Shown here: one piece after another, positions 1 to 64,000 of the stretch | How positions within the stretch are numbered: position 1 is the stretch's first letter | Layout of the letters: each line of letters begins with the position of its first letter | DNA from: Phoronis australis | Taxonomy: Eukaryota > Animalia > Phoronida | Reading direction: 5' to 3' | DNA: 64,000 bases | NCBI GenBank assembly: GCA_002633005.1 | Contig: NMRA01000006.1 | Coordinates: forward strand, 1,649,742-1,713,741 | Position numbers and translations under genes: made by a program | Notes under the pieces: model-generated | Databases searched by the model: none | Told to the model about the DNA's origin: nothing | Seen by the model: the letters and a program-made list of their open reading frames with translations, nothing else

Positions 1-31
1 AATTTCCATCTTTCAAAGGTTTCTAACATGG

Positions 32-125
32 TAACGGTGCCCGAATTTTGAGAACAAGTTTTCTCCACTGAATAACGGGCACGAAACTGGTTCTCAAAAG
101 TAAGGGCACGTTTTATCTGACTGTT
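32..125. repeat. ~100-bp hairpin element family A, copy 1
   Basis: ttttgagaacaagttt..tccactgaataac..aaactggttctcaaaa core. Confidence 0.75.
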
Positions 126-1127
126 GTCGCTAAGGTTGCTGTGAATGTCTGCAATTTTTCTAAACCTTGTGCCTTGGTAGCCATGGTTTTGAACTTAAAA
201 ATGACGAAGCATTTATTTGTTGCTACTTGTCTTGAACATGGGATTTCTCTTGTTTGCCAAACAATGTGAGATTTTACCACGCCACCTTGTAGTGGCTTTC
301 AGGAATGGTCCTCATGAAGTGCCCAGGAGTCAAGTGTTCCATTGCATAACACAGAGACTGTGGCATAAACACATTGAGAACTCAACTCTTCATTCATCTC
401 AATAAGTAAGCTGATGAATGCTGGTGTATTCTGACAGTGCATACTTGAAATACCCCATGAGGACTCCTGGGAGATGAGCCCTGTGATAGGTCATTGTCAT
501 CTTTATTGCCCATTGTGGATAGGTTGAATGACTTCTGACTATATGACTATGACTGCTGTTGAATGAACTACCATGACCCAGTCCCAATGGGGTTGTCACT
601 GGGCTTGATTTGATATGGGTTACTAGAGGGAGGGGGAGCTAAATAAAGGCCCATGGACCGTTAATTAATGTTTTCCACGGTTTGTTGTTTCCTAAAAGGA
701 ACAGTGTCCGCGAGTGTCAACGAAAGCAAATCTTTATGAGAAACAGTACAGAGTTTGTTACAGCATTTTCTAGTTACATATGAGTAACGTAAACCTAACT
801 GGTACACATACTATGGATGTTGCTGTCCGTGGTGTCAGTGGGTGACCGTTTGAATCTCGCCTACCAGTATGATAGATTTGGAGTGCAGGTGCTCATACAG
901 GATTTCAAAAATTGGTCATTGAAAATAGGTTTCCCCGATTTCTGTGGGAAACCATTGTCAGTAGCACCTGACTGCTGGTTGTATGATCCCATGCCAAAAC
1001 TGTTGTTACAGTTTTGTATGGTACATGTGTCTACATTACAGTTTATCCCATATTACATCATATCTTGACTTATGTTTTATGTTGTTAGCATGTTACTTAA
1101 CTTTACTTCACCGATTACCGTCCTCAT

Positions 1128-1350
1128 CTGGGCTTGGAATTTCCATCTTTTTTAGTTTCAATTTCCTCTTACTTGATTTCTAGTTCCTTCTTTTTTGTCC
1201 TTTTGTATCGTTATTTTGACCATATTCGTGCAAAAATGTTTACTTCACTTAAATTTTACAACACAATTTTTTTGTTTCACACAAGGGTATTTATTTATTT
1301 ATTTCACCTGGAAAATTTTCCTTTTTTGTCATTGGTCATTCCAAGCCCTG
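1128..1350. mobile_element. MITE family B copy 1 (CAGGGCTTGGAAT TIR, 6-bp TSD)
   Basis: ctgggcttggaat..attccaagccctg, flanks cctcat/cctgat. Confidence 0.75.
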
Positions 1351-3661
1351 CCTGATGCTGAACCTGGTGTTCTGGTTAAGGTGTCTTAATTTGAGTGGGA
1401 TTTCCATTTGGTTGCCTTGGACACTTGCTAAGTGAAGGCCTTGTTGGAACTTGGAGGATGTGATGAAGTTCAGCAAGCTGTTCAGGACCAGATTCCAATA
1501 ATCACTGTAAACTTCCGGCAATAACTGTTTGACTGTTGGTCACAGTTTATGTTTTTAAAGACAAGTTTCATTCCATGGAATATTGGCGCGTGTTTACAAT
1601 TAGTCAAATATGAACATTAGGACAAACCCAAAACACCAGGAAGCGTTAGCAATTCAGTCTTTATTTCAATGTCTTGCTGAAGATTGATTTCTTTTCTCTT
1701 TATGAACTTCTGTGTAGTATTATGTTTGATTTAACACCTTCCCCGCAGGGGTTCATTCTGGGTTTTAGGAATTGGGCGTCAAAAATGGGTTTGCCAAAGT
1801 TTCAGGATGTTTATGACCAATGACTTGTGACTGCAGTTGAATACCACTCTAGGTCAGATTACTGTTATAGTGCGGCATGTTTCCTGTGAAATTGTGCCAT
1901 TTGCCCAAATAATGTTCTTCGGACACGGTGGTCGATTTTGAAAAATTGACCAGTTCATGGTTTCATAAGAAGGGAGCTTTTGCATTAGTAATTGTCAACC
2001 TGTGCAGAATTTGCTGAGATTGAGGTTGTGCAGAGGAGAAATTTTTACCTCCCGATCACCATCAATAACACCCCCTACCTTGTTGCAAGCCCTCATTGGC
2101 TCTTCATCAAGTAACCAAAACTAACATTTTATGGCCTTTCAAATTGTCGAGGAGAAGTTTTTAATAACTTGAGGGGAATTTTGGGGCATCGCGAGGTGAA
2201 TTTCCCATGATTCTTCAGTATTGTTGAGATATGGTAATGGGACCGATATTCGGCCCCAAAATTGAGGGATTGAGGACCCTGGGTAACTTATTAGAAATTA
2301 AAACTCAAATCACATCTCCAAATTGAGAAATTACCCTATATATGTTGTTTACTGAACTTGTGGGTGATTGTTGAGATCACTTTGCATCATGTTGGCAGGG
2401 ACATGTTTCAGTCTACTAAAACTTACCTACTCATTGTGCCAGGAATAGATTCCTTACACCACAACAATTTTGTTGATTATCAGAAATGATACGGAACATT
2501 AAATTCTTGACACACTGCCGTCCAGCATCCATTAGGTGCTGCTATTTGTCTCTAGTATCCTGGTTCTACTCTTGAATTGAAGGCATGTTTTGTATTCATA
2601 ACTCTGATGAATAATTAAGTTATCTGATATTAGTAATATCTGCTATAGTATTAAATTTCATCTGCAGCTTGCTGGCCTGTTGATTAATTAAGACTGCTGT
2701 CTTGGTTAGATTTATTTCCTTGATTATTAATTAGTTTCTTGTCTTAATTACAAGCCTATGCTTGGTTGTTTATGAGAGGCCGGCACTGAAACATTAATGA
2801 AAGCTCATATTCCTTCATCCTTTGGCTACGTTTGAAGCTATTGTGCTATGAGAGAGTTCAGAATGGAGTGTTTGGTAGCCTGTAATTGCCTAGAGGAAGC
2901 AAATACTGTATTCTAAATTCTCACCAACACAACAAATCACTCCATCGTAATCGGATGCTAGGTTCGAAGAGCAAACGAGCTTAACCTGATTTGTAATAAA
3001 TCGGTTATTGTTGTTTTCGTTGTTGTTTTTTGAGGTCGTATCAAGAGAGATAATACCACTTTTATGATTGTGTTGTCTCATTGGCGCACTGCTGAGCATG
3101 CAGTGATCTGCTGAGTTGTTGCTTTCTCAGGACCTATTGCTAATGCTCCTCAGGTGTCTAATGTTTTTAAACTGACTCACAACATAATTCTTTGACCAGT
3201 CTTGGCTGAGTGTGTGAATGTGTATGATGTCTGTGGAATTCTTCCCAGTAATCTGATCAGTGTCAATGAGGTCTGTGTTGTGAACAAGTTGTTTTCAAAT
3301 GCATGAAATAAAGTGTGTCTAAGTGTGACCCTTGTAAGGTAGTAAGGTAAAATCTCCCCAATTTCAGGTAAAAATAACTGTCAAAATTGCTGTTTTTTCA
3401 TTTTTCAAACGCATCTAACACTGTTAGTGCCTATAGAGTTTCAAAACACTATTGGTAGCTGTGGTACAGAGCTTGAACATGGAAAAGTGTTGATTTGGTG
3501 CTGGTACGCATGTTTTTATGTCAAAATATGATAACTTCTGTAAGGTTTTACTTGTCCACAATGTTGTGTACTTAATTGGTGAGCGTGTACTTTATCTGCG
3601 TGTGAGAAGGTGAACAATCTCTAAGTGCTTGCTGAGTTGAATCTTCAGTGAAGGCTATTAC

Positions 3662-3930
3662 GGTAAAAATTCTTCAATTTTGAACAGAAATTGTTCTTAA
3701 AATTGCATATTTCTATTTTTCAAAATCTTACCGTGTTTGTCGCTAATGCTCAAAATTTTACCACGTGTTGTTTGGTAATAGCTACGCCATACAAACCATG
3801 CTAAAAGCAAAATTAATTTTCTCGTCTGCCATATTGTGCCCCAAAACTGAAGAAATTTTTATGTATGTTCACCTGGGTATGATTTTGCTGTTTCTCTTTT
3901 GCCAAATTAATAAAGTTCTTACTGTCAGTT
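3662..3930. repeat. Dispersed repeat, diverged copy at ~6689-6900
   Basis: Shared ggtaaaaa.tcttcaattt..aatgctcaaaa..tgtttggt..tacaaaccatgctaa..aataaagttct blocks. Confidence 0.6.
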
Positions 3931-6900
3931 TTTTCTGGAAAGAACTCGTTTCGTAATAAACACCACCACCATAAATCCATACACAGCGCGAATCACATGT
4001 ACGGTGTTGTGTTTTTGCATCCTAGTCCTACATTCCGCTCATTCACTGAAATTTCTGTACTGCAAAATCTCACAAATTTAGGATGCAATATGGCTGACAA
4101 CTGAAATTTTATTTTATCATTTCATTTCATAAAACATATATACCACAAAACTAAATGACATTCCATGATCAAGTTGTGTTCCATAGCTACAGTCACAAAG
4201 TTTAAATAAAAAGCCTTTGGAAAATAAAACGGGCATTTTTGGCAATTATTTTTGTCTGAAATTATTGAGTTTTTATTGTAGTTACATATTTTACTTGCTG
4301 AGCATTTTGCCATCGTTTTCCCAGCACAGGAATAAAAAATATGAACTATTCATGCAATGCTATTTCAAACATTGCTTAGAGTTTTCACACATGGCTCGAG
4401 ATTCCCTAAAGTAGCTCAAGATTTCCAAACATAGCGCAGATCTTTGCAAACACCATAAAGCACCCAGTTTGAACACTGCAACAGATATGGTGTTTGGTAC
4501 ACATGACATACAGTAGAGAACCGTCTCAAAATCAATAGATTTTCACATCTCGGTTGACAACGGCTCTGTGATATTTGGTGCAACATAGATTTTCAAGCCT
4601 TTCTGTGCTACACTATCAGATGAACATTTCTTGGATCACCAATCGGTCACGTAGGCTTAACGGTGATTCGACATGTTCAATTTCCTGGTATAGATTGAAA
4701 TGCCTGCAGTGTGATATAAAAAGTCATTTAGACATAGTTGTTCAAGGTTTTGGCTAAAGCTTAAACTCTCTGGTATGGCAGATGAAAGAGATGTTTGTAA
4801 ATAATACCTTGCTGTAAAATCTCAGCGATTTAGGACACAATATGGTGGATAATTTTTTTTTTCGTTTTTATAAACGAAATGTAGTGCTAAATAAATGCTT
4901 TTACAATTTTGAAAACCTGTACCATAGCTACAGTGATCCAATGTCTTAAGAGATTGTAGGTATTCTGATTCAAATCGGATGCTTTCAAAAATCGAGAAAA
5001 GAGCAATTTTGGCTGTTGCTTGTATGTGAAATTAGTGAGTGTTTATTGTAAGCCGTTTATTTTGATCCAACCATGGTATGTGGGGTGCTTATTTTCCCAT
5101 CATAGTAAGATTGCACCAGTCTCAAAAAGATGTGTTCAAATTTGACCTCTGGTGTGAATGACTCCTGAAAGTTTTCACTACCAGATATTTTTACTCAGTC
5201 ATTGTATTACATTATTTGTAGTTGAGGTGACTATCCACAAGTGTGTATATTTAGCCCTAATATCTTCAAAACTGTAGAGTGGGTCAGTGGACCATATTTG
5301 GACATTTTTGCAAGGTCCTGCATCACGTAATCAGTGACTATAGAAATCAGTGTAAATTTCTAATGTGACTGTCATTGGCTTTCAGTAAATTTTTAGCCAT
5401 TGTTCTACATTCTTGCTTGCCAATGACTGTTAAATCCTGACCTGAAGGTTCATGAGTGTTACTGGGACCTGGGGTCATGGGTCATCAATTATTTTACAAC
5501 AGGTGTATCTAATTTGTGGCGATGGTGGTGGACCCACGTGCCCTGGTCTAGAAGGGGACTTCTTTGCAAACATCATAACTATTATTTGGATTCACATTGT
5601 TCTCTTGTGTTAACTTTTGCAAAATCAAAAGAATTTAATGTTGGTCTTTTACCTTATAGCTGTGTTCCGATGAACCAAACACTGTTGTAGCTCCTTCTGT
5701 AGTCGTAACTGTTATACAGTCGTTATTGTTCAGACCAGAGTTATACGTAACCTTTAAACTGCTTTGGTGTGAACAGTGTTCGTACTATTCCCATTTTCAT
5801 TTTATTTTTGTTTGGAGATTATAACCAAGCATTTTTTGTCTTTCGTTATGTACTTGCCGTTGGAAATGATAGAATATGGGAAGTAATATTTTTGCAATAA
5901 TGTGTTAATCCGTGCTTATCTGACTTATATGAAGTGTGTCGTAGACCGATTATATCGGTTACTAATGGCAATTTGATTTTTCATAAAACATAATGTTGCT
6001 GTCGGGTAATCTGCTAACTTGTCGGGATCTATCTAGTCAAGGCAATCCATTGTTTTTTCATGCAACATGTCTATAGGACATAGTTCTTTCCTCGTGCTGT
6101 CTCAAATACAAGATTTAAACCGAGTATTGTGAAATTCTTCAATGTGGACAACAATAATTGCTGAAATGACCATTTTTCGCTCTGCTCAAATTTTCACCAC
6201 ATGTTGGATGGTAGTCCACACTATTAAACAAATAACTATGAGGTTAAACTTTAGTTCTATCTTTTACTGTTGTTGGGAACTTAGACAAAGTGAAATTCCT
6301 TGTCTCCTTTGTATTGTGTCCCTACTGAGCATAATTTGCCTGAAAGTTGCTGGACCCCAGTGTTTTGAATAAGGTGGTTAAAATTCTAATCAAACCAAAC
6401 TTTTATGTGTATCGAAACAAATCATGCGAAAAACCCAAAATTGTGCGTCCTTGCATTCTCTAACAAAAATTGCAAATCTGTTTTTTTCGGTGACTCCGAT
6501 TGTTTTTTTTGCGATTATTGTTAGAGTGAATGTTGGGACTCAGCTCTCAGCTTTGGGGGTTTTTTTGTACCCGGAGTAAAGATCATGATTCATTTATGTA
6601 AAATATGAAAAGTTCGGTTTAATTTAAAGTTTAGATATTCTCCTATGCACCTTTAAAGGTATTTCTGATGATGCTGTGAGTTTGCCTGTGGTAAAAAATC
6701 TTCAATTTGGGGAAAACTGCTTAAATTCTCATTTTTGCATTTTTCAAGGCAATTTACTGTACAACAATGCTCAAAAATTGGCTTAATCTTGTTTGGTTAA
6801 AGCCTCACTGTACAAACCATGCTAACGGGAGACTAAATTTTTCTTAAAAGTTAATCTTGTTCTGAAATTTGACAAAATAAAGTTCTACTTGTCCACCACA

Positions 6901-7116
6901 ATGTTTCCCATACTAAAGAGTTTTACAACACACAGTTTGCCAGCCTTCGAGAAGTGAGATCGGTTGCTTACAGGCAACAGCGGGAACCGGCCATCCTACA
7001 TCACCGCTTGCCACAATTTCGCAGAAATCTCGTTTTGAGTGCACGCAACATTTGTGCCGTATACTCCACCATGCTAGTCCGTAGATTTGAACTGTTCTCT
7101 TGTGTTTTCATTGCAG

Positions 7117-7195
7117 ACCTGGGTGAGATCCCAGACAACATCAAGTACTGTAAAAACCTACAAGTGGTCGACCTCAGTAGTAATCCTATATCCAG
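7117..7195 (+). CDS. scrib: Scribble exon, LRR (DLGEIPDNIKYCKNLQVVDLSSNPISR)
   Basis: ttgcag|..|gtaag, 79 bp, phase 1-2. Confidence 0.95.
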
Positions 7196-8684
7196 GTAAG
7201 TCTGCTTCCCTCCAAGTTATCCAATTACCCTTAGTGAGGCTAGTTTGAGGACTTGTTAGGCTGTGTTGCCGCAGCAACCGGGGTTGTAAATCTCCTGCAT
7301 TGCATTCTGAATATTTACCTTGCTCTGCGCTTTGTGCGTTTTTTGTAAGAGCAGCATTTTTTCTCCTTAGTTCGTGTTCTTTCTGTTGGATTTGTTGGGA
7401 GGAACATCGCCGTCTCAACAAAGCTAAACCCAATCTTCTCTTCTCTTCTTTGTACTCAACTGATGCAGTGGATGCATGGTAAATCTCCACCTATTTCACA
7501 CGAAAAGAATTGTCAAAATTGTCATCTCTTCATTGTTCAAAACCCAATTACTTTGCAAACAAATAATGAAAGCTTTACCAAGTCTTGTATCATTACATGT
7601 CTACAGTACGACCTGCACAAGTAATGGACTAAAAAATTTTATGTTTATTTTTCTAGTGAAATCTGATGAAGTCGTATTTTACTTGTCGGCCATGTTGTGT
7701 GCTAAAATGATTGCAGAATTAGCGTATTTTGATAAATCAATAATGGCTGCGTGGAATATGTTGTTGGTATTTTCTCAAGTGTCCCTTAACAATGTCAATT
7801 AGAAATGGATTAAAATCGTTTCGTTCTGTCGCAGAGAATTTAGAAATGGTATATTCGTAGTGGTTCTTGTGTTGGCTTCTGACCGATGTATTGCGCATTT
7901 TAAATTCATGATGTTTGAAAACCCGTCCCGTGTTGAATTCTCCTCTTTCGCTGAAGTAGAAAGATACACTGGCACCTGACAAACTTTTCAAATTTCAGGC
8001 ATTCCCTAGTTTATTAACAAGAAAAGACCAATTTGTGGTTAATTTCGATTTCCTGATGTCGGCAATGCAACTCAAAATGCACTACCAGTTTGCCTGCGTT
8101 ACAATGATGAATTACATAGTAATCAGCATATGGGATTTGTGGCTAGTGCATTTGTGTGCTTTTACACACATGTTGCATTGTGAGTAAATACTTCAGAAAG
8201 AGAGTAGTGCTCTGCTATTTTAGGACGGCAGACCCTGGGTTTTTTCGTTTTTCTTTGTCAGTACATTGACTGCTCGACTTCGCAGAGAACGTTTACCATG
8301 TAGAATGTTTCCGAGGGTAATATCCCCTCTCCTACTGTCGGAATCGCAATTTCTTTTTAATCTTCATCAACAGGATTCGGGCTTTCAAAAGTCAAACACC
8401 AGCAATGGGAAGTTTGTTAAGGCTTACCTTGCTTTTTTTCTAAATTTTACTTAAAAAAAATGTACGGTCACATGACCTTATTAATGTTAGATTGGTAAAA
8501 TGTCAAAAATTAAATTCTACAGGCAGGTTTAACCAAGTTAAAATCTGCAGTATTGTAAATATCTGGCTTAACTTCCAGACTAGTCCATTAGTTCTTACAT
8601 ATTCTTAATCTGATGAATAATATAGAGGAAATACACTCTAGCCCAATATTAAAACAAGACTGCTGTTGAATTAGTAGGATTACA

Positions 8685-8954
8685 ATAAAAATTCTCTAAT
8701 TTGGGACAGTGAAAAAATCATTTTACCTGAATTCTTGAAAAAGGCAATATTGGCCCTCTCAAAGTTATGAACCACTGGAAGTACGGAAAAATTATCAACT
8801 CTGTAGATTAAAAACACATTGTCCAAACTTTGACAAATTTGACTAATGCCAAAATCCCTCTTGTCTCAAATTCCAGAATCAAGAAAAATTCAATTTTTGC
8901 AGGAGTTTCTGTTTCCCAAATTCAAGAGACTGTCCCAAACTGGAGAATTTTTAC
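8685..8954. mobile_element. MITE with ~25-bp TIR; related termini near 3346, 3662 and 6689
   Basis: taaaaattctctaatttgggacagt .. actgtcccaaactggagaatttttac. Confidence 0.6.
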
Positions 8955-11406
8955 CCTAAAATCCACCAAAATATCTGTAGTAGTGAAGCACATACTGAGT
9001 GTTGCTCGTCAAGGTTTCGTGTAACCCTGTTACACAAATGTCCTATATGAGCCATGCGTACATACATCAAAATGTGTGAGGATTTCATATAGATTGATTT
9101 CACACAAACAGTTGTTGTTTTTTAGTGAAAATCATTCACTTTTTGAAAGGCTGTTATGAGCCAGCCATGCTTGTTTTTGCATAACTTGTCAATTGAGTCA
9201 AATCTCATGCCGAAGTTTTCCTACAATGCAAAGCCCTATTTGTCAACCACCCACACCGCCAAGTGGACATTTGTGTTCACTGTTTTGTCACATAAAGTCG
9301 GAATATATCATATTTTTTGTCAGAATGCAAAACGTAGCTCGCGTGTAAGCCAGCACCATTCGATACACGAATCGTAGCTCCAGTTCAAACTCCCAAACTA
9401 TTCATGTCTAGCATGTGTGCCAATCCAACACGAGATTGTCTGGGTTATAAGGCCTGACATGAGTTCATCGTAACTTCCTTAATTTTCTCGCAAATCCTTC
9501 CTAAGCCCCAATCTTTCGTCTAACAAGTGGCATCAAACATTTCTGTGTAGTTCCATACCTTTGATCTCTGCAATCGAACCGACGTCTGATCTAGTCTAGG
9601 GTTTCCTTCTCACCTGTATTTAAATCTACTTACAGCGAATTGCGTTATCGGCATTGGACAAAGCGCTTCAGTTTCAGTCTTAAAATAAGCTAATTACTCT
9701 TACAACTGACACATTTTGCATTCTTTTTGAAAAACTAAGCAAAAGACGGAAATTTGAAAATATTGTAACTGCCACAACTGTCAAGCGTAGTTTGGAACTC
9801 AAATTGTGAAGAAAACCATGAGCGTTCACCTCTTGGCACAAATATGCATTTTCCGCGGTTGCTGTTTGAGTATGACTTCAAACTTCGGAGCACAATATCT
9901 GAAGAAAGAGTCCACCAATTTTAACACGTCGACTCTAGTTTCACAAAATACATACTTTTATGGGTCGACAGTCGCTAGTTACTTAGATATTTGTAAATGA
10001 AGACGACATTTTAATTAGCGGTACACATAACCTTAAGCACTGCGTCAATTACAATTTCCTACTAGCCGTCTGTAATTCCCTACTAGCTGTCTTTATTAGA
10101 CGACAGTGCTTTTATTGACAATTTAATGTTGGTTTCAAATGGAATGCATTCCTCAATTGACTTCCTTGGTTTCTTGTTCCCAAGAGGTGCTTCTTAGATA
10201 ATGTTGGAAGTGAACGTTCAAGTACTATCTGTTGGCATCAATGAGATTCGTTTTCAACAGTAAACGAAACAACAAAAGCACCGCCAAATGTTCACCTCAT
10301 TATAAAAATACGATGAAGATCATCTCCGTCCATTAGCATTGCAGACTCTGCTGAGGTCTCTTATTTAGTCGCTCATCCGGGAATACATTAAATGCCGTTC
10401 TCGCCAATTTCCAATTAGCAGTGTTTTCGTGTATTAATGAGAATGTACACTAATGTAAAACCTTGACATTTTAAAGTACCATCACCGTCATAATGCGAGA
10501 TTATCCCGACACGTACGTGCAAATCCATCACAGGTTAATCATGGCTGTCGCTGTAACGTTTACATTTTTTCTTAAGGATTCTTTTGCATTCTTTATTGAC
10601 TATTACAAGCCATTAAGTGATGCTCCGCAATGTTAATTTATTTAGTAATTAATGAATCGTGGCCGATTGCCAAGCAGTTTTTGCGTGCTGTTTACGGTCG
10701 TGTTTTGTTATCGGAATGAGCTAGCAATTAATCAGAACTGTTCTGTTTCTGAGCAAGTGAAGTTCACCATCTAGGTTTATGATGTTACTTGTTCATTTTA
10801 CACAGTTTCATCCTTTTTGTGTTTTCCATTCTCTGGACTATGTTTAGCCACTGAAATTTGTATGAAAAATATTTTTCTTCAAGTTTTCTTCTACGGTGTT
10901 TGTGAATTTTGCGAACAATTGTGGTTCAGAGAAATCTGTCCAGTGTAAGTTACACCAGACATCTTCATTTTTCATTTTTTTAAACGGCTGACAAATTTGT
11001 TACAAGATTTAAAAAAGTGACGTTGTATGACCATTAAACAGTGCAAATCATGTGCTACCGATAAACTAAGTTTACTCAATGTCTATGTTTGTTGAGAAAT
11101 TTCTACCCCTTTTTTCACATTGTTTATTCAGCAGGTGAAATTTTAGTGTGTGTTTTTTTTCTCAGCAACCAAGTCGTTGTTGGCCATCTTTCTGAGTAGA
11201 GTACTTCTTGAGATTGTCAGTGCTTGGGTAAGAAGTCACTGGCATACCAGTGTGTCTTGACAAAACAATCCAGTCACAGCCAGGGCAGACAGACTATTGG
11301 AAAACCCACCCCATGATGTTTTTCTTTCCTCTCTACTCGTTAGTGCCAGCTGCTAATTAATTGTTGTTGTCTGGTATTCTGTATATGACTGCTGTCTCAC
11401 CTTTAG

Positions 11407-11496
11407 GTTACCGGAAGGCTTCTCACAGTTGCGTAACTTAACACACCTGTCGTTGAACGATGTCTCGCTCACAAGACTACCTCCAGACCTTGGAAA
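11407..11496 (+). CDS. scrib: Scribble exon, LRR (LPEGFSQLRNLTHLSLNDVSLTRLPPDLGN)
   Basis: ctttag|..|gtaagt, 90 bp, phase 2-2. Confidence 0.95.
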
Positions 11497-12884
11497 GTAA
11501 GTACTGAAGTGCTGGTAGTGGACGGGAGGTGGCTTTGGCTGGCGTTGAGGAAATATGAAACATTGATCCCTTTGTCTTTGTTGTTAGGATACCTGAAGAA
11601 AAGAGAATTCTTCTTCATCCTTCCCGGCCTTGTAGTTTAGATGGTCAGTCTGGTCTTCTGGCAAAGTCTGTGGTTCGTCGCAGTGATGCTGTGGGGCCCC
11701 ACAGTTTTACTTTGACACCAGACTGGGCCATGTGGAAAGAGAATAAATCTGTACATTTGGTTAACTTTGAAACACTATATCTCAGAAATGGCTGGTCGGA
11801 TTATTCAAGCGAAATTTTCAGATACTACTGTGTTTTGTACACCGTTCTCAAATGTTCCACTTTGGCATGAGGGGCTATCAGAAATTGGGATCTTTGGATG
11901 ATTTATAAAATTGTAACCAGAATTTTTGAGATTTCATTTCGTGCATTAATATCAACGGTGTTGTTATTGATATCATTTTTTAACTTTGACTGTACTGTGT
12001 TTGTTGAATTTTATTGACAGTTGTTACGGTAACATATCAATGGTAGATTGGCGTATTGTCAGAAATTAACTTGCGCATGGTTTCAACATTTCCTTCTATA
12101 GTGATGTAGATATTTAGTAAAATGCACTGGCTTTTTGATAAGGTCCCACAAACCCTTGTAAGCAAAATATCATCAAAGCGACATGCGTACAGAATCGGCA
12201 AAACACTGTATAAGTTAATTCAATGTACTGTTGTTACCAAACACCAGTAGGTCTTTAGAAATGATGTGAATATTGTTCTTTTTTGATTTATCTTTTTGGA
12301 ATAAATAGCCAGTTGTTTAATGTTGACTTTATTTTGGTTATGTTAAAAACATTTTTGTCTATCATTGGGCACAATCTTTGAGAAGAAATCTTCGTAGATT
12401 TGCACAGGCACACGACTTTTGTGTTCAGATGACATTCACTTGTTTTGTGATTGGCAGATTTGTTTTTCACACGATTCAAGTTGCAGTGTACTGTCACTTA
12501 ACAATACAGGTTACTTTTGTTTTTGAAAGGACTGTAGAATGCTCTTTGAAACATTCATTTTGTATATCTACCTATCTCTTGGGAAATTCCTTCTCAGCGT
12601 TGAATCCTGAAAGCATCGAGGAATTTAAAACTTAAACCAAAACAATTTAGAGAAAAGGAGAATTTCTCTGTGTTCTTAGCAGTGAACAGACATTCTGTTT
12701 GCTTGATTGCTTGAATTTATCTGCTTAAATGTACTTATCAGTAACAAAAGCCTCCGTAGGGCCGTAAACGACAGATCTCGTAAGCTTGTAGGAGTGTTGG
12801 ATACAGTAGTACAAGTCAGTTTTAAACAAAGATATTCATTCAAAAATCCACTTATGTTCGTTCAGTCATAGTGTGTCCTTCCAG

Positions 12885-13005
12885 CCTGTCCAGTCTCCTG
12901 GTGTTGGAGGTGCGGGAGAACCTGTTGAAATATCTACCGGCCTCGCTCTCATCTCTCATCAAGTTGGAGAGCTTAGATCTCGGCAGTAACGAATTCGAGG
13001 AATTG
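12885..13005 (+). CDS. scrib: Scribble exon, LRR ([40 protein letters not shown]), copy 1
   Basis: ttccag|..|gtgag, 121 bp, phase 2-0; identical copy at 13327-13447. Confidence 0.9.
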
Positions 13006-13326
13006 GTGAGTACTGATTAAAAAGCTACCGTCTTCGTAATGAAAAATTTAAAAAATCTGATGAAGAAANCGACAGATTTTGTGATCTTGGACAAATCTGA
13101 CGTAAAACAACTGGTGAACATTTATTTGAAAAAAATGTTCTCTGTGTAAAAACTGCAGCTTCAGAATATCAAGGTGGCATGTTTCTAAATCGTTTTTTTT
13201 TTTTTGTTTTTACTGTATCTCGTAAGCTTGTAGGAGTGTTGGATACAGTAGTACAAGTCAGTTTTAAACAAAGATATTCATTCAAAAATCCACTTATGTT
13301 CGTTCAGTCATAGTGTGTCCTTCCAG

Positions 13327-13447
13327 CCTGTCCAGTCTCCTGGTGTTGGAGGTGCGGGAGAACCTGTTGAAATATCTACCGGCCTCGCTCTCATCTCTCA
13401 TCAAGTTGGAGAGCTTAGATCTCGGCAGTAACGAATTCGAGGAATTG
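13327..13447 (+). CDS. scrib: Identical second copy of the 121-bp LRR exon (probably an allelic assembly duplicate)
   Basis: 12775-13068 is repeated at 13217-13510 with a single N at 13069 between them. Confidence 0.75.
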
Positions 13448-15524
13448 GTGAGTACTGATTAAAAAGCTACCGTCTTCGTAATGAAAAATTTAAAAAATCT
13501 GATGAAGAAATTGAATGACAGGAGGTTTAGCATTTTTACGGTGTAAAAATTAACCGAACTAGGATATGGACATAGATATCTTGTAACAAAATTATAGATA
13601 ATTTACAATTTTTGACTTGAAAAATGTCATCACGCGACAATAATAAAGATACAGTAGTAAGAAGCATCTTTCTCCTCAGAAAATATTTACTTTTAATTAT
13701 TGACAAAGCAGAGTGCTTTCGATATTTGACTTAAAGTTTAGGTCTTTTATTAAGGTCCTAAAAAACCTTAAACTTAATTTTGACTGACTTCTTTCTTATA
13801 TGTATAAATATTTAACTTTTTTCAATTCAGTCAACAATGCCTACACATGGGTTTATTTCCAAGATTGTTTACACAAAGTGACTTCTGTGTTCAGGTTGTG
13901 TTAGAAACATCAGTAGTAATGTCTTCAGAACCAAAACACCAACTGCTACAACTGTTAACAACAACTGCAGGTGCAACATCTTCTAGTGTTAATAACTCAC
14001 AACGATAACGGCAAGAACATCTATAAACAAGATCAGCAGCTGCTTAACAACTAGGCTTTCCTATCCACCTTCTGTCACGTGTGCCAGAAATGATAATCTT
14101 CTGATCTGACTGTCCACAAAAGCATGTTTCTGACCACTGGTCACTTGCAAAACGGAGATCTGGAGAATTCACAAAATACCAGATCCAAGTTCACCTATTT
14201 GTCACATGGGTTCCAATGAGATGGTGCCCAGATGTTTGCAGAACAGCATCCGGTACCCAGCCAGCTGCCCAGAGAAACTGATGGTGTATGGGTCACCCAG
14301 TGCTGTCCATCAAATGTCTGGGCGTCACCTACTCGACACAATATTTTTGGCCTTTACTGAATCTTAGAAACGAACTTCAAAATGATGTCACAATCCGCGT
14401 AATGGTAGCCTGTGACGTGGCTCCGTTGCGTTCGGGGAAGCCACTGACTGGCAAAGTTCAGTAACAGAAATCGGAGGGTGTTAGTTCTTCAACTGGTGAC
14501 AATAACTTGGTCTAAAAAATCCTCAAGAAATCTCCATGTGACTTAAAACAAATGATGTGGAAGAGATCCAATAGAATTTTGTCGACAATACAAAATTTCT
14601 ACATTTGTTAGAAACGCCTGTTGCACCACAGTATAGCATTTGGTATTCAGAAAATGCGCCTTTCGAATCCGATTCAATTAACCAGGATTTACTGTCTGAC
14701 TGTAAAAACACATTTAGGTCTAATGCGTCTTTCTCCCCTTTAGATGACTGGAAAGTGATTAATAATCGTTTGAATTACACGTGATTGCGTTTGGATTGCT
14801 CTTTCGTAATTATCACCCAAGAGAACGTAATGGGTACTCTAATAGGGATGGAGGCAAGGAGACCTGTCCAAGTTGGCGTTTTTGTTTTGTCATCACAACC
14901 TGGTGATTTCTGGTAGAGTTGGTAGTTGTCAAGGTTGAGCTAGTTGTTAGGATCAATTAGCTGATGCACGCTGTCGTGTTACTGGGTTGGTGACGCCGTT
15001 GACATTTATTGTGCGCTGGTGTGTTCCTGCAGAAAATGCTTGTATGCCTTGACAGTAAATCATCCTTGCTAGTCGATTAATCATATTGTAGTTTTGTTAT
15101 CTTGTGTAGAAATGTACCAGCATGAGAAATTGTTGAATTCGTTTCAATTAACCCATGCCAAGACGATCAATTTAATTGACGCCCACTTTTATGTATTGGC
15201 GTCGTTTGGTCAAAGATTAAAGCCATGTTCAGCACCGTTATTAAAAACTTGTTTTTTGTCTGGAATACATTTGGAAGTGTTTAATATGGCTGATTGGCGT
15301 TACGGATTCTAGAAGATTACACTATGCAGTGTGTAGAGTTCATTAATTACTTGTGGCCGGATTTGCCGTGGTGAGCTTAAATTTTCCGATTGGAGCTGGT
15401 GATTTTGACTTAACCTAATTATCACTCTGTGTGGCTTTAAACCATGACCAAGATTTAATAAGCATTCGTGCACTTGAATGGCATTTACATTTTGTGGAAA
15501 TCCGTGTGCTGTCCTATGTTATAG

Positions 15525-15599
15525 CCGGAGAACATCGGCTCGCTGTCAAGTCTCAAGGAACTATGGCTGGATCAAAACGAGTTATTGGACTTGCCGCCA
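15525..15599 (+). CDS. scrib: Scribble exon, LRR (PENIGSLSSLKELWLDQNELLDLPP)
   Basis: atag|..|gtaag, 75 bp, phase 0-0. Confidence 0.95.
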
Positions 15600-16258
15600 G
15601 TAAGTGTGTATTGTCTGAATTACTGTCTATGTTTATTCCTCGTGAACACAATGCTTTTTCTCGAGGGCTTTGATTTGTTTCTCGTGCACCAGATTTTGTT
15701 TGTTATGAACTCGTTTCCATTCTCATGAACCGCAGTTCTTCTCTTACCAGTAACATTACTTTATAACTAGCATTTCTGTGAGGAAAGAATAATGTTAATA
15801 AGAACGGTTGTGGGGTGCCTGAGGCAGGAGGAGTGGTTCCTGTATTAGTGCTCAGGTTCCGCTTGTTTATGTTAAACTGGAAACTGTTATGTGCTTGATG
15901 AGATCAGCCTTGATTATGATGAGATGTAATTTTGAAATAAGGTTCTCCAAAATTGGCTATTATCATTATTGTTATTATTTTTTGTTTCTTTTAATGCTAT
16001 TATTATTATTACTGCTATTACCATTATTAAATTTGCTTCGACTAATGATTATAATTTTTGTTGTTATGTATTCGCCTGCCTTAAAAACCTATTGGCTTTT
16101 ACTTTTTTACAATTGACATCTTGCGAATTAGTTCAGTTCCATCATCGCTCAGTGGTTTATTCATGCTGTTACTTCTGCACATTTGCATTCTCCGCAGAAT
16201 TTAAGAATGAACATCTATACTCATAGTTTGGTCAATAATACTATGGAGGTGTTAGTAA

Positions 16259-16474
<216 letters not shown>

Positions 16475-17131
16475 TGATTGGTTGGTTGGTAGGTTGATTG
16501 TTGATCGTTCGTTCGATTGATCGATTTGACATCTATTGACCATAAAAGTACTGGAATACAACACCTTCAAGGTAAGGATATAAACTAAATGTAAGGATAG
16601 CAAGATACAACGGGTGGTCTGCATGAATGACCAGAAAAGTTAGTTTTGTTACTTTTTTTCTATTGTGGTTTGTGAACTTGTGTCACTCACTCCACGACTT
16701 TGTCCACCACCAGTTTGTTGCAAAAAATTGAGGCAGTAGTGAATCAGTGGAAAACGAAATTGTATCTGAGGTGGGTGTCGGCTGAATGCGGGTGTGATGC
16801 TTTTACCCAAGTCATTCTCCCTGGCTAGGATGTCTCCAGTAAGGCTAGTGCTTAATGTGAGTTCGATGATATCACTCAAATCTTCACAAAAAATCAGCAT
16901 ACATTAACAACAGCATGTGCTTTCACTAGCTCTCACTGGTGAAGCATCCAGACATCCATTGGTGAAGCGTTACTGTAAACAGTGTTTGTTTTGGGGGATA
17001 AAGCGGTAGTTTGAATTTGAAACCAAGGAGGTGGAATTTTATTGTGATTTTTGTATTCATGCACTGTCCGTGCAGGGCTGCATCTTAAAGCTTTTAAAAA
17101 GGTTCCATCACAAACCAAAATAAAGGTTTTA

Positions 17132-17277
17132 AAGATGGTGGTACATGTGTCTTGAAGTCTTTTTGCACAAGGTGGTGCTACATGTGTCTTGAAGTCTTTT
17201 TGCACAAGATGGCACTACATGTGTCTTGAAGTCTTTTTACACAAAGTGGTGCTACATGTGTCTTGAAGGCTTTTTAC
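17132..17277. repeat. 37-bp minisatellite, ~4 copies
   Basis: Unit ggtggtgctacatgtgtcttgaagtctttttgcacaa. Confidence 0.9.
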
Positions 17278-17338
17278 TCATTGATTCAGCAACAGGTTCT
17301 TGTCAGGTGTGATAATTTAACCCATGTCTGCATTGCAG

Positions 17339-17411
17339 GTCTACTTAAAAAGTTATCCATTTTGAAACTGGACCAAAACAGGCTATTAGTGCTGACTTCA
17401 CAGATTGGCAG
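17339..17411 (+). CDS. scrib: Scribble exon, LRR (LLKKLSILKLDQNRLLVLTSQIG)
   Basis: ttgcag|..|gttag, 73 bp, phase 1-2. Confidence 0.93.
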
Positions 17412-17504
17412 GTTAGTTTCCTCAAATCTTCCTCCTTGGATCATCATTCATCTTCGTTGTTAATGTCACTCTCATAGCTTCCATTATTTTTATCTACGTG
17501 CGTA

Positions 17505-18680
17505 TACATATGTGGGCGCATATTACCGACATTTCTGTCTGGCCTCTGGCTGGCGTCCACAGTTGTATCTCCTAAGTACCTAGAAAAATATTTTTGAATT
17601 TGTGATGTGGTTTTCCATGAACATGACAACAGATGACGACGACTTTCGGACTGATCTAACTCCTGCTCTGCTCCCTAGTGGCAATTTTATTTTTATACTT
17701 GCTTCTGTATCTTCGTAACTCCATGACAGGTTTTCATGAAATTTGGCAAACAGGTCTCTGCTTAGGGCTCTTCCTGGTGGCCATTTTATCATCTTCAACT
17801 CTTATTTTTGACGTCTGCCTCTCTTTTTGCCGAAACGCTATGAGGTTCATTTTGAAAATTGATGTACAAGTTTCTATTGAAAAGAGCATAGGTAACATGG
17901 ATTTTGGACATTTCTGACAACAGTGGCACCCCCTGGTGTTTAATTTGTTTATTTCATTTGCCTGTGGCTCAATATCTGTCCTTGAAGGATCTCCTTGAAC
18001 TTTACATGTATTCCTAATAAGTAGAGTAGAAATCATGCTGATTGTAGGACATATCCAACTTCTGTGGTGACCCCTAGAGATAGTTTTGGTTTTCTTTGGG
18101 TTTACCTCAATATAAAACCAGTTTCTTTTTGATGTATCTTTATGTAATTTAGGACAGACTTTTGATTATCAGATCAGTATCTACCAAGTTCTTGATGAAT
18201 GTTCATTAGATTTGGCAAATATATCCATATCAAGGATTGAACAGCACTTGTTCATTTTTTTGTGGTTGGGTGAATGATGTGCCCCTTGTGGCAAGTTATT
18301 TTTGTGGACCTACATCTTTACCTATGAAACCGTGTAAATAATAGTTACGAAACTTAAGCGTGTATGTTTGCACTGGGGATGGGATAGCATCTGTCAATTT
18401 TACGACATATTTGTGTAGTGCTGCTTCACGCTGTGGCAATTTTTATTTCCTTGGCATCCACTTGTCTCTGCCAAAGCACATGAGTCATCTGTGTGTGAAA
18501 TTTAGCTCTTATGGTTTGTTAACAGATAAGACAGCACCCTCCTATTTTCTATTTTTTGTGGCGTATACAATTCCTTTTGATGTCCTCGTTGATATCTTCC
18601 AAACTGACTGATTGATGTTTGGAAGACTTGCTTTGCCCCCCCTCTAGAGGCTATTTTAAGTTTTCTAGTATTACTCCGTG
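17505..18680. mobile_element. Non-autonomous element with degenerate internal repeats, copy 1
   Basis: Recurrent ttttcatgaaatttggca and cccctagtggca blocks; both ends similar to 27085-28375; boundaries approximate. Confidence 0.6.
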
Positions 18681-19284
18681 TAGAAGAAATGCTTAAAATG
18701 ATGGTGAACCCTTGTATCTGTAAGTGATGCACACGTCAAGCACATATCAACACATTGTAGCGCTTTTTTATTGTCATCTTCAGCACCACTGTCATATTCA
18801 CTATTCCTGTTTTTGTTAGTGTTGTTATATATGATAATGCCATAGCCTTCATCGTGCCAATCATCCATCCTGTAATCATGGTTATCGCAGTTTTTGTTCC
18901 TGTCATTATCGCCATTGTGTTCATAACTATTGTTTTTGTATTCATCGTCGTCGTAGTAGTCGTGATTGTCGTCATTAATATTGATGTTATCACAAGCACT
19001 CTAGTCAACACAGCCTTAAGTTGTTGAAGTACAAGTAATTTCCATTTTGATGATTATATGTTGTTGGAACAGTAGAGTATTTACATGCATTATGTAACCT
19101 TAATCATGATACTCATTAACTGTCTTTTGTAGGCAGACTGATTCCTTCAAGCGTTGGTTGACATTCTGTGACATTGCTTGATTGAATCACCTCCAGACTT
19201 CTTGAGCTGGGTGTACTCTCGACTTTGCAATGTACTTTGTTTTTCCTGTTTAAACAATCGATAAACACTCTATATTCATTACAG

Positions 19285-19330
19285 CTGCGAAGACTTGACA
19301 GAATTGATTCTAACGGAGAATTTATTGTCG
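19285..19330 (+). CDS. scrib: Scribble small exon, LRR (CEDLTELILTENLLS)
   Basis: ttacag|..|gtagg, 46 bp, phase 2-0; ELILTENLL is a Scribble LRR motif. Confidence 0.93.
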
Positions 19331-19565
19331 GTAGGTATGAGCTGAGATCTTCTTAATCTCCACTTTAGACAGAGGGAGCCACCATCCCCGCTTGGACTAA
19401 CCCCAATTGATAATGCCTTGGAGGTGAAATTAATGAACATCATGTTAGTCAATGTGTCTGAATAACTGTCATTGTAATAGGTCTTCAATACAGGTGTCAT
19501 GTCTCTTTATCTGTTTTTTTTCTTCAATGTTTTGTAGAATTTCGTAGCAGTGTAACAGGTTGGTC

Positions 19566-19669
19566 AATAGTCTGATATAACGTGCCCGTATTTTGCGAAC
19601 CATTTTGATGCCTGTTATTCAGTGGAGAAAACTGGTTCTCAAAATTCGGGCGTGTTATATCAGACCATT
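19566..19669. repeat. Hairpin family A, copy 2 (reverse orientation)
   Basis: tctgatataacgtgccc..ttattcagtggagaaaactggttctcaaaa..gggcgtgttatatcaga. Confidence 0.8.
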
Positions 19670-20075
19670 AAGTAAGATTTAAGTCTCTTAATGTTATTAA
19701 TTTGGCACTTAGTCCATCGTTGCTCAGATTAGATACAATTTCCTGACTTGGGAATAACTGACACTTTGTCACTGCTTGAGTTCAAGCTCAAGAAGTGGGC
19801 TTAGTAGGAACGCTTAAATTTGCCCTTAGAAGCAAACAGATCAAGTTTACTTAGTGTTAAACAGTTGGACAGCACACCATAGCTACAATTAGACAATGTT
19901 TTTAAAAATTGTGGTCTTCACGACATTAGACCCCTTTAGAAAGTTGAAAATGAACAATTTTTTACATTTTTGTCCAGAATTGGCAAGATTATGGGCCTTT
20001 TCTCTTCTTGTTTGTAGCTAGCAGTTTCGTTTCCCACTGGGTTTTTCTTAACAACACTTGTTCTTCTTGTTCTAG

Positions 20076-20159
20076 GAACTTCCATCTACGATAGGGAAAC
20101 TAAAGAAACTCTCCAATTTTAACGTAGACCGAAACAGAATTGGTGAATTTCCTCCTGAG
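20076..20159 (+). CDS. scrib: Scribble exon, LRR (ELPSTIGKLKKLSNFNVDRNRIGEFPPE)
   Basis: ttctag|..|gtaag, 84 bp, phase 0-0. Confidence 0.95.
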
Positions 20160-20582
20160 GTAAGTTTTATTTTATGACTGGCATGAATAGAGGAATGGAA
20201 CTTTACTGCCCAGGTCTCAAATGTCATATGTGGGGAAAAGATTAAGTAAACGCTAAGTACAATTTTATTGAATATGTCTCTCTCGTCGTTTTTGTTAGTG
20301 TGCTTGAATGAGGGTTACTATATCCAGAGTCATGTCAAAATGTTTTTCAACCTCGTTGGTATTGCTGTGGGGTGGTCAGAAGCCATCAATGGGAGACTTT
20401 CAAATAGCAACTTGACAACTGGTCTCTTGGGACTGGATACCAGTGACCTCTAGAGGATGAGGAGGCACTTAATAACTTTTTATAACACATCACGTCAAAG
20501 CATGTAGATTGTGAATAAGCCTTTTCGTGAAGTCAAACCGTTCCCCTATACCACCCGCTGCGAATACAGGGTAACTCTTGGT

Positions 20583-20606
20583 GCCGCTAGGTGGCGCTAT
20601 GAGTCA
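20583..20606 (+). promoter_or_regulatory. CTCF-like motif with adjacent AP-1 site
   Basis: gccgctaggtggcgc matches the CTCF core consensus; tgagtca at 20600-20606; motif match only. Confidence 0.4.
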
Positions 20607-21389
20607 GCGGTCCCATGTGTTCAGCCTCCATTGCTTTCTGAAACTCTCCCATTATGAAGCCGGAGTACGATTGTAAACCACTTTGGAAAGTCAAAGTAAA
20701 TTAGTTGCTAGGAGTTGCCAGTGAAAAATGGATTGATTGCACAAATACTTACAATCTGAATGAAGTGTCGTTGAATGTGGGCCACAACTTAGGTGCTTTG
20801 TTTGTTTGGCCATTTACCACTCAGTTCAAAGAAAAGTTTCGCGTGCAGTTGCTTCTTCGTTTGTGGTACTCTAGTGTTTGAAATTGTATGCTGTAACTTG
20901 TTGGTCTGGCAAGAATTGAAAGAAAGCACCTAACTGTAGGAATGGTAAAGCCAACCAGCAATGCTCAGAAATTCAGCAGAGTTCATTTAAAAGGACATAA
21001 TCGGGTTTAGGTTCAGAAAAAAGTGGATATTTGTCATTGTTGGTGAGATGGACTTATTGAAGTTAAAAGCTTTGATCAGAGCCATAAAACAGCAAGTCTA
21101 CTTCGATTTTTGCAGTTTTACTAGAAAATCGCTAATTGCCCACGAAGGCTTCCTTAGAATTAAGTTATTAAATTTATTAAAACGAGCTTAGAATACTCTG
21201 CTACTTGCCATGTTGGCTTTAAAGTCTACTAGTGTTGGACAGCCATTGTTGTGTTTGGGGTTTGTGTCCCATCTTGTGCACATCAAGTATACACAATAGT
21301 CGACAATAATGATACTCTGATCATTGTTATTATGGACCACTTGTGGTTGGTCTGTTGCCGTGGTTACACGTACACGTCTCTTGTTGCAG

Positions 21390-21505
21390 ATCGGCTTGTG
21401 CGTTCAGCTGAACGTGCTGTCACTCAGGGACAACAGGCTGATACACCTGCCAGACGAGATGGGCAACTTGAAAGACCTGCATGTCCTTGATGTGTCCGGC
21501 AACAG
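21390..21505 (+). CDS. scrib: Scribble exon, last LRRs (IGLCVQLNVLSLRDNRLIHLPDEMGNLKDLHVLDVSGNR)
   Basis: ttgcag|..|gtgag, 116 bp, phase 0-2. Confidence 0.96.
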
Positions 21506-21945
21506 GTGAGGCATTCTGATGAGAATGGGAATGTATTCTGATGTAAACCATGAAAATGTGGAAAGAACAAATATATGTCTCTCAACAGTTAATTAAGCAA
21601 ATGTGTTGTGGTGAACTGCTCTTTGAAGGCTTTTTAGTTGTAGTGTCCATTGGTGGATTTAGGATGTTGTAGGGGGCCTAGTTATAATTTTCAAAGTAAA
21701 AATGTTCACGTATGCCCCAAAACTGCTTGTAGATGAATAGGGGGAGGTGCTAAATCTGGACATGATGTCAATCAGCTATTAACACTGACTACAATTAACA
21801 GTTTTGATGAAAATGAAAATGTTGATGAAAGTGTCAGCTGATACAAAATCAGGCGAGAAGGGAAATGTTAGACAGATCCCCAACTTGGGCCAGTGGAATG
21901 TTATGACAACTCCATGTGTTTATCTCGTCTCTCTCGCCCACCCAG

Positions 21946-22118
21946 GATGTGCTGTCTGCCAATCACCATCACCTCCTGCAGTCTCAACGCCATCTGGCTG
22001 TCGGAGAACCAGGCTCAGCCGATGCTCAAGTTCCAGACAGACGTGTGCTCGCGGACGGGCAAGAAGTGTCTAACGTGTTTCCTGTTACCCCAGATGGGCT
22101 ACCACACGGAGAGCATGG
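21946..22118 (+). CDS. scrib: Scribble exon, LAPSD region (MCCLPITITSCSLNAIWLSENQAQPMLKFQTDVCSRTGKKCLTCFLLPQMGYHTESM)
   Basis: cccag|..|gtagg, 173 bp, phase 2-1; LAP-specific WLSENQ..LTCFLLPQ signature. Confidence 0.96.
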
Positions 22119-22477
22119 GTAGGTGGTGTGGCGTTGGCACCTCTCTGGTACACTTGAGCTGTATGTGTGGAAAGTATTTGTAGACAATGTTAGGCGGTCC
22201 TGTCAAGGGGCATGAATTTTTGTAATCATTTCTTAAAAGCTTGAATGTTGCTAGCTGGCATGTGATTTATTGCAAAAACATTGATTTTCAAATGTACTAT
22301 TTTGACATGACATTTCAGATCATGTACAAACACTTGTTAGTAAGATAATTCTGTCCGCACGTAAGTGGCGAGGGCACTGTATCCGGTTTATTCCACTGTC
22401 AAATTAGCTGTTTAGACTATGTATAATTGTAATCAAGGAGGTGTCCTGTACACTTAATGACTGCTCCTGTTGTACAG

Positions 22478-22570
22478 AGAACCTACTGAAAGGCAGCATT
22501 TTGACAGAGGATGAGAGTAGGACTAGTGTGGTCGAGAAGACGCCAGACAGGGTCAAGTTCATCGAAGATG
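22478..22570 (+). CDS. scrib: Scribble linker exon (ENLLKGSILTEDESRTSVVEKTPDRVKFIED)
   Basis: gtacag|..|gtaat, 93 bp, phase 1-1, open frame. Confidence 0.88.
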
Positions 22571-23007
22571 GTAATGGCTTATTTCACAGACTCAGGTTTT
22601 GTGGTTTATAGGATGAATTAGTTGGTGTGCATACGTAGATACTTGAAACGCGCTTTCAGTGGCGACTTCAAAATCCTGTTTTTATGTGGCATGTATTTTT
22701 AGTCTTTTTTTATGGCAATGTAAGGATCCTCGTTTTACTTCTAAAAACTTGTAGAAGACACAACAGCTGTATCCGTTTATAATTTAAACGGACACTCTCT
22801 CAAACTTCCATTAAATTACTCCTATTTTACATCTGTGAACCACGTAAAGTTCAAACATTGGTTCTCGGAGTGGTTCTGTTGTTGTATACATCTTTTATTC
22901 GATGTTAAGTTAGCTATTTTATTGTGTTTAACATTGCGCAGATTATTTAGGTGAAAATGACTCGCGCCTGTTAAGAATCGATCAATGTCGTCTTTCTGTT
23001 TGCGTAG

Positions 23008-23099
23008 AAATTCACGACAAAATTCCTGGTGACAAAGACAGAAGTTGGCGAGAGAGCGACGGCGTCACTTTCGCAGATGAGGGCGCTGAAGACGAAGAG
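23008..23099 (+). CDS. scrib: Scribble linker exon (IHDKIPGDKDRSWRESDGVTFADEGAEDEE)
   Basis: gcgtag|..|gtgag, 92 bp, phase 1-0. Confidence 0.88.
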
Positions 23100-23497
23100 G
23101 TGAGAAGCAATTGTGTTTCATGAACTGAGTCGATCATCTTTGAGACGCCTTAGTACCATTTGGCATGTTTGTGTTTATCCCTGGTATATTAAATGTCATT
23201 CAATATACTTGTAGTATGTACACAAGTGTACATTTAGTGCTATCATCAAATAACAATTGATTTTAATTGTGCTATAGGCATGAGTCATGCTCTGAGCAAA
23301 CTGTCTTGTGCGGGGGTTTACTCATGTCATAGTTCTAATGTGTACACCTCTACTGTTAGATTTTTGTGATCCTACAATAAAATGTGTCTAGATCAAATAA
23401 AAAATACTCCTAGCTTGTCTATTTCCCTGAACACGTGACTTGGCGGGAGGGCACCCTTTGTCATCAATCCGCTGAACAAACCAGTCTCCGTGTTGGT

Positions 23498-23601
23498 AAT
23501 GGTCTGATATAATGTGCTTGACTTTTGAGAACCAGTTTTCTCCACTGAATAACGGGTATCAAACTGGTTCTCAAAATGCGGGCACGTTCTATCAGGCTAT
23601 T
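23498..23601. repeat. Hairpin family A, copy 3
   Basis: tctgatataatgtgc..ttttgagaaccagttttctccactgaataac..aaactggttctcaaaa..gcacgttctatcagg. Confidence 0.8.
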
Positions 23602-23741
23602 GCCTCTGCGTTGATGAACTTAATTAACCTGGTTGGTCTTTAGTCATAGTATAATTCCTCGATGCAAATATGCTGACTATGCCTTCCTCGAAAGGTCTGT
23701 GTTGATGTTTTATTCAATGCATTTTTTGTCCGCGCACACAG

Positions 23742-23867
23742 GGTCATTTCGTGAGGACGGGTACGCCACATCCGAAGGACTTGAAAAAGAAGCACCAGAA
23801 ATTCCTAGCGTCCAAGGCAATAGAAGGTCACGTGATCAAGCACGAGGGAGATAAGAAGAAAAAGGAC
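23742..23867 (+). CDS. scrib: Scribble linker exon with TPHP motif (GHFVRTGTPHPKDLKKKHQKFLASKAIEGHVIKHEGDKKKKD)
   Basis: cacag|..|gtagg, 126 bp, phase 0-0; TPHPxxLK is conserved in Scribble/Lano. Confidence 0.92.
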
Positions 23868-24500
23868 GTAGGTGTTGCGTGCAATGACTTGTGTATGAAT
23901 TTAAAGTTATGTTGAGTGCAAAAAGTGGCCGAGTTCATAGAAAGGGTAACGATTATAAGTGAAGCAGTGTATTAAGCCAACACTTACACACTCCAGTCTG
24001 GCCATAGTATGACAAAAAAAATGTTAACTTGCTTTATTTCATGACTTTGAACGTAATATTGAATAAGTGCCATCTTACGTACCTAACACCATGTGTTCGA
24101 AATATAAGTAACTTACAACATATGTAATCTTACCTGCACCGCGACTGCTCTCCATATCTCTCAACCTGGCCGTTGCCATAATCAGTCTTCAGTAGAAGTT
24201 CCTACCTCCGCATAGCACTCAAATGGAATATGGGGAGAAAAGTATACTGTTCCATGATTGGGTGACAGGACTCAATTTGCTGCGAAATCGTTACAAATAT
24301 ACGAATAGTGTACAATTTGATCTACGGCTTTTGTTGCTCTGTGCAAGTCTACCTTCACCGATCTTCCCGAGTCTTCAAGAGAAGTTCGTGCCACTGAGAG
24401 AGCATGTCAGGGAAAGCGTACTTGATTTTTTTGCCTTGAATATGTTTTTGTACCCTGAAAAATCATTCCGAGTATATCCATAATTTAGACTTTGATCTAC

Positions 24501-25003
24501 CAGGGCTTGGAATTTTCCGCGGAAACGCGGATTTCCGCTTTTTTGAAATTTGCTTTCCGCTTTTTTTATAATATTTCCGCGTAAAAAAATCGGATTTGAT
24601 ATGAAATTTCCGCGGCAAATTCCTTTCTTACTGCGGCGTTGCAGACGACGTTCACGTCGGAAAGCGGAAGTCTTTATGTTTCGGAGGAACGTAAATTGTC
24701 AACATTGCCGGGGCATCTGGGTAAAGCGTGGTGTGATTTTCAATGGCGGTTCGTGTTATTGTTAAGCGCGGCGACAAATACTACCGCTCTGCAGCCAAAT
24801 TTGTGTGGGTTGGGAGTGGACGGGCGAGTGAAAAGGACGCAGACGCATGCTACTGATGGTGGTAACGTTTTTTTTTTATTTTTTATTTTTTTTGTTTTAG
24901 TCCTCCCGATTTTTGTCGCGGACCATTTCAAAGGCTGGTTATTGGGCATGATTTGGGCCGTAAAAGTTTCCGCGTTTTTTGTCATTGGTCATTCCAAGCC
25001 CTG
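24501..25003. mobile_element. MITE family B copy 2, CpG-rich, 503 bp
   Basis: Perfect 13-bp TIR cagggcttggaat/attccaagccctg and perfect TSD atctac. Confidence 0.88.
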
Positions 25004-25074
25004 ATCTACACTCTTGTTTGCTCTTACGCGTTTCTCCGATGCCACCACCTTCAACGTTCTTCTTCATTCTTCAG

Positions 25075-25177
25075 GAGAAGTTTATGCCACACCGTGACAC
25101 TGAGAAGACATGGGACACTTCTGATGAAGAAGAGGCACCCGTTATTAAACACAAGAAGCCTCACGGCAAAGACTCAG
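25075..25177 (+). CDS. scrib: Scribble linker exon (EKFMPHRDTEKTWDTSDEEEAPVIKHKKPHGKDS)
   Basis: cttcag|..|gtgtgt, 103 bp, phase 0-1. Confidence 0.85.
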
Positions 25178-25560
25178 GTGTGTCAAGTGGGCGGGGTCCC
25201 CGTTTGAGCTCTCCTTGAAATGTATTATAATTTCCTGGAACCGTTTTCGCGTAAACATGTACCCGAATATCAGGATATTGTACTCTTGTAGTTAACTTTG
25301 AAATTTATTTTATTTCCCTATTGGCTTTCTCAGATTTGTTTATATTAAGCTGTAAGATTAAGTTATGACAGATATGAAATTTTGCTGATAATCTTCACTT
25401 TAAGGCTGTTAAAGGTCGAAAATGTGAATAACGCAACCATCCACCTGGATACTCTAGTATTGGTATAGAAATTACACAGCTGATTTTTGTCACCAGTGGA
25501 ATGGCTTGCATTGATATCTATGTGGATAACACGGTTGAACGATGCCTTGTCTTTTTGCAG

Positions 25561-25988
25561 AGTTTGTCGAAGATGTTCTTGAGCTGAAGGGAGTAGTTGG
25601 CAAAGACTTGAACCGTCCGCCAGAGCTGGACAATTCTACTTCAGCTACAATGGACAGCAATGAAATGAGGAATGAGAAAGAGACGACTTTTAGCGAGCCG
25701 TTCATTAAAACGACTGAAAACAAAATTTCTGAAACTGGTGCCGATGCAGTGGTGAAACATGAAGCGCTGAATAGTGAAGCGGACACGGGGGATAAGACTG
25801 AAAGTGTTTATCAGAATAATCTGAACGCGCGACAGAAATTCTTTGCGGAGTCTGCTGCCGCCAATGGCAATGTTGAATCGGCGGGAAAGAATGGCGAAAT
25901 CGGCGAACACGGGGCTCGTGGTGAAGGTCTAGAGGCAACAGGGAAAGAGAACGGCGATGCGACCCTAGTACCCTCTAGTGAGCAGTCG
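25561..25988 (+). CDS. scrib: Scribble acidic low-complexity linker exon (EFVEDVLELK...VPSSEQS)
   Basis: tttgcag|..|gtaagg, 428 bp, phase 1-0, restores frame after the previous exon; within ORF 25542..26018. Confidence 0.85.
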
Positions 25989-27084
25989 GTAAGGTCACTA
26001 GTCGGGACGACGGTGTGATCCACGGCTGTCGTCGTCTGTTGCATGTCTTGTGCCTCTCCCACACAGGGATGCTGTCACTCAAAGGATATGATAGAATTGT
26101 GAACGTTTGATACAAGTAGACTGAATGATTGTTTTGTAATAGTGGTCATTGGGATTTTTATAAATAATTTTGACACGGAGAAAAAAGTGTTGCCACCGTG
26201 CTTTTGAGCTTTTCACCCTCACCATCAGTCACTGCTTGCTGGCCTTGAGCTTCCCTGTCCTCGTTATTGTTGATAGCCCCGTAGAATACCAATTGTCCTT
26301 TGGGTGTACAGCGTTGCTTCTGGGACTTCACGTCTTAGCGTTATTAATGCATTTGCTAAACTGTCTGTCCTCAACTTAACTCCATTTTTTTAATTGTGAT
26401 GTCTGTATGTGTTTTGTATTGTATGCGTTTTCTGTTTAACATGTCATCTCTAAAGTCCTCTGTAAAGATCCTTCTGCTCACCAATTAACCGATTCGAACA
26501 TATTTCTTGGTCTATTTGTGCAACAGTAGAACTTAGTGATTTGGAGACCTGCAATATAATTTTTATTATTTAAGCTTTGCCTGCGCAGCAGGTTAATAAT
26601 TGAATGGTATCGTGTAAAGTATCATTGTATGTCTATTGTTTTAAGTTTAAGTTTCATTTTCGGAGCTACTGTTCCATCTGGCTTCTTTGACCAAGAAATG
26701 CATACTGTTACTTTTTGGTGAAAAACTTGCAATCACTAGCACTTTTTGTTTGTGAGGAATGGGCTTACTGGAATTGCCTACGGAAAGGGACTCGACAGAC
26801 TGCGGCTTTACTAGTGTTGGGAATCGGACTGGTTTTCGTATTCGGCATAATCGGTTATCGGACAGTGTCCAGCAATGGGAATTATAATTGATAATTGGTT
26901 CTTTGGCTTAATTATCTATCTTCGTAATCAAGAATCTAAATTTTTAAATACTAATTTTCAACTCAGAGAAACTGATTATCTGCATGAAAATAATGCCTGT
27001 AGTCTAGTGACCATGTTTTGCTACAAAATCACAATTTTTGATGTGAGAGTTTTCGCACGAAACTTGCACATTCTTTTTATGCAC

Positions 27085-28375
27085 CCATATATTTATATGT
27101 GAGTGGATTTTACCATCATCCCTGTCCCTCTGTCGTCTGCTGTTGTATCTCTGAAACCCCTTGATGGTAATTGGGGAAATTTTGTAGGCATGTTCCGATC
27201 ACAGATTGGATGGCATGAGCGAATTTTTTAACGCCTAGTGGGAGTTGGATTTTTTACGTTTGTCTCTTCACCTTGGGAGTTCCTTGATGGATTTTCATTA
27301 AATTTGGCAAATAGGTATCTGTTATGGAGACGTTTTTGGATGCATTCTCTGCCGTTTTTACTGTTGTCTAGTCTTTTTTGGCATTTTCCTCTCTATTGGC
27401 CAAACCACTCTGAGTAGGATTATAAAAACTGGCATATGTGTTCTTACTTTGAAGATAGCTGACAATGATTTTCAGATGGCTATGACTATTGTGACACCCC
27501 CTAGTGGCAGATTTTTCGCAACCTTTTACAAGACCTTTGTTAAATTTGACGGGTGTATTTCTAGAAACGTGACAGTGGATGATATTGACATTCGGTCGGA
27601 CCTGACTACTGTTATGTCTCCTATTGGCAGATGTATTTTTTACTTTTTCCTCCGTACTGTCGGACTTCCTTGATGGATTTTCATGAAATGTGGCAAAAAG
27701 GTTTCTATTAAAAGATGACAACATCTTCACATTTTCGGACGGTATGGATGTCTTGTCCCCAGTGGCAATTTTTATTATTGAGTCGGGTTTCTGGCATCTG
27801 CCTCTCTATCGGCCAAACCACTCCTATGGTGCATTATGAAAACTGGCGTATGTGTGTGTGTGTTCTTACTGGAAAGTGTATGGCTGGTGATGATGCTCGG
27901 ACATGTCTGACGTCTGGCGCCCTCATGTGGCAATTTTTTTGGCTCTGGCTCAATGCAAGTTACTTGATGGATCATCATGAAATTTAACATGTACCACTAT
28001 TGAGGAGAGCGAACAAGTGACATGGATTTTGGGACGAATCTGACAGCTGCGGAGTCGCCTAGTGACAGTGACAATTTTGTTTTTCTTTCAATTTGCTGTA
28101 GCATCTACCAATTTTCTTTTTGGATGTTCATGAAATATGGCAAATAAGTTACTATCATATGGACGACAGCTCCTGACCTGTTTCAAATGGATCTGACCTA
28201 TATTGCATCCCCCAGCGACCTTTTGTTTTGTTTTGTTTTCGCTTGTCTCTCTATTCTCAAAACTTTTTGTAGAATCATGAAAGGTGGCAGGTGTTTTCCT
28301 GTTGATGAGAACATTTCTGACTTGCTTTGCTCCCCCTAGAGGCCATTATCGCGTTAACTAGCATTGCTCCGTTAA
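27085..28375. mobile_element. Non-autonomous element with degenerate internal repeats, copy 2
   Basis: ttgatggattttcat(g/t)aaat(t/g)tggcaaa recurs; 3' end ccccctagaggc..ctagcattgctccgt matches 18635-18680. Confidence 0.6.
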
Positions 28376-31204
28376 GTGGGTTGGTTTAAAATCTGCTGTA
28401 TTCGATGCAGTGGGTGCATATCAGTGTTCCGCGTTGCTCTTATTTATTTTGTTTGTTACAAAAGCATTTCTGAGATTTCCTGCCAAAGCCGCTGTGCCCG
28501 AGAACTCGACTATCAAGATTTAAGACACGGTCACATGACCACAAACTTGTCATTTTTTCCTTGTCAACAAAAACTTCAAAACCATCAGCAATGCTTGAGG
28601 GCTTATTGGGGTTGACCATCCCTAAAAACTAAGTTTGAAAATGGTGTCCGTATGTATTGCCAGTGACCTTAAGTTACCAGCTCATTTGGTATCAATTCAT
28701 GCTAAGCACTTCAATTTAGAACTGAACATTGACAGCTAAACAGCAACACCTACACTAAGTTAGTGACATTTATGTGCTCGATACTGAATCATGTAAAATT
28801 TAAGGATTGAACTGAATGTATCTTTGGTTATGCTCACCCATTTCCGGATTTTTCCGATTATGATTGGTCACCAGCCTTCACTTACTTAGCTCCACCACCT
28901 CCCTTAAGTGTCAGTGCGTATTTTAGATTTAAGTGTCATAGCAGTGTCTGTAGCAGTCGTCGTGATTCACATGGAAACAAATCCTGCCTAAGTTATATAA
29001 TTTCAATTTCCACTTTTTGCTGTGAAAGTTGCACTTCCTTTCCCAGAAATGGTAATTAAGCTTTTCAAACTGGACAAAACTGCGTTATATGGTTGGGATC
29101 GTATGATCACCTACGGTCTCCGTCTCTGTTTGTAGAGTTATAACTGTAGTTCTTGTCTGTGCGTGGAATAGAAATAGCTGTGCTGATGCTGTCTATTTTG
29201 GAGTATTAGGTTCAAGGCAGCAAATTCTATTGCAAAAATAAAATAAAGATGGGTGCTATCAAAATGTGGTAAAATCAATGTAGAGGTTTGTTAAACAAAC
29301 TAACTGGTCGCGTGGGAACGTTAATTGTATGCGTGTTACAATACACTTTGGCATATGGACATGATTTGGTTAAAAACATTTCTACTTACTGATAGCTTCA
29401 TTTTGCTTTTGTTGGTCATGTGACATTATTCTCTCATTATGTGGAAACTCACAATTTTAGGTTTGCTTTGAAAATCTTTTTATACGTTAAAAGCTTGTAG
29501 TGTGCTAGAACGTTATGTGCTACGTTCAGATGAATTTACTAATTTCTTGTCATGAGAGAGACATTGACAACAGGCTCAGTGAGATGTTTGTGTCGGTATG
29601 AAATATTTATTGGCTTAGATTTTGGACTACACAATGACTATCACTGTTTAGAAAGGTGGTTTTATGTGAAAGTGTGCAAATAAGTATTTTATACTGACTG
29701 ACGCAGCATCCCGCATGTCTTAATTGTCTTGCTATCTGGTTACGACTTCTATTTTAAAATCTCACTCGGAGACATTATATATAATACAAATACGCTGAAA
29801 ATGTAGTGACTGATCATATGGGCCAATGCCTTTTCTTGCCATACAGATGATGGGAATGTCTTTACACCTTCATTATAGGGATTAGAGGTTCCATAAAGTA
29901 GTAGAAGCTATCTTCACATATTTCACACAAAAATAATTGCCAAAATTGTCGTTAATCCTTTTTTCAAAGCTTGACTACCTTGTTGGAAACTGGATTTTTA
30001 TCAAAAGTTTTATGACAAACTATGTTTAGTAAATGATCTTAATTTCCTTAATCTTTATTTTTATTAAAACATTAAATTGACAAAATGAGATTTCGCTTGG
30101 TGTCCATATTGTGTGCTAAATATGTGAAAAATTGCTGTATGTTCATCATTTTTGTAGAGAAGTTTCTCTGTATAGCCATCTGGAAGTAGACGTTCTGAAT
30201 AACACAGTGTGGCAGGATTTGTCATCTATCCCATGTGATCAATCAATGTCACTTTCTGAAAGTCTCCGCCTTCATAAACCAGTTGTATCTAATGTTAGTA
30301 ATCTTGTCTGGAGTGGTGTGCTGTAGCAAACTAAGAGCCCTGAGGCTGCTGTGTACACGTCTTATTAAAAAACTAAGTTGTGTTGTAGACTAGTTATTGT
30401 AATAAAGGTCTCAACTTGTTCTTAATCAGATTAGAAATCATATATTGGCTTGAGGAAAAATTGACCTGCAGTATTTCTTGTGGCCGGTGAAGACTGGTCT
30501 CGAGTAATTGGTTTTTTCCGGTCCCAGGAATCACTTCTATTCTGAATTAGTAACAATTTGAGACCAATTATATAATGGTTAATGGTCAAAACCAAACGTT
30601 TTTCAACAGAAGGCTGGTACATAGCAACTCGTTTCTACTTAACATTCAGTTGAAATGTATTTAGTTGATTTTAGCCTAATAACAGACTTAGGATACAGCT
30701 GTTTTCAAAAAAGTTGATGGATTTGTTTTTGTCAAAAAATTGACAAAATTGTGTGAAAACATATAACTAATTTTTTTATGGTTTACAAGTAATTTTGCCA
30801 TTTCCTTCGCATCAGTTTGCGTAATTTTACGGAAATTCATCAGCTTTTCTGAGAACTGCTGTAGACAGCTATAATTGACACCAGATGCAAGGTACTACAC
30901 GCACACACATGTACATCGAAGTTGTTGTTTATTTACAAAGTATTTTAACATTTTATAGTTTTTAAAAAGCTTTCACCTATTTGTGATTATTTGCTAGGTT
31001 AGCTGTGTGGTCGCATTTGTTTTATCATTTATGTTTCAAGATTGTTGCATTTATGAAAAGTACTGTCTTTCGAATATGTCGAAGAATCTTTATTTTGTGT
31101 ACACTGCGAGGAGATAATAAAAATACATTGTTTATACCAATGTGCAATATAACTATACGGTGTTTTCTTCTTCATTCATCCGTTCTACTACTGTTTCGTT
31201 TTAG

Positions 31205-31471
31205 TACGAACTCTCCCCATGGGATCGCCACGTGTCGTTTCCTCCGGAATATGGGGAGGAGGAAGAGGAGGAGCCAGATAAAGACGGTAAACTGATCCGG
31301 AAGAACACACCCCATCACCTCAAGAATAAACGCGTACAACAGAACTTGAGTAAAGAGGACGCTGAACTAACTGTTCGCGCCATCCTGGCTCAGTCGGCTC
31401 TCAATAAAGAACAAACACCCCAGGGACCAACACCCCCTAGTCCCCCAGCTCATACATCCACACCTATGAGG
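31205..31471 (+). CDS. scrib: Scribble linker exon with second TPH motif (YELSPWDRHVSF...KLIRKNTPHHLKNKRV...STPMR)
   Basis: ttttag|..|gtaagt, 267 bp, phase 0-0; TPHHLKNKR matches invertebrate Scribble as I recall it. Confidence 0.92.
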
Positions 31472-32245
31472 GTAAGTTTACCCTTGATCGTCAATTTTTC
31501 GAGTAAATTAGGAGCCAAAATATAACTATTTCCTTCTGCTGAGCTGTACGAAAAACAAAATCAAAACTCGGCCACTTACCCGTAAAAAGTCGGTCGTGAA
31601 ATCGATTCTTACCGTTTTTAAAGTTTATTTCTATCACCACGAAGAACAGCTAGAGTATTTAATTTTTTGTGAATAAAAAAATAATGAGAATATCACGGCG
31701 CTGGAGAGCTCTTCCAAAATTTGACCTCTTAACTAGATCGCGAGTTATCTCAATTCCAACTGATTGTTAAAACAGAATACATGACGGCAAAGAAAAGCCT
31801 AGTGTGATGAGTTCAATTAAAATATTTCTGGATTTTACTGATGAGTTTAGTGTGTAGGGAAAGTGCAGCATTGCTAACAGCCATGACAACTGATTTGAAA
31901 CAAAACTTTGTGCCAATGAAAACTACAAAACTTATTGGTGGTTTGGCATTTTGCTTCTCTTTGGTCAAATTTCTTCCTTGTTTACATATTAAAATGATAA
32001 GCTGTCTGAATGGGAATATCTCTGTGTATTGCATCCTTCAGAGTCTTCACTATGTTAATTTATCTCCCTCATACTGCTAAAAAGAAGTTGTCTTACCTGG
32101 TACAGTTCATTGAGTTATGAAAAAATTCTAACAACACAGCTATAACAACAAAAACTAGTTAACAATCTGACCATCAGATGGTGTTCACTTAGTTACAGAT
32201 ATTCAGAACATGCGTTTAATAGCAACAATTCCTTAATTATTGTAG

Positions 32246-32419
32246 AGGGATTCACCACCTCCCAGCAACGCTGTTGCCAGCTTGGAAAGTGCTCCGTTAT
32301 CATCAACAGAAACAAATGAAGAAGAGATTAGGATCCGAGTTTTGCGAGAGCCCAACGAGGGGTTAGGCATTAGTATAGCTGGAGGAAAGGGCTCTAGTCC
32401 TTACAAGGGAGACGATGAG
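32246..32419 (+). CDS. scrib: Scribble exon, start of PDZ1 (..IRVLREPNEGLGISIAGGKGSSPYKGDDE)
   Basis: ttgtag|..|gtacg, 174 bp, phase 0-0. Confidence 0.95.
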
Positions 32420-32519
32420 GTACGATACAAGGGAGATAAGTACTATCCACTTCAAGCGGCTACAAACCTATTATCAGTTACCACCTTAAAATGGGTACCA
32501 ACTTGTTCCTTACCCAGAT

Positions 32520-32680
32520 AAGAGGGGATTGTGGATTTCTGGGTTCGCAAAGAGCTGACAGTTTTTCCTCGAGGTCATACTCAATGTATAAACTGACGTG
32601 CCGCGACAAGCCAACTTGTAGAGCCGGGTCTTGAGCAACAAACTGTCACTTCCTTCAAAGCCCTGAAATCACCTCTAATT
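32520..32680. repeat. Degenerate palindromic element
   Basis: gatttctgggtt..tgacagtttttcctcgag pairs with cttgagcaacaaactgtca..gccctgaaatc. Confidence 0.55.
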
Positions 32681-33017
32681 CAGCTAAGGAATAATTTGAA
32701 ATCAGTTTTATAACGGTAAGAATAATCTAAATGAAAAGTTGTTTTTTTTGCAATGGAAGACTGGTTTATAGCTGCTCTGTGGTTGTATAGGACCTTAAAA
32801 AAATCTCCAAATTTGGCTAATATCTCAGAAATGACAGATCAGATTTATATGAAACTTTAAGGTACTGTGTTTTTTGCGCACCATTATGAGTTGCTTTTGA
32901 AGTATTCCACATTGCATTAGGAGCTGACAAACAATAAAACTGGCTTAAAGCTTGCAATTTTGTAGATGTTTTGCTTGTCAATATGGTCCAAAATAACCTT
33001 AATTGTTTTGTTCCTAG

Positions 33018-33218
33018 AGTATATTTATTTCGCGGGTCAACCCTGACGGCCCTTCAGGCAAGCATGGTGTTCTTGTCGGGGACAAGCTGGTGTCTGTGAA
33101 TGGAATCAGTCTGCTTAATGCCTATCACCATGAGGCTGTCGAGGCATTAAAGAACAGTAGCAATATTGTTGACATGGTGATTGCCAGGGAACGTAGAATT
33201 CCTCTCGGAGAGTCTGTG
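33018..33218 (+). CDS. scrib: Scribble exon, rest of PDZ1 (SIFISRVNPDGPSGKHGVLVGDKLVSVNG..HHEAVEALKN..)
   Basis: cctag|..|gtaagt, 201 bp, phase 0-0. Confidence 0.96.
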
Positions 33219-33981
33219 GTAAGTTTTAGTTCTTTGCCCATTACCAGCGGTATTGCTATTCTCCATCTTTATCAGTGAGCATGTTTTGTCATGAATGAAT
33301 GCTGATTCATCTTCAGACTGTCTGATAAGGTGTGGTTCATTGCACAGTTGAAAGGGTAACGTCAGTATTGTGGTCTCACGCCTCGTGTCGTCTGCCACTG
33401 TCTTCTGTCCTGCTATGAGTTGGACAGAGGTTGACTCTGAGAATGTAACTGTTTTTGATGTTACCTTCAGTAAAAATACAAATCACTGGTTATCTTGGAA
33501 AGACATTTTTTCATATTAATTACTTTTCCATTGGCGTGTGTCTGCAATCCATGGGACAATGGAAAGTGACATAAATGGCCCAATAAAAGTTCATGCCTTG
33601 GTTCTGCATTCATCTTCATTGAGTAAATCAATGACTAACACATACTGTGTTCAATAGCGAGTAGGGTAACAGCAGAATCAAAGTGCAAGACTTGTGCTGG
33701 GCTGTAAAGATCGGGTTCTGTTGTTGCTTGGATAGACACCAGTAGAATAGTTATTATCACAGAAAAATATATCTCCGACTCAACCAGAGTTTTGCATTTT
33801 TATTGGATGTAATATCGAAAATGTTTGTGTTCCCCTTGAAATTAGTACTGAACAGTATGAGTACTTTTGTTGTTATTACGGGACCAAATGCCGTCTGCTG
33901 TGCTCAGGTAGAAGTATGTATGTGCACAATGAATGCTTCCTTGAGTGCATTTTATTACACCATAATAAGTATATCTTTAAG

Positions 33982-34132
33982 TGTTTTGAATGATAAAGAA
34001 GTGATTAGTATGTCTTGAGTGATAGAGAAGTGATCAGCATGTCTTGAATGATAGAGAAGTGATTAGCATGTTTTGAATGATAGAGAAGTGATTAGCATGT
34101 CTTGAATGATAGAGAAGTGATTAGCATGTCTT
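33982..34132. repeat. 29-bp minisatellite, ~5 copies
   Basis: Unit gaatgatagagaagtgattagcatgtctt. Confidence 0.92.
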
Positions 34133-36040
34133 CAGTCATGAGCGGCATGTAAATCCTTGATTTTAGAAATTCAGCACGATCTGCCTGCATGATGTATTGT
34201 GACATTTCATTCCCATTTTAGACTTATTGCTCATACTTTGTTTTTTCGATGCTTTTGTGCCTTTCATGTTTTTTGATTCAAAATTGTTTCTCAACTACTG
34301 AAAGTAAAGTTCGGCATTTATGATTTTATAGACTTTCTCCATGTCATGTTTGTTGAAATTTCATTGTGTTCATTTTCAATGGTGGTAGACTGCAATTCAG
34401 TGCCTTTTAAACGTTTCACAAGGTGTTATCATTTATCACGGTAATTTCTAATCTTTAGGTCTCTTTCGCTTGTTGCGTTTGTAAAGTAGCTGACATGTAG
34501 TAATGACAAACAGTTCTTAGAATTTCTCGCACATGTGTATAGTTCTTTATTTCTCTTCTCCCAAATATCTCTCTGTCAAATCAGTTTAGTCTGGTTAGGT
34601 TTCTACCCCATTACATTTAACAAGTACAACCTAACTGAGGTCACTGATGCTTCATTAACCTAAGAAGTACAATGGAACTCTTTTTTAAAGCCACATGCAG
34701 CCCTGCATTTAAGAAAGGCTCAAAAGTTAATGGATATTGTATTCAAAGGTATTTAAATTACAAATCTCGGGGTCAGTGATGATACCTCTGAAGTCGTAAG
34801 CAGTGTGTCACCAATGAGTGATCTGAGGTATCCTGCATTGTTTATATGGTTTTGGCGTCAGTATTGCGATTGCTAATTATTTGTCATTTCTCCAAACGTT
34901 TTCCCAGCACACGGAAACTGGAAAGGCCAATTCAAAACAGCGGGAGCTTGTCTTGTTTCTAGATTTTTACTCAAGTTTATTTGCTCAAGTCCCGTTGATT
35001 GTGCAAGTGCCAGTTCGATCAAGAGAGGCCTGACCTACTTTGCACATCACAGGCACTTGTACTCATTCATTGCCGTTAACTGCGTTGTATTCGTTTCCAA
35101 CTGGCGAATCACTCTGTTCGTATGGAAAACACTAGAGTTCCTCATGAAAATCGAACATTTTTCCTCTATTGTTGGCTAATGATAAACACATCCACTGCTT
35201 ACGCGTGATTGGGAGAATTGAGACTCTGATCATGAGAAAGATGATTTAGTTGGTATAAGTGCATCAGGCATTGCAGAAATTCTGGTTACAATGAATAACG
35301 AACGTATTTGTCAATTCGTACAATGTACAGTACATGGCAGAAGTATACATACGAAGTACAGTTTCCCGTTCATGACGGTTGAAGCTGTCATGACTTCATC
35401 ATTCTTGCTTCACTGATGATGAATTATGTTTGCACCTAAGGTGTCATGACCCGGAATTCAGTCTGTTTGTTGTGCAGTATTTTAGTGCGATATTTACTTC
35501 GTGAAAAAAAACAAAAACGAGATTTGTACTTTTAATCAATCAATTTCCTAGGCTTGCTCTTTATGACAAATAAAGTTCAGCAATAGTCTTTGGTTGTACA
35601 CTCTTTGTGGAAAACCAGGATAACATGGAAAATTGCCATGAAAACAAATCCTTTACTTGTAAAGCTCTGAAGATATTATAAAGACTAAAAAAATCTTGGA
35701 AAACTTAGGGATTGTTTCATTGCCATACCTCATTTCTGCCCTTTAATTTGTTGCTGCGTGTGGCTCTGATTTCTTTCTTTCAAGTCAAATGTATTTCTAA
35801 CCAATTCGTGTAATCCTTTTGCTTTCAGGTTTTGTTATTTTTACATTGCGTTGATTTGCCATTCGTGACCTTGCCAATGCATGTTAAGGCAATGCTCGAA
35901 GTTCTCCCAAGATTTTCACATCAAAGAATTTTTGTTTGCATTGTGGCCACAGTTAGGTTGAGATACCACCATAGTCACCATATTACCCAGCATGCATTGC
36001 TTGCATGTTCCTAACTTTTTGCTTGCCCTAACCATTACAG

Positions 36041-36130
36041 AAGTCTGTCTCTAACGAGTTGCCCAAGCACCGGGGCAGTGGTAATAGTGTTGCGTTCGCT
36101 CCTGAGCCTGAAATGGAGGTTCGTCAAGAG
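36041..36130 (+). CDS. scrib: Scribble PDZ1-PDZ2 linker exon, probably a cassette (KSVSNELPKHRGSGNSVAFAPEPEMEVRQE)
   Basis: ttacag|..|gtagg, 90 bp, phase 0-0; CTAAC and GCATG motifs upstream. Confidence 0.8.
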
Positions 36131-37058
36131 GTAGGTTATGTCTGCTTCTGGCGGCGATGTTTAACCAGTCCGCATGATTCACGAGTCCTGGTTGCATTTG
36201 TGTTTCGTAAACGGGTTTAACTACTCATGATCAGTCTTTCCATTCACACACTTCCCACTAAAATCACTACTGTAGGTATTAACAAGTTCATCCGGTGACT
36301 GGACTAAACAAGCCTGCTTTTAACAGACGTCTTGTTTTCATAAAATAGGAAATTATTTCAATTTAGTCAGTTCCAAGGCTTTTATGAGTTCAATTTCACT
36401 GACAAAAAGGCTAAACGTTTGCTCCTTTGCTTTTGTGGTCATTGAAAAGGAACTTTGAAAACTCACGGCCCTTCATGATTTTGGGGTTAAATATGGCATT
36501 GATTTATCACGATCGCAAACAGTTCAGACCATTTTTTATGCTCCCTCTTGAATACATGCTTTCCCATAACTGTCAATTCAACTACTGCCCCACAGTGTTC
36601 CCCCACAGTGTGCCCCCACAGTGTGCCCCCACTGTGGCAATTTTTTGTTTCTGCCTCCATGTGACAAGTCCCTCAATGGAACCTCGGATAAGTTCCTTAC
36701 TGGGAGAATACAGTTTTTGCCTTTTTAAAAACAAAATGCAGTTGTATCTCTTGGAAACATTTTTGTTTTAAATGCCCGTTTTTGAAATTTGGCAGCTGTG
36801 TTCTTGTCAATTTTCATGAAGTTGAGCGGACATGTTTTTATTAAGGATAGGCAGTGCACAAACAGCTAGCAGTGCGCCCTCTTGTGACAATTTCATACTT
36901 ACTTTCTGTTTCGCAATTTTTTCAAAAATCTTTTTCTTAATGTAGTAGCACTCCTGGTGACCAGAGTCATCACGAATCTTTCTTTGCTTGGACATGAGAA
37001 CCTCAGTACTTAAATTTAAGATGAGAGCTCTTGCTTAAACTTGACCTATTTCTTGCAG

Positions 37059-37151
37059 GTTGTTAGTACGGTGCTAGAACGTGATGAAAATGGACTCGGT
37101 TTCAGCATTGCAGGGGGGCGAGGCTCGATACCTTTCAAAGGTGATGACGAC
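37059..37151 (+). CDS. scrib: Scribble exon, PDZ2 start (VVSTVLERDENGLGFSIAGGRGSIPFKGDDD)
   Basis: ttgcag|..|gtaagt, 93 bp, GLGF loop. Confidence 0.96.
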
Positions 37152-37207
37152 GTAAGTACTTAGTTGTTGCATGTCTATGGCTCAACATTTCCAATTTTGA
37201 CAATAAT

Positions 37208-37300
37208 CACTTACAAGGGCCCCCGGATTTTGAGAACCAGTTTGTTGCTCATTATTCAGTGGAGAAAACTGGTTCTCAAAATGTGGGACCCCTGTAATTG
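37208..37300. repeat. Hairpin family A, copy 4 (same core, different outer arms)
   Basis: ttacaagggcccc..ttttgagaaccagttt..ttattcagtggagaaaactggttctcaaaa..gggacccctgtaa. Confidence 0.78.
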
Positions 37301-39992
37301 GCTATTACCCCAATGTTTGTTCTGCACAATGCGAAACCAGTGTGACTAAGTAAAAGTGCTTGTTGTATGAAATCAGTTGAAAGTTGGAAAGCCTCATTTG
37401 TTCATTATATATTGGCGCGTGCTTGAACCAAAACGATTGCTGTATGTGGTAAAATTTCCTTAACTTGAGACACTCAAAATTTATATGTGAAAATAAAAAT
37501 AAGTGTCATGTCTTCGCCTTTTTGTGACAAGCCACGGTCGTTAATTTAGAATTTCAACTTTTTATCATGAACAGGTAATGGTAATTTAATAAGTTTGCTT
37601 GACAAACAAGGGAGAGCTTTTAGGCCATGGGTTATGGTGGTAGTAGTAGTAGTCGACATGTTTGCCACCTCTGGTTATACTCTTTCACTGCCAAGCAGCT
37701 TACACATTCATTGTTAAGCACCTTTCAGCGAATTATGAATTCACTGCTGAACGAGCCAGTTGGCGAGTTGGGTACTTGCTCATTCTTGAACCTAGTTATC
37801 CTAAATAAATGTCATGGGAGATGACATCGGATGACAAGACATCAGTTTTACGGAATACTGAACAAAAGTTTTTTATTTCTGTCTTAATTTTGAATTAATT
37901 TATGTTGATGGCTTACTTGTCATTCCCTTTGTAGTGCGTTATAGCGGCATTTGAACTGTCTCCTTGCACAGGCTGTTATTAGTCAGCTAGTCCTAGTTTT
38001 AACACTTGTCTTTCGCATCTCGCACTCTTCTAGGCTTTGTATTACATTAAGGTAACCTTGTCGTCCACTGTAGTGTCACCGTGGAATGATAGAGCTAGGG
38101 CATGGCTTACCCATAATCCATCTGTTGTCTGTACATGCTCCGAGTCTCTATTGTTTTGTTCATCCATTATTGTTATGTTGATAGACAATTGAATTGACAA
38201 AATGAGCTATCATTCTTTAGTGCACAGGTGGGAAAAGTGCCATAGCTGTTACTATTTATAACCTAATTAGCATCGGTGACGAGACACGTGTCAGTCATTA
38301 CGGCATGAGTGATGGTCTAAGTATACTGAACAGTGTTCTCCTTGCATGGGTTCAAATACGGTGTTCTGCCATGTTTGGAAAGTTCTGCACCGAGTTTGGA
38401 AATTTTGAGTCACTTGTGAAGAGTTCTGAGCCGTGTTTCAGATCTTGATCTGTGTACGAAAATGCCAAGTTTTGACTGCTTTACAAAACAACTATTGAAA
38501 TAGTGTCGCCTAATGTTTCTTATTTTTATTATATCCTGTAAAAATAAATTAGTGCCCTCAGCAAGTGAAAATATTGTGTAGTGATTGTTGTCTCTGTGAA
38601 TTAATAGAAATGAAGATTGTGATGTGAGAACTCTCTGCGCAAGTTTGCACCATGTTTAGATTTTTGCTTAGGGACAACCCATCTTAACTCTATGTCTAAA
38701 AATTTCCGAGCACATGATGATTCACGATAAGTAATACTATCAGTGCTCTTTACTGTCAAAACTTGTCGGTTTGAAGTGTCAGGACATGTTATGTTAAAGG
38801 CATGGTTTTATTTTGTGGAGGACTGGACTTTTGTCTTGGAGGAGGCGTGCTTAGTTTTAAGAAAGGTGGTACTGATTTTTGTAGAAGGTTGGGCATTTAT
38901 TCTCTGGAAAGCATGGCTTTGTCTTGAGCAAGAGCTTTGTCCTGAGAAAGGCAGGTATTGTCTTGTGGAGGGCACTGCTTAAGTGGGTCTTTGTTATCAG
39001 ATAGGTGGTACATTGTCTTTTAGAGGATGGGCCTTTGTTTTAAGGTAGAGTTTTCGATTCTGTTTCTTGCAGAATGTCATTGTTGTTTACCACAACATGC
39101 CTTATCTTGCCACTGATGTATTGTGAAAACCCAAGGCTTACGCTTGACGTTTTTCCAAACAATTTTGTGGTTTACATTTTGAGTTTCCTTTAGTCAAAAA
39201 TAATTTTTATTCATTTTGACTTCACTGAGATTTCATTCATGATTTAATGTTCGTACATCCGTCGGTAGGCCAATACAGATGGTATCTTTCTGTGTACACT
39301 TTTTAGTGTGGCTGACTTAAATTAGCATAAAATGTTTTAGTGTCAAAAACAACCTTCTTCACCAGCGTATTTGCTCTTGTGAAGCAGTGATATATACCTA
39401 AATATCCTTGAGTGCTAGGGCTCCCTTTGTTGGCATGTTGTGTCTGTTCGTCAAGACCATACCCATAGCATGTAGCAGATTGTTTGTACCCTGGTATCGT
39501 AACCCCAGTACCTTCAGCATGTCATGTGGTGACCAAATCTGCACGTTCAGTACTGTGTTAGAATTAGTGTAATCATGTTTTGGTCACAAGAACTGGTCAG
39601 ACGATTTACTGTTGGTTCTTTTGTCTTAAACCTTCTGTTTACTACATTTGTAGAGTTGCCTACAGTTGTTTTCACTTTGTATAGTTTTGAGAAAAGTTAG
39701 AAATGAAGAAGCATGTCACTTGTGAAGTGGGATTCTTCTGTTTTAAAATTGTTTTTGCATTGTGATGGTAACGCTATCGGTTTATTTATCCCTATAACCT
39801 TGAGCACATAGTGTAATGTTTTCTTGTTAAAGTGTTGATTATAAAGTTGACGCTTTCAGCATTTTTCTGTTGTTAGCCTGAGCTTTGCAATGTTGCATTT
39901 TCGTGCATGTTTGGCTTAAAAGGAAATGTCGTTATGTCGATCAGTTGTTTGGGATTTTTCCTTGCTTCATGGTTCATTTATCTTACGTGTAG

Positions 39993-40073
39993 GCCATCTA
40001 CATATCTAGGATAACAGAAGGCGGCGCTGCAGACAGGGATGGTGTGTTGCAAGTTGGTGATCGCATTCTGTCG
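39993..40073 (+). CDS. scrib: Scribble exon, PDZ2 (AIYISRITEGGAADRDGVLQVGDRILS)
   Basis: gtgtag|..|gtgagt, 81 bp. Confidence 0.96.
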
Positions 40074-40189
40074 GTGAGTTAACTTTTTACTGATGGGGTG
40101 AAGAGCTTGGAGGAAATGTGGTATTTAGAGGAATGTCTGCATTGTGACTGCGAGTTTACTATGTACTGGAGGGGTAGGGAGTTAAGTGC

Positions 40190-40233
40190 ATTAAGTTACT
40201 ATTAAGTTACTATTAAGTTACTATTAAGTTACT
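40190..40233. repeat. 11-bp tandem repeat x4
   Basis: Unit attaagttact. Confidence 0.9.
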
Positions 40234-40594
40234 ATAGGGATATCTGCATTCATGATGTTCACACTTGTAGTTTTCATAAAGACGCAGACAAAATGTCCTT
40301 GTTGAAATTTGATGAGATTTTGAGCAAACATGTGACTTGCGCCTGTTTTTGACCACAATTTTGACAAGACTGTCTGAGCCTCAACAAAATTCACCAATTT
40401 CTTGAACACAACTAAGACAAGTCTCCATATACACTACTTAGGGACAGTTTAGCTTTCGTTCTCTCCATCAGGCCTGCTGAGCTTATTTACACCCCAAAAA
40501 AGAATCGTAGGAATCGAAGGTACAGCTGTTTATCACGTCTCACTTCCCCTCTGTTGTGCCACATTTCTTGCAACATTCGAAAATCACGTTTCAG

Positions 40595-41041
40595 ATAAAC
40601 GATGTGGACATGACCAACGCCCACCACGAGGATGCCGTAACACTGCTCACTAGTCAGGGTAACAGTGTCAAGCTAACTGTCACGCGCGACAAGTTTGTCA
40701 TCAAAGAACCCAAGCTTCCACCCAAGGCAGCAGGCTCGTTGGGCGGTTTTTCGACCCCCTCGCCGTCATCTTCACAGTATTCCCTCCGCTCCTCGGAACA
40801 GGCTCCGGGCATTACGCCGCAGAAGAAGGTCCAAACTACAACGTACAAGTTCGACCCCATTTCGGGCCGGGCGATTCCCTACGTGCCAGAGATCGAGGAG
40901 CCCGAACCAGTGGTGCGCAAATCAACAACTGTCGTCACGGTGTCAGCGTACACGAAGCCAGAATTGGCCGCTGGGAAGAAATCGTACACGGTTGTCGATA
41001 AAAGTGGAACGCTTCGCACACAAGAGATAAACTCAATACAG
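40595..41041 (+). CDS. scrib: Scribble exon, PDZ2 end plus S/T/P linker (INDVDMTNAHHEDAVTLLT...QEINSIQ)
   Basis: tttcag|..|gtaga, 447 bp, phase 0-0; within ORF 40556..41248. Confidence 0.92.
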
Positions 41042-41280
41042 GTAGAGCTTCGAAATCAACACCTCTTGTTTCTGTGTGGGATACTGTGGTCAGAATGGAG
41101 CTCATATGTGTTGTTTTTTACTGTATTTCTATTTTATCTTACTTTGAAGTTGGCAATTTTTGATCCACCGACGTATTTATCCATCATAAAGGCATTTGTT
41201 TACACTGAAAATTTCACCAGTTCAGGACACAATATGATGGCCAAGTGAAATTCATAAATTTGTAAATGATAAGTGGCACC

Positions 41281-41592
41281 AAATATTAATGCCTGTATCT
41301 TTTAACCTCTATACCATAGTTACCACCAGACAAATATTAATGCCTGTATCATTTAACCTCTATACCATAGTTACCACCAGACAAATATTAATGCCTGTAT
41401 CATTTAACCTCTATACCATAGTTACCACCAGACAAAAATTAATGCCTGTATCATTTAACCTCTATACCATAGTTACCACCAGACAAAAATTAATGCCTGT
41501 ATCATTTAACCTCTATACCATAGTTACCACCAGACAAAAATTAATGCCTGTATCTTTTAACCTCTATACCATAGTTACCACCAGACAAAAAT
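41281..41592. repeat. 51-bp minisatellite, 6 near-identical copies
   Basis: Unit aaa(t/a)attaatgcctgtatc(a/t)tttaacctctataccatagttaccaccagac. Confidence 0.95.
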
Positions 41593-41955
41593 TGTAGAAA
41601 TTTTGACAAAATTTTTACAAATTTTTTCCATTCTTACGAATGTTAGAACCCTTTGAAAAAGGTCGACTTCAGGAAAGACTTATGTCCGAAATTGGTTGGC
41701 TTATTGTACATTATGTTTTAATCTACGATTAAATCTCTCTAGTTTCGCATGAATCTGATCATCTAATTCTGAGATATAATGTTCCAAAGTTAGTCAAATT
41801 TGGACGTTTTTCTAGGGTACTTCATGACTGGCATGGGATTTCTTTGGTGGTTATAAATTGCCAGTTTTGTAAAAATGAATGCGGCTTTTTCCCACTCAAT
41901 GGTTCTCGACTGTGAAACTGTGTTTTTGATGACTATGGCTTTGGACTGTTTACAG

Positions 41956-42066
41956 CACTACGTAATCCCTAAGCATGGCGGACCACTCGGTCTAAGTGTG
42001 GTTGGTGGAGTAGACCACATTAGTCATCCATTTGGAGTAGATGAGCCAGGAATCTTCATTTCTAAG
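41956..42066 (+). CDS. scrib: Scribble exon, PDZ3 start (HYVIPKHGGPLGLSVVGGVDHISHPFGVDEPGIFISK)
   Basis: ttacag|..|gtatg, 111 bp. Confidence 0.96.
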
Positions 42067-42796
42067 GTATGCATCTATTATCTTTAGTCATAATGTCTTT
42101 TTTGCTGCAGTCATTTAATTTCCTTATTGTTAGGCTTACGCATCCTATTAATTTTTGTAAAATAAGATACAATGCATTAAACTTGTATTTTGCATCGTTT
42201 TCATTTTCTATTAGTCTACTAAGGCAAGGAGTCTGGTCATGACCATTGTTCGAATCTTAAACTCAAAGTAACAGGCTACCTTTGTTACCAAGGAAAATTC
42301 CAGGCACGCTTTTGAAGCTAATAGAATAAAAAATAAACCGAATTAACAAGTTTTGTGTGAAAAATTCATGTTTGTGAAAAGGAAGCAGATCTCCGTGAAA
42401 ATCATGATTCTTTTACAAACATCATCGTATGATTACGAACATCTGGGCATTGTTATCGTGGACATAATAAGATTCTGTGGTCATCAAGTAGTTGATAAAC
42501 ATATTGTTTAATGGGTTAGCTAATAATAGTTAAAACATTATTTTCGAAATTTGATCGTTGGTAACTATAGTTGACATTTTCTAAATTAAATGCTTTATGA
42601 AGAGCGTTACTTTCTTTGCAAGGCTTGTGGCTTCAAATGAAATTGGCAATGCTTGGTTCCTAAAACTTCACGTTCTCTGTACTCATTAGCAGTGCTACAG
42701 AAGTTTTCCATTAGATTTCGAATGTGAATCGCACAGTGATTTGTACAGGGCATTTCAGCATGATGTATTATTGACCTTTTCGTCTCATCTCTGTAG

Positions 42797-42973
42797 ATTG
42801 TCCCAGGGGGAGTTGCCGCTAGGACAGGCTTAAGAATGGGTGATCGCATTTTGGAGGTCGAAGGTCATGATGTTACTAAGGCAACACATCAGGAGGCAGT
42901 ACAGCTGCTGTTAGAGCCGCAGGACGAGGTCCATCTTCTTGTGAGGCATGATGCACCACCGCCTGGGCTCATG
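42797..42973 (+). CDS. scrib: Scribble exon, PDZ3 end (IVPGGVAARTGLRMGDRILEVEGHDVTKATHQEAVQLLL..RHDAPPPGLM)
   Basis: ctgtag|..|gtgag, 177 bp. Confidence 0.96.
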
Positions 42974-43300
42974 GTGAGAATTGATGGTTGGGGTAACGAG
43001 TGATGCTATATGCCTGAAAGTTTCCGCTCATAATTAGTTTCTATGTTGTCATGGAAACTGGAAGTGTTATCTCAGCTTGTGTCAGAACTTGTTTCATCCG
43101 TCACACACAAAATCAGGAATGTGCACCCACAGGCTCATCATAAATTTAGTTTAAATTGAATTGCTTGCACCTCCTTATGTTATGCCGTGGATTTGTTAAG
43201 ATGATCAGTAGCTCATATTTCGTAAGTCGCAATGTTTTCACGTGTTCAACCAAAGACATACTACGTAATTTATGAAACATTTTGTGTTACTTGCTTTCAG

Positions 43301-43417
43301 GAACTAAGTATTATTAAAAATCCTGGAGACAAGCTGGGCATCAGTATTAGAGGTGGAGCCCGTGGTTACCCAGGAAACCCTCTAGACAATACTGACGAGG
43401 GCATCTTCATCTCCAAG
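43301..43417 (+). CDS. scrib: Scribble exon, PDZ4 start (ELSIIKNPGDKLGISIRGGARGYPGNPLDNTDEGIFISK)
   Basis: tttcag|..|gtaat, 117 bp. Confidence 0.96.
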
Positions 43418-44702
43418 GTAATATCTTTTGTTGCCAGACTACAGTGTTGATCAATAGCCGCATCCCACAACACCATAGTGACCTTTCTGATTCTGCAGTT
43501 CTTACCCACGATGCTACACACCTTTATGGCACTTGGCCAACAGCTGTACACTGCTGCCATGACAATCGCCATTTTGCTTAAAGATTAGTTTGTCATTTGT
43601 GATTATTCTGATGCACAGTGGATTGCAATGCAGACATAAAAAGAATTGGAAAAGCTGAGTAGGGCTTGATAAATCATCCTTCACTTGTCCAACTTTGGTT
43701 AGAAGTGAGTTGGCCGCCTTGCCTTTCAAGAACTAGGCCGGTCTTACAATGCATTTTTGTGTCTCCGCTTAAGAGAAAAGTTGAATCTGGGATGTGGGAA
43801 TTGTCCTTCAAGAAAAATAGTATCTTGACATTTAAAGTTTCTGATAGTGAATTAATTCTGTTTTATTATCCAGTATAGAAATAGGGGACATCTAATGACA
43901 CAATTGCTGAGTTTTGAAATAACCCCACCATATTGAAATTGAAATTTACATACCCTCCAGATGGTGATGATGTCTTTGATGGACAGGCGTTGAACGCCAC
44001 CTAAAGATCCCGTGTAATGCGGACGAGAGGTTTTAACCTAGTGATATAAACACCGTTATGACACCTTTCCTTCTATCATAATGCCGGCAAATTTCATTGA
44101 TGTGCGATCGGGTGTACTAATGGCTTATGAAAAAGGCAAACCTCGTGAAATATTGATAGATGAAGGAAAGAATGTCACATGCATTTCCCAGCTGCATAGT
44201 CGGTAGCTGTGGCTGATAAAAGTGGTAGAGTTTCCCAACCAGTGTCAAAAAGCTGTAATAAGTGAGTGAACTTAACCTAATCAAACAGTGGGAGGGGTTG
44301 ACAATAGAATCTATTCCTGTTTTTAAATTAATTAGCCACTATATGTAGCAGTGAATGTCTGTCCACCAAATCTGAGTTGGTATAAAGTGCAAATCACTAT
44401 CTCACTCTCATTATTCTATTCAGCAGAAGTGAACTCCTTCGTAGTACATACCCACTGCAAGTTACATTTCACTATGAGTTTTATTGTCGCTGTGCTTTGA
44501 TAACAACCCACTTTACAAGGACCAACAATTAGCTCTCTACCTTTTGCATTGCTATTAGCGTTTGATTTAGCGTGTAGCATTACGATTTGTGTTTCTGCCA
44601 TTAGCTTTGTGAATAATTATCCTTTACCATTATAATTAACAGTACTACCGCAGTTCTGGAAGAGCGTGAAATAAATTATTGACTTTTCTCAACTATCTAC
44701 AG

Positions 44703-44984
44703 ATAACTACTGGTGCGATCTCACGTGACGGACGCCTCAAAGTCGGCGATCGCATCCTGGAGGTGAATGGCCACAGTTTTATCGGTGCCAACCACCAGGA
44801 GGCGGTGCGAGCGCTGCGGTCCATCGGCGACCGACTCAACATCACGGTTTGCGAGGGCTACGACCCTGATATGGCTGCCACGTCTCCAAATACATCCATG
44901 TTCTCCATGGGTAGTAGGTCAGGGTCAAAGGGCTCACTGTCCAGTGTTGACCGGGAGGACTCAGACACCGAGATCTTCAGACAG
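44703..44984 (+). CDS. scrib: Scribble exon, PDZ4 end plus SLSSVDRE motif
   Basis: ctacag|..|gtgtgt, 282 bp; ITTGAISRDGRLKVGDRILEVNG..HQEAVRALR..CEGYD..SLSSVDRE. Confidence 0.95.
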
Positions 44985-45071
44985 GTGTGTTAAGTGATAC
45001 ATTTTTCACCGTAGAGCCTTTTTTCATTAATTTCATTATTTATTTAGTTTTTCACTAATTTTATTTATTTT

Positions 45072-46487
45072 TTGTGGGTAGTTCTTGATACAGGAAAAAT
45101 TAGTCGCTTTTGGTATGTTCTCGTAATCTCTAAAAATAAATATTTAGTGTCAGCAGACAAACATTGGCTTTTGTCTAGTTGCCAATTCAAGGAAGTTGGG
45201 CTTCTGCTCCTGCACACCATGGTATTTTCCCTGTTAACATCATGCTTGACTCGTGTTCAAGTTTTATTTCTTTTCCGTCATGTTGATGTTACATCCCTAT
45301 CAACAATCACTTTCTCTGGATTAGTTCCATTAAATCTTCTAATCACAGACAAGTTGTTTCATGTAATATATCCGTGGGAAGGGAATAGCCGTGTGAAAGA
45401 AAAGTTGTTGGAGAGAAGGGAATCGTGTTGACGGGTCAAGACTGCAGTTTGCAGGAATGCAGTGTTGGTGTTCAGGAATGGAAATTTTGGTCTTGTAGTT
45501 AGCAGTTATAGTCTCAGTGTCACAATTTTGATGTTTGNNNNNNNNNNNNNNNNNNNNNNNNNNNNNNNNNNNNNNNNNNNNNNNNNNNNNNNNNNNNNNN
45601 NNNNNNNNNNNNNNNNNNNNNNNNNNNNNNNNNNNNNNNNNNNNNNNNNNNNNNNNNNNNNNNNNNNNNNNNNNNNNNNNNNNNNNNNNNNNNNNNNNNN
45701 NNNNNNNNNNNNNNNNNNNNNNNNNNNNNNNNNNNNNNNNNNNNNNNNNNNNNNNNNNNNNNNNNNNNNNNNNNNNNNNNNNNNNNNNNNNNNNNNNNNN
45801 NNNNNNNNNNNNNNNNNNNNNNNNNNNNNNNNNNNNNNNNNNNNNNNNNNNNNNNNNNNNNNNNNNNNNNNNNNNNNNNNNNNNNNNNNNNNNNNNNNNN
45901 NNNNNNNNNNNNNNNNNNNNNNNNNNNNNNNNNNNNNNNNNNNNNNNNNNNNNNNNNNNNNNNNNNNNNNNNNNNNNNNNNNNNNNNNNNNNNNNNNNNN
46001 NNNNNNNNNNNNNNNNNNNNNTTGTGGGTAGTTCTTGATACAGGAAAAATTAGTCGCTTTTGGTATGTTCTCGTAATCTCTGAAAATAAATATTTAGTGT
46101 CAGCAGACAAACATTGGCTTTTGTCTAGTTGCCAGTTCAAGGAAGTTGGGCTTCTGCTCCTGCACACCATGGTATTTTCCCTGTTAACATCATGCTTGAC
46201 TCGTGTTCAAGTTTTATTTCTTTTCCGTCATGTTGATGTTACATCCCTATCAACAATCACTTTCTGTGGATTAGTTCCATTACATCTTCTAATCACAGAC
46301 AAGTTGTTTCATGTAATATATCCGTGGGAAGGGAATAGCCGTGTGAAAAAAAAGTTGTTCGAGAGAAGGGAATCGTGTTGACGGGTCAAGACTGCAGTTT
46401 GCAGGAAAGCAGTGTTGGTGTTCAGGAATGGAAATTTTGGTCTTGTAGTTAGCAGTTATAGTCTCAGTGTCACAATTTTGATGTTTG
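45072..46487. other. 466-bp direct duplication flanking a 484-N gap (45538-46021); likely unmerged haplotypes
   Basis: 45072-45537 vs 46022-46487 differ by about 7 substitutions and abut the gap exactly. Confidence 0.88.
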
Positions 46488-46644
46488 ATGTACCATAAGA
46501 TAATAAAGTATATGACACTGCAGAGAATGGTTACTGCAGGATGGATTGCTCAGCATTTTTGTAAGGTAGAAGCTGTGAAGTTGTATTTAAGCATTGTATT
46601 CAGCCTTCTCATATACGTTAAATACAATCATTGTGTTGTTGTAG

Positions 46645-46701
46645 GAGCAGGAAGCCATGGAGGAGGAGAGACGCTGGGAACAAGAAGAACTACACAAAGT
46701 G
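46645..46701 (+). CDS. scrib: Scribble exon, start of charged helix (EQEAMEEERRWEQEELHKV)
   Basis: ttgtag|..|gtgag, 57 bp, phase 0-0. Confidence 0.88.
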
Positions 46702-47040
46702 GTGAGGAATAACGGGGATATACTGAGTAGTTGTAATGGCTTGCATTGTTCTCAAGTTGACATGAGGCTGTAAACTACAGGAGCATAACTGGTATTTGGT
46801 GGTGGGGTGTGACAACTAATTTGTTCCAGAAAATCGCTTTATTGTGCAATTCGGCAATTATTGGACGGGGGGGGGTATCGCACCTCTGTACTCTCCTCCA
46901 TAAGTTTCACCTCTGTCTTCCCTTCTTGCATAAAAAATTGTGCTCGTGCTTGCTGATACACCACATGCCTGTTAAATTTTTCAAAATGGTTTTTGTTGCA
47001 AATTCATTGATTTTGTGAATTATTTTTCTTTTTTTCTCAG

Positions 47041-47105
47041 GAAAAAATGCGTCGTGAACGCGAGGAAGAAAACAGGCGCTTGGAAGAGGAAGCTGAGAAA
47101 AAGAG
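47041..47105 (+). CDS. scrib: Scribble exon, E/R/K helix (EKMRREREEENRRLEEEAEKKR)
   Basis: tctcag|..|gtatg, 65 bp, phase 0-2. Confidence 0.9.
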
Positions 47106-48310
47106 GTATGGTGTAGAAAAACTGGAGTACGCGTCAAAAGTATTCAAGTAGGAATATTTCGTAAATTGCAGCCCTCAGTGTATTTGCGTTTCGTACTAAC
47201 AATTTCATGGAATTTGACATTCAGTCGCATACAACTGTGACGGCCATTTTGTGGGTGCCTCACTAGAAATTTAAAATCCTGATTATTTTGTAAAATACTG
47301 TACTCTTATTGAAACTGAATAACTTTTGACTAATTAAAATTGGTTTGCATTAAAATTATTTTCATAAAATTTTTAACGAAAAAAGCATCTTTAATTTCTT
47401 TCTTGTTGTTAACTTTGCATCATTCTTGGTTATGGCAGACTTTTAAATGAAAAACTGAAAAGCACTAATTGCCCAGCCGTTTTGACTGAAAAGTTAGGGT
47501 CATTCGCTGCTTGAGTGGAATTTTTTAGTCCCCAAGTGTTATTTTTATTGTCTGCAATGTGCATTTAATGCATGATTTGAAGAAAATCAAAGATGGCTGC
47601 TAATAGTGGACAGTATATTCCTTTTTGAACATAAATGTGGCGTTTGCTTTGTTATTAATAAATAATTCAAATTTAATATTTCCTTATGTTGGCCGCAAAT
47701 TTTTGTTTAAGTAAGACAAGTGCTATTAAACACTATACTAACATTTGCAGAATGATTCTAACTTTCTCGGTCATTTCATACACTAAAAAAGACTCTCACC
47801 CTTGCATAGACAACGCGGTGCGTCTACGCAAGAGCGCGTGTCTTTCCAAGTGTATGAGAGAACTCTGAGAAAACTTGAATCCATAGAAACTAGTGTAATG
47901 TTTTAATGTTATTGGTGTATTAATTCAAATGAATGTAATGTCTTACAATTACCGAGTGGTATTGAAACATTACACTATATTACAGACTTATTTGCTTTCT
48001 TTTCTTCTCTTTTCACAATTGTTTATGTTCCAATAGTTTCAAGTCACTCTTATCCTAAACAAATTGTTTTTAGGTATGTGTTCTTATATAGTGCCCAGTG
48101 GACAGTTGTTCATTATTTTGATAAAAGAAAAAGTGTAAGTTCCATTACGCAGTAAAATGATATGAAAGAAGTATTGTCAGTATTGTTCAGGTGTCTACAA
48201 GTTGGAGGAAGAAAATGTGGGAATTGTGGAACTGTACCTGAAGCAGCTGCTATGTGTTATATAACCCAACAGATCTTGTGAGTTCTCATTAAGTTTGTTG
48301 TTGTTTGCAG

Positions 48311-48488
48311 GTTAGAGGAGGAAGCGAGGCGAAAGGCTGAACTTGAGAGGAAACGTAGAGAGGAACAGCAGCGTGAGGCGGAGAGGCGACGGAAAGAGGA
48401 AGAGGAGAGGTTAAAGAGAGAGGCGGAGCGTGCTAGGAAGAAACGTGAAGAGCAAGAGCGAATAGAGGCGGAGTTACGCAGGAAGAAG
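48311..48488 (+). CDS. scrib: Scribble exon, E/R/K helix (LEEEARRKAELERKRREEQ..EAELRRKK)
   Basis: ttgcag|..|gtagg, 178 bp, phase 2-0. Confidence 0.9.
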
Positions 48489-48909
48489 GTAGGAACGGCG
48501 GATGCAGGTTGTTGTTATTTTATCATAAATTACTATTTTTGCATGATTATTTTCTTGTATTTATTTTTTCATTATTTTGTTGTTATTATAACACTGTGAA
48601 CTAAGAAAATTGGTCTTGGACCGTGGGATGGTACTAATGAAAGAACAGTGCTTTTATTGTTTGAACGGACAGATCATAAACTGTTCTCCGGAAGGGAGGC
48701 AGTTGTGGACTTGGTGTCCTATTTGACCCGCACGCACACATTTCTACTAATGAGACCATTATCTCATTGGGACCATGTGGTGAATTTCAAGTTCCTTATT
48801 TTAATGAAATATGACACTAGGGTGAAATTTAGGGTTTTTTTGCATTAGTGTTACTGTCGCAAAGACTTATCTGGTGACATTCAATCTGTTTGCCTTTCAA
48901 ATCTGTCAG

Positions 48910-49061
48910 GAGGAAGAACAGCGGCGGTTGGAGGAGGAGCTTAGGCAACGTAAAGAGGAGGAGCAACGTCGACTAGAGGCGGAGTTAAGGCAGAGAGAGG
49001 AGGAGGAGAAGAGACGTTTAGAGGCGGAGTTAAGGAGACAAGAAGAAGAAGAGAAACGGAG
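48910..49061 (+). CDS. scrib: Scribble exon, 15-aa repeat E/R/K helix (EEEQRRLEEELRQRK, about 3.3 units)
   Basis: tgtcag|..|gtagt, 152 bp, phase 0-2. Confidence 0.9.
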
Positions 49062-49356
49062 GTAGTTGCAGCTCACCCTGTAAATCATAATTTTGTAAGA
49101 TGTCTTTCTAATTGTAATTCACGTCATCAATTATTTATGTCATGAATCTAAATTCTGTAAAAGGCTGCTTAGCGATTTACTCTGAATTTTGCATACCCCT
49201 AAATTGCATTTCCCACATGTGATTGCAGCTGAATATTTTATGTGCCTCCAAACATCACAAATTAGAAGAATAAGCATCTGTCAGTGAATGTTCTGTGGTA
49301 CCATGCAGCTCTTGTCTTGCTTGGTTTTCTAATTTCTAAAGCTGGACATTTTTCAG

Positions 49357-49474
49357 GCTTGAAGAGCAGTGGCGTCGAGAGGAGGAGGAGGCTCAACGAG
49401 CAGCAGAAGAGCAACGCAAGAGGTGGGAAGAGGAAGAAAAGAGGCGGAGACAGGCGGAGCTTATAGAGGAGGAG
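49357..49474 (+). CDS. scrib: Scribble exon, E/R/K helix (LEEQWRREEEEAQRAAEEQRKRWEEEEKRRRQAELIEEE)
   Basis: tttcag|..|gtaag, 118 bp, phase 2-0. Confidence 0.9.
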
Positions 49475-50063
49475 GTAAGATGGGCTGGGGTGATTTTAGG
49501 TATATGAAGGAGTCTTTGTGAGCAGCGGGGGGGGGCGTAGGGGNNNNNNNNNNNNNNNNNNNNNNNNNNNNNNNNNNNNNNNNNNNNNNNNNNNNNNNNN
49601 NNNNNNNNNNNNNNNNNGGGGTAAGGGTAGGTAGATGAAGGAGGCTTTATGAGCTTAGGAGGAGGAGCGTGAGAAGCGGGAAGAGGGAGTGGCTAGGAGG
49701 TGGGCGGAGCTTAGGGAGGAAGAGGTAAGATGGTCTAAGGAGATGAAGTTTTCACTGGATTACCTTGCACATGTAGTGCTATTTATGTACTTGTCATAAC
49801 ACAGGTCAAATCAATAGACTCTTTGTTGCCATACACAAAGTCTTAGTCACGTTTGACCTGAGTGGTCTTGCAAAGTTTGAAAATAACCGCTTGCTTAGTT
49901 CATATTGCTTTGATTATGGTGGAAACTAGTTGTTAAGCTTTCAAATTGACTGAACGCTATATAATAAAATTCGTACAAGCCGCATCCAACTGGAGTGATA
50001 TGCTAGTAAGGCAATATCCAACTTATGTGTAATTGTGCTTAATACTCTGTCTTTGGTTTACAG

Positions 50064-50237
50064 GAACTTGCTAGACTTGAGAAGGAGCGACGTATGAAGG
50101 AGACTAGCCAACTGAAGTCACTGGGCCAGCCGACCACCACCAGTGCACTGGATGATATACCATGGGCTGAGGATGATGATGATATACAGTCAGCATTTGT
50201 ATCCTTCTCCCAGCCGATGCAGCCTCCTCCACCCAAG
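50064..50237 (+). CDS. scrib: Scribble exon (ELARLEKERRMKE..LDDIPWAEDDDD..QPPPPK)
   Basis: ttacag|..|gtagt, 174 bp, phase 0-0. Confidence 0.87.
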
Positions 50238-50767
50238 GTAGTGTTCACAAGGAGTGTTGTGGTTCATGGGTAATGGGCACACGACTTTTCTATGAAATGG
50301 ATTGCATTCCAGATGGTTGTGAGTTTCTACTAGTTGTATTGTGGGCTTTGGAAACAGATGCAAGATCTTGTGTTATGTTGGTGTGGTCGTGTGTGATTGG
50401 TTCATTGGGACAATATTATAGCCTTGCTGATCGTACACTAGGTTTAGGTACTATTTCAAAATGTTAGAGCTCTCTCTGCCTTGGATAGATAGAAAATAAT
50501 GAAGGGGTGGTAATGTGAATCTTAGGCTTAGAAAGACAAGTTTGTTCCACCAGTCATGGTTGTTTAAAGGGGCAATTCACTGCTTTAAAAATGCTACCGT
50601 GCACACCCAATGTTGAATTGTTGCCGAACAAGCTTGCAACTCACCTCACAGTCATTATGTACGTGTGCCATTTACGAATGTGCCATTATGGGGTTGATTG
50701 AGTCACCGGTGGTTTTGATGTTCTTGAGGTATCGTTCGCATGCTCAAAGTTGTTTTTCGTTTTAAAG

Positions 50768-51094
50768 CCAGAGCCAGTGACAAAGAGTCAGCTACCGATG
50801 CCTGTGTCGCGTTCATCAATGGCGGGGACTGTCACACGATCCCAGCCCACAGAAACGACCAAGGTGACGCAGTACCGGCCCAAGTCAACCAGCCAATCAG
50901 GGTCCAACATCCCGTCCTACCGAGGCTCGACGTCATCCCTGGGATCGTCATCATCGCGTCTACCAGGTGACATCACGGTCGTCAAGACGACGACCGTGGT
51001 GAAGCACATCCACCCCGAACAGCTACCACATGGTGGTCGGAGCTCATCATCTTCGTCAGCGAGTAGCCCTGTATTTGCTCACAAGTCGCCCGTG
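50768..51094 (+). CDS. scrib: Scribble Ser/Thr-rich exon with SQLP, SNIP and SRLP motifs
   Basis: tttaaag|..|gtaag, 327 bp, phase 0-0; within ORF 50750..51148; acceptor position less certain. Confidence 0.83.
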
Positions 51095-52337
51095 GTAAGA
51101 GTTAGTAAAAGCAATCATGGCTTGTCACTTTCAAATAACCATGCATAGTCATTGTTGGTAGTAATTGATTCCCATTATTGTCGTCCCGCACATGCACACC
51201 TGATAGGCAGGAGTGATGCTAGTATTGCCATGACATTATAGACATTCTTTTTGTTAGCTGTCCAAACTTCTGCGGTTTTATGCAGTGAAATTTCAGTGTA
51301 GTCATTTTTTCTTGGAATAATGTATTCTGAATTATGCTATAATAAAATGTGTGTGGGATTCCAAAGTTGCACTGGAAGACTCGCTAACCAAAGAATGCTC
51401 ATTGTGTTAAGTACCCTCAGTTATATGTAAACAGATGGCACTGTCTGGATATGTCTATCCAGGCAACACAAAACCAAGCTTGGTGCGTCTCAACGTAGTC
51501 ATGCAAAGCTCATCCTATTGCACAGTAGGGCTACTAACTGTAACTGTGAGTTTGCAGAAACTCTAAATATAGTCGAATGTTTGACTTTGAATTTACTATA
51601 AGAAGGGTTTGTGAAAAGTCCTTGAATTTTTTTAAAGGTAACTGAAAGCTCTATATATAGTGACGTTGACACTTTGTGGAATCTTATGTTATGTCAAAGA
51701 ATCTCGTGTTTGTTATTCATATGTCAGTTCCTAAGGAATTAAGTGTGCATATCAAAGTGACATGGTGTTTTTTGTAATATTTGAATCTATGTGGGAGTTG
51801 TCCATCGTTTATTCTGCTGTGTTGTTTTAGCATTTATACTTGGAGTGCAAAATTTTGATTGAATGCTTGAATTTTGCATTAACTAGCCTGGCCTGTGGAT
51901 CAATTTGGGCATGTTGGCCTATGCTTGCACAGAGGAACTCTGTGTGCTTTTTTTAAACATTAAGTTCATTTTGGTACTGTATTTAATTCGGGATTGAAAT
52001 TCAGCCTCTGTAACAGCATGGGTGCAGCTTTGGTTATGTAATTTGGTTATGTAATTTTAATTGGAAAACATGTTAGATATCACATTTCCTTCTAATGGCT
52101 AGAACATTCTGGTACTAAAGTCTGGCCTCGAGCTATGAGAGGTCAGAGAACTAACTTTTGTTCAAAGAGTCTAAATTTTCTTGTTTTGTCCTAACTGCTA
52201 ATATTTATTACCTTTTGTCAAAGAAATTGATTTTAGTAGTGAAAATCTAGTCAAATCTGTTCAAAACTTTTGACATGGGACTTGTGATGTCCAATCATAA
52301 CTTAGCTAACTAACCGTGCCATTATGCTTGCACACAG

Positions 52338-52496
52338 CCGGTGCCATCTACCACGCCCACTAAAGTGCCTCCTCCTGTCAAACCTAAGCCCAAGTTACGA
52401 CCTGTCGACCTCAGCAGTAGCAGCGAGGATCTGCTTGACCCGGTCAGGTGCGCGCGCCGTCCGTCGGCTCAAATTGTCGCATCCCCGCCTTCCGAG
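52338..52496 (+). CDS. scrib: Scribble Pro-rich probable cassette exon (PVPSTTPTKVPPPVKPKPKLRPVDLSSSSEDLLDP...PPSE)
   Basis: cacag|..|gtaac, 159 bp, phase 0-0; alternative in-frame donor after 52442 (gtcag); flanked by CTAACTAAC and GCATG motifs. Confidence 0.75.
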
Positions 52497-53633
52497 GTAA
52501 CCAAGCATTTCTAAAGCGTGTGACACGTTTCGGTGCGTTTCGCAAGGCCGCAGCATGCTTTCACTAACTAAAACAGTTGTCATGCTTGCCGCATGCTTAT
52601 TGCTGCTTGAGTTGATTGCTGTTGTTCTAGTGTTGCATTTGCTTGCCCCTAATAGCATCTGCTTGCAATGAAGAGTTCAATCCAATGCCCGTGTCCTGCT
52701 ATGTCCCCCTTCCCTTGTACATAAACATTTCCCACCCTCTGTCTGTCCTTGTTGCGTCCTGTTCAAGTCTTGTTCTCCGTCTACTGAAATGCTTTGAAGG
52801 TACAGTGCATGACAAAACTAATCAGATGAAATAACATTTCCGGTTATGACAGTCACTTCTCCCAAATGCTAAAATAGCTGGTAATGATTGTCATGTCAAC
52901 TAAATTCTAATTACAGAAAGGCTAACTTTCTCGTTAAATCCCCCTTTTGTTTTCGATCGTTATGGAAGGGTACTCTGAATCTGAATTTGACTTGGACCCT
53001 GTCATGACGTGGAGTTTTGTCATTTTGTCTGAATGGTTTTGGCGTGTACTGTTTAGTAGAGATTGTGCCAGAGGAGTTTCATTTTTGGAAAACTGCTGAA
53101 CTGAGAGTTCGCCGGAGTGTGCGCGTGCGCGTGAAAGATGCCACAATTCACATTATAAATGCCAGCTTTGCGCAGATACGCCATGCTGAATTCTAGTAAT
53201 GTTCTCGTGAAGAGAGAAGGTACCTCAGAAGAGCATTTATCATGTAAAATGTGGTACGTTTGGTACAAGGTGCCCTCTACATATGTATGACTGTAGTATG
53301 GAGTGTAGAGGCTCGTGAAACTTACGTTAGCTGTGCATACGAAAGGTACGTGAGCTGTACTAAACCGTAGTTAGCGTGACTAAACTATGACCAGCATTGT
53401 ACTACTAATGTGTTGGAGCTATGGAGCACCGCAATAAAAGCTTGTAATGCTTCAATGGTAGGTCTTGTTTTATTACGTTCCCTTCCCAGTTCAGTTCAAT
53501 TTGACCAACACGAATTAACCGCATGATGTAACACAACCGACTGATGGGTGAAAAGGAGTTTAACAACGGTAACATCAACTTGTGGCTGCTGCCGCATTGT
53601 CGAAATGTCTATCCTGGTCGTGTATGTTGACAG

Positions 53634-54476
53634 AACAAGAAAACATTCGATGGGGCATATGACTCGCCCAGCAAGCGAGCGTTCTCGTCCATACCAGTAT
53701 TTGGTGGAGATGTCACGCCAGTCAAGAGAGCGTCGAAAATGGAGCACAGTCCAGTGGCTTCTCCGAGGCAGTCTGCAATACCCGTTGTGAGAGGTTCTCG
53801 GATTCCATCCTCCTCCTCCTCTAAGTTAGTTGCTTCCCCTAGGTCTGACCCATTTCAATATAGTGATGACAGCTTCGATGGCCCTGCTGAAACACATTCC
53901 CATCAGTCTTCTTCGCCATCTGTTGACGCTGTTTCATTGGAGGTCGATAGAAGACAGGAAACCTACGCCCCGCATGACACTGCATTCAGTTCTCTGTCTT
54001 CTGCATCTGGAACTGCTCTTAAAGAAACTCCGGTTGTGGCAGTCAGTTCTATGCAAGAGGTTTCATGTCAGGATGTACAGTCAACTGGCGAGATGGTTGC
54101 TGAGGTTCCCCCTGTCCGACCGTCTTCAATTCCAGCGCCATCCAAAAGGCCCACTCCTGTGCCTCGGTCCTTGAAATCTGGTAGCATTAAATCTGGCATT
54201 CCTAGCCCAGGTCAATCCGTCATTTCTAAGAAATCTACAGGGGAATTGCCCAGTCCAGTTTCGCCTCTAGCTAGTTCTAGACCTGCTAAAACACCACAAC
54301 CTGCGTCAGCACTGCCCAAGCCTAGCATCAAGACACCAACAAAATCTGTAGGCTCTGGTATACCAAGGGCATCTCCATCGGGATCGAAGACGCCATCGCA
54401 GAGCTCTGAGACTGGCATAGGAGCCATGTCCCTCGAGGACCAGCGACAGTCTGGTATACCTCGGCCTGGTACCAAG
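53634..54476 (+). CDS. scrib: Scribble large Ser/Pro-rich exon with eight SxIP/SxLP motifs
   Basis: tgacag|..|gtaagt, 843 bp, phase 0-0; in frame with ORF 53739..54545. Confidence 0.88.
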
Positions 54477-56334
54477 GTAAGTGGTACATGGTCCCTGTCT
54501 CCTGCTTTAGTCTATGCCTTTCAGTTGCTGGAGTTCTGTGCCTGAGTATGGCTTACTTCAGCTTTGTTTTTCATTTCCTTTCCTTTCCTGTTGGTGCGGG
54601 CGTCTTTGAACTCTTTGAAAACTATAAAATCTCAGTAGAGTCGTTGTCATTTTGGCTTCGCTTGCGTGAGGTAAACCTAAGGTTGTACTTTGAATGTAAG
54701 TCAGCTAGATCTGTCATTCATTTGGCATTGTCGCTTGATTTGCTTTTTGGTTGAACCAGTCATCTGGTGCTTTCTCCCTTTAATTTTCTGCTTCAGACTG
54801 TTTCAGTTTCAGTTTCTGGTAAAATTCCAGTTGCACTACCACTGAAAAAGGTGTAATCGAAAAATTTCTCACGGTTCTAGTGGTCGTACGCGTGCTTTGC
54901 TACAAGAGTAGCTTGATGGTGGTGTAGACATTGATGCATGACGAGTCCTATGCTGTTCTAGCTCTTAAAACCATGTCCATGTGCATAGACAGGCAGATTA
55001 TGTAGGACTTAATCACACAGTTTAAAATCGCGGTGGCAGTGTGACTCGGGCTTTAATGGAAGCAAAATGTAGCTGAGTTTGTGTGATGTTGGTTTGATAT
55101 TGAGTTATTGAAAAGCGAACCAATATTTGGAAAACAGTGTATTTTTTCTGTGTTTGAACTTAAAGTGGATTCGCACATTTCTCATAGTACTTGCTTCTCT
55201 TATCAAGACGTTCGACGTGTCTAAACATCAAGGGAGTTTCGGATGGTAGTGATGAGTTTGTGCAAGATTGATTAAAACTGAATGCGATGTATGAAGAGAT
55301 CATTTCTATTACTGGACCTGCGAAAGTTCTTTTGATGATTTGACCTCAGAAAGTTAAATTTTTTTATTTTTTAGAGTGACAGGTGTATGTTTTTAAAACT
55401 TTCTTCAAAATGCTGGTCAAAATAACTTACATAGACAAGAAATTTTGGAAGTTGGAGTTGATGGAAGGGCATGGTGAAAACGATGAAATATGTTTCCTTT
55501 TGAAAGTGCTGGTAGTTCTGGAGGACTCCAATATTTCATTAACTTAATCTCTCACAACTACTGTTTATTTTAAGTAGATATCTATTAAAAGTAACTCCCG
55601 TTTGGTTTCCATATCGACTATCACGTCATAGGTAGGTTCCAGCCCATACCACGTAATTAAAGTTAGTTTTGCATAAGATTGCATGGAGGCATTGCATTAA
55701 CACCAACCATGCCAGTGTGGATTACAAGATATAAGGTAACTGTGCTATGACATTCTGGGGGTCATTTTTGCAAAATAAGCTCAGATCCCAATGCAGGCTT
55801 CACTTCACTAATTCTGATGACCTCATTAATAAAAGTTAAGTAGTTGAAATACGGTTATAAGCACTTTTGAAATTTCCGTCGTACTTGGGCAATGTTGTGC
55901 TTGATATTTGAAAGCTATTTTGTGAACTTGGCCCTAGATGTCTCCCCCATAGCTAGCTGCTTGTCGCATGAATCACTGAAATGCTCTCAGAATTACCTTA
56001 ACTATATGCTTTGCCCAGTAGAAAAACTTAGTCTTCTTCTGGTAATATGTTGTCTAAACTCAACCTGTTATTATTTATTGTGTGTTTTATGTTAAATGTG
56101 TTTTGTGGTTCGTTTTTCCTTTCAGTTTCCAATTTAGAAATTAATGAACACAGTTGTTCACGTTTAGTGTAATCCTTCCTAATGCTGTTTTAACTTTCAT
56201 TTTTCAAGTCGGAAATCTGTTAATCTCACTGTTTTCTTCGATCTACTGTTGAACAATTCTAATAATTATTGTGTAGGTTACGTGCGAGTTGTTTAGATGA
56301 TAATGTCTCCATTGTGGGTATGCTGTGTTTTCAG

Positions 56335-56407
56335 GGTGATGGCAACCTGTCGTTTAGCCAAAAGAAAACTTATTTTGAGAAAGAAATTGAAGCTCAGACT
56401 ACTCCTG
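56335..56407 (+). CDS. scrib: Scribble exon with LSFxxKxxYFE (SADH/spectrin-binding-type) motif (GDGNLSFSQKKTYFEKEIEAQTTP)
   Basis: tttcag|..|gtaag, 73 bp, phase 0-1; resembles vertebrate Scribble LSFRERQKYFE as I recall it. Confidence 0.9.
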
Positions 56408-56752
56408 GTAAGAACTGTATGGTTCGTGCTCATTCAATTGTTTGTTTATTGTGAAGAGTGATTAAATTCACCAAATGGGCATTGTGTTGTGTTTGTTTTG
56501 AGGAACTGCTTATGGCGATACATGTAGTGTTTTAGTTCAAATTTTGCGTAGCACTACAGGTCCTCGGTGCCTTGACTTTGGAGCCGAATACTGGCCCCAC
56601 TCCGCTATGAATTTTTTAAAATCACGTTAAGTTCCTCTCGTCAGTCCCAAAAGTTCCTCACCAATAATTAAAAAATTCCCCTCAATGTTCACGGTTGGAA
56701 TCACTTGTGCAATATGTTTTGGCTACTTGAGCCAATATCAATGAGGGGTTAC

Positions 56753-56993
56753 CAGGGCTTGGAATTTTCCCCTTTTAAAAGGATTTCCTCCTTTGGTTTC
56801 GATTTCCTCTTATTTGATTTCTAGTTTACTCTTTTTGTCTCTTTTTATCATTATTTTAACTTTATTCATGCGAAAACGTTTATTTTTCTTAAATTCATTT
56901 TACACCACAAAAATATTTCTATCACATAAGCCTGTGGAATGATACACCACCTGGAAAATTTTCCTCTTTTGTCATTGGTCATTCCAAACCCAG
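56753..56993. mobile_element. MITE family B copy 3
   Basis: cagggcttggaat..attccaaacccag, TSD ggttac; 3' part similar to copy 1. Confidence 0.82.
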
Positions 56994-57161
56994 GGTTACA
57001 ACGAGAAGTGGTGGAATATGGAATTGATGGTGACCAGAGCCTCACGGAAGTTATAGGTACCTTTCCCCATAAGTGAGTGAGGGCCCTGCCTTGCAATAAT
57101 AACACGCTGTTTATTTTCAAACGAGTGTAAATTATCTGATTTGTTATGAATTGTGTTCCAG

Positions 57162-57186
57162 AAACTTCCGATGGTCTGTCTTCAGG
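57162..57186 (+). CDS. scrib: Candidate 25-nt microexon (ETSDGLSSG)
   Basis: ttccag|..|gtaagt, phase 1-2; in frame with the acceptor at 57673. Confidence 0.65.
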
Positions 57187-57672
57187 GTAAGTTCATTTCT
57201 GGTAGTGTTTTGTTGTTTAGCTATTATTGCATTTCCAGATAACTTAAACTTGCAGTCAGTTCTGCCTTTAATAATTGTTGTTTTGCTTACTTTTGTGTTG
57301 AACCAGTGCTTATTGTGTGTTAAATTACTGTGAGAGTATTTTATGTACTGCTATCGAGATCTCTCTGTTGAACTTAACCTCACGGGGTGTTGGCTTAATA
57401 TACTGCATGTGGTCTTTTTCTTTGCTTATTGCAACTTATCTGGGCTGAGATTTCTTGCTGAAAAGCTGTACAGATCATGTGCAATCGCTGGCCAGTTCTC
57501 TAGTTCTTTTGTTCATGCTTCTCAAAAAGAGGAGAAACGACCTTAAAGATAGAGCAATTAACCACCACAGAATTAAGATTTTCAGTCTTTGAAAAGTGAG
57601 ACAGCCTTGCGTGTGCATCTTTCTGCATTCCCCTCCTTCAGGGGAAGTTTCCACTTTCTTTCGTCATTCTAG

Positions 57673-57816
57673 TATTCCTGTGCGCAACGCAAAACTCGAC
57701 AAGAGTCGATTACCAACCAGGGTGCCCGGTAAAACGTTGGTCACGTCCGATAGGTTGACCGCAAACGACAGAAATATCAAGGAAGCTGAAAAGCGGGCAC
57801 GAGAGCGAGTGGCAAG
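57673..57816 (+). CDS. scrib: Scribble exon (IPVRNAKLDKSRLPTR..EAEKRARERVAR); alternative upstream acceptor at 57642
   Basis: ttctag| (phase 2) or cttcag| (57642, phase 1) ..|gtctg; EAEKRA..AR is the conserved Scribble C-terminal motif. Confidence 0.85.
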
Positions 57817-58297
57817 GTCTGCTTAATGTTTCTAGTTTCACTGCTGTGTCTTTCCAAGTTGTTGTCAAACAGTTTTCTCTGCCAAGCTCTGCGGTATGTC
57901 ATGGGCAATTGATGTCTCGAAAACAGAATGACTGCACCCCCTGGACCAAAATTAGAACTGTTGAAAAAAATGGCCTATTAATGGGAACTGGGCACATCGC
58001 AGCAAAGTGTGTCTGAGTGTAAAAACTGATTATTTAGCTGTACCATCAGCTAAAAGTGTGTGCAGTGGTTATGGAGAGGTCAGTTCGCCCATTTTACTCG
58101 GTCCTGTGTGGCATTTCCTTTCACATCCACACCAAGTGCCCTTCTTGTTTAAGAAAACCTCTTTTCCTAGTTTCACTCGCATCAGTATATGTTAATGTTT
58201 TGTAAAATTGCAGCTGTATTATTTTTGTTGTTTTTGATTGAAATAAAAACTATGAACTTTCTTTTTTTGTTAGGTTGTTCATCGCTCGTATTTCCTG

Positions 58298-58388
58298 AGT
58301 TTCATTTTCTGTTCAAAGTTATGTAGTTACTGCTGCATAACTCAGTTCATTTTCTGTTCAAAGTTATATAGTTACTGTTGCATAACTC
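58298..58388. repeat. ~45-bp tandem duplication
   Basis: agtt(t)cattttctgttcaaagttat(g/a)tagttactg(c/t)tgcataactc twice. Confidence 0.85.
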
Positions 58389-58667
58389 TCAGTGCATTTT
58401 GACACTCTTGTCGTGACTTAAAATCTATCTAATAATTGTTATAATTAGATTTCTCTGCAACTCCGTTTTCTTTTCAATGTTGTTCTAAGCATCTTCACCC
58501 TTTTCAGGTATGTACAACACGTTGGTGCACCAAATATCTCCTTTGTATCTACCTATAATGTTAATTTCTGTCACCACACCGTCTTCCTTGTATAAAGTTA
58601 TTATAAAGCATGATTTAGCATTATTGTAAACTATATTTGTCGGTAACAAGGGTTTTGTTGTTGGCAG

Positions 58668-58729
58668 GATGAAATCTCTTCAAAATGAAAATGCAAGTGA
58701 CAGCCAAAGCGATTCCAAGACAGATGAAG
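58668..58729 (+). CDS. scrib: Scribble exon (MKSLQNENASDSQSDSKTDE)
   Basis: tggcag|..|gtaat, 62 bp, phase 2-1; completes ARMKSL. Confidence 0.9.
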
Positions 58730-59906
58730 GTAATTCTGACTTGAGACACTCATACATTTTGTGGGAGAATGCAATGTCCTATGTGAGAAGTGTCTTTGTT
58801 CCATGGGACGTGGGTTTTGAAAGTTAATTATGGCTAATTGAACTATTGTTTTGGAAAATTTTGTATTGAAACGAAATCGTCACTTTTATCTGAATTGGTC
58901 TTAAAAGATTTACAAATTTTTTAGAAATCTCATTTTATTTGAGAATGTATAAAGTGTTAATTTAGACTTACCACAACACATGTCGACTCATGTTCACTCT
59001 GTTTTGTTAATGAAGAAAATGCCCATAGGTGTCACCTGTGGTCTCTTGAAATTTGACTTCGGACTTAAGTCAGCAATTTGGTCTTACTCTCCACACAACT
59101 GTTAATGAAAATAATTAAATCTTGCTTCAGCAAAAATGCAAACTTCCTGCGAGGAGATACACATGACTGCTAGGTAGACATATAATTTCTATAAATTATT
59201 ACTACACTGTAATGCACTCATAATTACTGGACTAAGTTTTTAGTCTGTAGTCTAAATCACTTTCATGATGAAGAACCCTGATTAGCTTAAAAACTGAAAT
59301 GTGTTCGTCAGCACAGGGGTGTTTGTGATAAGATTCACAACTTGAATACATTCTCCAGTACAGTTAGGGCCTTAGTCTTAATGGGAGACAATTTTCAGTA
59401 GAGAAATTTACCCTAATAAAAATCTGTGTTACAAAATTGAGGCTTTTTTGATTGAGTGAACAAGTCATGTGAACGCGAAAGCTTCTGGCAAAATAGTACA
59501 AAGCAGTAATGGTAGTCTATGTTTCGCTACAAACAGAAATATAAGTATTTCAAAAACAATTTCATTTATTTATTAGCTTTAATTGGGTTATATCAAGTCA
59601 TGCTGTCAGGCCAGGTAAAATACATTTTACTTACCAAATCCAATCTTGGACGACATCTTTCCTTTTTAGAAAAACCACATGGTGAAGAAGTTGCCAGCTG
59701 TTTGTCGTGCTGTTTCTTTGAAGCCTTAATTAAAGGCGAATGCCACCCGATTTAGTTAGTCTTTTTTGCCGTCTTAATCGGCCTATTTCCACATCGCCTC
59801 GCGTACGGTCGACCTTACCTTGCCAAGAGGTGTCGCGTTAACCTGTGAGGAAGGTGAGAAACGACGCTAGCGACGTCAATGGTTCATATGCATAGTGAAT
59901 GTCGCT

Positions 59907-60086
59907 ATGTTGCGGTGTATCGTTCCCGCTTGTCCGAACTAAGCAGCTGCGAGGAAAGCGAGTATATTGTTTTTTTTTACTTCCTCGAGAGTCCGAAATG
60001 CTTAGGAAGTGGCTCATGGTAGTGAAGAATGAAATGAACACTGTAAATATCAAGTATGACACCTCCGTACGTGTCTGTGGCCTGCA
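59907..60086 (+). pseudogene. Decayed THAP zinc-finger N-terminus of a transposase
   Basis: MLRCIVPACPN*AAARKASILFF/LPRESEMLRKWLMVVKN..SVRVCGL: CxxxxC..P..W..C pattern with a stop and a frameshift; truncated at the His. Confidence 0.75.
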
Positions 60087-60087
60087 G

Positions 60088-60305
60088 ATCGGACAACGTC
60101 GACAGTGCCTCACGAATGTCGGGCTTACCAAATAACTCCATACGTTCCGTTGTCTGAGCTTGTTCACGTCGCCTATTTAGTATTTCTTCATCACTGTATT
60201 CCTGTTCGAATTGATAGCCTGTAAGACTTAACAATCGATCCACCTGCGAAGTCGGGATTGATGAGCCGCTCTAGCTCGTCCTAAATCGGGATTGCGAGTT
60301 GCCAT
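60088..60305 (-). pseudogene. 5' remnant of a convergent second transposon ORF (GYQFEQEYSDEE)
   Basis: ORF 59977..60243(-) begins with a YQFE.EYS motif resembling the N-terminus of Kolobok second-ORF / P2X7-tail-like proteins (recalled). Confidence 0.45.
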
Positions 60306-61449
60306 GTTGGCGTTTATTAATGACCGTTCTGCTTCAAAATGAATTATTCTCACTCTAACCAATACTTATATAAATGTGAAACAAAGTCTGTCTCATTAGA
60401 TGTAATTTGAAATGCTTTTGGAGTGTTCAGTGCACGAAATGATTTGAGAAGCCAGCAAGATGAATAGTCACTGCGTTACCGGCTTTAGGTGCAATAAAAC
60501 TAATTGACGGGACACCGAGGCCGTGTGAGCTCTAAGTGTTTGCTGGCAGAAACTGTTGTGAAACAACTCGATTTCCATCCCACGACCAGGTGTTAGGGGA
60601 AACTTTATTTACATTTACATTACTCAAATAATGATTGTCCAACTTCTAGCCTGACGGTGCTGTGGCCAAAGCGGAACTGAATTCGCGGCCCCCGACGAGT
60701 AAGTAGATTTGCAGTTTCGTGGCTAATTCACCAACATAATCACGTGCACATTACTTTGGCTCACTAGTATAGTTTTTTCTTGACTGGAAGTTTAGTTTTC
60801 ACTGAACTTTGCCTGGTTTGTTCGTGTTTGTGATCAGTTTCCGGGCCACTGGCCGGGATAACGAGCGTTTTGTGTTTAGAACTCAGAAAATCACAAGTCT
60901 AAACAACACAGATCTAGGTTCTCCTGTCTGTATGTCACGGAAAATTCTTCGAAATTATCTCCAAACACATCCCAAACTCCTGCTACGGACCTTATTGGCC
61001 TGCCGAACTTTATAGGCTACGGTGTGTCCAAATACCAATAAATCCGTAAGAGCGAAATAAACAACACGTTTTTGTAAGAACTCGGTGTAATTGTAAGGGT
61101 TTTACATCGAAGTTTGATGATTTATTGGTGCTAAACGATGACTCCAAGCGATAAGCTGACACCAGTAACCCGTGTTGTGAACTGCTGAACAGAACGCGTG
61201 TGAAACCGATGACGTAATTGGATAATTTCAACACCTCCGTCTGCCGTCAGGTGTCAGGTAACGGAACCGCACGTGTCGTTATGGAGTAGAACTACTCGAT
61301 CTAAATTGATACAAATTAGGTTGTTTTTTTGGGTGGCATGATCCTTTAAGTCCTGAGGGCTGCTTGGACAAGATACTTTATTGACATATATGCTAAGGTT
61401 CGCACAGTTAGCTCTATTACACTTCTAATGTGAAACAAATCATTTTCAG

Positions 61450-61478
61450 ATGGTGTTGGGGAAGATGGCTCGCTTAAG
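61450..61478 (+). CDS. scrib: Small 29-bp exon (DGVGEDGSLK)
   Basis: tttcag|..|gtacg, phase 1-0; needed to keep frame between 58729 and 61963. Confidence 0.75.
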
Positions 61479-61962
61479 GTACGTAGCTTACTCTGGGTCG
61501 TGGGTACCCTATGCTTTAATCTTTGTTCAAATCCCCCATGCTCCCAAACTGCATGCTTAATGCTTCGTTTGAGGCAGTCAATTACAGTCTGGAAGAATTT
61601 GATCGTGTGTACCCGCCAGAACATATCAATCCCTAATTGAAAATTAATCTGCTCACGAAATGTGTTTAACGTATTAATTAGTTAGTTTCCCACGTAACAA
61701 TAACTTAACGCAGATGTTAGGTATTGTCGCCTGGTTTGTTTTAAATCTTATTGCAGTTTTGCAGTGTTACTGCGTTTTGCTGTTGTTTTTTTTCTAATTA
61801 TAACACAGACGAGTAAAGTGTATAGGTTCTGAAATGTTGTGAAGTGGTAGTAAGTGAGGATGGTCTTTCAAAGTCTATTTAACAGCAATATGTTTGCGTA
61901 ACATGCATGCCGCTTTGTTCCTTCATCTGGGGTGGAAGTAACTCGGTCAAATCTGTCTCTAG

Positions 61963-62154
61963 ATTCCAAGTTTCCCAAGTTTAGAAAACCTAAAACTAAA
62001 AGTTTCGACACGCGATGGTGACATCAAGGTAGAAGAGCGTTCTCGTGTCGTCGACGAAAAAGTCTCGCGAAAAACCGAGGCACATATTGATGAAGAAACG
62101 GGGAAGCCCGTGTTCCGAACGGTCGAATATGTCGTGAAAACAATCGAACACGAG
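61963..62154 (+). CDS. scrib: Scribble C-terminal exon (IPSFPSLENL..VVDEKVSRKTEAHIDEETGKPVFRTVEYVVKTIEHE)
   Basis: ctctag|..|gtaac, 192 bp, phase 0-0; TGKP..RTVEY..K.IE.EVET motif as I recall from invertebrate Scribble. Confidence 0.88.
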
Positions 62155-63884
62155 GTAACGACTGTCGAGACCCCCTGCTTGGCTTCACGGGCTTTGTTTG
62201 CTATAACTGAAGGCGTGTGTATGTCTGCATGTTTTCTGTCTGGGAGGAGTACTTTCTCACTGGGCCAATATTGCTTATGAGGTGTTAAGTTCTGAACACT
62301 AACGTGTTAACTCCTACTAACGCTAGAGTGGTTACTCTCACTCGACTGCTGACTTCTACTTGTGGGTGCTTTTGTAAATGGACTCTGTCACTCTTTCAAA
62401 GCAATGTTAGACATTTTATGTTATGTTCTTGCTCTTGATTGTGAAAGACAAAGCTGAAATTGATTTGATGTATGTACAGGAAATTAGCAATATTTATTTC
62501 GCAATTAATATTATGTAATACCTGGAAGACATTAGAAAGGGTCAAGTGGCTGTCCAAGGATTTTTTGGTATTTTTGGGAATTTAAGTAATTGCACCAGTA
62601 CTTTTTAAATGAGAGTAGAATAATTAATACCATTATAAAGGGTAGACCTTTTTACACAAAACATGATTAGTCTCTTTGTTCTTTGACTAACAATAACGAC
62701 GTATGTTTTGATAATGTTGACTTCAACCCGGCATGCGCATCCATGTGCTACATTGATGTTTAGATGGCGCTGTTGTCAAATATAGCTTCGTTCGCATATG
62801 GGAAAATTTTGTAATACTGAAGTTTCCGAAATTTGGCCCAAAGATGGTATTATATTATTATGATTATTGTATCTGCAGTGGGCCTGAAATCCATTCACAA
62901 GCTGGTAGTTATCAATAAGCCATCACTTTTCTGTTACAACCGTGCAATGTAGTTGGGAATACGCGTGATGAAGAAATGGCCAATCAGAGGATCATAATTT
63001 ATGATGTCTCACTTTACAAAGCTTATGCCTGCCCTAAGATTTCGCCTGGGAAGAGCTGTCTTTTGTTGGCATAAATCATGTCCTATCCAAAGCACAATAG
63101 TACCACTAATATGTGATTTTCAGAGACCGAACTGGTGTTACTTTGTAGGTTAAGACTTTACATTACAGTGCTTAGATTGCTGTCATCTTGAACAGGTCGT
63201 TATCATACCACATTTGATAATACATTAAAATGCGCCAAAACAGTTGTCCTTTCCTTGTAATGTCTTCCTGATAGTACTTAATATGTCTCGTTGCCTTCTG
63301 TACTGTAAGTGAACTGTTACGATTAAAAGTGGGTCCCATTTGTTTTCAAGAATATCGTTTTGTTTGTCACAGATATTTTGGATATTGTGCAGTAGTGTTG
63401 CACTTTACTTCACGTCAGTTCATGATGGCATGTTTCCACGACAACCACAAGCATCATGTAGTTTTGGTTTTACTGAGAGACCCCTTTTCATTTGTGTACT
63501 TTCCTTTACTTTCCTTTGTTTCTATGTGCACTGTTATAGCTTTTCGAGTGGTTTTCTTTACGTGTCCGGTGACATCATCCCATTTTCTTTCACCTCGTTC
63601 CTAGCAAGTTATTGCATTTGTTTCATTTCATTAACATTAGGTCTTGAATGTCTTGCCTTTTTTATGGCTACTGTCCAGTGCAATTTCATGCACGTTCACT
63701 GTTGTACTCTTTGCCGATTCTGACAAAATGTGGAAATATTGAGGTATCACTGTTGCTTGAGTTGATTATGTATAAATATTTACCGTTTACAAATCGGAAT
63801 GTATTTAACTTAGTTAACTTATTGTGCCCTGGTAGTATTGCGGACTTTATTGTCATAGGCTGTTATTGCTGTGTTATTTTTCAG

Positions 63885-63960
63885 GTAGAGACCACAAAAC
63901 AACAGATCGTCCAGTTAGAAGTAGACCAAAGCAGCCTCGATGCAATGGTAGCGGCGAATG
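63885..63960 (+). CDS. scrib: Scribble C-terminal exon (VETTKQQIVQLEVDQSSLDAMVAAN); gene continues past the window
   Basis: tttcag|..|gtagg, 76 bp, phase 0-1. Confidence 0.85.
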
Positions 63961-64000
63961 GTAGGTCGGTATTACTTTTATGGTTATTAGCATGCCGTAG

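Follow-up and report, generated by a model that had tools for sequence, protein, structure and literature searches.

The described systems closest to the sequence considered here are SLAIN2 (PMC3115796) and GTSE1 (PMC3517537), two cytoplasmic microtubule regulators with demonstrated EB binding. Both carry several SxIP or SxLP motifs in tandem, embedded in unstructured sequence that is basic and rich in Ser and Pro, next to Ser/Thr-Pro sites. In GTSE1, the functional motifs include SALP and SGLP (PMC3517537). Plus-end localization becomes stronger when SxIP copies are present in tandem (PMC3967968, PMC3115796). Arg or Lys is preferred at the x position, and random SxIP peptides mostly fail to bind EB1 (PMC3967968). 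Beyond the [ST]-x-[IL]-P core, the SxIP-9AA rule, as quoted in PMC6138660, calls for a basic residue in X1–X4 and no acidic residue in X1–X6.

A second point of comparison is the tail of vertebrate SCRIB. Like the cluster described below, its SADH motifs are repeated short cytoskeleton-binding motifs in a poorly conserved tail, with one copy encoded by an alternative exon, but they have their own consensus and a different partner, the CH1 domain of beta-spectrin (PMC4350421). The function of the Scribble tail outside vertebrates is referred to as unclear in that paper. Scribble itself is required for spindle orientation and centrosome repositioning (reviewed in PMC10720656). A literature search found no paper on a Scribble SxIP cluster, although it could have missed Scribble among EB-associated proteins identified by mass spectrometry, such as those in the supplement of an EB1 interactome paper (PMC4365484). 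The preprint bioRxiv 2026.05.24.727532 names only an allele, EB112. In PMC7026268, scrib appears among Tau modifiers, and the passages covered mention no EB link.

The window analyzed here, a 64,000-nucleotide stretch of the Phoronis australis genome, contains a scribble gene whose tail resembles SLAIN2 and GTSE1 in motif content. It differs from them in that the cluster sits on an LRR-PDZ cortical scaffold, holds 7–8 rule-passing copies, is switched by splicing, and binds EB only putatively. Our preferred reading, with a probability of roughly 0.6, is that one optional exon (exon C) equips a tail that is likely disordered with seven SxIP motifs conforming to this rule, that the EBH domain of EB proteins is their likely binding partner, and that isoforms including the exon would be multivalent holders of growing microtubule ends.

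The scribble Gene of Phoronis australis

The gene lies on the plus strand and has the Scribble/LAP4 architecture. In tblastn and Pfam comparisons, an LRR and LAP-specific region at the N-terminus precedes four PDZ domains, in the same order as in orthologues. The LRR and LAP-specific exons (7116–22117) match residues 94–427 of mollusc and nemertean Scribble in order, with a Pfam LRR hit at 16259–16474. The PDZ exons (32309–44984), identified by tblastn and Pfam PDZ, end with the PDZ4 exon at 44703–44984. Named matches of this last exon are almost all Scribble/LAP4, within a retrieved protein set limited to 2000 residues.

Downstream of PDZ4 are six constitutive exons (46645–46701, 47041–47105, 48311–48488, 48910–49061, 49357–49474, and 50064–50237), whose joints are supported by 14–25 reads in RNA set X2 and 10–23 in X3; a single X1 contig spans 44731 to 51090. 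They code for about 200 residues rich in Glu, Arg, and Lys, a composition that points to a helix with a likely role as a spacer.

Next comes exon A (50768–51094), joined to 50237 by 12/12/2 reads and a contig. Two alternative exons follow: exon B (52338–52496), which is optional, Pro-rich, and devoid of SxIP cores, and exon C (53634–54476), which is optional and 281 codons long. Exons A and C have AG/GT ends and, as had been proposed from the letters alone, are in phase 0-0. The reading frame stays open along the exon chain between PDZ4 and 63959. Neither exon contains a Pfam family, and a single-sequence AlphaFold model gave a mean pLDDT of 47.8 without secondary structure, although alignment-free folds are often poor anyway.

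The common acceptor of the alternative block is exon D (56335–56407), which carries the conserved Scribble landmark F-x-x-K-K-x-Y-F-E and was the best match, among 2164 pieces, of a profile built from 22 orthologue segments (E 3.2e-5). It is joined at 56407>57162 (22/18/6 reads) to a 25-nt micro-exon (57162–57186). Exon F (57673–57816, phase 2-2) was the best match of a 27-segment orthologue profile (E 0.0043); it is a cassette conserved in Scribble, present here as a diverged copy. Further exons lie at 58668–58729, 61450–61478, 61963–62154, and from 63885 onward (followed to 63959), with joints 58729>61450 and 61478>63885. The exon at 61963–62154 resembles invertebrate Scribble tails and is left out of transcripts in the joints listed. 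The gene extends past the end of the window.

SxIP and SxLP Cores

Thirteen S-x-[IL]-P cores share one reading frame of scribble. All of those reported in the first-pass annotation were located: SQLP (50786), SNIP (50903), and SRLP (50954) in exon A; SSIP (53685), SAIP (53772), SRIP (53796), SSIP (54123), SGIP (54192), SALP (54306), SGIP (54354), and SGIP (54450) in exon C; and, in exon F, SRLP (57704) together with an SGIP created only across the 57186>57673 splice, whose Ser and part of whose Gly codon come from the micro-exon. Their flanks are mostly basic and acid-free, in keeping with the context originally described. In exon C, the cores form two basic clusters (53685–53807 and 54123–54461) that flank an acidic, motif-free middle.

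The SxIP-9AA rule is passed by 8 of the 13 cores, comprising seven of eight in exon C, one of three in exon A (SQLP, with SNIP and SRLP failing), and neither of the two in exon F. Arg or Lys occupies the x position in 3 of the 13 cores and in one of the eight that pass; Gly, Ser, or Ala is found there in most.

Scribble Tails of Other Animals

The first-pass annotation did not credit vertebrate or fly Scribble with such a feature. In actuality, long isoforms of the fly protein do carry these motifs, and thus the feature is not special to Phoronis australis. At least three passing motifs occur in 111 of 120 Drosophila proteins, representing 25 of 26 species labels, in a set retrieved with a motif-containing query. 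The three motifs lie within one skippable cassette, which is present in D. melanogaster isoform R (A0A0B4K784) and missing from other isoforms. Across 25 species, core positions of the cassette are invariant at 12 of 12 sites versus 45 of 154 other positions. Two of the fly cores fall within longer invariant blocks, which may be kept for another reason.

Mytilus shows a larger cluster. Eight or nine passing motifs are found in 16 of 25 Scribble proteins, all long isoforms such as XP_076084778.1, and only one or two in the other nine, which include short isoforms and four partial records. The Mytilus motifs are conserved above their flanks within the genus, and in one protein (P0075) all nine cores have Arg or Lys at x. 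Mussel and fly copies alike are textbook SRIP or SKIP in basic, acid-free 9-mers.

In both lineages, then, rule-conforming tail clusters occur in some annotated isoforms only, as with exon C, which suggests that some forms of Scribble likely hold microtubule ends directly. The Mytilus cluster occupies the interval that corresponds to exon C, and the Drosophila cassette sits at the position of exon F. In contrast to these likenesses, neither can be aligned with exon A or exon C, and separate amplification may therefore account for the large clusters; the annotations seen do not name the motifs. Searching with exon C against 5747 candidates of 493–2000 residues yielded no homologue, which is weak evidence, and a comparison of exons A and C with 431 proteins gave no match below E 0.03. 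Eighteen other invertebrate labels (156 proteins) have at most two passing motifs; among them is the nemertean whose tail matches exon 61963–62154 best.

Vertebrate tails of like Ser/Pro/Thr content contain no S.IP in 46,134 residues from 73 proteins. The SADH motif occurs in all but one of 12 vertebrate labels and in none of the invertebrate proteins, the reverse of S.IP. Neither the SADH pattern Y-[KR]-x-[FL]-A-A-[ILV]-P nor L-x-x-P-T-P-h has a match in any of the window's three plus frames. Other molluscs have a related, conserved site reading KQARLP, KQARMP, KQSRMP, or KQSRVP, which is off the EB consensus. A second-ranking match (E 1.1) is only suggestive of homology between exon B and this mollusc DP[IV]KQ[AS]R[LM]P site.

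These comparisons bear on an alternative that we regard as fairly unlikely, namely that the selected S-x-I-P is read by another partner, or that the main activity of the basic, Ser/Pro-rich exon is microtubule-lattice binding or condensate formation, with EB a minor partner. The predominance of Gly, Ser, and Ala over the preferred Arg and Lys at x would fit such a role, as would a mollusc site conserved outside the EB consensus, the use by vertebrate tails of another repeated motif, ending A-A-[ILV]-P, for spectrin (PMC4350421), and the ability of GTSE1 to bind the lattice without EB1 (PMC3517537). However, the only positions that the copies have in common are S, I/L, and P, which constitute the EB consensus; the mussel and fly copies are of the textbook kind; and the SADH consensus is missing from the window's plus frames.

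Splicing of the Motif Exons

Reads place exons A and C in PDZ-bearing mRNA, as the first-pass annotation had predicted for all three motif exons, but exon F is skipped in the reads shown. Its skipping joint, 57186>58668, has 21/14/8 reads (43) among the 15 of 42 joints listed, and 44 loose ends behind 56407 agree at 0.97–1.0 with the form lacking exon F. Two of three junctions proposed at the outset, 50237>50768 and 54476>56335, were seen, while 52496>53634 is absent from the 12 joints listed; exon B is joined to exon A (51094>52338, 3/4/0 reads) and to 56335 (52496>56335, 3/2/0), not to exon C. The idea of a splice-switched module holds for exon C, which is included in 4 of 18 and 7 of 19 junction reads (51094>53634, 3/1/0; 54476>56335, 1/4/2 plus a contig) and skipped by 51094>56335 (5/2/0). 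It does not extend to exon A, whose skipping was not seen in the RNA reads. Unspliced reads are found in introns from 51094 onward, and the exon C junction counts (4 and 7 reads) are small.

Three read-supported routes lead from 51094 to 56335, with 1, 1, or 8 passing motifs. Since seven of the eight passing motifs reside in the optional exon C, splicing raises the passing number from 1 to 8. Reads support forms with at most 11 cores, eight of them passing, and no transcript with all 13 is supported. The 13-motif array is real as a set of in-frame cores, but it overstates the working valency.

The same reads are relevant to a further possibility, judged unlikely: that the motifs bind EB, but serve delivery of Scribble by hitch-hiking on growing ends, or act in shorter, LRR-less cytoplasmic products, rather than serving cortical capture. 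Past 56335, junction reads are more numerous (22/18/6) than the spliced reads that lead into it (9/8/2), upstream joints in X4 have 0–4 reads, and an X1 contig starting within exon C has a depth of 188 versus 67 upstream. Several annotated cassette-bearing fly isoforms likewise have PDZ domains while lacking LRR families. Yet 3′ bias of the library and slow splicing account for the same junction and depth numbers, joints connect exon C to exon A and exon A back to PDZ4, and cluster-bearing isoforms with both LRR and PDZ include most of those in flies and all full-length ones in mussels.

Proposed Role of the Cluster

If exon-C isoforms do hold growing microtubule ends, each motif would bind EB weakly, and tandem copies would add avidity, as extrapolated from known +TIPs. 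The Ser/Thr-Pro sites adjoining the motifs could shut off binding when phosphorylated, as in GTSE1. The chances are about even for a further step: with Scribble anchored to the cortex through its LRR region, the long charged helix would extend the cluster into the cytoplasm, where it would capture or steer plus ends, whether at lateral membranes, at junctions, or at synapses, in cell types that include exon C.

A broader proposal is more tentative, at somewhat less than even odds. Protostome Scribble, including that of Drosophila, may have an overlooked direct plus-end link, in which splice-switched SxIP cassettes, separately amplified in mussels and Phoronis australis, turn the basolateral polarity scaffold into a site at the cortex of particular cell types that captures EB-decorated ends, whereas vertebrates use the same tail for spectrin. 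A direct EB link under splicing control, if true, would give the tail a function and Scribble a physical route to microtubule ends, and the fly cassette puts the idea within reach of a standard model organism.

Origin of the Motifs

The motif count is well above shuffled composition, as the first-pass annotation had required: the 13 S.[IL]P cores compare with a shuffled mean of 0.99 (maximum 6), and none of 20,000 shuffles reached 13. Shuffling within 30-residue blocks gave a mean of 1.09 and a maximum of 8, and the ten other frames of exons A and C hold one core in total. S.IP alone occurs 9 times versus 0.44 expected, with Ser at −2 in all nine IP dipeptides, and ranks first among all three-letter patterns with that spacing (Poisson 1e-9; next 7e-5). 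Exons A and C show no DNA-level tandem repeat and use varied codons, which suggests that the pattern is kept at the protein level; repeat-free exons also rule out an origin of the motifs by tandem duplication of DNA.

It is very unlikely that the motifs arose neutrally, out of low-complexity sequence or through internal duplication: Ser/Pro/Thr makes up 47% of exon A and 40% of exon C, four SGIP cores use similar codons, and neither exon has a found orthologue among the 5747 candidates or the 431 proteins, but global and local shuffles give about one core and never 13, DNA repeats are lacking, vertebrate tails of like composition have no S.IP, and mussels and flies have separate clusters.

Flanking sequence shows a further departure from expectation. 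Passing cores number eight versus 0.43 expected by shuffling (maximum 5). Given 13 cores, eight pass versus 4.0 in the background (P 0.02), and 11 have acid-free flanks versus 7.4 (P 0.04).

The SxIP Cluster in the Scribble Tail

The SxIP cluster in the C-terminal region of this Scribble is real, non-random and splice-controlled, and it has counterparts in mussels and flies. Most of one scribble gene lies in the window on the plus strand, from LRR exons through four PDZ domains to a long tail. A search with the PDZ4 exon returned 2260 proteins, and nearly all of the 120 matches listed carry the name Scribble or LAP4. By summed tblastn scores, which rank the proteins but are not a tree, those of scallop, nemertean, oyster and abalone come out on top, with flies and vertebrates lower; on this ranking the source is probably a lophotrochozoan-like invertebrate.

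All 13 of the EB1-binding-type S-x-[IL]-P cores claimed by the first-pass annotation were found. Their number exceeds the shuffled-composition expectation, as had been anticipated: across the 523 residues encoded from exon 50768 through exon 57816, the mean was 0.99 and the maximum 6 in 20,000 shuffles (block-wise shuffling, mean 1.09 and maximum 8). In the same residues, S.IP occurs 9 times vs a shuffle mean of 0.44 and is the most over-represented of three-letter patterns of equal spacing, and Ser stands at -2 in 9/9 IP dipeptides. No tandem or direct DNA repeat explaining the pattern was found in exon A (50768-51094) or exon C (53634-54476), and motif codons are varied. The SxIP-9AA rule, as quoted in PMC6138660 and likewise in PMC9877351, calls for a basic residue in X1-X4 and no acidic residue in X1-X6. 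It is passed by 8 of the 13 cores (shuffle mean 0.43), namely 1/3 in exon A, 7/8 in exon C and 0/2 in exon F (57673-57816). Given the cores, flank quality exceeds background only moderately (P 0.02 and 0.04). Exon C itself is laid out as a basic cluster, an acidic motif-free middle and another basic cluster. In one RNA run (X4), 6 bases are missing at 53808, in a Ser run just after SRIP, in 6/6 reads; this length polymorphism keeps the frame and spares the motif.

Upstream of the cluster, ~200 residues of near-pure Glu/Arg/Lys repeats follow PDZ4 (46645-50100). This stretch, which we take to be like a single alpha-helix spacer, is far longer than its equivalent in the orthologues listed, and a 45-nt DNA period is seen within the region at 48931-49035.

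Splicing of the Tail

RNA data of the same species label comprised three stranded runs, X2, X3 and X4 (18-19% of each), and one contig set, X1. The predicted joint 50237>50768 was borne out, every joint from PDZ4 to exon A being supported (X2, 12-25 reads; X3, 10-23; X4, 0-4), and a single contig covers 44731-51090. Beyond exon A the paths diverge. Among the 12 joints listed, donor 51094 is joined in 7 reads to 52338 (exon B, 52338-52496), in 4 to 53634 and in 7 to 56335 (exon D, 56335-56407), while acceptor 56335 is reached by 7 reads from 54476, as expected, by 5 from 52496 and by 7 from 51094. Because of this split, inclusion of exon C is put at 4/18 and 7/19 junction reads. Also expected, the joint 52496>53634 does not appear among those listed (minimum of 3 reads within a run). 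Of the proposed splice-switchable module of two main exons, exon C is optional, and no skip of exon A appears among the joints listed. Passing motifs number 1, 1 or 8 in the read-supported splice forms.

Exon F had been assigned to scribble mRNA; instead, among the 15 of 42 joints shown, 43 reads pass over it. A further 44 loose ends match the skip form at 0.97-1.0, and rare inclusion of the exon may still occur. The exon is the window's best match to one conserved Scribble segment (E 0.0043). In one Mytilus coruscus isoform the segment matching exon F is skipped and the protein picks up again at M-K-S-L, just as the window's skip form does; the cassette and its skipping may both be old. A 64-codon exon (61963-62154) without a Pfam family is likewise skipped among the joints shown, and is kept in invertebrate Scribble tails (54 matches; best full-length, a nemertean at 66%).

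Intron depth is near 0 upstream of 50768, and is 1-7 from 51094 to 56335 vs ~24 in exon A. Unspliced sense-strand reads are limited to the introns of this alternative block (51095-56334), and an X1 contig covering 52739-53425 reaches a depth of 53 vs 67 for the spliced contig. Read-through of exon A meets a stop after 17 codons. The intron reads could stem from slowly spliced or retained introns, or from an alternative 3' end downstream of exon A.

Counterparts in Other Animals

The count took in 374 of 431 proteins, those having both a species label and a PDZ anchor; the other 57 were fragments, unnamed or non-Scribble. Because retrieval of PDZ4-exon homologues covered proteins of at most 2000 residues, some longer isoforms from other animals may be absent. 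In three Mytilus species, 8-9 passing SKIP, SRIP or SRLP motifs occur in 16/25 proteins and 1-2 in the other 9, four of which are partial records. The large Mytilus cluster is placed as in the window, between the post-PDZ4 helix and the F-x-x-K-K-x-Y-F-E landmark of exon D.

At least three passing motifs occur in 111/120 Drosophila proteins and 25/26 species labels, including D. melanogaster isoform R, a frequency biased upward since a D. sechellia fragment led to a tail query holding the motifs. All three lie within one cassette that is missing from other annotated isoforms. All 12 of its core positions are invariant across 25 species, as are 45/154 other positions; columns are non-independent, and two of the cores sit inside longer invariant blocks. 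Near the C-terminus of long fly isoforms, a T-S-G-I-P-R is conserved in 114/120 proteins and passes SxIP-9AA in some species only.

The site before the R-T-x-K-A-E landmark reads SRIP in every fly and mussel having it, is occupied in the window by the SGIP spanning the 57186>57673 splice, and is off consensus in scallops, oysters, abalones, locusts and vertebrates. Other invertebrates have at most 2 passing motifs across 18 labels. In 73 vertebrate tails (46,134 residues) S.IP is absent, and one frog has a passing SGLP; SADH, the spectrin-binding motif, is found in 11/12 vertebrate labels. Exons A and C align to none of the compared relatives' proteins, so the large clusters represent separate gains or turnover beyond recognition.

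Proposed Mechanism and Alternatives

The Scribble LRR region is described as an anchor in PMC4350421. The EBH domain is bound by SxIP in basic, Ser/Pro-rich disorder (PMC3649978). Tandem SxIP copies give stronger plus-end localisation, while most bare SxIP peptides are non-binding, with Arg or Lys preferred at x (PMC3967968). SLAIN2 has several, partly redundant sites (PMC3115796), and GTSE1 uses SALP and SGLP with adjoining CDK1 sites (PMC3517537). Judged by sequence, the Scribble cluster would work like such a multi-SxIP +TIP module and is a candidate EB ligand. Inclusion of exon C would turn Scribble into a multivalent EB ligand, and exon C as a fragment probably binds EB (probability about 0.75).

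With the LRR as anchor and ~200 residues of charged helix as a spacer, exon-C isoforms could catch plus ends at the cortex or guide them there, a tentative proposal with slightly less than even odds. One rival is that the motifs let Scribble hitch-hike on plus ends, or act in short products without the anchor. Rather than EB, the cluster may serve another partner or bind the lattice. That the motifs are a neutral by-product sits least easily with their enrichment and recurrence in relatives. EB binding by exon C is the reading preferred here.

In the accessible literature, mainly outside subscription journals, neither SxIP motifs nor EB binding was found to be described for Scribble. The vertebrate SADH array, with one copy in an alternative exon, comes closest as a precedent (PMC4350421).

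Mobile-Like Elements and Assembly Features

Near-identical duplications flank assembly gaps in two places. At 12775-13510 the copies span 294 bp, are 100% identical on either side of a lone N at 13069 and double an LRR exon; at 45072-46487 they span 466 bp at 98.5% around a 484-N gap. Both are probably assembly artefacts. A scribble intron holds a 1.6-kb multicopy element (59730-61349), likely a non-autonomous DNA transposon: it has 19-nt terminal inverted repeats, a sub-threshold THAP match (59899-60132, E 0.02) and numerous diverged RNA reads from both strands. In the intron after 56407, another multicopy element, a short one, lies at 56750-56990 under a heavy cover of diverged reads.
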